Below are positions 1-64,000 of a stretch of 64,000 nucleotides of DNA, one piece after another. Numbering within the stretch: the first letter of the stretch is position 1; each line of letters starts with the position of its first letter. The DNA is taken from IMG/VR virus record IMGVR_UViG_3300042731_007874. One strand, written 5' to 3'. The position numbers and the translations under genes were made by a program. The notes beneath the pieces were generated by a model, which made no database searches, was not told where the DNA came from, and saw only the letters and a list, made by a program, of their open reading frames with translations. The stretch comes from a virus.

Positions 1-1386
1 ATTTCAAGGATTGTTATTGATTCCAATACTCCACATGGTCACAGAACAACCGTTACTGCTCTTTATTCTGTTGATAGCCACAACTGGAACATAGTTCCAT
101 CTAAACAAGCAACTCAGTATCTTTATGATAGTATTGCCTGGAATTTTTCAAAAAGATCCGCAAGGTGGGTAAAATTTATTTTTTATAAAACAAGTCATGA
201 TTCTGGGTTTTATGAATATATTTATTCTTTAAGATCTATAAGATTTTATAAAGACGCTTATTATGAAGACAATGGAAATCTTTTTTATAGTATTCCGATG
301 TCTGTTTTAAAAACAGATGACACGTTATATTCTTTTGCAAAAGCCCAATTAGATGTTTGTGAAGTGTTACCCACAAATACAAATATAAAATATTCATTGG
401 CGGCTTCAAAAGACAACTCTACTTGGACCTCCTGGTATTCTATAAACCCTTCTACTAGAGAAGACGTTAACTATCCTAAAATAGTAGCTTTTTCCGGGAT
501 TGACTGGAAAGATAATACTAGTAGTGATATTACAGAGTTAAATTCTTCTTATGAAAAGAATGTTTTAGTTTCAACTTTCGATGATTCTGACATTGAAACT
601 TATCGACTACGGCCTTCTTGCGCAGTTGTAAATAGTAAAATTTCTATCTCTTCGGAAGAAGATTTAGAGCCAGTTGCCAATAGTGTAGTGGTCTGGAGAA
701 ATACTTTAGACAGAAGCACCTTCCCTGATACTACAACAGTAAGAGATGTTGTTAGAGGATGGTCTTTGAATGGCCAAACTTATGGTTGCTATTTTGAGAT
801 CTTAAATCCAAACGGACGTCTTATTGATTTTGGAGCGAGAGAATGTGTTCTTGATGGGAATAACGTAAGTGGGGTTGTTAATTTAGGGATGGGTGTTCAT
901 AAATTTCAAACCGCAGCAGAAAATTGGTTTGATATTTCTTCGTCTATAGAGTCAATCTCTGTTGGATCCGAAGAGATTTTAAAGTCCGTAGATCCTCTTT
1001 ACCCCTATAACCATAAACTTTTAGTTGAGGGATTCCCTTATCTTCTTGGTTTTGAAGGAACTAAAGTTTATTTAGGGGCAGATCGAGTTGCAGAATCTTA
1101 TATGAAGCGGGTCAGCTTGTTTGATCTAGAAAATAATATTTTTGATTATGATTCTTTTGCGATTAGGGACATTAGTAATGCAGAAAACAATCCTATTATT
1201 GGAATTGTTGTTCGTTATAACCAAGAGAATGTAGATTTTGTAAATGAACTCTTTCTTGTCAAGTGGCGTTCTGGAGGAGATAACGCTTCTTTATATAAGT
1301 ATATAAAATTACAAGCAGAATTATTGACAGATGACAGTGAGACTTCTCCATCGTTTTCTTCTTATAGAATTAAGCTTGGAGTTTAA
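1..1386 (+). CDS. Putative virion structural protein, 5'-truncated by the window edge
   Basis: Frame 1 is open from base 1 into the tracked ATG at 298. The extra N-terminal part (YSVDSHNW...ARWVKF) resembles a discoidin/F5-8-like beta-sandwich. Lies upstream of fibre genes. Confidence 0.55.
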   Translation: MSRIVIDSNTPHGHRTTVTALYSVDSHNWNIVPSKQATQYLYDSIAWNFSKRSARWVKFIFYKTSHDSGFYEYIYSLRSIRFYKDAYYEDNGNLFYSIPMSVLKTDDTLYSFAKAQLDVCEVLPTNTNIKYSLAASKDNSTWTSWYSINPSTREDVNYPKIVAFSGIDWKDNTSSDITELNSSYEKNVLVSTFDDSDIETYRLRPSCAVVNSKISISSEEDLEPVANSVVVWRNTLDRSTFPDTTTVRDVVRGWSLNGQTYGCYFEILNPNGRLIDFGARECVLDGNNVSGVVNLGMGVHKFQTAAENWFDISSSIESISVGSEEILKSVDPLYPYNHKLLVEGFPYLLGFEGTKVYLGADRVAESYMKRVSLFDLENNIFDYDSFAIRDISNAENNPIIGIVVRYNQENVDFVNELFLVKWRSGGDNASLYKYIKLQAELLTDDSETSPSFSSYRIKLGV

Positions 1387-1413
1387 TGTTACAATAATAT
1401 TTGGAGGTAGAGA

Positions 1414-4400
1414 ATGACGCAACATTTCAACTGGTCATGGGTAGACACGTTGTCTTCGACCCTAAAAGCGTCGGCCTCAGTTGATCAAAGCAGCGGTACC
1501 TTTTATTCTTTTCGAACTGCAGCAAGAGGATCTATTAGTTCTACAGAGCTGAATGCTTCTTTAGATTCAATGAAATCGAACCTAAACCATCAGTGGAGGT
1601 TGTGGCAAAATAATATTCGTCCTGTCTTAGATTCCCTCCCTGCAGGAGCAAGAGACACTAGGTGGAGAGTGGGGAAAGGACTTCCTCCTAAGATTGATGC
1701 CTTAACATATGGCCTCCAAGGAACTACGCTGTTTGTATTTAACGACGCAAACGCAATTCGGGCTAGTGGTCGGTATTGGGACACTGATACTGAACGCCCA
1801 ATTACTATCGCAGAAGCCTTTGAAAACTTATGGTATGCTATTGATAATTTAGAAATAACTTCTACTTCTCCAACTCCTTCTTCGGTTGATTTGGATCCTT
1901 TATGGAACGCTATTGGATATCATTATCAAGATCCTTCATTAACTTCTTCTTCAGAATCTTTAGACTCTAGAGTTGGAGTTACAGAAGACTGGCTGGAGCA
2001 GTTAAAGAAAGATTTATATGGGAATCATGAAGGTTATCTCCCTTGGACATTTGGGGTTCCTTTATCTTATAGCGTAGCAATGAATATAGATTATCTCCTG
2101 AAAGCCCATGGAATTCCAGGAGGTTGGCAAGAAGATCCTAGTCTTCTTGGACATGACACTTTCGCTACTGCAGAACACACTCACCCTTATACAGATATTA
2201 GACCAATGCCATCAGTAACTTTGTCTCAAGGCAGAGTTGCTCCGTATAGTACTTTATATAACGACATTCTTCGTATCAGATGGGAAATTACAAGAACAAG
2301 AGGATCTTCTTCTTGGTATACTGATGCTACAGATCCAGTTACTTCGGCTGCAGGAGACCTAAATACACATATGAATTACGTGGGGTCTGGTTCTTCTTCT
2401 GTTTCTAACCCTCATGCCTTGAATTATTCTGATATCGGAGCCGATACTCTTCTAGAGAACTTAGCGCGTTTTGTAGGGATGACAGACTACACAAGTATAG
2501 TTGAAATGCCTACGTACTCTTCTACTAATTATGTCACCCAGGCAGGAGATTTAGAACAAGCTATAGGAGAGTTAGACGCAGCTATTAAAGACGCTATTAC
2601 TGGGTTTGTTTCTAGAGTTGAATATGGACCTTATGACCGAAGTGGACTCTCTGATACTCAACGAGAGCAAACTCCAATTACTATTGTACACGGATATGGG
2701 CAAGAACCAGTTGTTAATATTATCGATTTGTCTCCAGACCAGCAAGCCTGGGGAATGTATAGCACTCCAACATCAGATGTTGTAATTGACTTCCCAGATC
2801 TTAATACAATTCGTATTTGGACAAATGCTGAAATAGTAAAAGCAATCTGTCTTTTTGGCGGCGTCGCTGGAGGTGGAGGAGAAGGGACGACCGATCATGG
2901 TAGCTTAGGTGGATTGCTGGATGACGACCATCTGCAATACTTGTTGGTCTCTGGGGCTAGAGCTATGGCTGGGAACCTTAACATGGCCAGCTATAAAGTT
3001 CATACTACTTCTGGAACTCTAAAATTTTCTGATAGTTATAACGGGTCTTCTTCTTGGTCTCAGACTTATATTAACTTAGCTGCTTCAGCTGCAGAGTGGA
3101 CTTTGTTCGAAACTAACTTTGGAGGAGAAGTTAGTTTAATGAACGCTATTAACCAGGCTTACGCTGCAGGAGGAGGAACACCTTTACTTACAGATACCTA
3201 CATCGGCGTAGGGAATTCTTCAAATCAATTAAGCGGATCAGCAAATTTAACTTACGATCCAGATGGAGATAAATGGCTTCGGATTGGTATCGGTACTCCG
3301 GGCCATCTTGTTTCCGGACCGCCGCCATTTGGGGACGTTGATTGTCTTTATGTTGTCGGGCCATCTGAATTCGATGGCGTTGTCAATCTCGATGCAGGTG
3401 CCAGAGTCTACGATGACCAAACAATCCGGTTTGGTGATGGGTCTGATGCTACTATTGGTTTCAACACGGACCAAACAAATGATATGCTTATACTCGGACT
3501 CGCAAGCCCGAGAGTGTTTGTGATTTGTGAAAAAGCAGACATAGCAACTGACTTTGGACATGCTGCTTCGACAGATCCAGCGTTAGTAATACAAAGCGCA
3601 GACGCAACAACAGTAGCACAGTATATTTCTCTTTCTCATAACCAGACACACGCACATTTGATTTCAGGAGTAGGGTCTTTCCAATTTGAAGACGCCTATT
3701 TAGATGGCTCTACTTATGATACTGCATTTGTATTAGCTGACGCGTCCGGTGAGTATGATACGTTCGAAACTAATTTTGGAGAAGTTAGTTTAATCAATGC
3801 CCTTAACCAAGCTTACGCTGCAGGAGGAGGAACACCTTCACTTACAGATACTTATATCGGCGTAGGAAACTCTTCAAATCAACTTTCTGGTTCTGCTAAC
3901 CTAACCTACGATTCAGATGGCAACAGGTGGCTTCAGATTGGTACAGGGACGCCGAACAGGCTAAGTGGAAACGACTGTCTTTATGTAACCGGGCTCTCTG
4001 AATTTGATAGCCGAGTCGATTTTGAAGTCGGAACTTATTTTCGCGGCGGATTTTATGTATTAGATAATCGTCTTATAAGACTTGGAACTAGCGATGATTC
4101 TCAGTTAGTTTATGCGGCTAGCTCACAAACAAATCCAGCTGTTTTATGGGGATTGACCGCAGAATCCAACACGCTGATATTTTGCGAGACTGCAGATATG
4201 GCGACTAATTTCGACCATGCTGCCTATACCGATCCGACATTAGTAATACAGAGTGCAGACGCGACAGACATTACACAATATGGTAGACTCACGCATGATC
4301 AAACAGATTTTGTTATTGCTGCAGGTTCTGGGTCAGTTAGGATTTCAAATGCCGATGTAGGTGGAGGATCTTCTCCTCTTATTGTAGATAATGCTTCTGA

Positions 4401-5037
4401 TTCTTTATATTCTATTTGGTTGGAAGCATATGACGGAGATGGATCTATTATCTGGTCTGACGAGCCTATTTATCTCGGAATGACAGAAGGTTACTATTCT
4501 CCTTACTTTATGGTTGATGGTATACAAGGAGAAACTTATTACGCTGCCGCAGAGATGGGACTCAATGATTCTGATGCCTACTTAAGAATATATAGATCTG
4601 GCGGAGCAGACTATGATGCGACTTTTTCCGGTATTGATCAGGTACTTTTTGACGTAAATACACTTTCTCTTAGTTCGAGTCCAAATAACGCAGCGATCAA
4701 AAACGCTAATTCTATTTCTTTCGGAGCAACCGTTCCTAATGCAACAGGAATTACTTCTGGAACTCTATCTATAGATTGGGAAGAAAGATGTATGCAGCGA
4801 GTTACTGTAGATGAAAACGTAACAACTGTAACTTTCTCTAATAACCCAAACGGTATTGGAAGAATTTCTATTTTGTTATCTTTTACTGGATCTTATTCTG
4901 TTACTGGTTTTACGGGCTGTACTTGGGCAGGTACTTCTCCTCCATTTAGCGGGACATCAGGAGAAGTCTATATACTTACTTTCGAATATCATGGTTCTTC
5001 TACTTATTACGGTATAATATCAGGACCTTTTAGTTAA
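1414..5037 (+). CDS. Large tail-fibre/virion protein (1207 aa) with internal duplication
   Basis: Gly/Ser/Thr-rich, with a ~218-aa internal repeat. The C-terminus (TLSIDW..MQRVTV..NVTTVTFSN..P...TW.G..PP...ILTF..YYG) resembles common phage fibre tip domains. SD GGAGG upstream. Confidence 0.6.
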   Translation: MTQHFNWSWVDTLSSTLKASASVDQSSGTFYSFRTAARGSISSTELNASLDSMKSNLNHQWRLWQNNIRPVLDSLPAGARDTRWRVGKGLPPKIDALTYGLQGTTLFVFNDANAIRASGRYWDTDTERPITIAEAFENLWYAIDNLEITSTSPTPSSVDLDPLWNAIGYHYQDPSLTSSSESLDSRVGVTEDWLEQLKKDLYGNHEGYLPWTFGVPLSYSVAMNIDYLLKAHGIPGGWQEDPSLLGHDTFATAEHTHPYTDIRPMPSVTLSQGRVAPYSTLYNDILRIRWEITRTRGSSSWYTDATDPVTSAAGDLNTHMNYVGSGSSSVSNPHALNYSDIGADTLLENLARFVGMTDYTSIVEMPTYSSTNYVTQAGDLEQAIGELDAAIKDAITGFVSRVEYGPYDRSGLSDTQREQTPITIVHGYGQEPVVNIIDLSPDQQAWGMYSTPTSDVVIDFPDLNTIRIWTNAEIVKAICLFGGVAGGGGEGTTDHGSLGGLLDDDHLQYLLVSGARAMAGNLNMASYKVHTTSGTLKFSDSYNGSSSWSQTYINLAASAAEWTLFETNFGGEVSLMNAINQAYAAGGGTPLLTDTYIGVGNSSNQLSGSANLTYDPDGDKWLRIGIGTPGHLVSGPPPFGDVDCLYVVGPSEFDGVVNLDAGARVYDDQTIRFGDGSDATIGFNTDQTNDMLILGLASPRVFVICEKADIATDFGHAASTDPALVIQSADATTVAQYISLSHNQTHAHLISGVGSFQFEDAYLDGSTYDTAFVLADASGEYDTFETNFGEVSLINALNQAYAAGGGTPSLTDTYIGVGNSSNQLSGSANLTYDSDGNRWLQIGTGTPNRLSGNDCLYVTGLSEFDSRVDFEVGTYFRGGFYVLDNRLIRLGTSDDSQLVYAASSQTNPAVLWGLTAESNTLIFCETADMATNFDHAAYTDPTLVIQSADATDITQYGRLTHDQTDFVIAAGSGSVRISNADVGGGSSPLIVDNASDSLYSIWLEAYDGDGSIIWSDEPIYLGMTEGYYSPYFMVDGIQGETYYAAAEMGLNDSDAYLRIYRSGGADYDATFSGIDQVLFDVNTLSLSSSPNNAAIKNANSISFGATVPNATGITSGTLSIDWEERCMQRVTVDENVTTVTFSNNPNGIGRISILLSFTGSYSVTGFTGCTWAGTSPPFSGTSGEVYILTFEYHGSSTYYGIISGPFS
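3020..4335 (+). repeat. Tandem duplication of ~218 codons inside the 1207-aa gene (boundaries approximate)
   Basis: gaagttagtttaat...gcttacgctgcaggaggaggaacacct...cttacagatac occurs at 3127 and 3781 (654 nt apart). Peptide EVSL.NA.NQAYAAGGGTP.LTDTYIGVGNSSNQLSGSANLTYD occurs twice. Confidence 0.9.
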
Positions 5038-5038
5038 A

Positions 5039-5710
5039 ATGGGAACAACTTTTATAGCTTATAATTTTGACACGGCTAACGGAGCAACAGAGATTACTGT
5101 CGATAAGCCTACAGGGACGGTAGACAATGATCTAATGTTTACTCTTGTGGCAAGAGAAAATTCTACTGAAAATCCAACTCCTCCTTCCGGATGGACCAAA
5201 CTTGCTTCTGCTGCCCCTTCGAGCCATAAATTTTGGTTTTATTATAAAGTTGCTTCTTCAGAAGGAAGTGACTACACTTGGACTTGGACAATTAATAGAG
5301 ATATTGCAGTAATGATAGCTACTTATCGTGGTGGGTTTGATCCTTCTGATTCTATTGACTATGATCCTCCTGATAACGACACCTATGTAGTAAACGATAC
5401 AACCATAAGGGCTAGTTCTATTGATGTTGCTGCAGACAATAGTGTTTTAATTTTTGCAGGAGGTTGTGACCATTCGTCAGCTGTTTCTTTTACACCTCCA
5501 ACTTCTTTTATAGAAGATGCCGAAGACGGAGAAACTTCCGGCACTGCAGATTATCATATGACTATGACTCATTATAACGGTGCTAGTGCCGGAGCAACAG
5601 GAAATATAGATGGAACTTTATCTGTTTCCTCAATTACTAAACAAGCCTTTCTTGTTTCATTAAATCCTCTTCCTAATATAGGAGGGTTATTTTTTGGGGC
5701 TGGAAGTTAA
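5039..5710 (+). CDS. Putative tail-associated protein
   Basis: KPTGTVDNDLMF...TPPSGWT pattern typical of phage tail accessory beta-domains; tightly packed after the fibre gene. Confidence 0.5.
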   Translation: MGTTFIAYNFDTANGATEITVDKPTGTVDNDLMFTLVARENSTENPTPPSGWTKLASAAPSSHKFWFYYKVASSEGSDYTWTWTINRDIAVMIATYRGGFDPSDSIDYDPPDNDTYVVNDTTIRASSIDVAADNSVLIFAGGCDHSSAVSFTPPTSFIEDAEDGETSGTADYHMTMTHYNGASAGATGNIDGTLSVSSITKQAFLVSLNPLPNIGGLFFGAGS

Positions 5711-5731
5711 TTAATATGAAGGTGATGTTTC

Positions 5732-6028
5732 TTGAGTAAAAAAGTAAAGAAAACAAAACCCGAAGAAATAATCCCAGAGCATGTCTTAAATGGAGAAATT
5801 ACTTCGGTTAGGGTTTATTTTGACGATAATGGAGAACATTATATTAAAATCATAACGACAGGAGAAATTGAAAGACAAGATTTATTATGGGACGACATGA
5901 CAAATCAAGAAAAAAAGTTATGTACCGATGCTTGGGATCTTGCTCTTGATCACCTAGATGTAGAAGAATCGATGGGAAGTTTTATTCCGAAAACTAGGAG
6001 TAATTATGTCAAAATCAAAAATAGATAG
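5732..6028 (+). CDS. Hypothetical protein
   Basis: ORF with SD-like AAGGTG and TTG start, in operon context. Confidence 0.5.
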   Translation: MSKKVKKTKPEEIIPEHVLNGEITSVRVYFDDNGEHYIKIITTGEIERQDLLWDDMTNQEKKLCTDAWDLALDHLDVEESMGSFIPKTRSNYVKIKNR

Positions 6029-8351
6029 AGCTAATACTTCAAAAATCAACCATGGAACTTCTCTTCCTAGTTCTTATACTAGAGGAAATATCTATGGAAG
6101 AGATGGGGCTGCTACTGTTTATTTTAGAGATGCCTCTACTGGTGTTTGGAATGCTATTTCTGGCGGCGGTGGTGGCGGTGGCGGAGTGGGAATATTTGAA
6201 GAAGGTACTGGATCTGCTTCAGCTCAACGAATAGGCCAAAGCTTAGATGCTCTTGGAGATTCTTCTTTCTTAATGGGGTCTTCTTTAACTTGTACTACTT
6301 CTGCTGATTATAGTTTTTTATTTGGTGCTAACAGTTCATTATCTTCTCCTTATTCTGCTGTATTTGGATATACTCATTCAGTAGCAGGTTATTCAAGTTA
6401 TTCTGCTGTATTTGGATATACAAATACTATAGGCTCTTTTTCTTCTGGTAATGTTGTTGGTGGCAAAAGTAATACTATAGGAGGAACTGCAACTGCCAAC
6501 AGTGTTTTTGGCGCAGAAAATAATATTTCTAATAGCAGTTCCTATTCTTCAGTAGCTGGAAGAAGCAATAGTATTGGAACAGATTGTGATTATCTATTAG
6601 TTGCAGGCTATAGTCACAATATTTCTTCCTCAACAAGTTATGCAATTACAGTAGGAAGAGATAATTCATTAGGATATTCTTCTACTGGATGTTCTTACTC
6701 ATCAGTTTTTGGTAGAAACAACCTATTATCAGACGCTGTTTATAGCACTGCTTTTGGTTATCTAAATGGTCTTTCTAACTGTAATTATTCATTTATATCA
6801 GGACAAAGTAATGCTCTTCAAGGAGATCACAATACGATTTTTGGTCAAACAGTTACTCTTTCTAAATACGGAAGTGTATATTCTACCTATAACTTTCTGG
6901 CGGGTCATAGTATTGCTGCGTTAGGAAGAATAACTTCTTGTGCGTGTTTTGGTACTAGTTATACGATTACCGGTATAAGTACTGGAACTTTTATTGCTGG
7001 AGACTCTCACTCTAATTTATCTGCTGTAAATAGATGTGCAATTTTTGGTGGAGAAAATGCTGTTAATGGAGGAGGACATGTTGTTGGTGGCCAGAATAAT
7101 ACCTGTAGTTTTTCTAACTACGATGCTGTTTTTGGAAGATTAAATATAGTTTCTAACTCCAGTTATTCTATGGTTACTGGTCAATCAAATTCTGTTGCTA
7201 ATTCTGACTACACTGTTGTTTTTGGAGAATCAAACACACAGTCAAATGGCGGATATAGCATAATGACAGGAGCTTCTAATACTTTTTCTGATCTACTTTA
7301 TTCTATGGTCATTGGTTATAGTATTTCTGGTACATCAGAAACCAAATATAATATTATTTCTGGATACAACCATACTCTCTCTGCATTACAATATAGTTTG
7401 GTCGCTGGAAATGAACATACTGTCTCTGGTTCCTATAATTGTATTGTCGGGACAGAGCAAGATATTACTGGTAACTACAATATAGTTAGTGGACTCTCTC
7501 AAGAAATAAGTGGTTCTTATGGTGCTGTTTTCGGAACTGGACATGAAATAACAGGAACTGGACATATCATTAGCGGGAATAGCCATATAGTTGCAAATAG
7601 TAGTGATTATTCTGCTGTATTTGGAGAAGATCATATTGACAATGGACCCGGATATAATCTTCTTGCTGGATACCAAAACCTTGTTAGTACTGGTTCTTAT
7701 AACGCCTTAGTAGGAAAGAGTCATATAGTAAGCGGATCAGACATTCAATATTGTTTTGCGGCGGGATATAATCATACTCTTACAAATGACGGGGGTGTTG
7801 CTTTTGGATATAGGAATGTTGTCCAGGCAGATTATGCTCTCGCAATAGGAAGACGTTCTAGTGCAATTTGGCCTGGAACAATCTTTTCTTCTGGAGATGA
7901 TATTGACGGAGCAGGATCTTCTCAAATCATGTATGGATGTCCTCTTGTTGGTCAAACAGTTGGAGATGTAGATTGTGTAATGATGTTTGATCTGGGAGAC
8001 AGTAGTTCTCCTCTCTATTGCCCTGATGGCCAAACCCAAATGTATAAAGTGGTTCTATTTTGTGCGGATTCCGGAACTTCTGGACTAAAGGCTTTTGAGT
8101 TTACTATTTTTGTATGGAGAAATGATCCTGTTATAGGAATGGGGTTAGCATCTGGTGGAGGAGAATCTGGTATTACTCAAATCTACACAAATGGTTCTGG
8201 GATTTCTGTTATTCCATCGGTCTCCTCAAACTCAACTGATAAAACAGTAGAGATTAATGTTAACGGAGAGGCTGGGAAAACAATTAATTATATAGCTCAT
8301 GTTTGGGCTGGTGGAACAATTCCTACTGCATTTACTGCTGCTGGTAGTTAA
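6006..8351 (+). CDS. Ser/Gly-rich beta-solenoid repeat protein (adhesin-head/tail-fibre-like, 781 aa)
   Basis: Dozens of ~14-16-aa repeats of the form S.V.G..N/H. A 24-bp direct repeat at 6350-6373 and 6398-6421 shows tandem expansion. Confidence 0.7.
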   Translation: MSKSKIDRANTSKINHGTSLPSSYTRGNIYGRDGAATVYFRDASTGVWNAISGGGGGGGGVGIFEEGTGSASAQRIGQSLDALGDSSFLMGSSLTCTTSADYSFLFGANSSLSSPYSAVFGYTHSVAGYSSYSAVFGYTNTIGSFSSGNVVGGKSNTIGGTATANSVFGAENNISNSSSYSSVAGRSNSIGTDCDYLLVAGYSHNISSSTSYAITVGRDNSLGYSSTGCSYSSVFGRNNLLSDAVYSTAFGYLNGLSNCNYSFISGQSNALQGDHNTIFGQTVTLSKYGSVYSTYNFLAGHSIAALGRITSCACFGTSYTITGISTGTFIAGDSHSNLSAVNRCAIFGGENAVNGGGHVVGGQNNTCSFSNYDAVFGRLNIVSNSSYSMVTGQSNSVANSDYTVVFGESNTQSNGGYSIMTGASNTFSDLLYSMVIGYSISGTSETKYNIISGYNHTLSALQYSLVAGNEHTVSGSYNCIVGTEQDITGNYNIVSGLSQEISGSYGAVFGTGHEITGTGHIISGNSHIVANSSDYSAVFGEDHIDNGPGYNLLAGYQNLVSTGSYNALVGKSHIVSGSDIQYCFAAGYNHTLTNDGGVAFGYRNVVQADYALAIGRRSSAIWPGTIFSSGDDIDGAGSSQIMYGCPLVGQTVGDVDCVMMFDLGDSSSPLYCPDGQTQMYKVVLFCADSGTSGLKAFEFTIFVWRNDPVIGMGLASGGGESGITQIYTNGSGISVIPSVSSNSTDKTVEINVNGEAGKTINYIAHVWAGGTIPTAFTAAGS

Positions 8352-9095
8352 ATGTTTCTTTCTAATCTTCCTGTCTTTTATATTAATTTAAAAAGATCTT
8401 TAGAGCGTCGTAATTATATAGAAAAAGTATTTAAGAATAACGCCTTAAATAGAATAGAGGCTATAGATGGACTTCAGTTTTCTACTGGCGAGGTAGATAG
8501 TTATAACAGATACAAATGGAATCCTGTTATACTTAAAAAACTCATTCAAAAGAAAATACTAAATAACCCCCATAATAGATATTATAATCTTATGCCAACA
8601 GAATTAGGATGTAATCTTTCCCACTTAAAAGCAATAAAAACATTTCTTTTAACTAAAGAAGAATATGCAATTATAATAGAAGATGACGTAGAGCCGGTAG
8701 GGGATCTTTTCTCTATTCAAATACCAGATGATGCTGATTTCTTTTATCTTGTTGGACCAGAACACCCTGGAAACAGAATTCAACTATACTCGGATAATCA
8801 AGTTAAGTGGGCTAGGACTTTAATGGGCTATATTCTTTCACGTAAAGCCGGAGAATCGATTCTAAAGGCCCTTAAGACCCATTACTATCAGACAGACTGG
8901 CAAATACCCTTCAGGCTATTTCAGAGCTTCTCAGGTATCTTAAAATCAAAGTTGCCTCCTGAGTGGGAAGAACTAGAAAGATTTAAGGCTTATGGTCCTG
9001 ATAAAAGTTTAATTATTCATTCTGAATATGCTAAAATTAGTACATTCACGGCGTCTGGTGATAAATGCTGGATTCCAGAAGGAGATAGAATCTAA
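8352..9095 (+). CDS. Glycosyltransferase family 25
   Basis: YINLKRS.ERR, EAIDG, ELGC.LSH, IIEDD, GYILSRKAG and DW motifs. Confidence 0.85.
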   Translation: MFLSNLPVFYINLKRSLERRNYIEKVFKNNALNRIEAIDGLQFSTGEVDSYNRYKWNPVILKKLIQKKILNNPHNRYYNLMPTELGCNLSHLKAIKTFLLTKEEYAIIIEDDVEPVGDLFSIQIPDDADFFYLVGPEHPGNRIQLYSDNQVKWARTLMGYILSRKAGESILKALKTHYYQTDWQIPFRLFQSFSGILKSKLPPEWEELERFKAYGPDKSLIIHSEYAKISTFTASGDKCWIPEGDRI

Positions 9096-9277
9096 TGAGT
9101 ATAGAACAAATTAGAATTTTTCCTAATGCTAACAAAATGACCGTTATCTACAAAACCCAAGATCAAGGAACTAAAATTCTTGTAATTAATGGGAAAGATT
9201 ACGAGGATGTTAAAAAAGCTATTTCTGGTAAAGGCAGATTAATGCCTTTTGTTAAGAATTTAATTAAGGAGGATTAG
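9095..9277 (+). CDS. Small hypothetical protein
   Basis: Start overlaps the GT25 stop (TAATG). Confidence 0.5.
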   Translation: MSIEQIRIFPNANKMTVIYKTQDQGTKILVINGKDYEDVKKAISGKGRLMPFVKNLIKED

Positions 9278-9283
9278 TTTACA

Positions 9284-9658
9284 GTGGTTAAGTTTATAGG
9301 ATTTCGTCCTAAAAGACGATTAAAAAAGATACCTAAAGTAAAATACAGAGATAATAGAATCAGCAAGGAAGAGCAAGAACAACCAGCAAAAGTTGTTGTT
9401 ATTCAAGAAGACGAAGAGGAAGAAGATGCAGTTCGAGTAGTCTCGCCCATTTATGCCCCATCTATTGATGCTCTTGAAAAAGAAGAAACGGCTGAAGAAG
9501 AAGAAGAAACAAAAGAACCTGAAACTAAAGAAAAAGTTATTATTAAAGAAGAAAAGCCAAAGAAAAGAAAATATACGCGGCGGAAAAAGAAAACAAAAGC
9601 TACTGAAGTTTCTGAGCCAAAGCCTTCAATTCTGCCACTTGAGTTGTCAGAGTTGTAA
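9284..9658 (+). CDS. Highly charged (Glu/Lys-rich) hypothetical protein
   Basis: SD AGGAGG upstream; last + strand gene before the strand switch. Confidence 0.55.
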   Translation: MVKFIGFRPKRRLKKIPKVKYRDNRISKEEQEQPAKVVVIQEDEEEEDAVRVVSPIYAPSIDALEKEETAEEEEETKEPETKEKVIIKEEKPKKRKYTRRKKKTKATEVSEPKPSILPLELSEL

Positions 9659-9812
9659 TTAAATCTTCAATTTTACTATTCTCTTTATTTGCTAATGTTA
9701 GAAGTCTGTTTAGCATATTTTTGCTAGCAGCCCCTGCCAAAAGATTTGCAAGGTTTTCTACTTGATCTTCAATATTTGAAAGTTTTAGTTCTTCTTGATA
9801 CGTTAATGACAT
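9600..9812 (-). CDS. Small coiled-coil hypothetical protein
   Basis: Overlaps the stop of the aminotransferase gene; heptad-like sequence similar in style to 55493-55690. Confidence 0.5.
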   Translation of the reverse strand: MSLTYQEELKLSNIEDQVENLANLLAGAASKNMLNRLLTLANKENSKIEDLITTLTTQVAELKALAQKLQ

Positions 9813-10888
9813 ATTAATTCCTCATTCTGAATTATACTACAAATTCTTGTGATGTCTTTATTAGAAAGATCTAATCCACACGGTAGGTTAAGAATTCTTT
9901 TTGAAAAAAGTAATGTATTCCTCATGTTACTAGCTTTTTCAAAGTTTCGAAAAGGTTTCTGTAAATGATTAGGATACCATAATGGCCTTGTTTGAATATT
10001 TTTCTTTTTTAAAGTATTGAAAAGTTGATCTCTATTGTTTTTGCAATCATAACCAACCAACCAACAATTACTTCCTTCTAGATGTATAATCTTTTTCCCA
10101 AGAAACGATTTATATTTTTCTGTAATCTTTTGTTTCTTTTTGATAATTTTTGATAGTCTTTTAATTTGACTATAACCTAATGCAGCTTGCAAATTTGTTA
10201 ATCCAAGGTTATAACCAACTTCATTGTGAATATAATTTATTGGATCGTCTTTCGATTGAGTAATCCAATAACGGATTTTCTCTCCTAGTTCTATATTATT
10301 TGTAACAATAGCTCCTCCATTACCAGAAGTAATTATTTTATTAAAGCTAAAAGAAAAAACACCAATATCACCTATGCCTCCACAAGGTGTTCCGTTATAA
10401 AAAGACCCTAGTGCTTCACACGAGTCTTCTATAATAAATAATTTATATTGTTTTGCAATTTCTTTTATTTTTGTCATTTCACAAGGATTCCCAAAAATGT
10501 GAACTGGAATAATTGCTTTTATCTTATGTGTGTTTTTTGTTTTTAAATAATTATTAACTTTTTCTGGATCTATGTTTAAATCTTTTCCACAATCGACAAA
10601 GATCGGTTCTGCCCCAGCATGTAGAATTGAATTGATAGTGGCAACAAAAGTAATAGAAGGAACAAGCACTTTGTCTCCAGGGCCTATCCCAAGTGACTTA
10701 AGCGCCATAAATAAAGCAGAAGTACCATTTGCTAAAAGAGTTGCTTTTTTCGTTTTGGTAACTTTTTGTAGTTCTTTCTCTAGTTTTTCTACATAGGGAC
10801 CTGTAGTATTTAGCCATCCAGACTCAATAGCTTTTAGTACTTGTTTTTTGTCTGTATCTGTAATTTGAGGACTAATAAGACTTACCAT
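9803..10888 (-). CDS. DegT/DnrJ/EryC1/StrS PLP-dependent sugar aminotransferase (perosamine synthase/LegC-like)
   Basis: NGTSAL..AL..LGIGPGD.V.VPS.TFVAT, PVH.FG, EDSCEALGS, SFSFNKIITSG.GG (PLP lysine). Confidence 0.92.
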   Translation of the reverse strand: MVSLISPQITDTDKKQVLKAIESGWLNTTGPYVEKLEKELQKVTKTKKATLLANGTSALFMALKSLGIGPGDKVLVPSITFVATINSILHAGAEPIFVDCGKDLNIDPEKVNNYLKTKNTHKIKAIIPVHIFGNPCEMTKIKEIAKQYKLFIIEDSCEALGSFYNGTPCGGIGDIGVFSFSFNKIITSGNGGAIVTNNIELGEKIRYWITQSKDDPINYIHNEVGYNLGLTNLQAALGYSQIKRLSKIIKKKQKITEKYKSFLGKKIIHLEGSNCWLVGYDCKNNRDQLFNTLKKKNIQTRPLWYPNHLQKPFRNFEKASNMRNTLLFSKRILNLPCGLDLSNKDITRICSIIQNEELICH

Positions 10889-11628
10889 GATATCCTATAT
10901 CTTTCAGATAAAACTCTCATTGAATTATTATAATGTTCTGACAATGTTTTTTTAATAATTTTAGGCAGAGCAGGTTTGTTTGTTGATCTTAAATGAGAAG
11001 GGGTTATTTCGAAATCTTTTACGTTTAAAAAATTAAACACTTTAGATATTTTTTCTTGAGGATTGCTAAATAAATCTTCAGCTTTAAGAATAAAAATATT
11101 TTTTTCAGGGAAAAAATTAGCAAGAAAATCAATAGAGAGAAAATAATGGCCTCGTAATAAAAGATGAGAGTCTTCTCCTAAAAATGAAGAGGAAGAAGAA
11201 AAGAGATAATCAAAAAGATTATTATTATACTTTTGTTTGAACTTTTTATCAATACTGCATAAATGATAAAAGTGAGAAATTAATCTATCAATAGGGTTTC
11301 TAATGCTGACTATTATTTTTATTTCAGGAAAATGGTTTTTGATCCGTCTAATAGAAGAACGGTTAAACAAATAAGTAGGAGAAGCTTCTCCTGTAATCTC
11401 TCCAATCTTACAAAATGGAAAACAATCTCTATACCAGTTAATTCCATTTTCATAATACTTGTCAAAGAATCTTAATTCTTTTTTCCCTAGAAGTTGGTTG
11501 TCGTTTGTTTTTGTTTTTTCTCCATTCCCCAAGGACTTAAGAATCTTAGGATGCTGTGTAAGCATATCGTAAAGAGAAGTTGTTCCACACTTACATTCTC
11601 CTACAATTATAAAAGATGGGTTATTCAT
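10882..11628 (-). CDS. PAPS-dependent sulfotransferase
   Basis: 5'-PSB loop FIIVG..KCGTTSL, KELRFFD, GEASP.Y and 3'-PB motif IRNPIDRL.S. Confidence 0.88.
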   Translation of the reverse strand: MNNPSFIIVGECKCGTTSLYDMLTQHPKILKSLGNGEKTKTNDNQLLGKKELRFFDKYYENGINWYRDCFPFCKIGEITGEASPTYLFNRSSIRRIKNHFPEIKIIVSIRNPIDRLISHFYHLCSIDKKFKQKYNNNLFDYLFSSSSSFLGEDSHLLLRGHYFLSIDFLANFFPEKNIFILKAEDLFSNPQEKISKVFNFLNVKDFEITPSHLRSTNKPALPKIIKKTLSEHYNNSMRVLSERYRISW

Positions 11629-12280
11629 TTAAAAGTATCTCCAGTTTGTTTTTTAATAAAGGGGTTGTAATTGTAGTTGGAAGATGCCAACCATATCCAA
11701 GGTTTTTATATTCTTTTTTTATTTGATTAGTACTTGGTTCAAGTAATTCTTCATTCATAGTAATAAACTTATAATTCTTTTTTATTGCTTTATCAAGAAG
11801 AATTACTTGAAAAGACAAAACCAAAAGAGTTCTTTCTTGTAAACTTGCCGTTATTGAAGCTCTCAGCTTTCTTGCTGTTTCGATAAATTTAACTTTTTTA
11901 AAAGATCTTCTTTTATAGTTGTTGTAATCTTTAACTAAAGGAATAATTGGAGAAGAGAGAATTATTTTTTTGTCATTAAAGTTTTTTGCTAGTTTTAAGA
12001 TTCCGCTAACTGCATAGTTTATCTCTTCTTCCAAAGAAGTTTTGAATTTTTCTTTTCTTTTCCAAATTGTATAGGCACAATCAACTTCTCCAAAGTTTAA
12101 GAGAATAATATCAGGTTCTTCGCTAACTTTCTGAATAAATAGATCTTGGTTTCGTTGTTTATTTAGTCCTTGTGCTGTTTTTCCTGGGATTCCAACAACT
12201 TTACAGATTTTAAATTTGTCAGAAGATATTTTTTTCCAGTTGTTTGTATAGGAATCTCCTAGGCAAATAACATTAACCAT
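11621..12280 (-). CDS. SGNH/GDSL-like protein
   Basis: N-terminal LGDSY, FGEVDC block and a C-terminal His (GWHL). Confidence 0.65.
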   Translation of the reverse strand: MVNVICLGDSYTNNWKKISSDKFKICKVVGIPGKTAQGLNKQRNQDLFIQKVSEEPDIILLNFGEVDCAYTIWKRKEKFKTSLEEEINYAVSGILKLAKNFNDKKIILSSPIIPLVKDYNNYKRRSFKKVKFIETARKLRASITASLQERTLLVLSFQVILLDKAIKKNYKFITMNEELLEPSTNQIKKEYKNLGYGWHLPTTITTPLLKNKLEILLNE

Positions 12281-13136
12281 TGTATTTATTTTTTAGAATA
12301 TCAATTGCTTGTTCAAAACATTCTTCTGAAGAATAATCTGTTGCGTTAATAGCGTGACAGTCGGAATGCCATCGTTTAGTAAACATCTTATTTTTTGGCA
12401 TATTTATAGTAGTTTGTCTTCTCATAAAAGAAATTGAAGGAATTTTTCCTTCCCAAGAAGCGCACAAAAAAGCAGACCAACAACCTAAAAAACATTCAGA
12501 ATCTAAGACTAATTGAGTTGCAAGCCTAGTGCTTGTTTTATTTACTAAATTAAAAAGTCCCTTTTTTTGATAATTAAATATTTCAGTTTTGTTTATAGCT
12601 GGAACGGAAGCCATTCTATTATTTCTCAAATAAGAACTTCCAACAACTACAACATTATATTTTGTTTTTGTTATGATTTGATCTATGAGTTTTTTATAGT
12701 CTTCAGTAGGAACTACAGCTCTCCAGGGTTCTCCCGCAAACGGATGAATAAAAACATAAGGATTGTTTTTTATTTTTTTATGTAGTTGTTTTTCTTCTTT
12801 CGAAAGATAAACTTTGTTCTTGTCTCTTTTATTTATATTTGCCTTTAATTTGTCTTTTTCTTCTTCTTCTATAAACTGCCATCTATTGCGTATTGAAATT
12901 GTTCTATAGTCAGGTGTTTTGTTTTTCCATTTAATATAATGAGAAGTTAAAAAAGGAACATATTTAAAAAACTCTATCGCATTGTCATTGTGAGAAGAAA
13001 GAAGAAGATGTACTTTGTTATTCAAAGAAAGCTTTTTGAATAAACAAGCCCATCCTCCAATCTGCAACCATTCTCGAAGAATATCTCCAAGATCATATTG
13101 TAAGTTATGGTTAAACGGAATTGCTATTGACTTCAT
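12273..13136 (-). CDS. GT9-like glycosyltransferase (paralog of 15260-16117)
   Basis: Shares IHPFAGE, NLVNKT and GCWSA..CASW with the 285-aa protein; GT-B/GT9 layout. Confidence 0.6.
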   Translation of the reverse strand: MKSIAIPFNHNLQYDLGDILREWLQIGGWACLFKKLSLNNKVHLLLSSHNDNAIEFFKYVPFLTSHYIKWKNKTPDYRTISIRNRWQFIEEEEKDKLKANINKRDKNKVYLSKEEKQLHKKIKNNPYVFIHPFAGEPWRAVVPTEDYKKLIDQIITKTKYNVVVVGSSYLRNNRMASVPAINKTEIFNYQKKGLFNLVNKTSTRLATQLVLDSECFLGCWSAFLCASWEGKIPSISFMRRQTTINMPKNKMFTKRWHSDCHAINATDYSSEECFEQAIDILKNKYNG

Positions 13137-13162
13137 CTAAAAATTATAACATTTTTTAGATG

Positions 13163-13372
13163 TCACAAAGAAAAAACTTCATCAATAGCCTTTGTGATTT
13201 CTACTCTTCTTTTATTAAGAGAGACAACCTGTTCTCCTAATTTTCCAACTTCTTCTAGGTTTTCTTTTTCATAATTGTCTTTTAATTCATTTATTTTTTC
13301 TTCAAGATGCCAAATTTTCAAATGTATTACAACAAGCTTGTCGATCATTTCACCAATACTATAGTTCAACAT
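13163..13372 (-). CDS. Small helical protein, DUF4254-like
   Basis: SIGEMIDKL...HLKIWHLEE...LNKRR.EI..AID pattern. Confidence 0.5.
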   Translation of the reverse strand: MLNYSIGEMIDKLVVIHLKIWHLEEKINELKDNYEKENLEEVGKLGEQVVSLNKRRVEITKAIDEVFSL

Positions 13373-13620
13373 TAAAACACCTTTGTTTCATTAGTTCCAG
13401 AATTAAAGAATTTATCTATTTCAAATCTGACCAATGAACGTTTATTGTTATATTCCCTTATCTTTAAGAAGATTTTTCCTTTGTCTTCTAAAGAAAGCCC
13501 CAATCTTGAAAAATTGTCTGTTGTTTTTATTTTGGTAGCTTCATGCCAAATTATAATATTTAAGCTTATTATTCCTTCTATTTTTTTTGAAATTTTCATT
13601 TGTGTTCTAGAACAAAACAA
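13372..13620 (-). CDS. Small helical protein, paralog of 13163-13372
   Basis: LNIIIWHE...NNKRS....EID shared with its neighbour. Confidence 0.45.
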   Translation of the reverse strand: MFCSRTQMKISKKIEGIISLNIIIWHEATKIKTTDNFSRLGLSLEDKGKIFLKIREYNNKRSLVRFEIDKFFNSGTNETKVF

Positions 13621-14231
13621 ATATTACCTCTATGGCCTTCTGTTTCTCGACGAGATACTTCTTTCCATCGATCAAGATGAATTGGTTTTGTAAGAATATA
13701 AAACTTTTCATCAACAAGATTATACCCTTTATACAAATCTTGAATCATATTGTAATTATATTTAAGAAGAAAATTTAGTTCTGTTGTTTGTTTTACAACA
13801 GAATAAGGAAGAGTACAGATCATTCTTCCAGTTTTTTTTACAAAAGACATGCAGTGACGAAACGTTTTTAATTGTTCTTTTATAGGAGAATAACTCTTTT
13901 CTTGTTTATAAGAACCTAAACCAATATGTTCTAAAACTGATACTAAAAGGACATTAGTAAACGTTCCTAGTTCTTTAGAAGTTTTTTTTCGAATGTCTTC
14001 TTTAATACAGGTTGCCAGGGGATTGTTTTTACCATTATTGAAATTTGCTCCTATTGGATCTATTAAGGTAAAAGGATATCCTCTACGAACAAAAAACCAT
14101 TTAAATAAACTTAAGTTTGCTCCTATTTCTAAAGAGTTGCCTTCTTTGATGTTGTTTACAACAAAAGGGATCTCAAAACATCTAGGTCCTTGAAGATAAG
14201 ATTCGCTATAATATTGCCAATAGTTATTCAT
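13596..14231 (-). CDS. Class I SAM-dependent methyltransferase-like protein (DUF268-like)
   Basis: LEIGA motif I and VSVLEHIGLG.Y. Confidence 0.65.
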   Translation of the reverse strand: MNNYWQYYSESYLQGPRCFEIPFVVNNIKEGNSLEIGANLSLFKWFFVRRGYPFTLIDPIGANFNNGKNNPLATCIKEDIRKKTSKELGTFTNVLLVSVLEHIGLGSYKQEKSYSPIKEQLKTFRHCMSFVKKTGRMICTLPYSVVKQTTELNFLLKYNYNMIQDLYKGYNLVDEKFYILTKPIHLDRWKEVSRRETEGHRGNICFVLEHK

Positions 14232-15252
14232 GAAGTCTTTCTATATCATAATGAACCATTTTTTGAACAATATCTTTAAATTTTGTTGTTGATTCCCACC
14301 CAAGAATATTTTTTGCTTTAGAGGCGTCTCCCAATAAAGTTTCTACCTCTGTTAATCTAAAATATTTTGGATCTACTTCTACTCTTATAATGCCATCTCT
14401 ATCATAACCTTTTCTTTCTATTCCTTTTCCTTTAAATTTCAACGGTATGCCTGCAGCCTCAAAAGCAGCTTTGCAAAATTCTTCAACTGAATGGTTTTCT
14501 CCAGAAGCAATAACAAAATCATCAGGATCTTTATGAGTTATTATTTTTATAATTGCATCACAATATTCAGGAGCATAACCCCAGTCTCGTTTAGCAGAAA
14601 GATTACCAAGAAGAACTTTTTCCTGTTTCCCTTTTGAAATATTAGCAACTGCAGTTGTTATCTTTTTGGTAACAAAGTTTTCTCCTCTTCGGGGAGATTC
14701 TGTATTGAACATAATAATATTAGAAGCAAATAAGCCATATGCTTCGCGATAGTTTTTCGTAATCCAATATCCAAATACTTTAGCTGCGGCATACGGACTT
14801 CTAGGATTAAAGGGAGTTGTCTCTTTTTGAGGAACTTCTTGTACTTTTCCAAACATCTCACTTGTTGAAGCTTGAAGAAATTTTGAAGACGGACAAATCT
14901 CTCTTATTGCGTCTAACAAACGAAGAACTCCTATTGCATCCACTTGAGCACTATATTCAGGAACATCAAAAGAAATTTTGACATGAGATTGGGCAGCTAA
15001 ATTAACAACATAAGAAGGGTTGGTTTTTTCTATTAGCCTAGAAATATTCGAACCATCTGTTAGGTCTCCATAGTGTAAGAAAAGAATCTTATTGTAAATG
15101 TTTTTGTTCGAGGTTAAATGATCAATGCGATCTCTTGTATAGAGACTAGTTCTTCTAACAAGGCCATGTACCTCATATCCTTTTGCTAAGAATTTTTCTG
15201 CTAGATACGATCCGACTTGACCAGTAATTCCAGTAATTAAAACTCTTTCCAT
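14224..15252 (-). CDS. gmd: GDP-mannose 4,6-dehydratase
   Basis: LITGITGQ.GSYLA, YGDLTD, NLAAQSHV..SF, QASTSEMFG, PRSPYAAAK, ESPRRGENFVTKKI, RDWG.A. Confidence 0.97.
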   Translation of the reverse strand: MERVLITGITGQVGSYLAEKFLAKGYEVHGLVRRTSLYTRDRIDHLTSNKNIYNKILFLHYGDLTDGSNISRLIEKTNPSYVVNLAAQSHVKISFDVPEYSAQVDAIGVLRLLDAIREICPSSKFLQASTSEMFGKVQEVPQKETTPFNPRSPYAAAKVFGYWITKNYREAYGLFASNIIMFNTESPRRGENFVTKKITTAVANISKGKQEKVLLGNLSAKRDWGYAPEYCDAIIKIITHKDPDDFVIASGENHSVEEFCKAAFEAAGIPLKFKGKGIERKGYDRDGIIRVEVDPKYFRLTEVETLLGDASKAKNILGWESTTKFKDIVQKMVHYDIERLHE

Positions 15253-15259
15253 TTTTCTC

Positions 15260-16117
15260 CTAATAATTTATTAATATTTGTTTTGTTATTTGGCTTAAGT
15301 CTATCTCTTTAATATTTTTGTGAAAAAGATCTCCATTTATAGATACTATATTAACCTCTTTGTTGGCCCATCTTCCTCCTTCAGCTTGTTTATTCTTTCT
15401 GAAGATTCTAGCCCAGTTTTTAGGAACAATAATAGTACTAGGTTTATTATAAATCCAAGAAGCACAAGAATAAGCAGACCAGCAACCAACAAAACTGTGT
15501 TGTTTAGAAGCTAGAACTGCTCCTACTCTTGCATTTGTTTTATTTACTAGATTAATAAGTCCTTCTCTTTCATACAAAAACGACTCGCGCATTTGGTAAG
15601 AAGAATTTTTGTTTTTTCGGGTATAAGTTCCTCCTAACACAACTATATTTAACTTTGTTTTTGTTATTAAGGAATCAATAATAGGAATAAAGTCATTAGC
15701 CTCTAAACACATTCTTTGTCTTTCTCCAGCAAAAGGATGTATTAATATAAAAGGCCCTTTAGAAATAATTTTGTTTATTTGCTCATTATCTTTATCTGAT
15801 AAATAAACTTTGTTCTTTCTTTTTTCTAAGTTTTTTAATGTTTTTACTTTTGTATATTTTTTTTTATGTCTTCTCCATAAGGAATTTCCATCTAAAACCC
15901 AACCATATTCTTTAACTTTATAAATATGTGGATTGTATTTAAGAAGTTCTTCTACTTGAGGATTATGAGTAGAAGAAAAAACTTTTACTTTAGAATCGGG
16001 ATATTTCTCTTTTAGTGCTTCAAGTCTATCCCATCCATTATGTCCATCAAGATAATACCAAAAAACATCCCCAAGTCCTCCTCCTAAAGTCAACATAAAA
16101 GTTTTATTTTCTGCCAT
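15260..16117 (-). CDS. GT9-like glycosyltransferase
   Basis: N-terminal GGGLGD motif and HPFAG; paralog of 12273-13136. Confidence 0.65.
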   Translation of the reverse strand: MAENKTFMLTLGGGLGDVFWYYLDGHNGWDRLEALKEKYPDSKVKVFSSTHNPQVEELLKYNPHIYKVKEYGWVLDGNSLWRRHKKKYTKVKTLKNLEKRKNKVYLSDKDNEQINKIISKGPFILIHPFAGERQRMCLEANDFIPIIDSLITKTKLNIVVLGGTYTRKNKNSSYQMRESFLYEREGLINLVNKTNARVGAVLASKQHSFVGCWSAYSCASWIYNKPSTIIVPKNWARIFRKNKQAEGGRWANKEVNIVSINGDLFHKNIKEIDLSQITKQILINY

Positions 16118-16129
16118 GATTTGTTTTCT

Positions 16130-18097
16130 TTATAAAATTTGTAAAATCATTTGTTTGATTTTTTCTGGTTTAATTATTTCTAAACATCTAGAATATTGAG
16201 ACAAACTCCTTTTATATTGACACTTTATTGAGCTATTTCTCCAACAAGGAATACATTCTAATCCTGCTTTTACAACAGTAACAGATTTATATCCTTTACA
16301 TCTAGCTCTATAATCAATAGGGCCAAATAGGGTAATTACAGGCATCTCGTAAGAAGCAGCAATATGAAGAGGTCCTGTATCTACAGTGAAAAGTAAATCT
16401 GAATATTTCATAACAGCCATTGCCTGTCTAAAAGATAAATCTTTAAGGTTTTGGGTTCCTTTTATATAGTCTCCCCTAACAAGAATATTATATTTATCTT
16501 TTAAACCGCCTACTAGAGTTTTATAATATGTTTCTGGCCAGTTTCTATAAAGTTCAGCACTGCTTAAGACAATAAAAAGAGTTTTTTTATCAGTATTGAT
16601 GTTTTCTTTTTTCCATTTTTCTGCCCAAAACAATTCTTCTTCTTTAGGATAGTATCTTGGTTTCAGGTCTGTAATTAAATTTCTAACTCCAAGAGCTTCC
16701 GCGAAAACCTCAACCCGACTTTTCTCGACAGATTTACTTAGACTTACTCTTGTGCTTTCATAATGCGCACAAGGAGAAGATATATCAAATATAAGAGAAT
16801 ATCTTCTGTAATTAATAGAATCTTCTGTTGTAAAAACTTTTTCAACATTAGGGTCTGTTTCTACAATTCCTTTTATAAAAGGTTGAACCTGTAAGTGAAT
16901 TTGATGATTAGGATATTTTCTTTTAACAGCCTCTATTCCATTTGAGGCCATTATAATATCACCAATTCCAGAAGTTTTTCTTCTTATAAGAATAATCTTA
17001 TCTGATCTGAAGTCGGAACGATTTTGTTTTTGAATTATTTGTGTGTTTAAAGGTTCTAGTAATTTTTTATAAATAGCCTCTTCTACTTGTTCTGCTGTAA
17101 TTGTAGTTAAACAAGACAAATGAGCTTCTTTACTTGACGATCTAATACATCTTGGAGAATACCAACAGGGAAAATGCGGACATCTTTGTTTTGCTAGAAC
17201 AACAGAAGCATTGGAATAATGATTTACTCTACTTTGAGGAGGGATAGGCCCAAAAATAGTAACTATCTTTTTTTCAAGCGCTCCCGCCAAATGAAGAATA
17301 CTACTATCTGGAGCAACTACTACATCGCATTGATCTAAAATTGCAGCAGTATCAGCAATACTTCGATCAAAAAAACCAAAGACTCTTTCAGGAAGATTAG
17401 TCCATTTACTAACAGTTCCTGTCCAGTCTAACAACAAAACTCTATTTTTAGGATTGTTTGAGAGTAACGTATATAGTTCTTTAACTTTTTCAAATGGCCA
17501 AGTTCGTCTAGCGTCATTACTTCTAGTCTGAATTGCGATAAGATTGAGATCTGCCCTTTCTTCTCCTAAAAGATATTTTTCTTTAATTTCTTTTGAAGCA
17601 GAAAGTTTTTCTTCTTTTGTTATTACGTAAAGAGGCACAGGGTCTTCTTCTACCGAAAGCCCAACCGCTTCCGCAAATAAATCAATTCTATTAGGGGGGA
17701 TATCTCCAATCTTTTCTTTTATCAGGCCAGTAGTCGTAACATCAACAGAATAATCATATTCTTGAGGAATCGCTTCTTTAGATGCGATTAGCTGATCTAC
17801 TACTGGACAGTGTTGAATTATTTCAGCAAGAGAACCTTGTGCGTAAATGAGATCTGTGGCATATGTCAAAATACATTTTGGGAGTATTTTCTTGATTTTC
17901 TTTAATAACGGAGTTGTCATTAAGACATCTCCAATCCCACCAAGTCTTCGGTTAATTAAGATAGAGGGTGTTTCTTTTTTAAGAAGTTTGTCTAGTTGAA
18001 GAGGATTTGTGACAGGTTTTTTCCTTTTAGAAGAAATATTTATTACCCGGGCAGGAACTGGAGAAAATATTCCATGTCGATTTCTAATAGATTTCAT
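16130..18097 (-). CDS. Tandem double GT9 (heptosyltransferase-like) protein
   Basis: Two units, each with GIGD, (P/V)D(S/T)..(L)H.A.A, V.T.FGP and a C-terminal Cys cluster (CPHFPC...C...C; CIPC...C...C). Confidence 0.85.
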   Translation of the reverse strand: MKSIRNRHGIFSPVPARVINISSKRKKPVTNPLQLDKLLKKETPSILINRRLGGIGDVLMTTPLLKKIKKILPKCILTYATDLIYAQGSLAEIIQHCPVVDQLIASKEAIPQEYDYSVDVTTTGLIKEKIGDIPPNRIDLFAEAVGLSVEEDPVPLYVITKEEKLSASKEIKEKYLLGEERADLNLIAIQTRSNDARRTWPFEKVKELYTLLSNNPKNRVLLLDWTGTVSKWTNLPERVFGFFDRSIADTAAILDQCDVVVAPDSSILHLAGALEKKIVTIFGPIPPQSRVNHYSNASVVLAKQRCPHFPCWYSPRCIRSSSKEAHLSCLTTITAEQVEEAIYKKLLEPLNTQIIQKQNRSDFRSDKIILIRRKTSGIGDIIMASNGIEAVKRKYPNHQIHLQVQPFIKGIVETDPNVEKVFTTEDSINYRRYSLIFDISSPCAHYESTRVSLSKSVEKSRVEVFAEALGVRNLITDLKPRYYPKEEELFWAEKWKKENINTDKKTLFIVLSSAELYRNWPETYYKTLVGGLKDKYNILVRGDYIKGTQNLKDLSFRQAMAVMKYSDLLFTVDTGPLHIAASYEMPVITLFGPIDYRARCKGYKSVTVVKAGLECIPCWRNSSIKCQYKRSLSQYSRCLEIIKPEKIKQMILQIL

Positions 18098-18103
18098 TTA
18101 TTA

Positions 18104-18670
18104 TTATTTTTTCATATACTCTAATTCTATAACAGGTTCAAAATACTCGTCAGTGTCTCGTTCTTCCTTAGATCCGACTCCCCAAGCATGAGTTTGAATA
18201 AATGGAGTCCCTATTCCACTGGAAGTAAAAGTAATTACAAGATCTGTTATATTTACTCTAGAGTCTGAAAAGAGATCTGCAAGTCTTTCTGCAATAACAG
18301 GAAGTTCTGTTGCTCGATTTATATTAAGCTGGTTAACTTTTCCTCCAGTAACTGGTTTCTGAGTGGGATAAGCACCAAGAGAAATTCGGACCATAAAGAG
18401 AGTTGGTCTAGACTTAAGAAGCATCAGAAAAAACTTTTGCAGATCTTCTTCTTCCATCTCTCGAATCTTTGTCATTCCTGGAAAAGTGATTTTATCAGGA
18501 TCGTCAAATAAAATTACCTCATGGGCTCTTTTCTGATGCCTCTCATTTATTGCCTCAACAATATCAAGCTGGTTTACTGCTTGTTCTGCTTCTTTCAGAT
18601 GACTTGGGTTTCGGTAGAAAATACCATTTTTCATAATATCTTCTGGTTTGTATCCATTAGGAATTCGCAT
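18104..18670 (-). CDS. Hypothetical protein
   Basis: 188-aa ORF with SD AGGAGG. Confidence 0.6.
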   Translation of the reverse strand: MRIPNGYKPEDIMKNGIFYRNPSHLKEAEQAVNQLDIVEAINERHQKRAHEVILFDDPDKITFPGMTKIREMEEEDLQKFFLMLLKSRPTLFMVRISLGAYPTQKPVTGGKVNQLNINRATELPVIAERLADLFSDSRVNITDLVITFTSSGIGTPFIQTHAWGVGSKEERDTDEYFEPVIELEYMKK

Positions 18671-19217
18671 AAATACCTCCTATTTGTTTTAGTTTTTTAC
18701 TTAAACTTTCTCTACTTATATTAGTTTCCTCTGCTAGTTTTTCTTGTGTAATGTCTTGGTCACAAGATAAAATTAAGTATATCAGATATTTGTCTGATTT
18801 AGAAAAGTTTTTTAACCATTTTGTCTCAAATAATATTTTTTCTGACCAGTAATATTCTTCTTCTAAATTGTAATCTCCTTCTTTCTTAATAAAAATATCT
18901 TCTATAGAATATTTTTTGTCTAAGACTCGTTTATAATTATTAAATTCCCACTCAGTCATTTTTGATAGATAAGGAATTATACTACTTCTTTCTGAGTTGT
19001 ATTTTCTTAACAATCTATTACAGAAAAGATAGATCTCGCTGTTAGCTTCTTCAGGTTCTAGCCTATAAGTGTGTATGAAAGAATTTTTTATCCAACTAAG
19101 ATTTGGTTTTAAAAGCCGCCAAAAAAGATTTAGTTTCTTGTTAAAAGGATATTCTTTTTTTCTAAGAATAGGTTCTAGTTCTCTTAAGACCTCTGCTTTT
19201 TTTGATGGAATTAACAT
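18657..19217 (-). CDS. Sigma70/ECF-like factor or sigma-like HTH regulator
   Basis: Region-2-like EA.SEI.L....LLRKYNSER.S..PYL and a C-terminal HTH TQEKLAEETNISRESLSKKL. Confidence 0.55.
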   Translation of the reverse strand: MLIPSKKAEVLRELEPILRKKEYPFNKKLNLFWRLLKPNLSWIKNSFIHTYRLEPEEANSEIYLFCNRLLRKYNSERSSIIPYLSKMTEWEFNNYKRVLDKKYSIEDIFIKKEGDYNLEEEYYWSEKILFETKWLKNFSKSDKYLIYLILSCDQDITQEKLAEETNISRESLSKKLKQIGGIYANS

Positions 19218-19811
19218 TTATTCCCAATTCTTAATAAGTCCTTTAAATTGTTGAGTCAAACTATCGTACAATAAATATTTATATCCAAGTTTTTGACAAA
19301 AGGCAATGTCTTTTTTCTTATATTTGTTATAAAGGACTACTGTTGTTTCTTTAAATTCTTTTGGATAGTGTTTCTTTAATCGACGAAGTTTCTTTCGGGC
19401 TTGGCCGTCCATATATCCTTTTATCTCATAATATCCTGCTGGAAATAGTTTGTTTTTCCCTATTATCTCAAAGTCCATTATATAGACAAAAGGAGTACTC
19501 TTATATCCATAGTCGTAAAAATTAAAAACTCTCTCTTCGTATTTCCATTTAGCTTTGACAAAATTCAGTATTCTTGCAAAGTTTGCTTCTGTCGCAGACC
19601 TAAAAGAATAAGAAGGATGAATGTCTTTTCTAATTCCTTTCTTCATCTTAGTATAAGATTCTGTCAAGGTCATGGTTTTTCTTTTTTTAGGAACTCCTTT
19701 ATGACAATTCACGCAAACAATAGGAATATTCATAGAATAAATTGCTGAAATATAGCAAATTATTTTCCTACACTGACTACACCTAATTGGAATTTGTTTT
19801 TGTTTTGTCAT
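19218..19811 (-). CDS. PD-(D/E)XK endonuclease, T7 endonuclease I/resolvase-like
   Basis: FRS..EA.FA, W.YE, Y..DF, YEIKG; N-terminal CxxC...CxxC. Confidence 0.7.
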   Translation of the reverse strand: MTKQKQIPIRCSQCRKIICYISAIYSMNIPIVCVNCHKGVPKKRKTMTLTESYTKMKKGIRKDIHPSYSFRSATEANFARILNFVKAKWKYEERVFNFYDYGYKSTPFVYIMDFEIIGKNKLFPAGYYEIKGYMDGQARKKLRRLKKHYPKEFKETTVVLYNKYKKKDIAFCQKLGYKYLLYDSLTQQFKGLIKNWE

Positions 19812-20796
19812 TAATACTGTGTAGTTGGCTTTTGTTCTGTATCTTGCGAGTTACCCATTTGTATTTCCTTTTTGGTTTTGGCTTTGCAAGACAAACTTTA
19901 TTTTCCTTTATCTCTTTATCTATCTTTTCTTTTAATAAATCTCTAGTTAAATCTTCATCATATCTTATTCTAATTAAAGAGATATTATTTTCTAGACAAT
20001 ATTTTGACTTTTGACTATCTCTTTCCTTTGCTTTTTCAAAAGATTTCTTATCTTTATGGAAGAAATTAGAAAACTTAAAATGTTGTATTCCATCAAACTC
20101 AAAAGCAAGTTGGAGAGCTGGGATAAAAAAGTCTAATCTTAAATTATTTGGAATTATATATTCAGATTCTATCTTGTAATTAGGGAATAGATCTTTTAAT
20201 AATTTAAGTATTTTGTCATTTCCAACAGAAGAAGTCCTTTTAATCTTTGCTGGAATTTTCTCTTGCTTGATTAGTTCTTTTATCTGAGCTGGAATCTTGT
20301 TGAAATAAGCAGCTACTTCAAAAAGAGTAACGTTGTTTGAGAAGATATAGTCTTTAACTAATTCTTTTTGAGTATCAGTCCAAGTACAGTTAAGTAATCC
20401 TTCTCTTTCGAGAGCGGCCATGATAGACGTTCTCTTGCGATTTAACTGCTTTGTTATACTCCCTATACTAGTACCATAGAAAGCAAGCCTACGAAGCTTC
20501 TGAAGGTCCTCAGAAGACCACCAAGAATCCTTCTTGAGAGCTAGACTTGATGCTTTTGTTTCAATTGCTTTTACAGATCTATTAAGAATTTTTTCTATGT
20601 TTTTATTTGAAAGATCCGGATAAAGTTCTTTTAGTTTTTTTACTTCAGCTTTTGACCACCAATATAGTTCTGGATCTACCTTATGTTGTTTAAGAATATA
20701 GAATATAGAGCCAATTGAATAGCCTGTTTGCTTACTTAACTTGGAAGTTGATACCTTTCCATAGTTCTTTAGGATATATTCTTCTTGAGAGTTCAT
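19783..20796 (-). CDS. Repeated Myb/HTH-like modules fused to a DUF559/Vsr-like endonuclease (homing-endonuclease-like)
   Basis: Three W(W/T)S..E...L repeats followed by RLDFFIP....FEFDG.QH...RD..K..YC..NNI.LIRI. Confidence 0.7.
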   Translation of the reverse strand: MNSQEEYILKNYGKVSTSKLSKQTGYSIGSIFYILKQHKVDPELYWWSKAEVKKLKELYPDLSNKNIEKILNRSVKAIETKASSLALKKDSWWSSEDLQKLRRLAFYGTSIGSITKQLNRKRTSIMAALEREGLLNCTWTDTQKELVKDYIFSNNVTLFEVAAYFNKIPAQIKELIKQEKIPAKIKRTSSVGNDKILKLLKDLFPNYKIESEYIIPNNLRLDFFIPALQLAFEFDGIQHFKFSNFFHKDKKSFEKAKERDSQKSKYCLENNISLIRIRYDEDLTRDLLKEKIDKEIKENKVCLAKPKPKRKYKWVTRKIQNKSQLHSINDKTKTNSN

Positions 20797-21104
20797 TTTG
20801 TAGATTTAATAGAAGGATATGGATTTTTAAAAATTGGAATCTGCATAGTCAATAGCCCTTGCTCTTCACAAAATTGGTTTAGTTCGTTAAAGATTTGGTC
20901 GTCTTCAATTGTTTGGTCAGTTCCAGAAGTAATATCATGATAATGAATACTTTGAGTAAGCTGATCAACAATAACCATATATCGTCTAACTCCTAAAGAT
21001 ATGGTTGCTTTATGCTCAAACCTATAATAGTCTGTAATATTAAGGTTTTTATCCGGATATTCTAAAGGAAACCGTCTGCTGTCAATTATTCTAAAGTTTG
21101 ACAA
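20793..21104 (-). CDS. Hypothetical protein
   Basis: Overlapping start/stop with neighbours. Confidence 0.55.
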   Translation of the reverse strand: MSNFRIIDSRRFPLEYPDKNLNITDYYRFEHKATISLGVRRYMVIVDQLTQSIHYHDITSGTDQTIEDDQIFNELNQFCEEQGLLTMQIPIFKNPYPSIKSTK

Positions 21105-21808
21105 TAGTTACACCTCCAGCAATTATAAAAATTCATATAAGAAACTTTTTTGCTAATTCCAGACTCAATAAAGTCTAAAGTCTTTTTAAGTTGTTGAAAA
21201 TCTTCTCTTCTATATGAAATTGTTTTCGACAACAGCTTCTGTTTTTTGCTATCAATTACTATGTATATTAATTTTATAATTTTATGACTATTATAAAAAG
21301 AATATATTTTAGAAAGAAGATTTAAATTAAGAGCAAGTTCTTTAGAAGTTTTCGTCTCTTTTCCGAATTCGATAATTATTAAATTCTTTTCTTTTATATT
21401 TAAGTCTATCTTTAAAAGACTTATATGGTTTGAAACAATACTTCTTCCAATCTGTATTTCTTTTTCAATGTCAACACCAGCAGTAGGATGAAATAGATCT
21501 GTAACTTCATATTTGCAATAGTCTGTAAATATTTTGGCGGCGTGAACAGAAAGATCTTGAGCTTCTTTTATAGGTATTCTGTTTTTTATTACTGTTGGCC
21601 ACCAAGTATTGTCCCATTGTCTTATTAGTTTTCTATTTGTAACTTCACTATCTTTTAGTAGACAAGCTAGTTCTGTTTTCTTTATTGTTTGAATAATGGT
21701 TTTTTCAAATGAAGAAAAATCCTTTTCTAATGGAATCTTCTTTATGTTGCTCGCCCATAAATATGGGCAAAAACTAAAAATTTCAAAATCCTTTGAGGTT
21801 AATCTCAT
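21086..21808 (-). CDS. Cas4/AddB-like PD-(D/E)XK-fold protein, probably degenerate
   Basis: N-terminal CPY and C-terminal CWRCNYC; IIEFG in place of the ExK motif. Confidence 0.5.
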   Translation of the reverse strand: MRLTSKDFEIFSFCPYLWASNIKKIPLEKDFSSFEKTIIQTIKKTELACLLKDSEVTNRKLIRQWDNTWWPTVIKNRIPIKEAQDLSVHAAKIFTDYCKYEVTDLFHPTAGVDIEKEIQIGRSIVSNHISLLKIDLNIKEKNLIIIEFGKETKTSKELALNLNLLSKIYSFYNSHKIIKLIYIVIDSKKQKLLSKTISYRREDFQQLKKTLDFIESGISKKVSYMNFYNCWRCNYCQTLE

Positions 21809-21981
21809 TCTATAAAATTATCTAGTATCTCAAATTCATTAAAAAGATCGTCTTCTTCTTCTTCGTAGTCTTTGTTCCGAAATCTATCTAACGTATAATT
21901 TGCAGAACAATGTGGACATTGATCATGATATTTTGGAGTTGTTTCTCCACATTCAATACAATAATAAATATATTTACCCAT
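21805..21981 (-). CDS. Small zinc-ribbon protein (58 aa, not in the ORF track)
   Basis: Translated by hand: MGKYIYYCIECGETTPKYHDQCPHCSAN...; SD GAGGAG; ATGA overlap with the next gene. Confidence 0.7.
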   Translation of the reverse strand: MGKYIYYCIECGETTPKYHDQCPHCSANYTLDRFRNKDYEEEEDDLFNEFEILDNFIE

Positions 21982-22108
21982 CTTTATTAAGCTTCTCCTC
22001 TAATAGATCTGCAATTTTTTCTAAGTTGTGATTAAATTCATCTAAGAAAGATGTATAATTTAAAGTAATTAAAATAAATTTAAATCCTTCTAAAAATGGT
22101 TTCCACAT
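21974..22108 (-). CDS. Small hypothetical protein (44 aa, not in the ORF track)
   Basis: MWKPFLEGFK...; fills the gap between the primase and zinc-ribbon genes. Confidence 0.45.
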   Translation of the reverse strand: MWKPFLEGFKFILITLNYTSFLDEFNHNLEKIADLLEEKLNKDG

Positions 22109-22109
22109 G

Positions 22110-24527
22110 TTAACTCCGAAGCAGTTGTTTTCTCTCCTCTAGCTCCTTAAGAGCTACTTCTTTATTAACATAAACCATACGCGCTGGTCCAGCATAAAGA
22201 TTCAAAAATTCTGCTCCGGTATAACCAGAAATCTTATTTTTGCCAAAACGGACTCCAATTCTTGGTTGAATAATTCCTTCTTGGTCGATATGAATTACTT
22301 CTGCTCTTTCTTCTCCTTTTAAATGAAGCTCGTTATATAAATGAATAATAACGTCCGCGTCATATTCTAGACTTCTACTAGAAGCAATTGCCGCATTACT
22401 TGGCGCTTCTCCAGGCTGTAGCTTTCTGTATTCTACAGTAGCCAAAATTGTCATTTGATTAGCAACTGCACTCCTCTTAAGATGATTGCTCATCTTTTTG
22501 ACTCTTTCTGTCTCGTTGAGGGCTTCTAGATCAGGAAGTTTATGAAAGTTATCTATACATAGAAGAATATGTTTATCTGGAAATTGATTTCTATAGTACT
22601 TTGCTATATTTTCAATATAAGCAAAAGAACTTCCATCTGAAGTATCTTTTATTACAAGCTTATTCTCTTGCGCTAGTTTTAAAAGCTTTCTATATCCTTC
22701 ATCTCTTAGTTTGGTAATTCCTGGTTTTTGTCTTTCCCAATATACTGGAGCAGAAACATCATTCTGATGCAGGAACAGTTCTTTAGTTCCATGACAAACC
22801 CATTTATAGACAATTCTGTTCTTTGCATCATCTATAGAATGATAGATACAGATTGCATTGTTCTTTGGGTTGTTTGCAACTTCATATAAGATTTGCGCAG
22901 CTAAAGTACTTTTCCCACTTTGAGAAGATCCACCTAAGTAAACTAATGCATTTTCTCTCCAATTTCCATTCAAACGAAGACCTAATTCTCCTAAAGTAGC
23001 AGGATTAAGAAGGAATCCTTCAAAGCTTCCATCTTTTGCATCATCTACTTCTTTCTGAGACATGATAGAGGCAAAGGTAGATTTTATTTCTTCTTTCCCT
23101 TGTGTTGTTTTGTTAATATCTGAGATTGCTTGTTGACAAGCAGCTAGACTTAGCTCTGCATCCTCTGGGTTTCGTCTAACTTCTTGAACAAAAGATTCAA
23201 TTGCATTTGTCTTAAGAGTGTGGATTTCTTTTTCTTTTTCATTTCTTTGTCGTTTAACTTCGGCCATAATATTGCCAAAGTCATAGCCAGTCATTTTTGC
23301 AACTTGTTTGGATAGTTCTTCTTGTCTAATATAGTTTGATTCAGACACAATAATCGGAATCATAGTATCTGCAATTTCTCTACATTTCTCTTCGTCTGGT
23401 TCGTCTTCGTTTTCGTCTATGAACTTCTTCATTCGCCATTCAAAGGCAGTCCATTTCTTAAGACGAATAAAAGCATCTATCCCATTTTGTCTTACAAATT
23501 CATCTGGATCTTTTGGGTCTTCTGGTAATTGACAAATTTGAACTCTGAAATCTTTTTCTTTTGCGAATTTTTCATCTAGGATTTTTTCTGTAGCAATTCT
23601 ACCTGGCCCATCTCCATCAAGCATAAGGACTATTTTAAAACAGCCATATCTTTTCAATAAGTGAAGATGATGATCAGTGAATGCTGTTCCCATAATACCA
23701 CAGCAATTCATTAATCCATGTTGTCTTAAGGTAATTACATTGGCTTGGCCTTCAAAAATATATAACGGACTAGGGGCTTCTTTTGCGATTTCAAAACCAT
23801 AGAGACGCTCTCCTTTTCTAAAAATCGCGCATTCTAGTCCTGTTTGTCTTGTGTTTATGTATTTTCCAGAGCCATCTTCTCTATCAAGTCTTTTTGCAGA
23901 GAATCCAACGGGTCTCCCTTCTGCATCATAGACAGTAAAAATTAGATTATTGTTTTCAAATAAAGTAGGATTAGATAGATCTATACCATCAAGGAATCTA
24001 GCTTCAAATCCTGCAGATTTCAGTTGTCTGCGGAATTCATTATAGTTAACCGTGCCAATTCCCCACTTAGCAACATTTTCTTTATTCCAGTTTCTACGTT
24101 CTATTTCTTTATCAATAAGAGAATAATCACCAAAGGATCTATCTGAAACTAGCTTAGCTGCTAATCTATAAGCTTCATAAGTTTTGTATTCATAAATCTC
24201 TTCTTGAGTAAGGTCTGCCAGCTCTGCTTGTATGCCATATTTCTTTGCAAAATATAAAACATTTTCCTCAACCCAAGCTCTTCCTTTCTCTGGCTTATTT
24301 TCTAATATCGAAGCAGCCTTAAACAGATCACAAACAGTTCCACATCCAAAGCAAAAAGCTGCTTCCGGATGTTGCTTTACTGTCATTGAGAAATTATTAT
24401 CTTCGTGTTTTGGATTAAGACACTTAAAATTTTTAGTCGTATTTATACCGCGTTCTTCTAGATATTGAGGCAAGAAAGGTTTTAGTTGTTTGCATAGAGA
24501 TTCTAAATTGACAATTCTCTGTTTCAA
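22110..24527 (-). CDS. DNA primase-helicase fusion (DnaG zinc finger + TOPRIM + DnaB-like)
   Basis: CLNPKH...CFGC zinc finger, KYINT, LYG, FEG, DGDGPG (DxD), DPDEF, Walker A GSSQSGKST, IDNFH, LEYDAD, KNK. Confidence 0.92.
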   Translation of the reverse strand: MKQRIVNLESLCKQLKPFLPQYLEERGINTTKNFKCLNPKHEDNNFSMTVKQHPEAAFCFGCGTVCDLFKAASILENKPEKGRAWVEENVLYFAKKYGIQAELADLTQEEIYEYKTYEAYRLAAKLVSDRSFGDYSLIDKEIERRNWNKENVAKWGIGTVNYNEFRRQLKSAGFEARFLDGIDLSNPTLFENNNLIFTVYDAEGRPVGFSAKRLDREDGSGKYINTRQTGLECAIFRKGERLYGFEIAKEAPSPLYIFEGQANVITLRQHGLMNCCGIMGTAFTDHHLHLLKRYGCFKIVLMLDGDGPGRIATEKILDEKFAKEKDFRVQICQLPEDPKDPDEFVRQNGIDAFIRLKKWTAFEWRMKKFIDENEDEPDEEKCREIADTMIPIIVSESNYIRQEELSKQVAKMTGYDFGNIMAEVKRQRNEKEKEIHTLKTNAIESFVQEVRRNPEDAELSLAACQQAISDINKTTQGKEEIKSTFASIMSQKEVDDAKDGSFEGFLLNPATLGELGLRLNGNWRENALVYLGGSSQSGKSTLAAQILYEVANNPKNNAICIYHSIDDAKNRIVYKWVCHGTKELFLHQNDVSAPVYWERQKPGITKLRDEGYRKLLKLAQENKLVIKDTSDGSSFAYIENIAKYYRNQFPDKHILLCIDNFHKLPDLEALNETERVKKMSNHLKRSAVANQMTILATVEYRKLQPGEAPSNAAIASSRSLEYDADVIIHLYNELHLKGEERAEVIHIDQEGIIQPRIGVRFGKNKISGYTGAEFLNLYAGPARMVYVNKEVALKELEERKQLLRS

Positions 24528-24539
24528 TGAATTTCCTTT

Positions 24540-25589
24540 TTAATAATTTTCGCAAATGAGTTTACTTGCTTCTAAAAGATTTTTAACAATATGATCTGGA
24601 TTTACTTTATTCCAGTCTACTTCTTTTCCATATCCTGTTTTAACTGCAATAGTAATGATAGGTTCGTTTGTGCAAGCCGCAAGAATATCAGAAGGCCTAT
24701 CTCCTATCATAAATTGGTTGTTAGATCGTCTTTTGTATTTGATATCTTTTTGTGCTTTATAAAGCATTCCCGGATTTGGTTTTCTATAAAACGATCTAGA
24801 GAAAAGATCAGGACAATAATATACTTTATCTATTCTTGCTCCTTCTTTCTTTACTAAAGATATCATTTTTTTGTTTATCTTGAGAAAATCTTCTTTTGTA
24901 AGAAAGCCGTAGCCTATTCCAGCTTGGTTAGTAATAACAACAACTGCAAAGTTTTTCTCGTTAAATCTTTTAATTGCTTCTGTTGCTCCTTCTGTAAATT
25001 CGAAATCTTTTGGATCATGAAGATAGTTTACTTCTTTGTTAATAACACCGTCTCGATCAAGAAAAACAATTCCGTCATAAATATGAGATTCTGAACATTC
25101 TACTAAAAGTTCTTTGTTAATAACATCTTCGATAATATTAGAGGTATGAATATCACAATTTATTTTATCTAAAATTTTAATTTCTCCAGAAAAATTTTTG
25201 ACTTCTGAATGTTGTTCTAGTTGTTTTTTTGTATAGTCAGGCCCTTTGAAAAAGAAATCTGGTTGAAGCTGTTTAAGGTTCTCATGATTATCTGTTTCTG
25301 TAAATAGAAAACAATAATCAACATACTCTAGAGCAGCAATACAAGAAATTCTTTGAGATTCCGGGATAATAGGTCGGTTTGAATTTTTATATGATTGAAT
25401 TGAGGAATCTGAGTTAACTCCAATTATTAACATATCACAGTTTTCTTTTGCTTCTTGAAGCCGCACAATATGGCCTAAATGTAATAGATCAAAAGCACCG
25501 GAGGTAAAACCAATTCTAATATTGCTGTTTACTTTTTTGGTTGCTTCTTTTACAAGAATTGCTTCTTCTCTTGTTATTATTTTACTCAT
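24540..25589 (-). CDS. HldE/RfaE domain II nucleotidyltransferase fused to a GmhB-like HAD phosphatase
   Basis: GAFDLLHLGH, GVNSD.S, KGPDY; then FLDRDGVIN, TNQAGI, RKPNPGM, MIGDR.SD. Confidence 0.9.
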   Translation of the reverse strand: MSKIITREEAILVKEATKKVNSNIRIGFTSGAFDLLHLGHIVRLQEAKENCDMLIIGVNSDSSIQSYKNSNRPIIPESQRISCIAALEYVDYCFLFTETDNHENLKQLQPDFFFKGPDYTKKQLEQHSEVKNFSGEIKILDKINCDIHTSNIIEDVINKELLVECSESHIYDGIVFLDRDGVINKEVNYLHDPKDFEFTEGATEAIKRFNEKNFAVVVITNQAGIGYGFLTKEDFLKINKKMISLVKKEGARIDKVYYCPDLFSRSFYRKPNPGMLYKAQKDIKYKRRSNNQFMIGDRPSDILAACTNEPIITIAVKTGYGKEVDWNKVNPDHIVKNLLEASKLICENY

Positions 25590-26157
25590 AGTTGGAAATA
25601 TACTCTTTCACTTTGCTAAAATTATCAACAGAAATAACTCTATTTTCTTGTCTATATTTTAGATTCCAAGGTTGTTCAGTCATAATCCCAGTTTGTGTAG
25701 TTAGTTTACTAATCACTTTTGGATCGTCATCAACCATATAATCTACATTAATAAGAGTTTTATTAGAAGAACTATCTACATAAATAATGTCGTAGTTGAT
25801 GTCTTTAAGATGATGTTTTAGCCATCTTGTTTTTTCTGAAGTACAATTATAAAAATTTATTGCTCTAGAAATGATAATAATTTTATTTTTTTTGTTCAAT
25901 TGTTTTAGTGTTTCAACTACCTCTGGAAAAATATCTAGATAAGTAAAAAATTCTGGTTGAATAAGATTTTCTAATAGGTTTTTTTCTTCTTTTGAAATAG
26001 GAAATTTCTTATTAAGCACAGTTTTAAGGTTGTATTCTGTAATATCTGTTCTTTTAATATTATTACCTGGGCTTCCATATTTATTATTTGCAGCTCTTAC
26101 AAAACCACCAATAAAGTCAGCAATGGTTCCATCCATATCGATACCAATTGTATGCAT
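25582..26157 (-). CDS. 5'(3')-deoxyribonucleotidase (HAD, NT5C-like)
   Basis: IGIDMDGTIADF, EK..WL..H, YMVDDDP, PWN. Start placed at MHTIG (26157) rather than 26244. Confidence 0.85.
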   Translation of the reverse strand: MHTIGIDMDGTIADFIGGFVRAANNKYGSPGNNIKRTDITEYNLKTVLNKKFPISKEEKNLLENLIQPEFFTYLDIFPEVVETLKQLNKKNKIIIISRAINFYNCTSEKTRWLKHHLKDINYDIIYVDSSSNKTLINVDYMVDDDPKVISKLTTQTGIMTEQPWNLKYRQENRVISVDNFSKVKEYISNYE

Positions 26158-26170
26158 TTTACTTTCCTTC

Positions 26171-27085
26171 TTATTTTTGGAGAGAGAATTCGTCTTTCTT
26201 GCATTGTCCTCTATAATGACAATAGCTACAATGCCAGTCACCAATCGGGGTTCCTTTCTTTACCCAAGCATCATATGATTTTTTCTTTATATATCCAATT
26301 GAATTAAGATATTCAACTTGATCATTTGGAATTTCGTTATAGTAGTCTTTTGGTGGAAGTTCTTCTTTTTTTAGATAACCAACTAACTCTTGAAATCTTT
26401 TCTCGATATCACTGTATTTAAAAGGATAATAAATCTTCTTGTCTGAGAAATAGTTCCAATATGGACCAGGAACTTGTTGATACCAGCATTGTCCGTTGTC
26501 ATCAATTCCTATCTCAAACTCAACCCTATGTCCGTCTCCACGCTCTATATAGTAAATTCGTGCTCTTGGAATTTCAGTTCTATATTCATTATGATATGTA
26601 ATGGCTTGTAAATAATGTTCGATTTTTGGCGCTCCTGGAATAGGAGGTTTTTTTGCTCCACAGATTTGTCTACCAGCATAATGTCCATAAAAAGATTTAA
26701 TCTCTTCTATAATTAACTCTTCAGTAACTGGATCTTTAATAACAATATCTAGTTCTCCAGAAACAATAAATTTAGGAGCAAAGAATTTTACAGCATTTGC
26801 GACATAGATCCCCATCTCTTTAACTCGTTCAATAACAGACAGCTCTGCTTTTTTACCAAGCTCTGCCTTCATCTTTAAGTTTGGCTCGAAACTTCTTTCT
26901 GATTTATATCCTTTTACTCTATAGTAGGCGGCTCTAAGACAAGTTCCCTCGGTAATCTCTTTCATGTCTTCTGTTAGATATTTAACCGAAGCTTCTGAAG
27001 GATAAAGTCCTGGCCTAAGCTTTGCAAAAGATCGCTTGTTTGCCATAAAATTATTTTCTGATTCAACTAGTGAAAAATTATTCAT
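26171..27085 (-). CDS. Cas4-like PD-(D/E)XK exonuclease with a four-Cys cluster
   Basis: CLR..YY, SGELD, EEIKS, Q...Y, CSYCHYRGQC. Confidence 0.78.
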   Translation of the reverse strand: MNNFSLVESENNFMANKRSFAKLRPGLYPSEASVKYLTEDMKEITEGTCLRAAYYRVKGYKSERSFEPNLKMKAELGKKAELSVIERVKEMGIYVANAVKFFAPKFIVSGELDIVIKDPVTEELIIEEIKSFYGHYAGRQICGAKKPPIPGAPKIEHYLQAITYHNEYRTEIPRARIYYIERGDGHRVEFEIGIDDNGQCWYQQVPGPYWNYFSDKKIYYPFKYSDIEKRFQELVGYLKKEELPPKDYYNEIPNDQVEYLNSIGYIKKKSYDAWVKKGTPIGDWHCSYCHYRGQCKKDEFSLQK

Positions 27086-27452
27086 TAACTTTGTCCTTTA
27101 CTTCAATCTTGTCTGCTTCCTTTTTAAGACTTTCTGCATATCCATTAAGATATTCTGCTAGTTTATGGCCGTATCTTCGCATGATTTTTTCTGCTTGGTC
27201 TGCATTCCTACATGGACAGTCAAAAACTATTTCTCCTACAAAAGGAATAAACATAGTACTTACAGTAGAGTCCCGGTCAAAGTATTTATTCGGATCTTTT
27301 TTCCTTTTTGTTTCAAGTTCTTCGAACTCGCCTTCCTCGTAGTTCGGAATATCATCAGGATGGCTAACATAATGTACTCGACCACATGCACATTCTCGCA
27401 CCAAGCCCCCACCTCTTGAACCAAAAACTTTCTCGAAAAGTGCTGAAATCAT
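27078..27452 (-). CDS. Hypothetical protein with CAC..H and CPC motifs
   Basis: ORF with SD, in operon context. Confidence 0.55.
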   Translation of the reverse strand: MISALFEKVFGSRGGGLVRECACGRVHYVSHPDDIPNYEEGEFEELETKRKKDPNKYFDRDSTVSTMFIPFVGEIVFDCPCRNADQAEKIMRRYGHKLAEYLNGYAESLKKEADKIEVKDKVNE

Positions 27453-27498
27453 TTATTCTTCTCCTTTTTGTTTATCTATCTATTTGACAGTTTTACTG

Positions 27499-27879
27499 TC
27501 ATATTGAGCCATCTTCTTCTCCTTGCTCTTCTATCCATCTGCCATTTTTATCTTTAACTTCTATTTTGATGTTTCTCATTTCTTTTTCAACTTTCTTTTT
27601 TATATTTTCTATAAGTCCCATTTGTTTAGCAGCTTCTATTTTTACCCAAGTTTGAAATTCTTTACTCTCTGCCATTCTTTTGAAGGCCAGCTTTTTGTTT
27701 TGCCATTGAGATCTTTCATCTTGAGCTTGTCCAACGGCATTTGAAGGATGATGAATAATTCTTACAGCAGTGTCTCTTTTGTTTCTATTTTGCCCGCCTT
27801 TACCAGAACCTCTATAAGTTTGGACTTCACAATCATGGATTGTTACTGAAAGAAGTTTCTCTCTATTCTTCTTCATCAT
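27499..27879 (-). CDS. Peptide chain release factor (RF-1/GGQ domain) protein, ArfB/PrfH-like
   Basis: RGSGKGGQNRNK..TAVRI.H.PS.....Q.ERSQ.QNK..A. Start probably at the MM codons (27879/27876). Confidence 0.88.
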   Translation of the reverse strand: MMKKNREKLLSVTIHDCEVQTYRGSGKGGQNRNKRDTAVRIIHHPSNAVGQAQDERSQWQNKKLAFKRMAESKEFQTWVKIEAAKQMGLIENIKKKVEKEMRNIKIEVKDKNGRWIEEQGEEDGSI

Positions 27880-28582
27880 CTTTGTATTCATAAGTGCCAT
27901 GTTCATTAAGAACATAATCGTTTTTGCATTCTGGCCTAAGCTTAAAAGCTATTTCATAAGCTTCTTTTGAGTATCCTGTAAATCTTTCAAGCTCTAGTTC
28001 TCCGGCTTTTGCTTTGCCAACCCCACAGTTAGAACCAATATCCTCATCAGAATATTCATATTCTAGAGTTATATCTGGACAAAGTTTACTCATCTCTTGA
28101 ATAATACCTGGAACTCCAGACCAAGCAGTTTCAAAAGTAAATATATTCCAACTTTCTTTTTTACATGAATAAGAATTCCATTTCGTTCCCCAGTTTGAAA
28201 TATTCCAATCATACCAGTTAGGTCGTCCTGATTCTTCACATTCTTTCCTTTCTTTTTCTCCTAAGTCTCCTTTAAAGATATTCTCTGGAGGAGGAATTAC
28301 CTTTTCAAAATCCGGGAAATGAGTCCAGGCTTGATTAATTTGAAAGACATACTCTTCTGGAAGACCAACTACTGGATCTTTTCCTCTTCTAGAGAAAGTT
28401 CCGGTTTTTTCATCAAACCAGCCATAACAAAGAGAATCAGATTTATGATTACAGATTATTCCTCCTCCATAAATAGCTCTTGCTAACTCTGCGGGATAAT
28501 AAGTACTAAATTTATCAAGAACTTCTTCTACTTGTTCTGACGTCCCTAGAATTGTTATTCGGTTTTTAATATGATTTGGCAT
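27863..28582 (-). CDS. YubB/DUF1281-like ferredoxin-fold protein
   Basis: MPNH..N, WYDWN..NWGTKWN, FETAWS. Confidence 0.75.
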   Translation of the reverse strand: MPNHIKNRITILGTSEQVEEVLDKFSTYYPAELARAIYGGGIICNHKSDSLCYGWFDEKTGTFSRRGKDPVVGLPEEYVFQINQAWTHFPDFEKVIPPPENIFKGDLGEKERKECEESGRPNWYDWNISNWGTKWNSYSCKKESWNIFTFETAWSGVPGIIQEMSKLCPDITLEYEYSDEDIGSNCGVGKAKAGELELERFTGYSKEAYEIAFKLRPECKNDYVLNEHGTYEYKDDEEE

Positions 28583-28584
28583 AA

Positions 28585-29016
28585 TTATTCTTCTTTCTTA
28601 TTAAAACGTTCACTTGCTAAAACAACAGAACTATTGTTTTCTTCTTCAATTATTTCTTCTTTCTTTTCTACTTTTTCATTTTCGATAACTTTTCCTTTTG
28701 CTTCTTCTACTTTCGTTTCTAGCTGTTCTTTAATGTGAGCAATATATTTTTCTGTGTTCTCTCGGACTTTAGAGGATTTTTCTATAACCTCGTCTTTTGT
28801 AATGATGTTTTTCTCTATTAAGATTTCAAACAGTACATTAACAAGACCTTCAAATTCTTTATTAACAATGGCATTATTAATACTATGCTCTTCTTGTCTG
28901 GCTACTCCTACAGACAAATAAGAAATTTTCTGTAGAAGACCGGTAAGCATCGTCATCATCTGTTGAGAATTTGATCCTTGGTTCACAATGTGTTTAATCA
29001 TATCTTGTTCGTTCAT
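28585..29016 (-). CDS. Hypothetical protein
   Basis: SD GGAG; helical, acidic C-terminus. Confidence 0.55.
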   Translation of the reverse strand: MNEQDMIKHIVNQGSNSQQMMTMLTGLLQKISYLSVGVARQEEHSINNAIVNKEFEGLVNVLFEILIEKNIITKDEVIEKSSKVRENTEKYIAHIKEQLETKVEEAKGKVIENEKVEKKEEIIEEENNSSVVLASERFNKKEE

Positions 29017-29031
29017 AATATCTCCTTTATA

Positions 29032-30018
29032 TTATTTTGCTGTGTTAACAACTAACGCTTTTCGGGTTTCTTTATCAAGGGAAGAAAACCTGCTTCTTCC
29101 AATTCCGCCGCAATCATTACATCTAAAAGATTTATATTTACCTGCAGGAGTAATATAACTTCCTCTCCAGTTAAGAGAAGTAGAACCACAATGTCCGCAT
29201 ACAGGTTCTTTGGACTCTAGATAAACTCCAATATTAGGAACAGAAGTAAACCATGGAAGCATTTCAAGAAAGACTTCTTCTAATAATGTAACATCATAGT
29301 TATTATATTCGAGCATTCTCTTTAATGCTTTTCGATTTCCTTGATCACACTGTCTCCATAACTCAAAATCAGTATGTAGCTTTTCTTTTCTGGAGATGAT
29401 CTGAGTTATCCAGTTTAGTTTATGAGATGTAAACCCAAAGGTTTTTCTACTCTGTTCTAAAGTATCTATAACCGCAAATGGAGTTGTTGGCTTCATCTTG
29501 TTACAAAAGAACCTGGCCTTTAGTTTTTTGACATCAAAATGAGTTCCATTATGAGCTACACAAATATCACATTCTTCTAATAGATCCCAGATTCCTTTAA
29601 GGATTCTTTTGTCAGATCTTTGTGGCGCTTCATATGGGGTTAAGATATCTGAATACATTTTTGAATCAAACAACCATTTAGCAGACCAAGATAAAGCACA
29701 CCAGTCCTTAATTATCATTTCTATAGGAATGTTTTGTTTGAATAAACCCCATACATAAGACTGAATAGGCAATGTTTCTATGTCAAAAATAAGTATTTTT
29801 GGAAATGATTTAGAGTTTTTTATTGATTTATTTTCTGTTCTTTTTAAGAACTTACGGATTGCTTCTTTGCTTTTATTAGAGCCAATGAGCTTAAGCTCTT
29901 TTCTTATCTGTTTATAAGAATATCTTTGCCATTTTAGTTTTTTGGCAAGATTGCTTTCTTGTTCAGTCCAGTTCATTATTGTCCTTTCAGTTAAGTAAAC
30001 TTTTAGAGTTGGTTTCAA
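29032..30018 (-). CDS. DEDD/RNase H-like 3'-5' exonuclease with N-terminal HTH and C-terminal zinc ribbon
   Basis: FDIET, HNG..FD, IDTL, YN.YDV; CGHCG...CNDCG. Confidence 0.8.
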   Translation of the reverse strand: MKPTLKVYLTERTIMNWTEQESNLAKKLKWQRYSYKQIRKELKLIGSNKSKEAIRKFLKRTENKSIKNSKSFPKILIFDIETLPIQSYVWGLFKQNIPIEMIIKDWCALSWSAKWLFDSKMYSDILTPYEAPQRSDKRILKGIWDLLEECDICVAHNGTHFDVKKLKARFFCNKMKPTTPFAVIDTLEQSRKTFGFTSHKLNWITQIISRKEKLHTDFELWRQCDQGNRKALKRMLEYNNYDVTLLEEVFLEMLPWFTSVPNIGVYLESKEPVCGHCGSTSLNWRGSYITPAGKYKSFRCNDCGGIGRSRFSSLDKETRKALVVNTAK

Positions 30019-33000
30019 TTATCTCTTTGTATTTATTGGCCTGCACCCACTGAGATTCACTAGTGGTCTCAGATGGGATAAACTCAACAATACAGTCAGA
30101 AAGATGAACTTTAATAGGAGATAGCTCTTTCTTTACAAAAGATGGGTTAATAAGATTATTTATAATAAGTTTAACGATTGGAGGACTATCGTCTTGTTGT
30201 ATCAGTCCAACTCTGGCATCAGCAATAAAGATTCGGTCTTCTTTTGCTTTCTCTTTAACTTTTTCCCAGGTCTTTGGAAAAATAGTTGCATCTAACTTAC
30301 CAGTTTGATCTTCTACAAGGAGAGTTGCATAGTTTTGTTTCTTTTTGGAGCACTTTGTTTTTAAAGAAGAAACAATTATTGGAAGATGAATCTTTTCTTT
30401 ATCTTTAACCTCTCCTGCTTGTAGATCTTTAATCTGGTATTTATAATTCGACAACACCTTAGAATAATCATCTAATGGATGTCCTGTCAAATAGAATCCA
30501 AGTGTTTTGCGTTCTAAACGAAGCCTTTCTTTTCTAGACATCTCTTCTGGTTCTGGCAAAACAAGATCTACTGGTTTGTTTTCTTCTTTCATTTTTGGTA
30601 ATCTTCTTGGTGGTTTATCTCCTCTCTCAACTGCTTCTTTAATTTCTTTATTTCTTACTTCTCGTTTCTTTATTCCTTCTTCCCATTTTAGTTTTCGTTT
30701 TTGTATTGCAATAAGTTCTTCAATGTTTTCAACAATTTGATGGCGGCCAAGAGAAGAAATTCCTTCTAACGCGCCACATTCTGCCAATGCTTCAATATTG
30801 TTTTTTGGTATTTTGTTAATAACTAAATCTGCCAAGGAAGTAAACCCTTCACTTGGTCGTTTCTCTACCAAAGAACTACAAGCTTTTTCTCCTAATCCCT
30901 TTATTCCTGACAAGCCAAAAACAATGGTTCCATTATCAATAGTAAACTTACTATAAGATCTATTTACGTCTGGAGGAACTAACGGAATCTCTTTAGTTCT
31001 AATTGCATAAATATATTTAATAATATCATCTTGATTTTCACAGTTGTTTAAAATAGCTGTATAAAATTCTACAGGATAGTGGGCCTTTAACCATCCAGTC
31101 CAGTATGACAAGAATGAATAGGCACATGCATGTCCAAGACAAAATCCATATGCTGCAAACCCCTCAATCTCTTCAAATAATTTATTAGCTAAACTTTTAT
31201 CAGTTCCATTTTTAATACATCCAGAAATGAATTTTTCTTTTTCTGCTTTCATTTTTTCTGGAATCTTTTTGCCAACTATGCGGCGCATATTATCGGCTTC
31301 TGTATCAGAATAACCTGCAACAGCAATACAGATTCTAGAAATTTGTTCTTGAAAAACAATAAGTCCATAAGTATCTTTTAGTATCTCTTCTAGTTCTGGA
31401 ATATCTAATTTATATTTTTCTCCTTGTCTTCTTTTTATATAGGTTTCTGCAACACCACTAGACAAAGGTCCTGGACGATAGATGGCCGTACATGCAGAGA
31501 GATCTTCTATCTTGTTTGGTTTAACTTGCATGCATAATTCTTTAAATCCAGCTGAGGTCTCAAACTGGAAAATTCCATCTAGGTCACCATTATGAAAAAG
31601 CTTATAGGTTTTAGGATCTCCGTCTTCTAAAGACAATAAGTTAATCTCTTTACCAGTTGTTTCTTTAATAAAGTTTCTGGTATCAGAAATAATTGACAAA
31701 GTTTTTAGTCCCAAGAAGTCAAACTTAACAAGACCAATGTCTTCAATATCCTTCATATCAAACTGGGAAGCAGTTTCTCCATTTCGACCGGCAAATAAAG
31801 GAATAATTTCATTAACGGGGTCATCTGAAATAACAACTCCTGCTGCATGAATCCCCATTTGCATTTTAAGACCTTCTGATTTGCGTGCTAAATCAACTAC
31901 TTCAGGATATTTTGTGTTTAGAAGATCTTTACTTTTTTCTAGTATTTCATTAAACTTTTGTGTTTTTCCTGCAATATCTCCAGGAATTAAACTTGCTAAA
32001 TAATCTTGCACTGAAGGAGAATAGCCTAGCACCCTTGCAAAAGCTCTTAAAGATCCTCTTGGTTTAAATTCTGCATATGTGCCAATTTGAGCAACTTTAT
32101 CAGATCCATATTTTGACATAATATATTTAAGTAATTCATTTCTTCTGTTTCGATCAGCGTCATAGTCAATATCTGGAAGAGAGACTCTAGATTTATTTAG
32201 AAACCGAGAGAAAGGAAGTTTATATTTAATTGGATCTACGTGTGTAATTCTCAAAGAATAACAAACTAAACTAGCAGAACTAGATCCTCTGCCAGGAGAA
32301 GGAGTAAAATTGTTTTGTTCACACCAGTTAGCAAAATCTTGTACTATAAGAAAATAATTTGAGAACCCCATTTCTTTAATCACTTCAAGCTCATAGTCTA
32401 ATCGATTTTGGTATTCTTTTGTTATATTATTAGGAAAACGTTTACATAATCCGGCTTGGGCCAAACTCTTAAGTTCTCCTTCTGCTGATTTATTAGTTGA
32501 TATTTTATATACTGGCCAAATAGTTCTAGAATGATCCCATTCTACGTTACATTTTGATGCAATTTCATTTGTTATATCAAGAGCAGGATAATATTTAGGA
32601 TCAAACATTTCTTCCATTTCGCCGCGACTCTTGAACCAATTTTGATTTGAATCAAATATAAGATCTCCTGATGTTATTTTACATACATGATTATGTAATA
32701 CATGATCTTCTTTATTTTGATAATGGGCGTCTTGAGTAATAACTAAAGGAATATTTATTTCTTCAGAAACAAGTTCTAAGCAATTATTTAATCCAAGCTG
32801 CCAGCTTAAATTATGATTTTGTATTTCTATATAAAAATTATCTTTAAATATTTCTTTAAGAACTTTTGCATGTTTGAGAGCCTGGCTATATTTATCCTCT
32901 AAAATATTAACAGCAATATGACCACTGCCGCATCCAGAAAGCACTACAAGCCCTTCTGAGTGCTCTTTAAGCAGTTCTATATCACAGCGTGGCTTCCCAT

Positions 33001-33364
33001 AATAGAGACCATCTTGCCAGCTTCTGGAGGTTAGTCGAAATATGTTTTTCAAGCCTTCTTTGTTTTTGGCAAAAACAGTTAAATGATAAGAAGTTTTAGA
33101 ATAGTTTTCTAGTCTTTCTTTTGTAAATCTACTTTCTGGGGCAACATATAATTCAATTCCATAGATAGGTTTTATATCTGCTTTTTTGCATTCTTTCTGT
33201 AACTTAAGTAAACCTCCTGCTCTACCATGATCGGTAACAGCAACAGCGGACATTTCAAGACTTTTAGCCTTTGTTACAATCTGTTTTACAGTTTGAATTC
33301 CGTCTTGTGGTGAATAATCTGAGCTAACCTAATGAGTGTGGAGATGAATAAAATTCTTCCCCAC
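29987..33364 (-). CDS. dnaE: DNA polymerase III alpha subunit, with an in-frame TAG at codon 12 of the likely reading frame
   Basis: TDHG, PGRGS, PDID.D, G.HAAG, KFD.LGL..L, FQEQ, GIKGLG. GTG at 33364 with SD AAAGGA gives MGKNFIHLHTH*VSSDYSPQDG in frame with the tracked ATG at 33253. Confidence 0.93.
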
Positions 33365-33368
33365 ACTC
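33334..33368 (-). promoter_or_regulatory. 16-bp stem-loop covering the dnaE GTG start and ending 2 nt before the TAG
   Basis: GAGTGTGGGGAAGAAT-TTT-ATTCATCTCCACACTC: 14 Watson-Crick pairs, 1 G-U pair, 1 mismatch. No U-tract follows. Confidence 0.7.
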
Positions 33369-33405
33369 GTAATTCCTTTCTGATTAGTATTCATTTTTAC
33401 TAAAT

Positions 33406-33597
33406 CTATCCTCTTTCTATATCAAACAATAAGTTTCTTTTAATACATCTTTTTGTTTTTTCTTTTATTCTTTTCTTTATTTCAGCTTCTATACTTTTCG
33501 GAGAACTGCCATAAAGATTTTCAACCATAAATTCCTTATGAATTATTTTAGTTAATTCATCCCAAAGGCTATCTTCTATATTAATTAGTATTTGCAT
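33406..33597 (-). CDS. Small hypothetical protein
   Basis: ORF overlapping its upstream neighbour. Confidence 0.5.
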   Translation of the reverse strand: MQILINIEDSLWDELTKIIHKEFMVENLYGSSPKSIEAEIKKRIKEKTKRCIKRNLLFDIERG

Positions 33598-34078
33598 CTT
33601 TATTATAACGAAAGGTGTGGCTGTCTACGATTATAGGATTATAGCTATTAGATCTTCTAATGATAGATTGAAGAATCTTCAGTTCAGAACGATAGCAAAT
33701 CTTTAGAAAAGGAAAAATTCTTTCTGTTTTCAAATTAACCCCACCTTTATATAAAGTTTTGTTGTACGCCTCGTAAAGACTCCAGCCTAGAGGTATTTCT
33801 CCGGGTTTCACTATACCTGGATTAGTGAAATAGATTCTGTAGTTTCCAACGCCTCTAAAGTATTCTTGTCTTGCTGGTTTCATTTTGTCTTTCAAGAAGT
33901 CTTTACGAGAAGCTTTACATTCAATTAGAATAGAACAGTTACTTTTCCATCCAATTACATCTGGTATCTCTCTAGATAGAGTGTCTGTCGTAAGTTCTTT
34001 AGCAATTATTTTACAACCAATAGTTTTTTGAAGCCAAATAGCAGCTTTATCTACTAATTCTTTGTGTGTAAATTTCAT
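33581..34078 (-). CDS. MmcB-like PD-(D/E)XK nuclease
   Basis: EIPDVIGW....ILIECKASRKDF..D, G.YR.Y, P.GW.L. Confidence 0.7.
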   Translation of the reverse strand: MKFTHKELVDKAAIWLQKTIGCKIIAKELTTDTLSREIPDVIGWKSNCSILIECKASRKDFLKDKMKPARQEYFRGVGNYRIYFTNPGIVKPGEIPLGWSLYEAYNKTLYKGGVNLKTERIFPFLKICYRSELKILQSIIRRSNSYNPIIVDSHTFRYNKDANTN

Positions 34079-34079
34079 T

Positions 34080-34724
34080 TCAGGCTGAAGTTTGATCTGT
34101 TATAAAGTTAACGTTTCCATTTCCCTCAAGATAACAAAAGGAAGTTCCTTTTTGGTCTTTCTCTATTTTATATTCAACTGTTCCATGAAAATCTTTAATA
34201 ATGGTTGCTAGTCTAGAAGAAGATAATTCTTCTACTTTTGGATTGAAACTTAAGACTTCTTTTAGTAAGAAAACTCCTACAAGACCGGCGTCGGCACAAA
34301 AATACCCTAAGACTGAGTTGTTTTCTTTATTAAGTGTAGTACAACCCCAATCTCCATATATTGTTCCTTCCCAAATATAGTTAGTAAAGCCAAAGTTTTC
34401 TAATCCTTCTCCTGTATAAATATTTAACTCGTTTGAATCCCATAGGGTTCTTCCTTCTTTAAATACATCTCCTTTGTCAATATAACAAGGATCTGTAATA
34501 ATAATATCTCCATCAAATCTCTTAATAATTGGATTTGAAATGACAAGTATAGAATTTTGATTTCTTTTAATAAGATTCTTTCCTATTAGTTGACTAACAG
34601 AAGATCTAAATTCTTCTTCTGTATAAAAATGAAAAGTTATAAGATCTTTTTTTAGTTTTTCTTCGTTTGTTTCTATATTTCGTTTCACAATATCAAATAT
34701 TTCTGTTTCTGTATAAGTTAACAT
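34080..34724 (-). CDS. Hypothetical phage protein
   Basis: IIITDPCY...T.YGDW...FCADAGLVGVF pattern; SD AGGAG. Confidence 0.6.
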   Translation of the reverse strand: MLTYTETEIFDIVKRNIETNEEKLKKDLITFHFYTEEEFRSSVSQLIGKNLIKRNQNSILVISNPIIKRFDGDIIITDPCYIDKGDVFKEGRTLWDSNELNIYTGEGLENFGFTNYIWEGTIYGDWGCTTLNKENNSVLGYFCADAGLVGVFLLKEVLSFNPKVEELSSSRLATIIKDFHGTVEYKIEKDQKGTSFCYLEGNGNVNFITDQTSA

Positions 34725-34733
34725 TTTTGTCTC

Positions 34734-34880
34734 CTATCTTAGGCTAAGTTTTATAACTATTAAAAGTACTAAACAAACTAAAAGATCAGAAATAGACCCA
34801 TAGTAAACTAGTGCACCAATTCCTCCACCAAGTACAATAAGCCAAAATATTTTTATTATAAGATCTACTAAATATGGCAT
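34734..34880 (-). CDS. Small two-TM membrane protein (48 aa, not in the ORF track)
   Basis: MPYLVDLIIKIFWLIVLGGGIGALVYYG... translated by hand. Confidence 0.5.
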   Translation of the reverse strand: MPYLVDLIIKIFWLIVLGGGIGALVYYGSISDLLVCLVLLIVIKLSLR

Positions 34881-34890
34881 TATTCTTTCC

Positions 34891-35433
34891 CTATTCAGAA
34901 CTCTTATTTGTTTTTACTAAATTTTTAAATTGTCTTTTTCTCTTAGTTAGTTCTCTCATTAACTTAGCTCTGTATACTTTACTGGTTCTTTGTGCAATGG
35001 TAATTCCATTTAGATGATCTATCTCATGTTGTATTATGCGGGCTTCAAGATCTTGAAATATTTCAATTTGTTCTTTAAAATCTTTGTCTATGTAGTTGAC
35101 AAGAACTTCAGTTGCTCTCTTGATTTCTATTTCTGCTCCCAAGAAACTTAAACAACCTTCTCTTCTTAAATCAGAACCAGAAGAATTAACAATTCTAGGA
35201 TTAATCATAATTTGTTTATAAATTCCAGAATCTATATAAATAATAGGTAATTTATATCCTATCTGTGGCGCGGCAATCCCGTTTGCATTATATTCTTTTA
35301 CTATAGATTTCATCTCATTTATTACAAATGTGACAAACTCTTTAAAAGGTGGATCTTTCTCTATCTCTTCTAGATCTATAGGAACTTGTTCTGACAACAA
35401 AAGTTTATTCGGATAAATAATTAATCTACTCAT
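34891..35433 (-). CDS. def: Peptide deformylase
   Basis: GIAAPQIG, EGCLS, QHEIDHLNG. Start at MSRLII, overlapping the thyX stop. Confidence 0.95.
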   Translation of the reverse strand: MSRLIIYPNKLLLSEQVPIDLEEIEKDPPFKEFVTFVINEMKSIVKEYNANGIAAPQIGYKLPIIYIDSGIYKQIMINPRIVNSSGSDLRREGCLSFLGAEIEIKRATEVLVNYIDKDFKEQIEIFQDLEARIIQHEIDHLNGITIAQRTSKVYRAKLMRELTKRKRQFKNLVKTNKSSE

Positions 35434-35974
35434 TTGACTTCTCCATAGCACAAGGGGTTATCTCAAAACATTTCTGATACCATTCACAAGGTGGTCTCAT
35501 ATAAGAAGCTAATATTTGGTCATATTCGTCTGTTGATTTAGCAAGTTGATCTTTAAATTGTTTAAAGACTTCTCTTGTTTCTTTTGCTGCTTTATTACAG
35601 AGTCTTGCTTTTGCAATGTTTAAGATTGCGTTTACATTTAGATCCAGAACCATATTTATAAGTTTACCTTGTTTCTCTTCGGCGCGGGGGATAAGATTAT
35701 TATTCCTATCATCTCTTTGTGAAAAGATATAAGGCTGAGAACCGATATGATGTCTAGAATAATGAGTTGCGACCCAAGAGGGAACATCATAAATAAAGAG
35801 TCTGTATTCAACAGCTCTTATTGGAGAATGAGGAACTCCTCCTGCAGTGTTCAATAGAGAACTCCATAGCCTGGTAGAAATTGGCTTTAGAGAAGTTATC
35901 TGTCCTCCAGAGGTTGCTTTAATTGTTCCAGAAATATATTTTGGCCCACATTTTCTAATATAGTTAACCTTCAT
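35426..35974 (-). CDS. thyX: Flavin-dependent thymidylate synthase-like protein (phage Thy1 type)
   Basis: HSPIR, VPSWVATH.SRH...P...SQR.DR, RLC..A..ETR, P.C. Start at MKVNY (35974). Confidence 0.72.
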   Translation of the reverse strand: MKVNYIRKCGPKYISGTIKATSGGQITSLKPISTRLWSSLLNTAGGVPHSPIRAVEYRLFIYDVPSWVATHYSRHHIGSQPYIFSQRDDRNNNLIPRAEEKQGKLINMVLDLNVNAILNIAKARLCNKAAKETREVFKQFKDQLAKSTDEYDQILASYMRPPCEWYQKCFEITPCAMEKSNE

Positions 35975-35985
35975 TATTGGTCTCT

Positions 35986-36138
35986 TTAGATTTTTTTGTT
36001 TTCTTTTTGAACATAATCCCAACAGAAACCTTTAACCTTAAATTTGCAGTTCTTACATTCTATAAATATATCAAAAGACTTATCATATCTACCTTTTTGT
36101 TCTTTTGTTTTCCCGCAATTTGGACACTTGATTCTCAT
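35986..36138 (-). CDS. Small zinc-ribbon protein (50 aa, not in the ORF track)
   Basis: MRIKCPNCGK...IECKNC; SD GGAGG. Confidence 0.65.
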   Translation of the reverse strand: MRIKCPNCGKTKEQKGRYDKSFDIFIECKNCKFKVKGFCWDYVQKENKKI

Positions 36139-36147
36139 ATATACCTC

Positions 36148-36780
36148 CTAGAGATCTATTACAATAGGTTTGTTCTTAGGTTTATATTTTCTTGTACAAA
36201 TAGATGCATTTACAAAAGTAGTTTTATTTATAACCTTAATACCATAAGCTTCATGAATATGACCAAAGACATGTAGTTTTAGATTTTTTAGATCTTGTAG
36301 TCTTTCTTCAAGTGTTTTAGATCCGGCTCTATCAAGATCTTCTGTTCTGTCTAAAATATAAAATGGAGGTCCATGAGTAACTAAAATGTCTGTGTTATTT
36401 GGGATGAAGTCCCATAGCTTTCTAAGTTGAATTTCGTCATCTCCCATAAAGGCCCAGTTATAAAAGTTAGGAGTATATGGAGAGCCATAAATTTTTAAAC
36501 CTTCTATTTCGAGAGAGCAGTTTTCTAAGTAAAAAGTATTTTGATCTGTGATTATATTTCTTGCCCAGTCTAAATTATAAAAACACCAATCATGATTTCC
36601 AGCAATAATAATTTTATATTTATGAGGCTGTTTGTTAAGAAATCTTTTAAACCTTACTAAATCAGGAAGTTGTCCAATGTTAGTACAGTCCCCTGCATGG
36701 ATTAAGATATCTCCTTCAGGGATAGAATGCTCCATTTCATCATGAAGAGCATGAGTGTCTGATATACAAACTATACGCAT
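36148..36780 (-). CDS. Calcineurin-like metallophosphoesterase
   Basis: ISDTH, HAGD, GNHD, HGPP, GHIHE. Confidence 0.92.
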   Translation of the reverse strand: MRIVCISDTHALHDEMEHSIPEGDILIHAGDCTNIGQLPDLVRFKRFLNKQPHKYKIIIAGNHDWCFYNLDWARNIITDQNTFYLENCSLEIEGLKIYGSPYTPNFYNWAFMGDDEIQLRKLWDFIPNNTDILVTHGPPFYILDRTEDLDRAGSKTLEERLQDLKNLKLHVFGHIHEAYGIKVINKTTFVNASICTRKYKPKNKPIVIDL

Positions 36781-36789
36781 AATTTTCCT

Positions 36790-37170
36790 TTATAAATACT
36801 TATAGATTACTACAACTTCTTTTTTATTTAAGGTTGTTTGGCCTTTCCATTCGATAATCTCTTTTATGTATCTATCTAATTCTTTAATGTTTTGAAAGTA
36901 ATTTTTTTTTAAATACAAACAAAAGATATATGGTTTTTTTATTAAAGTATATGCTCCATATCTTAATAGGAGATTCTGTGCAAGTTTAGTCCTTGCTTCA
37001 CGTAGATTATTTGCCGAGTCAGAAAGAAATTCTGTTTTAAAATCAAGTACATTATTTTTATTCCTAGAAACAAAAACAATATCACTGTTTTTTCCATATC
37101 TTATTCTTACTAAAGTTCTTATTGTTTTTTCTTTAATCTTGTCTATTGCATCAGAAAGATAATTATTCAT
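36790..37170 (-). CDS. Hypothetical protein
   Basis: ORF in a dense operon. Confidence 0.5.
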   Translation of the reverse strand: MNNYLSDAIDKIKEKTIRTLVRIRYGKNSDIVFVSRNKNNVLDFKTEFLSDSANNLREARTKLAQNLLLRYGAYTLIKKPYIFCLYLKKNYFQNIKELDRYIKEIIEWKGQTTLNKKEVVVIYKYL

Positions 37171-37172
37171 TC

Positions 37173-37553
37173 TTAAACCTCATTATTTGTTTCAACAGTT
37201 AGATTAAAGCCTGCTTGACATGCAGCGCTGACAGAATAGTTTCCGTGACCATGAAATACATTAATGCCCATTTCTTCAGCTAGATCGTTTTCGAATACTG
37301 ATATAGCTGCGTTAAGTTCATCGACATTTCCCTCGGGAATACCAGAATAGTAACCCCAAACATCTCCTTGGAAATCGCTTTGGTCACGAAGATAGCTATA
37401 CCAATTTTCAGCGATCTCTATTATATCACTCCAGTTCTCGGTTTCTTCTGTAGCATTTCCATCTGAAATTATATATATGGTCATTCTCTTACTCTTTTCT
37501 TGTTTGTTAGAGAAAGCTCCAAGGGTTTTTGTTATATGGATTATATATCTCAC
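37173..37553 (-). CDS. Hypothetical protein
   Basis: ORF with SD GAGG. Confidence 0.5.
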   Translation of the reverse strand: MRYIIHITKTLGAFSNKQEKSKRMTIYIISDGNATEETENWSDIIEIAENWYSYLRDQSDFQGDVWGYYSGIPEGNVDELNAAISVFENDLAEEMGINVFHGHGNYSVSAACQAGFNLTVETNNEV

Positions 37554-37578
37554 CTCTATGGTCTTTTTGATCTTCTTC

Positions 37579-37794
37579 TTATGTTTCTATAGAAGCTTCT
37601 TCTACTAATCTTAAAAGACAAAGAGGCCAGTTAACATAAGGACTATTTTGTTTTAAATATTCTTTAGAAAAAGAATCGAGTTTTATTTGTGCAGTATTAG
37701 GTAAAAGATTATATATTTGGCCATATCCTCGTAAATGATCAGAAGAATCTATAAGTGCAACTATATCTCCAATTTCAAATTTTCTTGTTTCCAT
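37579..37794 (-). CDS. Small SH3/KOW-like hypothetical protein
   Basis: KFEIGDIV...G.G.I pattern. Confidence 0.45.
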   Translation of the reverse strand: METRKFEIGDIVALIDSSDHLRGYGQIYNLLPNTAQIKLDSFSKEYLKQNSPYVNWPLCLLRLVEEASIET

Positions 37795-37800
37795 TTTTAT

Positions 37801-38028
37801 TTAATCCCAACGTCTTTCGCAAGCTAAGTCAAATGGGTCTGGAGATTCAGGATAGTTAGCAGGATATAATTTTACATCATTAGGATTGACCATTTCGCAT
37901 TCTTCTTTAGTACCAAACCAATATCCGATCATTGGATTCTCACCATATCCGCTACCGTTATCATCGTCTGTATAAACTTCAGCTCTCCAGCCACCCTCAC
38001 CACATATTACCTGTTTTATCTTTGTCAT
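37801..38028 (-). CDS. Hypothetical protein
   Basis: SD AGGAG. Confidence 0.5.
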   Translation of the reverse strand: MTKIKQVICGEGGWRAEVYTDDDNGSGYGENPMIGYWFGTKEECEMVNPNDVKLYPANYPESPDPFDLACERRWD

Positions 38029-38045
38029 GTTGTTTGTTTCTCCTT

Positions 38046-38630
38046 TTAAATCCTTTCAAGTATAATTCTAGACCAGTTTTCTAGGTTGGGTTCTTTTAAA
38101 AGTTCTTCTTTGGTTTTCCATGAAATATTTTTCAATTCTTTAGCTCGCGGGAGTGGAAGAAAGTCAATCTCTATTTGTAAAACAACCCCAAAATGAACTC
38201 TTCCTACACTGTCTGATGGATCATATAATAGCCCTATTGTTTCTCCTCTATAATGAAACTCTTGCTTTAATATAACTTCTTCATCGATTTCGCGCTTTGC
38301 GCAGTTAAATATGACATATCTACTATCTTTGTCTTTAAAGTCTATTGGATTTATATGTCCACCAATACCGATAGAAGTCTTGTTATGAAGTCGAGTTTCT
38401 CTACTTGTTTTAGAGCGCTGATAAGAAAGTATTTTATCTTCATTTACAAAGACAACATATGGAATTATCTGAAGATAATCTTCATTCTTTTCTGCTTTTT
38501 CTCTATCCATAAAGAAAGAGGTAGGTAGAACATTATCAAAAAAGTTCAAGATAGAATTATTATCTTTATAACAAAACTTAAAGGTTAAATTTTCTAAAAG
38601 TTTTTTCTGAAAGACTAAAACTTGCTCCAT
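38046..38630 (-). CDS. Nudix-family phosphoesterase (COG4112-like)
   Basis: AE.N..Y.QIIPY, SIGIGGHIN, REIDEEV, VGRVHFG. Confidence 0.85.
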   Translation of the reverse strand: MEQVLVFQKKLLENLTFKFCYKDNNSILNFFDNVLPTSFFMDREKAEKNEDYLQIIPYVVFVNEDKILSYQRSKTSRETRLHNKTSIGIGGHINPIDFKDKDSRYVIFNCAKREIDEEVILKQEFHYRGETIGLLYDPSDSVGRVHFGVVLQIEIDFLPLPRAKELKNISWKTKEELLKEPNLENWSRIILERI

Positions 38631-38776
38631 TAACGAATCCTCCTAATAATAAAAACAAATACTAAAATTATAACAGTTGTAAATAATAACCATTTGAGTA
38701 ATAGTCCAACAAAAATTCCTATAAACAAACTAACTATAAATAATAATAGAAATAATTTGAATTTTTCTTTATACAT
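38630..38776 (-). CDS. Small two-TM membrane protein (48 aa, not in the ORF track)
   Basis: MYKEKFKLFLLLFIVSLFIGIFVGLLL...IIRRIR, translated by hand; overlaps both neighbours. Confidence 0.5.
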   Translation of the reverse strand: MYKEKFKLFLLLFIVSLFIGIFVGLLLKWLLFTTVIILVFVFIIRRIR

Positions 38777-39389
38777 TTTTCTCTAAATCTTTTTTAAATT
38801 GTTGAATATAACCCCAAACTTTTTGTTTCTTTTCTATTTGTTTCTCTGACCACTTTGATAAATGTAAAATACTAGCTGGGTGTGTCATTACAAATATAGG
38901 GATTTGCTTATAAATATAATTAACCCATTTTCCTTCATAATCTCTCATTTTTAATTTAGGGTTTCTTGATAATTGACAAAGAGCAGTTCTTCCACAAGCA
39001 ATTATTACTTTTGGATCTATAATCTCTATAAATTCATCTAAATATTGACGACATTTCTTTAAAGATTCTTCTGGGGGAGATAGATTTTGTCTTCCTGATT
39101 CTCTTGGAGCGACTGGTCTACATAAAATAGAATTTGTCAGAATCATATCTTTGTTGGTGTCTATATCTATGGCAGCCATAATCTTGTCGAGAAGCTGCCC
39201 AGCAGGTTCTACAAACGGCTTCTGTTGCTCTTGCTCTACCTTTCCTAATCCTTCGCCGACCAGCAACAGAGAAGATTCTGGATTGCCTCTGTAAAGAACA
39301 GGAGGTCCTCCATCTTTATGGAGAGAACAATTTTTACATTCTTTTACATATTTTTCTAGATCTTTAATTTTTTCTAATTTAGTTTTCAT
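38769..39389 (-). CDS. Family 4 (Fe-S) uracil-DNA glycosylase-like protein
   Basis: CxxC, VGEG.G, PFV.PAG.LL, TN..LCRP, C, HPA. Confidence 0.85.
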   Translation of the reverse strand: MKTKLEKIKDLEKYVKECKNCSLHKDGGPPVLYRGNPESSLLLVGEGLGKVEQEQQKPFVEPAGQLLDKIMAAIDIDTNKDMILTNSILCRPVAPRESGRQNLSPPEESLKKCRQYLDEFIEIIDPKVIIACGRTALCQLSRNPKLKMRDYEGKWVNYIYKQIPIFVMTHPASILHLSKWSEKQIEKKQKVWGYIQQFKKDLEKNV

Positions 39390-39582
39390 GATATTTACTT
39401 ACCATGTATGGCATTAAAATATAAGAGGTAAAATGATCTAGGGTAACATATTCGTGCCAGCCTCCATGTTTATGATAGTCAAGGTTTTCTTGAAGAAAAA
39501 TCTTTTTCCCTTTTATTTGATATACATATATCTGTTTTGAAAAGTTATCCATTTTACTGTCCTTTCTTAATACCAATTCCAA
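39379..39582 (-). CDS. Hypothetical protein
   Basis: ORF in operon. Confidence 0.45.
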   Translation of the reverse strand: MELVLRKDSKMDNFSKQIYVYQIKGKKIFLQENLDYHKHGGWHEYVTLDHFTSYILMPYMVSKYHEN

Positions 39583-39995
39583 GAGTCATTGTATATACTA
39601 TATATCTCACCTTTATGGAGGGTTTCTCCTCCATTAGAGGCTCTGAAGATTTCTTTTGAAGAAATTATTGGCTCTTTATAAGAAACAAAAGTACACTTAA
39701 GATTTTCTATTTTTAAGACTTTTACGTTTACAAGTTTAAAATAAATATTTGGTTTTTCTAAGCTAATAATATCTACGTTTATATTAGAAGGAAGCAACTC
39801 TGTTTCTTTTATTTCTTTACATAATGTAAAACTACCTTCTATCTTAGGAGGTATCATTAAAGCAGAATAGGAATTTTGCGTAGTTGATTGTTTATATTCT
39901 AAATAATTTATAGAAGAAATTCCTGTAATATTTGATACTCTATAAGTAATAGACATAGAGATTTTATTATTGTCTGGGTTGTCAAAATATCTCAT
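39567..39995 (-). CDS. Hypothetical protein
   Basis: ORF in operon. Confidence 0.5.
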   Translation of the reverse strand: MRYFDNPDNNKISMSITYRVSNITGISSINYLEYKQSTTQNSYSALMIPPKIEGSFTLCKEIKETELLPSNINVDIISLEKPNIYFKLVNVKVLKIENLKCTFVSYKEPIISSKEIFRASNGGETLHKGEIYSIYNDSWNWY

Positions 39996-40006
39996 TTTAT
40001 ATTCTC

Positions 40007-40432
40007 TTATATTTTTATTTTTTCTATTCCTATTTTCGCGGTTTTAAGAATTTGATTAGCTTCTGTATTTCGATAGTCTTCTAGATAATATATTTTCTGA
40101 ACACCGCCAAGCTGAATTAAACGTTTAGCGCACATCTTACATGGAGATACTGTTATAAAGACAAGCTTTGGTGTAGATATAGGTTCAGAGCATGAAATAA
40201 TAGCATTCTCTTCAGCATGTAAACATCCACAATTACCAACTTCTGAACTATCACAAGAATTGGGAAGAGAAACAGCATTTCCATTATATCCAATTGACAA
40301 TACACGTCTAAAGTCACTTGAAGTAATTACACAACCAACTTGTTTTCTAGAACAAGTAGAACGTTTAGCAATAGTTATAGCTAATTGTATATAAATTTCT
40401 TGAAAAGATGGCCTATTATTAGAGCTTGACAT
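40007..40432 (-). CDS. dCMP deaminase (ComEB-like)
   Basis: RSTC.R.QVG, GYNG, HAE.NA, PC.MC. Confidence 0.93.
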   Translation of the reverse strand: MSSSNNRPSFQEIYIQLAITIAKRSTCSRKQVGCVITSSDFRRVLSIGYNGNAVSLPNSCDSSEVGNCGCLHAEENAIISCSEPISTPKLVFITVSPCKMCAKRLIQLGGVQKIYYLEDYRNTEANQILKTAKIGIEKIKI

Positions 40433-41477
40433 TAGAGTTTACTCGATCAGAGACTTTGTTAAACTTACTTATAATAGCCTCTGGTAGAGAAATGTTTAAT
40501 TTGTCAGCAAGGAGATCTAGATAAGTTACTGTATCGGCAATTTCATCTGCTATTTCTTTAGTAGAAATATTTTCTCCTCTTCGAAGCTTTTTGATCTTAT
40601 TACATAATTCGCCCATTGCCACACGAGCCCAGTTTGTGAGACTCCAGTCTTCAGCTATTTTGTAAGATTTCTGTCTTTCTTTATTCTTTTTTCTTAGTAC
40701 GTTAAAACTCAAGTCTATTACTTCTAGTCCTTTTGAGAGACTTTCTCTGAATTCTTTTTGTTCTTTTTGAGACTCTATGAAACTTTCAGTCTTAATCATC
40801 TCTTCAACTTGTTTTGCTTTGTTGCCATGAGGGAAAAAGCAAACAATCTTTTTATCTACTGTCCAAGGCGTTGCATTCATACAAATTCTGCATTTATCAC
40901 AGGTAACACCTTCTGACATTTCTCTACAAGCGGTTAGTTCCCAACCTCTATAAGAAATAGTTCCCTTAAAAGGTTTATATCTAATCATAGCTGGAGTATA
41001 ACCTCTGCTATATGCTTGTTCTGCTTCTTCCATTGTTTCACAACTCGCCAGAACAGAGATCCAGCCCCAAGCTGATCTTGGGATGGTTTTCCAACTGTGA
41101 GTATATGTCCATACTGGAGGAGTATTCATCTTAGAAGATCGTCTTTTATAATTTTCGGCGGCATCGGCTAAAACTTTAGCTGCTCCTATAGTTCGACAGT
41201 CTCCAACAATATGTAGTCTTAAAGGTTTATTTGCTGGAAGCTTATCAATTTCTTTTGCTTCGGCCCGCGCAATATCAATAGGTCTTAGTCTATTTCTTTT
41301 AGAGGCTTCTCTATCTAATCGATTAGTAGTGAAGGCACAATGTCCTCCTTGCGCATAACATCCTTTGTTTAATAGCTTACAAGTCTTTGGACAAGAAGCG
41401 GTTGTTACATAAGTAACAGCAACATCTCCTACTTTACTGTTCTTACTATCTTGAACTGCAATTGCTAACTTATTCAT
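40419..41477 (-). CDS. Cys-rich (gp88-like) domain fused to a MazG-like pyrophosphohydrolase
   Basis: CPKTC....GCYA, LRLH..GD, WTYTH, CDKCRIC; C-terminal GELCN.IKK...EIADE.AD..TYLDLLA. Confidence 0.7.
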   Translation of the reverse strand: MNKLAIAVQDSKNSKVGDVAVTYVTTASCPKTCKLLNKGCYAQGGHCAFTTNRLDREASKRNRLRPIDIARAEAKEIDKLPANKPLRLHIVGDCRTIGAAKVLADAAENYKRRSSKMNTPPVWTYTHSWKTIPRSAWGWISVLASCETMEEAEQAYSRGYTPAMIRYKPFKGTISYRGWELTACREMSEGVTCDKCRICMNATPWTVDKKIVCFFPHGNKAKQVEEMIKTESFIESQKEQKEFRESLSKGLEVIDLSFNVLRKKNKERQKSYKIAEDWSLTNWARVAMGELCNKIKKLRRGENISTKEIADEIADTVTYLDLLADKLNISLPEAIISKFNKVSDRVNSNVKL

Positions 41478-41490
41478 TTTCTATCCTTTG

Positions 41491-42474
41491 TTATTCAATT
41501 CCTCTGTTTGATAAAACTTCTTCTTTAATTTTTTCTAGTGTTTTTGGAGTATCTTTAAGCCATTGTAATGTATTTGCTTTTCCTTGTCCTATGTTATTTT
41601 CTTCGTAAGAGAACCATGCTCCGGATTTCTTTATAATTCCATCTTCAACAGCTAAATCCAGTAGTTCTGAATCTTGATCAATTCCTTTACCAAAAATCAG
41701 ATCAAACTCTGCTTCTTTAAATGGAGCAGATAATTTATTTTTTAAAACTTTTACTTTAGTCCTGTTCCCAACCACTTTATCTCCAAGCTTGACATCTCCT
41801 ATCCTTCTAATTTCTAGTCGATGAGAGGCATAATATTTTAGAGCGTTTCCGCCAGTTCCAATATTGGGATTGCCATACATTACATTAATCTTACTTCTAA
41901 ACTGGTTTAAGAATAGAATTGTAGTGTTTGTATTAGCGGCGGCTCCGGTAATCATTCTCATTGCTTGACTCATCATCCGCGCTTGACGTCCAACATGATT
42001 ATCGATTATTTCTCCATCAAGCTCAGCTTTTGGGGTAAGAGCAGCAACCGAATCAATAACTATAAGGGCAACTTCTCCGGTCTCTGCTAACTTTTTGGCA
42101 ATATCTAGTCCTTGTTCTCCGTAGTCAGGTTGAGAAAGAATCATTTTACTCAAATCCACACCAAGAGTCTGACAGTAAGACAAATCTAAGCTATGTTCTG
42201 CATCTATATAAGCAGCAATTTGTCCTTGCTTTTGGACATTTGCAACCGCATGCAATGCAGCTGTTGTTTTACCACTTTGTTCTTGTCCAATTATCTCTAC
42301 AATTCTTCCTCTTCGATAACCGCCAATACCAAGAGCTAGATCTAAATTAATGGATCCCGTTTTAATAATATCTTCTGGTTGTATTTTCGGAACTTCATTA
42401 AAGGAAGTAGCTGCTCCTTCTCCATATATTTTATTAATTGTTTTTACGACTATGTCTAAAGTATCTTTTGTCAT
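41491..42474 (-). CDS. recA: RecA recombinase
   Basis: TGS..LD.ALGIGG..RGRIVEI.G...SGKTT, IDAEH, SQPD.GEQ, DSVAAL.PKAE, GGNALKYYAS.RLEIRR, KNK..APFK, KSGAWFSY. Confidence 0.97.
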   Translation of the reverse strand: MTKDTLDIVVKTINKIYGEGAATSFNEVPKIQPEDIIKTGSINLDLALGIGGYRRGRIVEIIGQEQSGKTTAALHAVANVQKQGQIAAYIDAEHSLDLSYCQTLGVDLSKMILSQPDYGEQGLDIAKKLAETGEVALIVIDSVAALTPKAELDGEIIDNHVGRQARMMSQAMRMITGAAANTNTTILFLNQFRSKINVMYGNPNIGTGGNALKYYASHRLEIRRIGDVKLGDKVVGNRTKVKVLKNKLSAPFKEAEFDLIFGKGIDQDSELLDLAVEDGIIKKSGAWFSYEENNIGQGKANTLQWLKDTPKTLEKIKEEVLSNRGIE

Positions 42475-42490
42475 TTAGTTTCCTCAATAA

Positions 42491-42781
42491 TTAAAAATGT
42501 ATTTCTCTCCAAATAGATGTTGAATCTTCAGCTGTTATAGAAAGATTTTCTTTTTGATCAATGTTGTTCTTGTATAGATAGATCAATCTTTCTATATACC
42601 ACTTTGCTTTTTCCAGGTCTTCGGCTCCTCCTTTATCTTTATATCTACAAATATATTTAATAATATTTGACTCGTGAGGACCAAGTTCTTGGTCTTCTAT
42701 GAATTCTATAGGATGTATTTTGCCTTTATAATGGTTGTCTTTATTTCCGGGTGCAAATTTAAGGTGTTCTTTTAGATTCAT
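42491..42781 (-). CDS. DUF3310 family protein
   Basis: HYKG.I.PIEFI, NIIKY..RY..K.G.EDLEKAKWY. Confidence 0.85.
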   Translation of the reverse strand: MNLKEHLKFAPGNKDNHYKGKIHPIEFIEDQELGPHESNIIKYICRYKDKGGAEDLEKAKWYIERLIYLYKNNIDQKENLSITAEDSTSIWREIHF

Positions 42782-43292
42782 TTAAACTCCTTTTTCTTAA
42801 ATATTCTTTTTTCTTTTTGAGCTGTCGTCCAATTTCTTTTCTCTTTTCTATTCTCCACTTGGAGATATCAAATTCTTGTAACTGAGAGAGAAGATCTTGT
42901 AAAGTAATTTCTTTTATTGTTTTTACGACTTTATATTCAGTTGTTTCTGGAGTATATTTTTTACCACAGCAAGTGTATTTTTCTGATGCAAAAACACTCA
43001 TATAAAGATTATGTTTTTTCTTACAGATTGGACAAATAAACTGAACTATATAATCATCATAGAAAATATAGTGATTATCTGAAAACAAAAAAGAATTAGC
43101 AGATAAAAGAATTTCTTTATCTTCTTCTTCAAGTTGGTCATTATCGATTTTTATTATTCCCAAAACAATATCTTGAATTGCTTTTTCAATTACTTCTTTC
43201 CAGAGGCTCGCAACAAAAATTCTTGTATTTACGTTTGAATGAGAAAATAAAATTAGGTTTCTTTCGATAGTATCATCATATTTTGGTCTCAT
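42759..43292 (-). CDS. Hypothetical protein with a zinc-finger-like CPIC...CC motif
   Basis: SD AGGAG; lies downstream of a consensus promoter. Confidence 0.55.
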   Translation of the reverse strand: MRPKYDDTIERNLILFSHSNVNTRIFVASLWKEVIEKAIQDIVLGIIKIDNDQLEEEDKEILLSANSFLFSDNHYIFYDDYIVQFICPICKKKHNLYMSVFASEKYTCCGKKYTPETTEYKVVKTIKEITLQDLLSQLQEFDISKWRIEKRKEIGRQLKKKKEYLRKRSLNESKRTP

Positions 43293-43312
43293 CTTAACTC
43301 CTTGTCTTTTTT

Positions 43313-43340
43313 ATTATATTAGAACTAGGAGCTAAGTCAA
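43313..43340 (-). promoter_or_regulatory. Sigma70/sigmaA-type promoter
   Basis: TTGACT-N16-TATAAT in a rare intergenic gap, followed by SD AGGAG and ATG 43292. Confidence 0.75.
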
Positions 43341-43362
43341 TGTTATTAATTTTGTTTAGTTC

Positions 43363-43668
43363 TTATATTTCTAAAGAATCAATATGTTCATTTAGGGAAG
43401 GATTATCAAGTTCATGTTCATTTACAACTAACCATTTAGCAGCTTCTTCTTCTGAAATTTCTTCCCATGATGGACGAGAATCTTGATATTGAGAGGAATG
43501 ATAAAGAACCCATTTCCCTTTCTTTGTCTTATAGAGAGTTTCGTGACTCCATTGAGAACATGTTGCTTTTGATATATTGTTGTTTCCATTCCAGTAGGTG
43601 TCTTCTTCAAAAACTGTTGCTTTGTCAATATCAAACCAAGTTCCATCATCTAAAGATTGTCTTTTCAT
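43363..43668 (-). CDS. Hypothetical phage protein
   Basis: SD GGAG; ETLY.T.KG.W.L motif. Confidence 0.6.
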   Translation of the reverse strand: MKRQSLDDGTWFDIDKATVFEEDTYWNGNNNISKATCSQWSHETLYKTKKGKWVLYHSSQYQDSRPSWEEISEEEAAKWLVVNEHELDNPSLNEHIDSLEI

Positions 43669-44177
43669 TTCTTATCTCCTTCCTGTTGTTTATTTTGTTC
43701 TTCTAATTCTATTTGACTATAAGCACTTTCTTCATGAATGCTTCCAAAGCAAAAATCTTCTCCTCTTAGATAGGCAGTAAGCCAATTGGCAGCCCAAGGA
43801 AATCCGCCCAATAACCAAACAACACCACATGTAATGAAAGTTGGAATATAAATAGCATGAAACAATCCTACACATAGAGCAAAAACAGCAAGGACAAATG
43901 TAAATAACATATTTGCTTCAAATTGTTCTACATGGATTAGTTCATGATTTAAAGTTTTCTCTAGGTAATTATACCGTAGCCAGCCACCATGACCAAAAGT
44001 TGTTCCGTTCCATTCCTTGTACCAGGTTCTCATTGGCCATGAATCTTTCTTAAATTCACACCATAACCCATCTTCCCAAAATAATTTATCTCCCCAAAGA
44101 ATATAAGAGAAGAAGATAATCAACCAAACAGTTAAGTCCCAAGGTAGACAAACAAAATATAAAAGTAATCTTTTCAT
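43665..44177 (-). CDS. Membrane protein with an HExxH metalloprotease-like motif
   Basis: TT.GHG...HELIHVEQ plus hydrophobic segments. Confidence 0.6.
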   Translation of the reverse strand: MKRLLLYFVCLPWDLTVWLIIFFSYILWGDKLFWEDGLWCEFKKDSWPMRTWYKEWNGTTFGHGGWLRYNYLEKTLNHELIHVEQFEANMLFTFVLAVFALCVGLFHAIYIPTFITCGVVWLLGGFPWAANWLTAYLRGEDFCFGSIHEESAYSQIELEEQNKQQEGDKK

Positions 44178-44476
44178 CCTTCTTCTCCTATATATAGCTC
44201 GTAATCTAGTTCTAATGTTGGAATGAATTCTTCTTCGTCTTCTACTGCTGAATAGAATTGAATAGATACTCCTTTTAAATTAGAAGTGTCTAGTAGTTTA
44301 GCAGACCAATCAGAATAAAATACAATTGGGATTGGATCTTCTGTTATGATCATATAAACATTTTTTATCCAAAGCGCCGCTACAAAATGGCATTCTCTAA
44401 ATTCTTTTTGACTAAATAAAACTGATTGTAAATATCTACTTACTTTTTGTCTCTTCTCTAATGAAATTTTATTCAT
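44174..44476 (-). CDS. Hypothetical protein
   Basis: Overlapping operon ORF. Confidence 0.5.
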   Translation of the reverse strand: MNKISLEKRQKVSRYLQSVLFSQKEFRECHFVAALWIKNVYMIITEDPIPIVFYSDWSAKLLDTSNLKGVSIQFYSAVEDEEEFIPTLELDYELYIGEEG

Positions 44477-44670
44477 TACTTTTCCTTATTATGTAAATAA
44501 ATAACATTATCTTTTATTGGTTCTTCTTCAGTTTCTTCTATCCATACAACTATATCTAAACTTTTTAGAATATCAATAAGTAGTTCTTGTGCTCTTTCTT
44601 CAGAATCTACTACGAATTCTTTAGTTCTATTTTTACCGGCGGCAACCGAAACACCTACTTTGTAACTCAT
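44476..44670 (-). CDS. Hypothetical protein
   Basis: Overlapping operon ORF. Confidence 0.5.
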   Translation of the reverse strand: MSYKVGVSVAAGKNRTKEFVVDSEERAQELLIDILKSLDIVVWIEETEEEPIKDNVIYLHNKEK

Positions 44671-44960
44671 AACTCTTCCTTAATAAATACTTTATTATCT
44701 TTTATAACAATGTCAAAGATTTCATATTTTTGTAATTTATTATTCCATATATATAAACTTTTATATTTTTTACAGAACTTTAAAAATTCATCTAAAATTT
44801 CTTCTGGATTTTCTCCCCAGATAAAAGTTGGTATTCTAAATTTATTGTCTTTGTTAAAATAGATAGGGACTTTTGTATTAAATTCAACAACATAAGAGGT
44901 CCCGCCTAGAAAACTTTTAGTTGTTTCTAGTTTTAATTCTTTTAAATCTTTTTGTTTCAT
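44667..44960 (-). CDS. Hypothetical protein
   Basis: Overlapping operon ORF. Confidence 0.5.
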   Translation of the reverse strand: MKQKDLKELKLETTKSFLGGTSYVVEFNTKVPIYFNKDNKFRIPTFIWGENPEEILDEFLKFCKKYKSLYIWNNKLQKYEIFDIVIKDNKVFIKEEL

Positions 44961-45235
44961 TTATTATTTCCTATAAAAATCCCATTGTCCCATATTATCT
45001 TTTCTATATGAGTATAATGATTAACCCAATAACACGAAGAATCTTGGAAGTAAAGTCTTTGGACTTCTATTTTCCAGTCATAGAGTGCAATTCTATATAT
45101 ATTTTCTCTTGTTTCATAATATATTCCTGGCTGAAGCAAACAACGGACAGAGCTTTTCTTGTTGTACCATATAAAATTAGAGTCTTTTTCCTTAAACTCC
45201 CAAAACTTTTTATTATGTCTTAGTTTAACTAACAT
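44957..45235 (-). CDS. Hypothetical protein
   Basis: Overlapping operon ORF. Confidence 0.45.
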   Translation of the reverse strand: MLVKLRHNKKFWEFKEKDSNFIWYNKKSSVRCLLQPGIYYETRENIYRIALYDWKIEVQRLYFQDSSCYWVNHYTHIEKIIWDNGIFIGNNK

Positions 45236-45245
45236 TATTTACCTA

Positions 45246-45680
45246 TTAATGACAGAGTTTATATTTATCCTCACAGCAAATATGACCTTTATATATCTTC
45301 CCATTTTTAACTGCTTTATAGGCATAGAAGTCTTCTTCACAATGATACCTGTTAAAAAGAATATTTCTTTCTAAAGAAATAACTCTATCGAATTTCCTTA
45401 ATGGCCTAACATTGAAAACATAATGAGTCGGATCTTTTATTTCTAATGAATGAAAAGCCCATATCGGGTAAGAAAAAAGTCCTGTAAGAGAAATAGTGAC
45501 AACAAGTATAATTATATATGCTAAAAAAACTCTGATATATTCTTTGAGTTTAAGTTTTCTTTTTGGTTTGGTATTATTTAAGTTATCTTTTACTAAAAAC
45601 TCTTTTGCTTCCAGGGCTTTCTTTTTATACTTATCTAATCTTTTTACAAAGTTATCAATCTTTTTAACTGTATCTTCCAT
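45246..45680 (-). CDS. Single-TM membrane protein
   Basis: Hydrophobic stretch FLAYIIILVVTISLTGLFSYPIWA. Confidence 0.5.
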   Translation of the reverse strand: MEDTVKKIDNFVKRLDKYKKKALEAKEFLVKDNLNNTKPKRKLKLKEYIRVFLAYIIILVVTISLTGLFSYPIWAFHSLEIKDPTHYVFNVRPLRKFDRVISLERNILFNRYHCEEDFYAYKAVKNGKIYKGHICCEDKYKLCH

Positions 45681-45910
45681 TACTCTACCTCGTTTATAGG
45701 CTCTGGAATCTCTTTACCTGTCTTGATTGCAGTTTCAAGCCAGGCTTGCAACGCATCATTGAGCATTTCAAGTGCGTCCTCCTTATTATTTCCAACCGTC
45801 ATACACCCAGGTAGTTCTTCTATTTTTGCAAACCAGCTACCATCACTATCAAGGATCAATATCTTCGTATAAGGCAGATTCATGTAATATTTTGCATTTT
45901 TTTCATTCAT
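45680..45910 (-). CDS. hicB: HicB-family antitoxin (HicA-binding domain only)
   Basis: Y...L..D.DG.W.A.I.ELPGC.T.G...E.ALE...DA...WLE.....G.EIPEP. Confidence 0.88.
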   Translation of the reverse strand: MNEKNAKYYMNLPYTKILILDSDGSWFAKIEELPGCMTVGNNKEDALEMLNDALQAWLETAIKTGKEIPEPINEVE

Positions 45911-46154
45911 TTTTATCTCTAATGTAGTCTAATATCTTAAGATATAGCTTAGTTCCATTAAAATTTAATTTATCAAGGTTGTCTGTAAATCTAAGTGTTT
46001 CTTCTTTTGAAAGTTGAGATAAACTACATATTTCATTATGGATTTTTTCTCTTATCTTATCTAATCCATAAATTCCTTTCCCAGAATACTTTAATATATC
46101 TTTTACTGAATAAATATATTCCCAACATTTTAGTTCTAGTTTGTCAACAGTCAT
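45903..46154 (-). CDS. Hypothetical protein
   Basis: Operon ORF. Confidence 0.5.
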   Translation of the reverse strand: MTVDKLELKCWEYIYSVKDILKYSGKGIYGLDKIREKIHNEICSLSQLSKEETLRFTDNLDKLNFNGTKLYLKILDYIRDKNE

Positions 46155-46192
46155 TATTATCTCATTAGTGAAGAATCATATAAATATCGATC

Positions 46193-46645
46193 CTATCTTT
46201 TTTGTTTCTCTTCTGCTAGTTTATTTGCTTCTGACAAAGAAGAAATTACTATCTCATTTTCTTTGAAGGAATTATTAATAATAATCCGATTATGATAAGT
46301 AATATTAAGTATCTCTATTTCTTTTGCGAAATATCTTCTTTCTTCTTCGTATCTTACTTTTACTCTTCTTGTACCTCTTTGTTCGTAGATTGGTTTTGTT
46401 ACTCTATAAGAACATATAATTATTTTATCTCCGATTTTATATTTGAAATTTGCAAGAGCTTTTTCTTTTTCTTCTTGATATTTCTTTTCTTGTTCTTGTT
46501 GTTGTATTTTTCTTTTCTCTACTGCTTCTGGTCGATTTGGACACTTTTCTAAATGATTAAGATAACCTTTTTCTGTCTTCCATTTTGGTTTTGGAAATCT
46601 TGGATCTCCGCAATTATATGGACATCTATAATATTTCATTTTCAA
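46193..46645 (-). CDS. Hypothetical protein with an N-terminal zinc finger
   Basis: CPYNC...H..KC. Confidence 0.55.
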   Translation of the reverse strand: MKMKYYRCPYNCGDPRFPKPKWKTEKGYLNHLEKCPNRPEAVEKRKIQQQEQEKKYQEEKEKALANFKYKIGDKIIICSYRVTKPIYEQRGTRRVKVRYEEERRYFAKEIEILNITYHNRIIINNSFKENEIVISSLSEANKLAEEKQKR

Positions 46646-46666
46646 TTCCTTATTTAAATATAAAGA

Positions 46667-49600
46667 TCAGGAGCAACCCCCAAAATTTTCTCCACAATTA
46701 GTACAATAGTGACAGGTTCCGCTTTGTTGCATAAACCCGCCACATTCTGGACATACATTTTCATATGTTTGAATTCCTATTTCTTGTTTTTCTTCTTTTA
46801 TTTTATCTAGAGGTAACTCTAGTTGTTTGTTTAGAAAATTATTTTCTAACCACTTAAATATATAATCTATAATAGAAGTACAGAATCTTATATCTTCGTT
46901 TTGAGTTATTCCATTTGGTTCAAATCGTTGACCTTTAAATTTATCTACTAGGTCTTTGAGTGGAACCCCATATTGCATAGCAATGGAAACCATTGTTGCA
47001 AAGGCATCTAGCATTCCAAGTACAAAACTTCCTTGCTTCGACGCGCGGATAAAAATTTCTCCTGGCTCGCCATTCTCGTATAAACCTACATGTAGGTATC
47101 CTTCAAATCCAGCAATATCTATTTTATGTCTTATAGTTTTAATAGACGCAGGAAGCTTATTGCGGGTTGGCTGATAAATTATCTTAGTTTCAACCTTTGT
47201 CTTTTCTTTCTTTGCTTTTTTATTAGCATCACTTAGTGGTTGTAATTCTTTAGAGCCGTCTCTATAGACCGTAATACCTTTTAATCCTAGCTCCCAGGCC
47301 ATAATATATGCTCTCTCAATATCTTCCACAGTTGCCTCTGAAGGAAGATTCGTGGTCTTGCTCAACCCCATAGAGATAACTTTCTGTAGAGCAGCTGTCA
47401 TTAAGAGATGATCCTTCCAATGAATCTCGTTAGCTGTTTTTAATACTTCTGGATCTTTTTCTTTATAAAGAGTGTTATATTTTTTTACACAATCAGGAAC
47501 CCATTCTAGAGTACCACCACCAGATAATTGTTTTGTTTGTTTTAAAGCAAAGAGAGGTTCAATCCCAGTCCCACTAGAATCTACCATCATTCCTGTTGTT
47601 CCATTTGGAGCTAGTGAGGTTACTGTACAATTTCTAATTCCATGTGTAAAGATCTCATAATTATAATAGTCTTTAAGAACTTTATTATAAACATAGAGAG
47701 TTGAATCTCTTTCTTCTTCGAATCTTTTAAAAGGACCTAGTTTTTTAGATAAATTAATACTTTCTTTTGTACAAAGTTCCGTAATCATATAAATAATTCT
47801 TTGAGCAGCTTCTCTCCCCTTCTCTGAATTATAAGCAAGTCCTTTCTTGATTAGAAAACCAGCTAAATCTGTTGCTCCAATTCCTAATGGTCTTGTTTCA
47901 ATTGCTTCTTTTTTAAATTCTTCTGTTGGATAATCTGCGTTTCCAATTAAGATATCCATTGCGGTTACAACTATATTACAATCTTTTTGTAAGAGACCTT
48001 CAAGAGTATATCCCTTATTGTCTACATATTTTGATAGATTAAAACAAAACAATTGACAACATCCCCAAGGGGGAAGGTAGACCTCTCCACAATTGTGAGC
48101 AACAAAACCTTCAATGATCCCCCAATGTTTATCTGTATCAATAGAGAAATCAAAAACTTCTTCTTCTCCATTATCTTCCATCTTTATTATTTTGCTTGAA
48201 AGATCGTCAAAAGACATTATCTGTTTACCTAGCAAATCGATTGCTTTACATTTAGAACCATCTTTTAAAATCCAAATATGATCTGGTGTGCATTTAAGGA
48301 CATGTCCTTTTTCTGTTGTTAGTTTTATTGTATTTTTAATACCACTTGACCAAACTTTTCCTTTTGCTATTTGTCCATATCTGTTATTAATAGGGTTAAT
48401 AAGATCAATCTCTTCTTTAAGAAGGGCTAATTCTTTAAATGATTTTGCTCCATTTTTAGTATAAAGCCTCATATCCCCAGTAAAACATGGATTTGAACAT
48501 TCAATATCTCCAGTATTCTTTAATGGATTATAGACATTAATAGTATCGGAAAATTGTAATCCTGGATCTCCAGTATACCAAGCTTGAGTAGCGATTTTTC
48601 TAAATAAATCTTTTGCCTTAACTGTTTTTGCTATTTGTTTATTTCCTCTATTATAAAGATTCCAATCTAGATCTTCTTTTACTGCCTTCATAAACTCATC
48701 TGTAACAACAACTGAATGGTTAGCATTTTGGAAATCAACAGTAGAATAAGCTTCCTCTATTGGGATTCCAGCTTCAATTAAAGTTCTGGCTTTATTTTCT
48801 TCTTTGCTTTTGCATTCAATAAATTCTTCAATATCTGGATGATTAATATTCATTGCTACAAGGACTGCGGCGCGACGGCTGTTTGAAACAACAATGCCAG
48901 ATCCAAAAACAGTATTATTATTTTCTGGCCAAATAACATAATTATGTCCAGAATTTTTTGTTTTATCATCTGCTGTAAGACAATCAACTTCTAAAGAATA
49001 AACTTCCGAAAACCCCAACTCTTCTATAGAAATAACCTCATGGTTATTTTCTCTTATTTCTTTATAAAAGTTTTCATAAGATCCAAAATGATTTTCTATT
49101 TTTTCAAGTTGTTTTTTGTTACTTACTCCGAGTTTTCCTATTTCTTTTTTTCTTGCTTTAAGATATCTATCAAAGGTAGAAAGATCATGTCCTTTGTTTA
49201 TTAATATATAAGCTAAATTCATCATTCGTTTCTTTGTCGCAAAAGGCTGCATCTTTCTTGCACGAGAGGTTGTCATTTGTTTAGAATGAATTTCTTTAAG
49301 TTTTGCAACCTTGTCTTTATTTTGCCAAAATGGAGAAGTTCTGTGCATTGGGTTTTCTTCTCCGGATTTTCCAAAATATTGGTTTTGAAAAACATGAAGG
49401 CCTTTTTCTGCTAATTCTTTCCCATGGATAAAAGAATGCTCTTTAGGAGATAGAACCTGAAGGTTAGAAAGGTCATTATTATAGCTATTCCCGTCTATAT
49501 GATGGATAACTTTATTCTTTATTTCTTTTTTTAAGATATCTCTGACTAGCATTCGATGAAATAAGTTTTTGCCTTTTTTATTATTTCGTAAATGGATTCT

Positions 49601-50542
49601 TATATATTTATGCATAAAATTATCAATTGAACATTGAAATAAACTCATTCCTTTTGATAGATCTTTTGCATAAATATAATCTTCAGAACCGTTTATTTTA
49701 ATTGGGTGGTCTTTTGTTACAACAAAGGATCCTTTATCAGTAATAATTCTTACTAATTCTTTTTGAAATTCTTGCTTCCATGCTTTTCCTTTCTTTATTT
49801 TGTACTGACCAGAAGGAGGATCATAACTAATTACACAAAAATCTTTCTCTATTAATTTTGAGATTTCAATAGGTCCATTTTCCGTGTATACTTTTTGCCA
49901 AGGAGCAAGACATTTTCCGCCTGACTTTACAACACCCGCTGTTCGATCCCATGGCCTCATAAAAGAAACTGGTCCAGAGCTAGTTCCTTTATTAGATAAT
50001 TTTTCTCCTTTAGCTCGTAATTTAGAGACATTAAACCCAACACCAGATCCAGATTTAAATATACGACCAGATCTAATATGATGAGTAGAAATATCTTCCA
50101 TATTATCTTCAATTGTTGCAAGAAAGCAGGCAGAACTTTGACTTTTATTCTCTGGAACTCCAATATTTAGCCAAACCGGAGTATTAAAGGTACCTCTTTG
50201 ATCAATAAGAATTTCTTTGAGTTTCTTTGCAAATTTAATATAGTCTGGGGCGTCATGTATAGAAGCTTCCCATATCGATAAGTCATTTTTTATAGAGTCG
50301 TTACTATAAAATTCTTTATCTTTAAAGTAATCTTGTTCAACCCCCCATTCTGTTATTTGGTTTACTACTCTATCTATAATTTGTAATACAGAGGTTTCTT
50401 TATCAGTAGCATATTTAGAGGCTACAATTTGGGCAGCTCTATCGCTCCAATCTTCTGGTACTTCAAAATTTTCTTTTCCACTAATAATATTTCCATCTTT
50501 ATCTCTAATAGTTGCATCTACGATCTTGGTTTTAATTGTCAA
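46667..50542 (-). CDS. nrdJ: Class II (adenosylcobalamin) ribonucleotide reductase with two inteins and a C-terminal TSCPD/zinc-ribbon domain
   Basis: FNTP.W.N.G, SACF, GSG.G.N.S.LR, GGK/SRRAA, NP/CGE, APNGT.G, K..T.YRDG; CPECG...CHYC..CGEN.GGCS. TTG start with SD AGGAG. Confidence 0.95.
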   Translation of the reverse strand: MTIKTKIVDATIRDKDGNIISGKENFEVPEDWSDRAAQIVASKYATDKETSVLQIIDRVVNQITEWGVEQDYFKDKEFYSNDSIKNDLSIWEASIHDAPDYIKFAKKLKEILIDQRGTFNTPVWLNIGVPENKSQSSACFLATIEDNMEDISTHHIRSGRIFKSGSGVGFNVSKLRAKGEKLSNKGTSSGPVSFMRPWDRTAGVVKSGGKCLAPWQKVYTENGPIEISKLIEKDFCVISYDPPSGQYKIKKGKAWKQEFQKELVRIITDKGSFVVTKDHPIKINGSEDYIYAKDLSKGMSLFQCSIDNFMHKYIRIHLRNNKKGKNLFHRMLVRDILKKEIKNKVIHHIDGNSYNNDLSNLQVLSPKEHSFIHGKELAEKGLHVFQNQYFGKSGEENPMHRTSPFWQNKDKVAKLKEIHSKQMTTSRARKMQPFATKKRMMNLAYILINKGHDLSTFDRYLKARKKEIGKLGVSNKKQLEKIENHFGSYENFYKEIRENNHEVISIEELGFSEVYSLEVDCLTADDKTKNSGHNYVIWPENNNTVFGSGIVVSNSRRAAVLVAMNINHPDIEEFIECKSKEENKARTLIEAGIPIEEAYSTVDFQNANHSVVVTDEFMKAVKEDLDWNLYNRGNKQIAKTVKAKDLFRKIATQAWYTGDPGLQFSDTINVYNPLKNTGDIECSNPCFTGDMRLYTKNGAKSFKELALLKEEIDLINPINNRYGQIAKGKVWSSGIKNTIKLTTEKGHVLKCTPDHIWILKDGSKCKAIDLLGKQIMSFDDLSSKIIKMEDNGEEEVFDFSIDTDKHWGIIEGFVAHNCGEVYLPPWGCCQLFCFNLSKYVDNKGYTLEGLLQKDCNIVVTAMDILIGNADYPTEEFKKEAIETRPLGIGATDLAGFLIKKGLAYNSEKGREAAQRIIYMITELCTKESINLSKKLGPFKRFEEERDSTLYVYNKVLKDYYNYEIFTHGIRNCTVTSLAPNGTTGMMVDSSGTGIEPLFALKQTKQLSGGGTLEWVPDCVKKYNTLYKEKDPEVLKTANEIHWKDHLLMTAALQKVISMGLSKTTNLPSEATVEDIERAYIMAWELGLKGITVYRDGSKELQPLSDANKKAKKEKTKVETKIIYQPTRNKLPASIKTIRHKIDIAGFEGYLHVGLYENGEPGEIFIRASKQGSFVLGMLDAFATMVSIAMQYGVPLKDLVDKFKGQRFEPNGITQNEDIRFCTSIIDYIFKWLENNFLNKQLELPLDKIKEEKQEIGIQTYENVCPECGGFMQQSGTCHYCTNCGENFGGCS
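48092..48487 (-). mobile_element. Intein 2 (132-aa mini-intein) in the RNR active-site NP|CGE motif
   Basis: Starts CFTGD, block B LKCTPDH, ends EEVFDF...FVAHN before C+1. Confidence 0.92.
48881..49912 (-). mobile_element. Intein 1 (344 aa) carrying an HNH endonuclease
   Basis: Starts CLAPWQKV after GGK and ends IVVSN before S+1. Contains HR..V...IHHIDGN..NN..SNL.....H. Confidence 0.9.
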
Positions 50543-50546
50543 TGTA

Positions 50547-50783
50547 TCACTCTCCTAAAGGTAGTAGTTTTTTAGTAGTTCTATTAGTACAAACAATATA
50601 TAAATCTTCTCCTATTCTATATGTCGCGGCGAGCTGAGAAGAATCACATGATTGAATAGCTTGACCATAATTAAACCAGTATTTTTTATACATTCCAAGT
50701 AAATCAATTATTGAAATGAAAATAATAATTAGACTAATTGAAATCAATATAGAGTTAATGAAAGTTCTTTTCTTTTTACTCAT
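50547..50783 (-). CDS. Small single-TM protein
   Basis: Basic N-terminus followed by a hydrophobic helix. Confidence 0.55.
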   Translation of the reverse strand: MSKKKRTFINSILISISLIIIFISIIDLLGMYKKYWFNYGQAIQSCDSSQLAATYRIGEDLYIVCTNRTTKKLLPLGE

Positions 50784-51209
50784 TTAGTCTACTATTCTAA
50801 CAAATTCTAATTTGGTACAAACTAATTCTTTAAGATTAAGTTCTTTGTTGTTATAATTATTCTCAATAGCGACAACATCTTCTCTCTTAACGCGAAATTT
50901 TGCGATTTTTTCAAAACAAGAACCACAATTAAATGTAGCTATTTCAAGAGAAGTATAAACATGAAATCCTTCATTAACAACCTTTCTGTCTAGTTCATCT
51001 TTAGTTAGTCCCGAAACCCTATCTATTTGATATACTTTCTGTTTTGAAAAATCCCAAATGAATTCAGGATGCCAGAGAGATCTATAAAAATCTTCATCAT
51101 CCCATTTTCTCAGAACTTTATAAACATAGGCGAACTTTTTACGAGAACCAAACCAACGATTTAAATCTTTTTCGTTTTGGATTTGATCCGACTTAATACG
51201 CAAACACAT
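50784..51209 (-). CDS. MCL-family paralog 1 (unknown, ART-like motif pattern)
   Basis: MCL.I..DQ, WFG.RKKFAYVYK, G(F/L)HVYTSL, KFRV, E.VCTKL.FV. Confidence 0.85.
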   Translation of the reverse strand: MCLRIKSDQIQNEKDLNRWFGSRKKFAYVYKVLRKWDDEDFYRSLWHPEFIWDFSKQKVYQIDRVSGLTKDELDRKVVNEGFHVYTSLEIATFNCGSCFEKIAKFRVKREDVVAIENNYNNKELNLKELVCTKLEFVRIVD

Positions 51210-51210
51210 T

Positions 51211-51854
51211 TTATTTCTCCTTTAATTTATTCTTTATTATTTTAGAGGTTTTCCAATGTTTATCTGTTTGTACATGTTTCTCTCTTACAAATTTAGCAAC
51301 ACTGTTTTTAAAATCAATATAACTAAAAGATCCTTTTAGTCTTACAACATATCCTTCGTCTTTATTAAGATCTAATTTATTAGTGAGATTTTTTATGTTT
51401 TCTTTTTTGAATTTTCCAATATACAAGACAGGAACAGGAGTAACTCCTAAAAGCTCAAACCATTCTAAAGTTTCATCCCATGACAAACAAATGTTCTTGT
51501 CATTCCAGATAGAAAAACCATAAAAATAAGAATCGAGATCTTCATAAAAAATAGAATGTTTTGCATATAGATTTTCTCCACAGATCCGCCATCTACTAGG
51601 AATATTGTTTTTGATTTGGTTCCAAAAGTTTTTTACCCAAGTTTGACTTGGATGAGTTTTGCTGTCTAGACTTCTTGCGTGCATATAAAAAGTGTAGTAT
51701 TTTCTCCATCTAGTTTTTTAGATACAACAACTTCTTTATCTATAAAACAAGAAACATCTTTTAAAGATTTATCGTCATTAGTTTTGTCTTGTGACCAAGG
51801 TAAATGATAAGTTCTTGGATATTTTACAATATTGTTTTCAAATATCTTTTTCAT
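51211..51854 (-). pseudogene. Rnl2-type RNA ligase family gene split by a frameshift
   Basis: The upstream frame has YPRT.HLPWS...KLDGENTT; the downstream frame has HARSLDS..HPS, GENLYA.HS, EG.VVR, K.VR..HVQT. The frames break at ~51684-51692. Confidence 0.85.
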
Positions 51855-52110
51855 ATTCTTTTATTACTTTAATTGCATCAATTTTATAGAGAGATTCAAA
51901 ATTAGATTTTTCTCTTTGCCGCGCAGAAAATATACTTTCTAAACTATATAGTTCCATTGCAGCTTTAAAGCTTGCTAGTTCAAATCCTGGTAGCTTTCTT
52001 GTAGAAGTATCAATTAGTTGATATAGAGCCCCTAGATAAAGAAGTTCTTTATCAGAGATTCCTTTCCCATCATCAAGAGCGTCTAGTATTTCTTTTGCTG
52101 TTCTATTCAT
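51838..52110 (-). CDS. Hypothetical protein
   Basis: Operon ORF. Confidence 0.5.
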   Translation of the reverse strand: MNRTAKEILDALDDGKGISDKELLYLGALYQLIDTSTRKLPGFELASFKAAMELYSLESIFSARQREKSNFESLYKIDAIKVIKEYEKDI

Positions 52111-52372
52111 TGTTCTTAACCTTTCTAATTTGAAGTTTAACTTCTTCTAAATTTGCTTCTAGTTTAGAAACTAGATATTCTCTTTCTTTTGGTCTTTTAT
52201 ATAAGTCAAAATGATAAGCCTTGCGAGTAAAATGATGATCATCAGGACATTTTATTTCAATTTCGTATTGAACAGGGTTTGTTTGAATAAAGAAAATTGC
52301 TTTTATAATCTTGGCCTCTGCGACAATAATATTACCAGAAAGATACCAAACCAGATCATCTTTTTTAAACAT
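52103..52372 (-). CDS. Hypothetical protein (KOW/SH3-like start)
   Basis: SD GAGG. Confidence 0.5.
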   Translation of the reverse strand: MFKKDDLVWYLSGNIIVAEAKIIKAIFFIQTNPVQYEIEIKCPDDHHFTRKAYHFDLYKRPKEREYLVSKLEANLEEVKLQIRKVKNNE

Positions 52373-52449
52373 AAAACCTCACTTTTTACTTAAAAAGCAA
52401 AACGCTCAAAAAATTTTTTTACTAAATTCGCTCTATATAGGAATTTTTA

Positions 52450-52686
52450 TTATCGAAATAAAGTTTTATAGTTTAGAGTGCAATTATGCTCTTTTTCTAT
52501 TTTTTGTTTTTGTAATTCTAAAATAATTTTTAGAGAACACTGGAGTAACTCAATTGTTTCATCTATTGTTTTCTTTGATGGTTTTTTATTCCATTCTTTT
52601 AGAATCCAACCAGCTTTATCAAGTTCTGACCAGACACGGATTACCCACCTAGTAAGATTCTCTTCAAAACAATAATACAGTTCCAT
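52450..52686 (-). CDS. Hypothetical protein
   Basis: SD AAGGA. Confidence 0.5.
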   Translation of the reverse strand: MELYYCFEENLTRWVIRVWSELDKAGWILKEWNKKPSKKTIDETIELLQCSLKIILELQKQKIEKEHNCTLNYKTLFR

Positions 52687-52696
52687 TTGTTTTTCC

Positions 52697-53122
52697 TTAA
52701 TCCTCTAAAACCTTAACAAACGTTAACTTTCTACAAAAAGCTTCACGACAACTATTATCTACAGCAACTATATCTTTTTTTAAAACCTTAAATTTTACAA
52801 TTATATCACTAGGATATTTCTTTCTTTTGGCTTCTTTGAGAGAAGTACATACATGAAGCCCCACACAAATCCTTCCTAAATCAAGTTCATCTTCGGTAAC
52901 TTTATAAGATCTTTTTACTTGAAAGATCTTTTGTTTTCTAAAGTTCCATTTAAAAAACTCAAAGTATGGAGACTTATATACTATTGATTGGCCAAGGTTT
53001 CCAGGTAATTTAGTTGTTTTTCTTAGGAATTTATAGACATAAGCAAACTTTTTACGAGACCCAAACCAATGATCTAGGTCTTTTTTATTTTGGCTTTGAT
53101 CTGGATTGATTAACAAACACAT
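52697..53122 (-). CDS. MCL-family paralog 2
   Basis: Same conserved blocks as 50784-51209. Confidence 0.85.
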   Translation of the reverse strand: MCLLINPDQSQNKKDLDHWFGSRKKFAYVYKFLRKTTKLPGNLGQSIVYKSPYFEFFKWNFRKQKIFQVKRSYKVTEDELDLGRICVGLHVCTSLKEAKRKKYPSDIIVKFKVLKKDIVAVDNSCREAFCRKLTFVKVLED

Positions 53123-53125
53123 TTT

Positions 53126-53605
53126 TTACTCCTTATTTTTTATTTCTATAGTTAAGTCACCTTTTGTAATAATAATATCTCCTCCTCCTAGTATATTTTT
53201 AAGATTTGATAGATATTCTACTTCTTTCTCAGAGAGCTGTATTTGGCCTCCAAGGCCAATTTCTACATTCTCTTTACTTACTATCATCTTTGTCTCTTCT
53301 TCTGTCTTAATCCATTCTAGGGCTTCCTGGAGGGTTTCTAGAGTATCTCTTTTACATTCAGGATCAGAAATCATCTTTTGAAAGCTTCTTGCTTTAAAAA
53401 TTTTATTCTCAACATCTTTTTTTATTTGATTATAGGCGCGGTTGCCAAAGACGACTAAAACGTCCTCTGGAAGAATCTCTCTTTCTTCGTAAAAAACATC
53501 CCATAGTATAATTTCTTTATCAATTTCTTTTTTAAACCACTCACAAATATCAGCTAGAAGTTTTTTTTGAGATTTACCTAAAGTAGGAAAGGCAAAAATT
53601 AACAT
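53126..53605 (-). CDS. Hypothetical protein
   Basis: ORF between paralogs 2 and 3; VVFGNRA weakly recalls a UDG-fold strand. Confidence 0.5.
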   Translation of the reverse strand: MLIFAFPTLGKSQKKLLADICEWFKKEIDKEIILWDVFYEEREILPEDVLVVFGNRAYNQIKKDVENKIFKARSFQKMISDPECKRDTLETLQEALEWIKTEEETKMIVSKENVEIGLGGQIQLSEKEVEYLSNLKNILGGGDIIITKGDLTIEIKNKE

Positions 53606-54036
53606 TATTCAATTACCTTGACAAATTCTAATCTAGTACAAACTAATTCTTTAAAACGATATTTTTCTGAAATAAACGAACTATTTTGAATAGCAATAAT
53701 ATTTTCTTTTCTAACTTTAAATTTTACTATTACTGAGTTTGGCTCATTAGAGATCCATGATTTAGCTAATTTAAGACTAGTATAAACGTGAAAACCTTTG
53801 TTGATTTGTTCTGAAAGTAATTCGCTTTTAGTAAGTTTGAGATCTCTATCGACTTGAAATTCTTTCTGTTTTTCAAAGTCCCACTTAAAATTACCATAGA
53901 GAAGAGATCTGTAAAAAGACTCACATGACCATTTTCTTAATACCTTATAAACGTATGCGAATTTTTTTCTATTACCGAACCACTTCTTTAAGTCTTTCTC
54001 GTTTTGATCTTGATCTGGTTGAATCCATAAACACAT
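53605..54036 (-). CDS. MCL-family paralog 3
   Basis: Same conserved blocks. Confidence 0.85.
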   Translation of the reverse strand: MCLWIQPDQDQNEKDLKKWFGNRKKFAYVYKVLRKWSCESFYRSLLYGNFKWDFEKQKEFQVDRDLKLTKSELLSEQINKGFHVYTSLKLAKSWISNEPNSVIVKFKVRKENIIAIQNSSFISEKYRFKELVCTRLEFVKVIE

Positions 54037-54047
54037 TTCTTTTTCCT

Positions 54048-54494
54048 TTAATTTTCAATAACTTTAACAAATTCTAATTTGGTACATACAGCTTCTTCGA
54101 AGTTATATTTCTTTACTTTATAATTGTTTTCAATAGCAACAATATTTTCTTTTCTAACTCTGAATTTTACAACTACTTCATTAGAGTCTAGGTAAGGCTT
54201 CATAGATTCTAAATGAGTATATACATGAAGACCTATCTCTATACTTCTATTCTCTAGTTCTTCTTGAGTTGGCTTATGACTTCTCCTCACTTGAAAAACC
54301 TTTTGGTTATTAAAATCCCATTTATAATCTGGAAAACGAGGAGATCTGTAAAAATCTTCATTTGGCTTTTTTACTAATACTTTATAAACATAGGCAAAAC
54401 CTTTATGAACTCCAAACCATTTATGATGAGACTTAAACCATCTTCTTAGGTCTTCTTCGTTCTCTTCTTGATCTGGTTTAATAAATAAACACAT
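54048..54494 (-). CDS. MCL-family paralog 4
   Basis: Same blocks, with a short insertion duplicating the WF motif (RWFKSHHKWFG). Confidence 0.85.
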   Translation of the reverse strand: MCLFIKPDQEENEEDLRRWFKSHHKWFGVHKGFAYVYKVLVKKPNEDFYRSPRFPDYKWDFNNQKVFQVRRSHKPTQEELENRSIEIGLHVYTHLESMKPYLDSNEVVVKFRVRKENIVAIENNYKVKKYNFEEAVCTKLEFVKVIEN

Positions 54495-54529
54495 TTTCTT
54501 TTTCCTTTCTTTCTAATATTTACTATTTG

Positions 54530-55027
54530 TTACCAAGCAAGGATTCTAGGAATGGCAGCTTCCAGTAGAGTATAAATTACAAACATTTCATCAATAGAGA
54601 TTGGAATTTTTACTTCATTTTTAACAGATCCTTGTTCTTTTTGGCTCATGTTCACCCAAAATGATTTCATTGTTTCATTTGGCCGCGAAATATTAAGAAT
54701 TGTTACTAATTCTCCTTGAGGCTGCCCTTTACTAAGACCAGTATCATGTAATAGTATTAGATTTGATTCGTTTTTTGTCTTTAGAAAAGACAGAATCTTA
54801 CCAATATCTGTAACTTTAAGAGCAAAAACAATTTTACTGTTTTCCCAGTCGTAATTATTTACTCCTATTGTTGGAGCTGCTTCTACAAATACGGCTCCTT
54901 CTGGTTTGTTGTTATTTCCGCTATTGACATATGCGGGCAAAAGGCCAAATCTGATTGCCCCAAACTTTCCTTTTATTCCCTTGTAAATCTTATATTGTAG
55001 CGGTCGTTGATTATTATTCATTTTCAT
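54530..55027 (-). CDS. Whirly-like ssDNA-binding protein
   Basis: IYKG, EG.V....AP..GV..YDW...K.VF.L.VT.IG, HD...KG, F..N.S, IP....E..V, P.IL.W, all colinear with plant Whirly as I recall it. Confidence 0.75.
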   Translation of the reverse strand: MKMNNNQRPLQYKIYKGIKGKFGAIRFGLLPAYVNSGNNNKPEGAVFVEAAPTIGVNNYDWENSKIVFALKVTDIGKILSFLKTKNESNLILLHDTGLSKGQPQGELVTILNISRPNETMKSFWVNMSQKEQGSVKNEVKIPISIDEMFVIYTLLEAAIPRILAW

Positions 55028-55301
55028 TGTTCCTTTCTTGCCATAAATCTCTCATCCAAAGAGCTTGGGTCATAAGCGCATTTCCAATTGTTGGGTTTTT
55101 TGAATAAAGTAAAAGTACTTCTTCAGAAGACAATGTTCCTACATTTTCAAATGAAGAACCAATTGAGTATGTTAAAGTACATAGAAATTCTAAAATTTCT
55201 TTTTTACCGAAACTACTTAGTTTGTTAATTGTTTCTTCTAATAGTTGATAAGTTGGAATTATTTTGTTTGCACCATTCATGTAATATCCTATCTTCTTCA
55301 C
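55014..55301 (-). CDS. Hypothetical protein
   Basis: Operon ORF. Confidence 0.5.
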   Translation of the reverse strand: MKKIGYYMNGANKIIPTYQLLEETINKLSSFGKKEILEFLCTLTYSIGSSFENVGTLSSEEVLLLYSKNPTIGNALMTQALWMRDLWQERNNENE

Positions 55302-55488
55302 TAAATTCTGGTTCTTGTATTAAATGGTAGGGAATTGATTTATTACACCTTGTACACTCCCATTCAAAAACATATCCTTTTTTTGTTTTGGCGGCCACTG
55401 CAGTTAGATATAAAGGCTGTTTGCATTTTCTGCAAGTTGGCATTTTTGTTAATCTATAAGTAGATTGTGCATGGGCACATCGGCTCAT
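55225..55488 (-). CDS. Zinc-ribbon protein
   Basis: CRKC...CTRC; SD AGGAG. Confidence 0.6.
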   Translation of the reverse strand: MSRCAHAQSTYRLTKMPTCRKCKQPLYLTAVAAKTKKGYVFEWECTRCNKSIPYHLIQEPEFSEEDRILHEWCKQNNSNLSTIRRNN

Positions 55489-55492
55489 TTTA

Positions 55493-55690
55493 TTATCTCC
55501 TGATGGTTTTGTCTAATCCTGCAACTGCTTTTTTAAGAGATTCAATTGCTATTCTATTGTTATTAAGAGCGTTAAAAATTTCTTCTCTTGTTGATTCAAC
55601 TTCTTCAAGAGAAGGATTTGTGTCAATACTTCTTTTAATCAAAGATAGTTGTTGTTCTATCGCGTCTAATCTTTCAGCTAAAGTTAACAT
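55493..55690 (-). CDS. Small coiled-coil protein
   Basis: Heptad pattern; overlaps the kinase stop. Confidence 0.5.
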   Translation of the reverse strand: MLTLAERLDAIEQQLSLIKRSIDTNPSLEEVESTREEIFNALNNNRIAIESLKKAVAGLDKTIRR

Positions 55691-56580
55691 AGTTTCTCAT
55701 TCATAGTAGTATAAGCATATAAACTCGCAGCGTCAACAGAAAGTTTAAGCGAGTCTTCTGGAGAATATTTTTTTATAAAATTATAATAACAAAAATTTAT
55801 ATCAAATACATCTCCACAACCAGTTACATCTGCAATACCAGAAACTTTCTTTACTTTACACGTAAGTGACTTTTCGTCTTTTCTGTATAAAGTTGCTCCT
55901 TCTTTCCCCTTTGTTACAATTAACATTTTTGCTTCTGTCTGTTTAAGAATTTCTTGTGGATCTTCATTAATCTCCTTCTGTAGATTGTAAAATTCTTTTA
56001 AGTTAATTTTTATGACATCAATACCCACAAATTTTGATATAGATCCTCTACTATCAACGTAAGTAGAAACTCGTTTGTCTTCGCATAGTTTTATTATTTT
56101 TTTAACTAAGCTTCTATCTCTAAATAATCCTTTTCTATAATCTAGAAAAGCAACAACAGGAATATTCTCTCTAAGAATAAGATGTTCTAATTTTGGAATA
56201 ATATTCTTTGTTTGAATTGATGTATTTGTAATTTCATCTGTATCTACTCTGATTAAATGATAATTTGATTCAACATCAAGATATCTGATCTTTTTTACAT
56301 TCTCTGTTTGTCCCAAATTCTCTACCTTTATCTTTTTACTTAAGAGTAGATCTTTATATTCTTCTGAAACACAAGAAACTAATATAGACGGAATATTCTT
56401 CTTGATGGCATATGTCGCGGCTAGCCCTGCTCCTCCAGGAGATATAAGAGGTTCTTTCTCCAGTATTCTTGCTATTGGGACGGGAGCCTCCGGAGAAAGT
56501 TTTGGGGTTTGGACAAACCATGTTTCGTCAATTAGAAGATCTCCTAATATCGCCACTTTGGGTAAGTCTGAAGCTATCAT
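55684..56580 (-). CDS. PfkB-family kinase, HldE/RfaE domain I (heptose-7-phosphate kinase-like)
   Basis: GD...D......LSPEAPVP, PGGAG, K.RY, LIRVD, DY.KG, KIN.KE, T.G..G, DVTGCGDVF. Confidence 0.9.
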   Translation of the reverse strand: MIASDLPKVAILGDLLIDETWFVQTPKLSPEAPVPIARILEKEPLISPGGAGLAATYAIKKNIPSILVSCVSEEYKDLLLSKKIKVENLGQTENVKKIRYLDVESNYHLIRVDTDEITNTSIQTKNIIPKLEHLILRENIPVVAFLDYRKGLFRDRSLVKKIIKLCEDKRVSTYVDSRGSISKFVGIDVIKINLKEFYNLQKEINEDPQEILKQTEAKMLIVTKGKEGATLYRKDEKSLTCKVKKVSGIADVTGCGDVFDINFCYYNFIKKYSPEDSLKLSVDAASLYAYTTMNEKLC

Positions 56581-56950
56581 TAATGTAATCCGTTGTGCTG
56601 ACTTCTATAAAAACAGTATTTTCTTCTTGGCCCTCAGGACAATAGAATGTATGAGGAACCATCTTCTCTATACTAATACAATCAAACTTATTTTGCAATA
56701 AAGTTCTTGTTGTTTCACCAGTTGCTAGATTAACAGTCTCTACAATTAGTTGACCTTCAAGAAGAAAAAAACTTTCTGATTTTTCGGCATGAAAATGAAG
56801 AGACACTTGCATATCAGGATATAAGATCATTACTTTAGAGGTATAATCTTTATTAACCAAGATTAACTCATTTCCCCACTTCTTTGGTCTCTGTTCTGGT
56901 TGTTCTATTTGTTTTACATCTTTTAAATAATTAGCTTCGTATCTTTTCAT
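56528..56950 (-). CDS. Cupin-fold protein (sugar isomerase-like)
   Basis: K.WG.E...N..Y..K...L.P....SLHFH..K.E.F...G, PH.F, EVST. Confidence 0.8.
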   Translation of the reverse strand: MKRYEANYLKDVKQIEQPEQRPKKWGNELILVNKDYTSKVMILYPDMQVSLHFHAEKSESFFLLEGQLIVETVNLATGETTRTLLQNKFDCISIEKMVPHTFYCPEGQEENTVFIEVSTTDYINDSFRLTQSGDIRRSSN

Positions 56951-56958
56951 TTTTTCCC

Positions 56959-57387
56959 TTAATCTTCTATAACCTTAACAAAGGTTAATTTGGTACAAAC
57001 TGCTTGTTTGAAATTATCTTCTTTCCGATACCAACCATTTTCGATAGCAATGATGTCTTCTTTTTTAACACGAAATTTTATAATTGCCTCGGCTAAGCTA
57101 CTACAGATATCTTTAGCTTCTTTTAAAGAAGTATATACATGGAGTCCCCAATCTATACTTTCGTTACCTAGTTCAAAGATAGTTGGTTTGAGGTCTCTAT
57201 AGACTTCAAATACTTTTTCTTTAGAAAAATCCCAAATAAAATTATTATAATAATAAGATCGATAGAAACTTTCTTTTTTATTTTTTATTAGAATCTTGTA
57301 GACATAAGCAAATTTCTTTCTATTACCAAACCACTGATTTAGATCCCTATCGTTTTTTCCTTGATCTTTTTTAATATATAGGCACAT
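56959..57387 (-). CDS. MCL-family paralog 5
   Basis: Same conserved blocks. Confidence 0.85.
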   Translation of the reverse strand: MCLYIKKDQGKNDRDLNQWFGNRKKFAYVYKILIKNKKESFYRSYYYNNFIWDFSKEKVFEVYRDLKPTIFELGNESIDWGLHVYTSLKEAKDICSSLAEAIIKFRVKKEDIIAIENGWYRKEDNFKQAVCTKLTFVKVIED

Positions 57388-57398
57388 ATTCTTACTCC

Positions 57399-57824
57399 TT
57401 AGTCTTCTATGACCTTAACAAAAGTTAATTTCCTGCAGACTGCTTCTTTAAAGTTATATTCTGGGTTGTCATAATAATTTTCAACAGCAACAATATCTTT
57501 TTTCTCAACTCTGAATTTTACGATTGTGCTAAAAAAACCTTTAGATCTTTTAGCTTTTTCCAAACCAGTGTAGACATGAAGCCCTTTATTAATTTCTCTG
57601 TTTGTTAATTCTTCTTCAGTTGGTTCTGAATCTCTATTCACCTGAAAGACTTTTCCTTTTCTAAAATCCCAGATAAAACCGTTATGAAACCAAGATCTAT
57701 AAAAATCTTCGTTTTGTTGTTTTTTTAAAACTTTGTAAACATAAGTAAATTTGGTTCTATTCCCAAACCACTTCTTTAGATCTCTTTCGTTTTCTTCTTG
57801 ATCTAAGCTAATTAACAAACACAT
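57399..57824 (-). CDS. MCL-family paralog 6
   Basis: Same conserved blocks. Confidence 0.85.
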   Translation of the reverse strand: MCLLISLDQEENERDLKKWFGNRTKFTYVYKVLKKQQNEDFYRSWFHNGFIWDFRKGKVFQVNRDSEPTEEELTNREINKGLHVYTGLEKAKRSKGFFSTIVKFRVEKKDIVAVENYYDNPEYNFKEAVCRKLTFVKVIED

Positions 57825-57828
57825 ATTC

Positions 57829-58359
57829 TTACTTCTTAGTAAACAATTGGTTTATTCTTTCTTTTGCCAGATCCAAATTTATAGGTTCTTTTGGTATTAA
57901 ATCATTATCTTTATATTTATTAGAAAGAGAATCTAATAAATAAGGAAGTTTTTGAAGAAATAGGTCTCTTATCTGAAGTGATGGTTCTACTGATTTTAGT
58001 TGGGCGATTACTCGAAGTCTAGTTTCTTGTTCTGATGGAATTTTTAATATAACTGGAAAAACATCTTGTTGAGATATTTTAATATATCTATTAATAAGTT
58101 TATTACATCCACTTGATTCTAAAATAAAGAGATGTTTTTTTTGTGCAGCCTTATTGATTGCTATTTTCAGGATAGTATCAATGGAAAGTTGGTGTTTATA
58201 ATATAAGCTAGTATTAAATATTCCATTCTTTGTGATTTCAAGAGGAATATAAAAATCTTCTAATATATCCCAGCTGCTTATATCATCATGTTCTTTTTTA
58301 AGTTCTTTTATTAGAGTACTTTTTCCAGAACAGGGAGATCCAATCAAATGTACAATCAT
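57829..58359 (-). CDS. P-loop nucleotide kinase-like protein
   Basis: N-terminal Walker A GSPCSGKST, ILESSG. Confidence 0.75.
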   Translation of the reverse strand: MIVHLIGSPCSGKSTLIKELKKEHDDISSWDILEDFYIPLEITKNGIFNTSLYYKHQLSIDTILKIAINKAAQKKHLFILESSGCNKLINRYIKISQQDVFPVILKIPSEQETRLRVIAQLKSVEPSLQIRDLFLQKLPYLLDSLSNKYKDNDLIPKEPINLDLAKERINQLFTKK

Positions 58360-58369
58360 TTTTTCTCTC

Positions 58370-59101
58370 TTATACTAATACTCTATAAAGATTTATTACT
58401 AATTTAGAAATCTGATTTCTAATATCAAATTCTCCTTCTTCCTCTTTCTTTAACTCTTTAATCTCATCAAGGAATATTGCTTTTATTATATTTGATGTAT
58501 AACTAGCTTTTTCTTTTAGTATTTTTTCTTCAATTTTATGAAGAGCTTGAGGATGTGAAAAATTTAGCCCTGAGAAGTCAAAAACATCTCCCCATTCAGG
58601 ATTAACATTTGGTTCATATCTCTTTAGTTTATTAAAGATATATGCGGCTCTCCAGTCTAGGAAGCAATCTGATTGTGGAATATATTTCTTATATCGTAAA
58701 ATTAGTTCTTGAAGAAAAGTAATAATCTCGGTAAGAGATTCGTCTTCATAAAGATGATCATAAAAACATGGAATTATATGATCCTCTGAAACTACTGAAC
58801 CTCCGGTCCAAGAAACCCAACCTCTCAATTCTTGAAAGAAAATTGTAGAGGTAGAAGATGGATTAATCTCAATAGGAATATAGATTTTATCGTCAGTATA
58901 TGGATCTAGAATTGTCTCTACAGAATCTAGATAGATACAGAAAAGTTCTAGCTTCTCTGATTCATATCCATAAATCCTTTTTCCATATGGATAGATTCCA
59001 AGAACATGTTGTCCAAGATTCTCTTCTAAAAGAAGATCTTGAGCTAAGTCACAATTCTCTTTCCATGTGTCTAAAGGCAATCCTAGATACATATCTTTCA
59101 T
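58370..59101 (-). CDS. Pol-beta-like nucleotidyltransferase-like protein, catalytic motif degenerate
   Basis: YG.R.YG...S.K.E..CIY aligns loosely with GS..YG...SDxD. Confidence 0.4.
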   Translation of the reverse strand: MKDMYLGLPLDTWKENCDLAQDLLLEENLGQHVLGIYPYGKRIYGYESEKLELFCIYLDSVETILDPYTDDKIYIPIEINPSSTSTIFFQELRGWVSWTGGSVVSEDHIIPCFYDHLYEDESLTEIITFLQELILRYKKYIPQSDCFLDWRAAYIFNKLKRYEPNVNPEWGDVFDFSGLNFSHPQALHKIEEKILKEKASYTSNIIKAIFLDEIKELKKEEEGEFDIRNQISKLVINLYRVLV

Positions 59102-59109
59102 TTTATCTC

Positions 59110-59457
59110 CTAGAAAGGTATATCGTCACCTAATATTTGAGGCTCTTTGTCTGGTTTTGTTTCTTCTTTTGTCATGGCATTATAATAAACTCTTACTTCT
59201 CCAGAAATATATTCTAAGAACTTAATAGCATCATCATTCTTTTTGGTATAAAAGAACAAAGTATTCTGCCAATTTCCTTTCGAGTCTTTTATTGATGGAG
59301 CGCTAACTTGAATAGTTCCATCATTATCGGCAAACAACTTCCAACCTGGAATTGTTACAGCAACATCTCCATCCTTACGGAAAGCGAAGTCGACCGAAGC
59401 AAAACCTCGAAGCTTACCAGATTCATGCTTCTTTATCTTTACATTCTTTACAAACAT
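59110..59457 (-). CDS. SpoVG-like nucleic-acid-binding protein with an SSB-type acidic tail
   Basis: VKI.....KLRGFASV.F....I.G.KL.....G..V..PS.K...G.W; ends GDDIPF. Confidence 0.7.
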   Translation of the reverse strand: MFVKNVKIKKHESGKLRGFASVDFAFRKDGDVAVTIPGWKLFADNDGTIQVSAPSIKDSKGNWQNTLFFYTKKNDDAIKFLEYISGEVRVYYNAMTKEETKPDKEPQILGDDIPF

Positions 59458-59483
59458 TTTTCCTCCTAATTTCCTAAATATAT

Positions 59484-60293
59484 TTAGGATGTTAAAGTTT
59501 CTAGTTGACTGACAATCTCATCTAATTTTTGTTTATATTCTTCTTTGTCTTTATTATAATCTTTAATATAATTTTCTTTTCTCTCTATAGAACTTTCTAG
59601 ATCTGCTTTTTTTCTCATTAAAAATCTTTTCTTTTTGGTAGGATCTAGTTTTATTTCATACTCTTTTTCTAGCTCTAGATGTGATTCATGATAATTCTTT
59701 TCTTTATTTACTAGTTTCTGCGCATAACTAATAGCTTCTTTTAATGTATTGCACGGCATAAAAGAAGTAGATGAACCAGATGCGTCATAATACTCTCCTA
59801 AACCAAAAGTAAACGTTCCGTCATCTCTACCAAAAATAGAAACCAATCGGAGTTCAGGATAGCCTTTACAAACTTCTTTCTCTTTCCAATCTTCTTTAGT
59901 TAGAATTTGAATACTATATCCGCCTTGCACTATATATTTATAAGTTCCTGTTAAATATCTGGTAAGCTTATTTAAGGCTTCTTTATTTAGGTTTTTAGAA
60001 GTTTTCTTAAGATAAGATAGCTTTTCTCTTACAACACTAGATTCTTTTGTTAAAATATTAGTTTCGCTTTCTAGATGCGCTTTTACTTGGTTATATCTAT
60101 GTTGTAATTCCTTGATTCTTCTATCTTCCCAAGTTTCAATAGGTTCGTCAAGTAAGTTGTTTGCGACAAAGTTCTTACCTGAAGGAAATTCTTTCTCACC
60201 TGAAACTAGGATTTCTTGAACTATAAATTCAGTTTCATTGATTTGTGAAATAACTGCTACTTTTTTACCGTCTCTTAAATACTTTGTTTTCAT
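59484..60293 (-). CDS. Hypothetical phage protein, coiled-coil rich
   Basis: SD AGGAG; KYL.DG.KV.V pattern. Confidence 0.6.
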   Translation of the reverse strand: MKTKYLRDGKKVAVISQINETEFIVQEILVSGEKEFPSGKNFVANNLLDEPIETWEDRRIKELQHRYNQVKAHLESETNILTKESSVVREKLSYLKKTSKNLNKEALNKLTRYLTGTYKYIVQGGYSIQILTKEDWKEKEVCKGYPELRLVSIFGRDDGTFTFGLGEYYDASGSSTSFMPCNTLKEAISYAQKLVNKEKNYHESHLELEKEYEIKLDPTKKKRFLMRKKADLESSIERKENYIKDYNKDKEEYKQKLDEIVSQLETLTS

Positions 60294-60312
60294 TTCCTCT
60301 CCTTTTATTTCC

Positions 60313-61128
60313 TTACCACTCTGATATTTTTAACAGATCTACTAATTTATTATCTTCTACTAAAAACATAGTCTCCCAGTGTGTAGAAGATTTACCATTT
60401 ACTGTTTTAATAGACCAATTATCTTTATTGTCTATATAAGCATCTACTATTTTTACTTTAGAATCATTTTTTTCTTTTTCTACATAAACCGGCTCTATAC
60501 AAAAAACTATTCCGTCAAAAAGTTGATAATTATTCTTATTTATTGGAATATTATATATTTTTGGCGGCTCATGAAGAGAATGTCCAATTCCATGTCCTGC
60601 TATTGAAGCTACAATATCATAACCATAATCGTCTGGGACATAGTAGATTATCTGACTGATGTCTTTTGTTGTTTTAATATTTTTATGTCTACTTAGAAGC
60701 TTAATTGTATCTAATGGCGCGTTTACAAAAGATTGTTTTTGAGGATCTTTACAAACTGTAAAAGCTGCGTCAAAATGAAGACAACTAGGTTTATGAAAGA
60801 TTCCTATATCTATAGAAATAATATCAGTATCTTTAAAAGTATATGGATCTTTTGATTCAATATCTGGAATTCCATGACCTATAGTATCATTAATAGAAAG
60901 ACAGAATGGATATTTAAATTTTTCTCGATATTCATTTTCTTGCCATAAAAAACAATAATCCCATTCATTAACTCTGCTAGGAAGATCTATTAATAATTCT
61001 TCACTATTATTAATTTCTCTTGTAAGAATCTTATCTCTTAGTTCTTTAAGCATTTCTCCAAATAAAGGACCGTACTCTTTATACAACTTTATTTCTTCTT
61101 CTGTCTTCTTATTGGGTAATTTAATCAT
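60313..61128 (-). CDS. map: Methionine aminopeptidase (type I)
   Basis: C.SIND...HGIP, DIG, D.A.T, GHGIG..LHEPP, FCIEP, S.HWE. Confidence 0.9.
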   Translation of the reverse strand: MIKLPNKKTEEEIKLYKEYGPLFGEMLKELRDKILTREINNSEELLIDLPSRVNEWDYCFLWQENEYREKFKYPFCLSINDTIGHGIPDIESKDPYTFKDTDIISIDIGIFHKPSCLHFDAAFTVCKDPQKQSFVNAPLDTIKLLSRHKNIKTTKDISQIIYYVPDDYGYDIVASIAGHGIGHSLHEPPKIYNIPINKNNYQLFDGIVFCIEPVYVEKEKNDSKVKIVDAYIDNKDNWSIKTVNGKSSTHWETMFLVEDNKLVDLLKISEW

Positions 61129-61872
61129 TTATAGAATCTCTTTCTTTACTAATCTTGCTAGTTCTTTTGTTTTCTTTATTCTTCTGTTTGCAAATCTAAA
61201 ATTTGTTAAACATCTACCATTTTTAATAGCTCTTTTTGGCCCCGCGCCATATAAAGACAAAGGCCCTTTCCAACTATTTATAGTTTGCATAGAATCAACA
61301 TCTATCTTACATTCTTGTATCATTGTTCCAAGCCAATGTATACCTAAAAATAAACCTAATTCAAAATCTTTTCTAACTTCTTCTCTAGAAAAACCCATTA
61401 AGGCTCTTCCCCAAGCCTGCATTAACCCAACCTCTCTTCTAGGTTTTTTACCAACTACTGTTGGGTTTACAGAAGATTCTCTATAAACAATGTAGGCAAT
61501 TAATATATGAATGAGTTCATTTTTGGGTAATTCTACTCCTGTTATTTTAACTGTTTTACTATCTTTATTTTGAAACTCTTCTAAAATCTCAACAATAGTT
61601 TCAGCATAAAGTCGGAAATACATTCTTCTATCATCATCAGGCGAAGCACCAGCTTCATCGAAGATTACCGTCCATGTTTCTTCTATCTCTCTGATTTTCT
61701 TCTCTTTCTTAAGTTTCTTATAGTCTTCTTTAATAATAGGTATAATCTCATAATTGTTATAGATATTTCTTGTTGTATTGTTAAAGGTTTCTAATTTAAT
61801 TTCCTGTGGAATTTGGGAATAACCAAAATATAAAAAAACTGCAGTAAGTGCAGTTGCTAAAAGAACTTTCAC
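61129..61872 (-). CDS. Lysozyme-like/lytic transglycosylase protein with an N-terminal signal or TM anchor
   Basis: RESS.NP (catalytic Glu), GLMQ, G..WL, Y..G. Confidence 0.7.
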   Translation of the reverse strand: MKVLLATALTAVFLYFGYSQIPQEIKLETFNNTTRNIYNNYEIIPIIKEDYKKLKKEKKIREIEETWTVIFDEAGASPDDDRRMYFRLYAETIVEILEEFQNKDSKTVKITGVELPKNELIHILIAYIVYRESSVNPTVVGKKPRREVGLMQAWGRALMGFSREEVRKDFELGLFLGIHWLGTMIQECKIDVDSMQTINSWKGPLSLYGAGPKRAIKNGRCLTNFRFANRRIKKTKELARLVKKEIL

Positions 61873-61894
61873 TTATATCACCTCTATATGTTAT

Positions 61895-62554
61895 TTATTG
61901 AATTGTTTGAGAGTAGTTATCAATCCCTTGCGAGATTGCTTTTACTAGAATCTTTCTTTTTTCATCATTAATCATAAACTGAATATCATCTATATCATCA
62001 TGAAACAAAGCCTCTAATAGAATAGAACTTCCTTTACAATTGTTTCTTAAGACAGAATATCTATGTTTGTCTATTTTTCTTACTGGAAGCCCCGTCTGTT
62101 CATGAATGCTTCTTGTTAGCATTTCAGAAAAAATTATGCCATTTGGCGCGGATTCCCAAAAAGAAACACATCCTGTTCCTCTTCCTGCATTCGTATGAAG
62201 ACTAATAAAGATGTCAGCATTGTTTCTATTTGTAAAATCGGTTATCCATTTAGATTGAGACCAAAAAGTTTTTTTCCATTTGTTAGAACAGTCTTTACCT
62301 AACCAAAGAGCTGAATTTCTTTCATCTTCTCTAGTTAAAAGAATAGTATGTTTGTTTTTGAGTTCTTCTCTAATTTCTTTAGCTAAAATAAGAGTCCCTA
62401 AGTCTTCCCTATAATAACCTGGAAGAGAATCTTTAGGACTTGGCTTCATATCATTAAGGATCTCTATTTTACTATTGTTTGTGTTTATTAATGGTCTTGA
62501 ATATTTGTTGTTTTTGTTAAGGCCGTGGCCTGGATTGATTACAATTGTAGACAT
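61895..62554 (-). CDS. N-acetylmuramoyl-L-alanine amidase (Amidase_3)
   Basis: INPGHG, E (zinc ligand), ADIFISLHTNA, VLR, LLE..F. Confidence 0.9.
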   Translation of the reverse strand: MSTIVINPGHGLNKNNKYSRPLINTNNSKIEILNDMKPSPKDSLPGYYREDLGTLILAKEIREELKNKHTILLTREDERNSALWLGKDCSNKWKKTFWSQSKWITDFTNRNNADIFISLHTNAGRGTGCVSFWESAPNGIIFSEMLTRSIHEQTGLPVRKIDKHRYSVLRNNCKGSSILLEALFHDDIDDIQFMINDEKRKILVKAISQGIDNYSQTIQ

Positions 62555-62560
62555 AAGGCT

Positions 62561-62569
62561 ATTTTATCA
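62561..62569 (-). promoter_or_regulatory. Extended -10 promoter (TGnTAAAAT), probably leaderless
   Basis: TGATAAAAT-agcctt-ATG(62554), with no SD. Confidence 0.5.
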
Positions 62570-62589
62570 TAATAAGAGGTTAAGGTCTT

Positions 62590-63018
62590 CTAGTCATCTA
62601 TTACTTTTACGAATTCCAATTTAGTACAAACAAGCTCTGTAAGGTTAAAGCGCGGAGTACGATTATTTTGAATAGCAACAATGTCTTCTCTATTAACCCG
62701 AAACTTTACAACTATCTCAAATAAGTTACCACCACGGACCTCTTTGGCTGTTTTAAGAGAAGCATAAACATGAAAACCTTTTCCGATTTCGCCTATTTTT
62801 AGTTCATCTTTAGTTGGCTTGGCAGGTCTAATTACTTGATATATTTTGGTTTTATTGAAATCCCACTCGAAATTACTATACCAAACAGATTTATAAGAAG
62901 GTGTTTCTGGCCATGTTCGCAAGATCTTATAAACATAGGCAAATTTGGTTCTAGATCCGAACCATCTTTTAAGATCTTTTTCATTCCGATCTTGATCAGA
63001 TTTAATAAATAAACACAT
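62590..63018 (-). CDS. MCL-family paralog 7
   Basis: Same conserved blocks. Confidence 0.85.
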   Translation of the reverse strand: MCLFIKSDQDRNEKDLKRWFGSRTKFAYVYKILRTWPETPSYKSVWYSNFEWDFNKTKIYQVIRPAKPTKDELKIGEIGKGFHVYASLKTAKEVRGGNLFEIVVKFRVNREDIVAIQNNRTPRFNLTELVCTKLEFVKVIDD

Positions 63019-63032
63019 TTTGTTTCTCCCTA

Positions 63033-63263
63033 TTACTTACATATTTCTCTTAGTTCTTTCTTTACTCTTTTAGCAGTTTCTCCTCTCCAAGAACCTGCAT
63101 TTGAAAGAAAATATAAAACTACACTTTTACCAGAATCTGCGTAATAGGAATCTTTAATATCATTTAGGCTAAACATTGCATTCAAATATGGTGCGGCGGC
63201 AAAATTAACTTTCTTCCAGTCGTTTCTGATTTCTCTCGCAATTTCATAAATTGGTCTACTCAT
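63033..63263 (-). CDS. Small hypothetical phage protein
   Basis: SD GGAG; A.EIR.DW...A.PYL.AM...FL.NA..WRG..A pattern. Confidence 0.65.
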   Translation of the reverse strand: MSRPIYEIAREIRNDWKKVNFAAAPYLNAMFSLNDIKDSYYADSGKSVVLYFLSNAGSWRGETAKRVKKELREICK

Positions 63264-63507
63264 TTTTCTCTCCTTTGTTTTTTATCTTGAAGATTTTCTT
63301 AATAATTTCCTCTATTATGAATTCTATTGGCCAAAAAACGAAAGAAATAACTATCATTGGCCAACATAGAAAGGGCAATAAGAAATTTGTAAAATCTTCT
63401 TCATTTAAAGAACTTTTGGTTCTTTCATGTTTAACTAATACACTAGCGATTATAGGTCCTAGTATTATTACAAGTACATAAACGAGAAATAAGATTCCAA
63501 TAAACAT
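63256..63507 (-). CDS. Small membrane protein
   Basis: Two hydrophobic segments. Confidence 0.55.
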   Translation of the reverse strand: MFIGILFLVYVLVIILGPIIASVLVKHERTKSSLNEEDFTNFLLPFLCWPMIVISFVFWPIEFIIEEIIKKIFKIKNKGEKNE

Positions 63508-63561
63508 AGTTTTTGTAATTTTTCCTTAATTGGTCTATTTATTTTTTCTCCTTCGTTTAAA

Positions 63562-63954
63562 TCATTCATATGTTATTATTGTTTTTTCTACAGGAAAAAC
63601 TTCTACAAATTCTGGATCGGAATATTCATATGCAGATTCGTCTTGGGTTTCTGTTGCTCCAACAGAATAATTATCCATAAAGTATTTTCCATCAGATAAA
63701 CGTTTAACTATAATTTCATGAACAATAGACCAGCGTGTATTTTCAATTATAGTGTCTTCAATTGTTTCAAAATCTTTATTTTCTCTCCAGACAAGACTTC
63801 TTCCTTCTTCATTTGTCAAAACTAACTTTTCTCGTTGTCTATTCATTTTATAACTCCTTTTATTATTTATTGAATTACAATAATTACATGTCCAATAGTT
63901 CAAAATTACTGATATTATTAAGAAATTGGTTTTGTGTATTTTTCCATTCTTCAT
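63562..63954 (-). CDS. Hypothetical protein (start may be ATG 63846)
   Basis: SD AGGAG precedes MNRQ; RWS...E......GKYF...Y..GATE.Q motif. Confidence 0.55.
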   Translation of the reverse strand: MKNGKIHKTNFLIISVILNYWTCNYCNSINNKRSYKMNRQREKLVLTNEEGRSLVWRENKDFETIEDTIIENTRWSIVHEIIVKRLSDGKYFMDNYSVGATETQDESAYEYSDPEFVEVFPVEKTIITYE

Positions 63955-63968
63955 CTTTGGTTTGATTA

Positions 63969-63998
63969 AGTATAGTTATGTCTAGAGCATAAAGTCCA
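63969..63998 (-). promoter_or_regulatory. Possible sigma70-type promoter
   Basis: TGGACT-N18-TATACT at the window edge. Confidence 0.35.
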
Positions 63999-64000
63999 CT

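Follow-up and report, generated by a model that had tools for sequence, protein, structure and literature searches.

A Whirly-family protein of a large uncultured tailed phage and the small gene that precedes it

Described proteins with the Whirly fold

Whirly proteins are intensively studied as guardians of the chloroplast and mitochondrial genomes, and their origin is unexplained. The Whirly/PC4-like superfold to which they belong is also found in MRP1/MRP2 from T. brucei and in PUR-alpha, which are RNA matchmaking or transcript-transport proteins. The searchable literature describes the Whirly family as plant-specific or plant-unique. The plant Whirlies are tetramers that bind single-stranded DNA (ssDNA) irrespective of its sequence and, on long ssDNA, assemble in a cooperative manner through the KGKAAL motif's second lysine, which in StWhy2 is K67 and is needed for the assembly of 24-mers (PMC3245945). 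Strand exchange by the organellar RecA proteins is stimulated by purified Arabidopsis Whirlies or requires them (bioRxiv 10.64898/2026.10.24.761589).

Phages have been credited with the Whirly fold only, by means of structure prediction, in the description of ChmC (PMC11077065) and in a review of the PC4-like superfamily (PMC7549692). ChmC of the Chimalliviridae (PhiPA3 gp61, PhiKZ gp67) is a homotetramer that binds single-stranded nucleic acid (PMC11077065). It resembles the protein described here in being phage-encoded and of Whirly-type fold, whereas its beta3-alpha repeats, its RNA preference, its disordered condensate-forming tail and its occurrence in nucleus-forming jumbo phages set it apart. 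A further parallel is the T4 system formed by gp32, UvsX and UvsY, in which an ssDNA-binding protein, a recombinase and a small helical mediator follow the same logic as the one proposed below. The T4 folds are unrelated to those of the window proteins and the small partner described below has no UvsY-like match, so that the likeness is put forward as a hypothesis of functional analogy.

The Whirly protein of the window and its family

The window, which is the whole stretch of DNA that was analysed, corresponds to the entry of a virus in IMG/VR (63,970 b, GC ~31%, ~33% complete according to CheckV). It derives from a tailed phage that is large and uncultured. Beyond 9.8 kb, up to the window end, nearly all the genes are placed on the minus strand, and the Whirly gene matches the contig in both GC and strand. 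In addition to the genes collected in Table 1, the window encodes a uracil-DNA glycosylase (UDG) and an RNA ligase, both on the strand of Whirly, as well as a peptide deformylase, RNase-type genes and a cluster of sugar genes (heptose and GDP-mannose). No tRNA genes are found in the window, and the 10 kb around Whirly gave no megablast match in the GenBank phages. The sugar-modification island adjoins the gene of a protein of 781 aa whose beta-roll domain is of the ice-binding type; this is probably a fibre or receptor-binding protein.

Table 1. Coordinates of the features discussed in the text (window positions unless a locus or contig is named)
Feature	Coordinates	Strand	Remarks
781-aa beta-roll protein	6006-8351	plus	PF21300, 71.6 bits
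DnaG-DnaB primase-helicase	22110-24527	minus	
DnaE-type polymerase	29987-33253	minus	
Probable further MCL paralogues	39567-39995, 40007-40432	minus	by size and position only
Bacterial-type RecA	41491..42474	minus	PF00154, 354 bits; 12 kb from Whirly
Class II ribonucleotide reductase (RNR)	46667-50542	minus	with HNH intein
MCL paralogues	50784-51209, 52697-53122, 53605-54036, 54048-54494, 56959-57387, 57399-57824, 62590-63018	minus	
159-aa protein	53126..53605	minus	C-terminal ITKGDL-type motif; conserved downstream of Whirly
Whirly-family protein	54530..55027	minus	165 aa; PF08536, PDB matches, AlphaFold2/Foldseek and pI in the text
Partner	55014..55280	minus	88 aa from ATG; 95 aa if from GTG at 55301
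Zn-ribbon protein	55225..55488	minus	87 aa; two CxxC pairs; weak Zn-ribbon Pfam matches
Coiled-coil-like protein	55493..55690	minus	65 aa; first gene of conserved four-gene block
Further copies of the 159-196-aa family	L002 9309-9839; L007 1731-2219; L012 3144-3647; L015 6009-6557; L003 10710-11300		
RecA of 174-kb relative	G001 (contig of L002) 34251-36086		two-piece match in one 709-aa frame
Candidate divergent SSB of related phage	L011 1231-1848 (G001 169730-170347)		205 aa

The original prediction was that of a phage-encoded Whirly protein at 54530-55027, and an open reading frame (ORF) is present at exactly these coordinates, with an AAAGGA Shine-Dalgarno sequence five bases 5' of its ATG. 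An alternative start at 55021, two codons later, yields 163 aa and is the choice of gene callers elsewhere. The motifs on which the prediction was built are all found in the translation, in order and including the terminal Trp. Against Pfam, the ORF has a single match, to the Whirly profile PF08536, which at 54.3 bits (E 1.7e-14, profile positions 22-135 of 136) lies far beyond chance and above the curated gathering cut-off of 23 bits; the same result is obtained when the IMG/VR virus record is scanned. A phmmer search of all PDB sequences retrieves six distinct plant Whirly sequences (StWhy2, p24/PBF-2 and AtWHY1-3) with E 2e-9 to 4e-8, and the alignment with StWhy2 spans the window protein from residue 12 to the terminal Trp. 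The other rows of this search are two weak matches, both to one DnaC protein (E 0.008).

The AlphaFold2 model, obtained with 46 homologues (pLDDT 94.0, pTM 0.87), contains two beta-beta-beta-beta-alpha repeats with the strands and helices in the expected order. In Foldseek the model matches the plant Whirlies significantly, in agreement with the family assignment. The best matches are AtWHY1, AtWHY3, potato p24 and StWhy2 (4koo/1l3a/3n1h; E 1e-9 to 1e-8, TM 0.74-0.78), and ranks 1-16 are plant Whirly chains throughout (E 8e-10 to 7e-8, TM 0.71-0.79). The second tier is formed by T. brucei MRP1/2 (TM 0.59) and then PUR-alpha (TM 0.40), which share the superfold and have no sequence match. The window ORF is a genuine sequence-level member of the Whirly family (PF08536), which is more than a look-alike fold.

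Six residues are invariant in the 46 homologues (G23, Y59, D74, H94, L154 and W165) and E147 is at least 90% conserved. The C-terminal helix (145-162) is followed by W165, and the ...L-G/A-W motif expected for the tetramer core is present. The protein, with a pI of 9.5, ends at this invariant Trp and has no acidic tail. With the plant and algal Whirlies (AtWHY1/2/3, StWhy1 = PBF-2 p24, StWhy2; 4koo, 4kop, 4koq, 1l3a, 3n1h) it shares PF08536 and the double beta4-alpha fold, as well as the YDW and HD motifs, the C-terminal ...L-x-W, a KGK-containing first strand and a core of ~160 aa. On the other hand, the identity is ~22-26%, the transit peptide (the domain begins at residue 12 of 165), the C-terminal extension and the acidic tail are lacking, and the gene is placed in a phage operon with a small partner for which no plant counterpart is known. 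Of the plant KGKAAL motif a part is retained: the first strand of the window protein, YKGIKGKFGA (YKG-x-KGK-x-GA), is a KGK-containing variant of it, and the phage consensus at this site is YKG-xx-GK-x-GA. In the phmmer alignment K19-G20-K21 is paired with the plant KGK, by which K21 would correspond to StWhy2 K67, and FGA takes the place of AAL, with a 3-residue offset. Many phage homologues (P0008, P0014, P0020, P0022, P0039 and P0045) carry an insertion of 20-40 residues between strands 2 and 3 with a Zn-ribbon-like CxxC...C...C spacing, which is absent from the window protein.

The family is large. A phmmer search of 1.84 billion cluster representatives returned 289 clusters (50% identity) at E <= 1e-3, 118 of which at E <= 1e-10; almost all are short phage-type proteins that stand alone. 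Among the best 150 of the 289 listed, most have 140-200 aa and most terminate on the conserved Trp or only a few residues away from it. A minority of the same 150 look eukaryotic, either by a length of 230-255 aa or by N-termini of transit-peptide type together with C-terminal extensions, and one eukaryote-type match is named, from the green alga Acetabularia. No characterised phage homologue was found by tblastn of the window protein and two members of other clades against 50,697 GenBank phage records, PHROGs has no family for Whirly, and no paper on a phage-encoded PF08536 member was found in the searchable literature. The family is thus absent from the genomes of cultured phages. The window copy stands as an ordinary member within a viral family that is both large and uncharacterised. 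Among large uncultured phages Whirly proteins are frequent and show deep diversity, although the literature treats them as plant-specific, and the family is a widespread phage gene family and not a plant invention.

The relation to the plant proteins was addressed with a quick maximum-likelihood tree of 149 representatives and a careful one of 49 (LG+C20 PMSF). The two agree; both are unrooted and their sampling is seeded from the phage protein, within the best 150 of the 289 matches and with one named eukaryotic row. The eukaryote-type Whirlies, which are Acetabularia and seven proteins judged eukaryotic by their N- and C-terminal extensions, form one clade (100/99). The P0111 group, composed of six short phage-type proteins (99/94), is placed beside this clade on one side of a 98/94 branch, whereas the window protein is found across that branch, in a phage clade of 12 members (100/95). 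Against the plant structures, the eukaryote-type proteins score 110-132 bits (P0106 and P0135, the two scored of the seven judged eukaryotic), the P0111 group 68 bits and the window protein 41 bits. The two loci of the P0111 group that were fetched (P0111 and P0117) are phage-like contigs in which the partner gene is present. A word-based search for named land-plant sequences, seeded with the Acetabularia protein, returned only this protein itself.

Having no transit peptide and falling outside the eukaryotic clade, the window protein is not a member of the plant organellar subfamily (WHY1/2/3) and, as judged from these sequences, it is not the phage lineage closest to plants. As to the idea that a phage Whirly may inform the origin of the family, the phage neighbour of the eukaryote-type clade is the P0111 group, and the window copy lies in another, well-supported clade. 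Phage Whirlies are candidate sources of the plant family. Tentatively, and with more doubt than confidence, the partner-Whirly pair may be seen as an old viral ssDNA-handling module from a phage copy of which the organellar Whirlies descend, since the nearest neighbours of the eukaryote-type clade are the partner-bearing P0111 group and the remaining deep diversity is viral. Twinkle, T-odd-like polymerases and the phage-type RNA polymerase are phage-derived parts of organelle DNA metabolism. Whirly would join them if this descent were true, and in that case the partner would be a cofactor still missing from organelles and worth a search there.

The partner gene and the conserved block

The gene immediately upstream of Whirly encodes the small partner, the 3' end of which runs 14 nt into the Whirly gene (8 nt if the second ATG is taken as its start). 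Whirly homologues were collected from IMG/VR and metagenome assemblies, which provided 13 distinct loci with upstream DNA. A partner homologue is found immediately 5' of Whirly in all of them (13/13), down to a Whirly identity of ~30%, and in most loci the partner stop and the Whirly start overlap or abut. The pairing of the two genes, invariably linked in the 13 loci, is new here, as is the co-occurrence of Whirly with phage RecA described below. Most partner homologues are directly connected by BLASTP. A partner HMM built from seven members recovered four held-out loci with 88.6, 68.8, 52.0 and 28.6 bits, and one built from eleven members picked out a single ORF in each locus from a total of 1,275 six-frame ORFs. 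On unseen loci, in which the Whirlies are ~30% identical, the latter scored 28.8 bits (L019/L020) and 27.5 bits (L021). Five whole viral records with 459 kb in total each yielded one match to the partner profile and one to the Whirly profile, side by side.

The partner is predicted by AlphaFold2 to consist of four helices (pLDDT 90), and its conserved core reads Y-S-I/L-G-x-S-L/I-E followed by N-P-T-x-G-N-A-L-M. The pI lies between 4.2 and 6.8 in 11 of 12 partners, and the Whirlies are basic (pI 8.6-9.5). The partner family has no match in Pfam or PHROGs. Comparisons of the fold reached a best E of 1.7 in the PDB (Foldseek) and of 0.17 in BFVD, the latter for an uncharacterised protein of Acinetobacter phage ME3. 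The best Z in VIA wide was 6.4, which is within the range common for helical models, and the ESM Atlas returned no usable relative (TM <= 0.53 by shape, 0.77 by features). A complex of four Whirly chains and one partner was predicted with a score of 0.20 against a mark of 0.32, a value obtained on the partner chain alone and with controls absent, which speaks neither for nor against binding. Partner and Whirly may be in physical contact, and a role of the partner as adaptor or regulator is a guess.

A seven-row Whirly alignment as query led to four viral loci, a single-protein query to none, and a 46-row alignment was too diverse. The same search of 185,579 species genomes, which used one narrow peptide pattern and is not a census of bacterial Whirlies, returned one contig only, the Guaymas Basin contig already found. 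This contig (QMTU01000002.1, L010/L022, 25.7 kb) contains the cassette of Zn-ribbon, partner and Whirly as well as a class II RNR, and was deposited within a MAG labelled 'Thermoplasmata archaeon', probably as a phage contig that was binned wrongly, an archaeal virus being a conceivable source.

In the phage clade of the window, the two genes are the last of a conserved block with the order coiled-coil (65 aa), Zn-ribbon (87 aa), partner and Whirly. In the window, L002, L006, L007, L009/L010, L012 and L015, an HMM detected homologues of the Zn-ribbon gene just upstream of the partner, and those of the coiled-coil-like gene were detected at the same position in L002, L006, L007, L012 and L015. 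In the window, Whirly is flanked by the four-helix partner upstream and by an MCL paralogue downstream. The MCL paralogues are a dispersed family of ~141-148 aa, each starting with M-C-L-x-I-x-x-D-Q; Pfam scans of three copies were negative, and a PHROGs scan of one copy gave only a weak RIIB-like match (E 0.0018). Two of them (54048-54494 and 53605-54036) separate Whirly from the 159-aa gene. The relatives have other small ORFs downstream of Whirly or, in three loci, RNase H directly after it, so the two MCL copies look like insertions.

The 159-aa protein has no match in Pfam or PHROGs, and homologues of it were found by HMM downstream of Whirly in L002, L003, L004, L007, L010, L012 and L015. 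Its family comprises proteins of 159-196 aa with a C-terminal ITKGDL-x-I/V-E, placed downstream of the Whirly cassette at eight phage loci. A simple scan revealed no minus-strand terminator-like site from 57.5 to 52.5 kb, and the counts of promoter- and terminator-like sites are no higher than in shuffled sequence. The region is compatible with one long transcription unit.

Proposed role with RecA and alternative readings

The preferred reading, to which a probability of about 0.6 is given, is that Whirly functions as an ssDNA-coating accessory of RecA-dependent replication and recombination, and that it is made together with its partner. The role of SSB or recombination factor suggested in the original prediction likewise draws on homology and gene context. 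RecA genes, high-scoring and of the bacterial type, are found in 5/5 Whirly-bearing viral records at ~10-13 kb from the cassette, a co-occurrence that is suggestive only, the five records being related phages and not independent. No Rad52-type neighbour (PF04098) was matched in the record at E <= 1. By analogy with the plant proteins, the C-terminal helix would assemble the phage Whirly into a tetramer, and a basic beta-sheet face would bind ssDNA without sequence preference. The tetramers may then coat the ssDNA exposed in replication and in recombination-dependent replication, suppress spurious annealing and help the bacterial-type RecA of the phage to complete strand exchange. Whirly and the small, mostly acidic, four-helix partner would be translated from one transcript.

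A rival reading is that Whirly is the main replicative SSB, which replaces the usual OB-fold protein at the replication fork. The gene is placed among replication genes and, in relatives, directly before RNase H. None of the profiles PF00436 (OB-fold SSB), PF08804 (T4 gp32) and PF10991 (T7 gp2.5-like) reaches its cut-off in the window or in four related records, one of which is 91% complete, the gp32 and gp2.5 scans having no positive control; in the window these three profiles have no match, and the Whirly protein matches Whirly only. However, the window covers about one third of the phage genome. Replicative SSBs recruit their partners by an acidic tail, whereas Whirly ends at Trp165 without such a tail. 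The 91%-complete relative contains an ORF of 205 aa that matches SSB below the threshold (15.8 bits) and bears a long acidic tail ending in DDDPI, in the style of bacterial SSBs; this sub-threshold OB-fold ORF weakens the replacement reading, which is considered unlikely. The ORF itself may be a divergent SSB of that related phage, and no homologue of it was found in the window.

The preferred reading of Whirly as an accessory of RecA takes ssDNA as the ligand. Maize WHY1 and MRP1/2 bind RNA. Since other proteins with the Whirly fold, namely ChmC, MRP1/2 and maize WHY1, have RNA as ligand, the choice of DNA is an assumption, and Whirly could instead act on phage or host transcripts, controlling their stability, translation or localisation in the manner of ChmC or MRP1/2. 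The Whirly fold of ChmC binds RNA and prefers ssRNA over ssDNA (PMC11077065). MRP1/2 are the next-best structural matches of the window protein, and the RNA ligase gene is 3 kb from Whirly. Both in sequence and in structure, however, the plant proteins that bind ssDNA are far nearer to Whirly than MRP1/2 or PUR are, and ChmC has no detectable sequence similarity to it. The conserved neighbours in relatives (RNase H, RecA and RNR) belong to DNA metabolism, and a function on RNA appears improbable.

Still less probable is a part in host takeover or counter-defence, for example by hiding ssDNA from Shedu or by compacting the host nucleoid. In Shedu type 1A, domains of sPC4/Whirly fold are proposed as nucleic-acid sensors (bioRxiv 10.1101/2023.08.10.552793), and the Whirly region is rich in small ORFs of unnamed families and in inserted MCL paralogues, but the stable place of the gene beside replication genes in distant phages suits core DNA metabolism better than an arms-race gene. 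A recent capture from a plant or alga, or contamination by one, which the description of the family as plant-specific might suggest, has a negligible chance, as the gene forms part of a virus contig of 64 kb that it matches in GC and strand, overlaps a phage-specific partner gene, has hundreds of short relatives without transit peptide in metagenomes, is only ~25% identical to the plant proteins and falls in a 100/95 phage clade far from the eukaryote-type one.

With Whirly as an accessory of RecA, the toolkit of phage replication and recombination would gain an ssDNA-binding protein (by homology) that is not of the OB-fold type. Whirly, partner and RecA together would form a minimal and easily expressed system to study how Whirlies modulate recombination. 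In the 174-kb relative, the RecA match is divided into two pieces within a single frame (Table 1), which suggests that this recA holds an intein or another insertion. The RNR of the same relative carries LAGLIDADG inteins, whereas the intein in the RNR of the window has an HNH domain.
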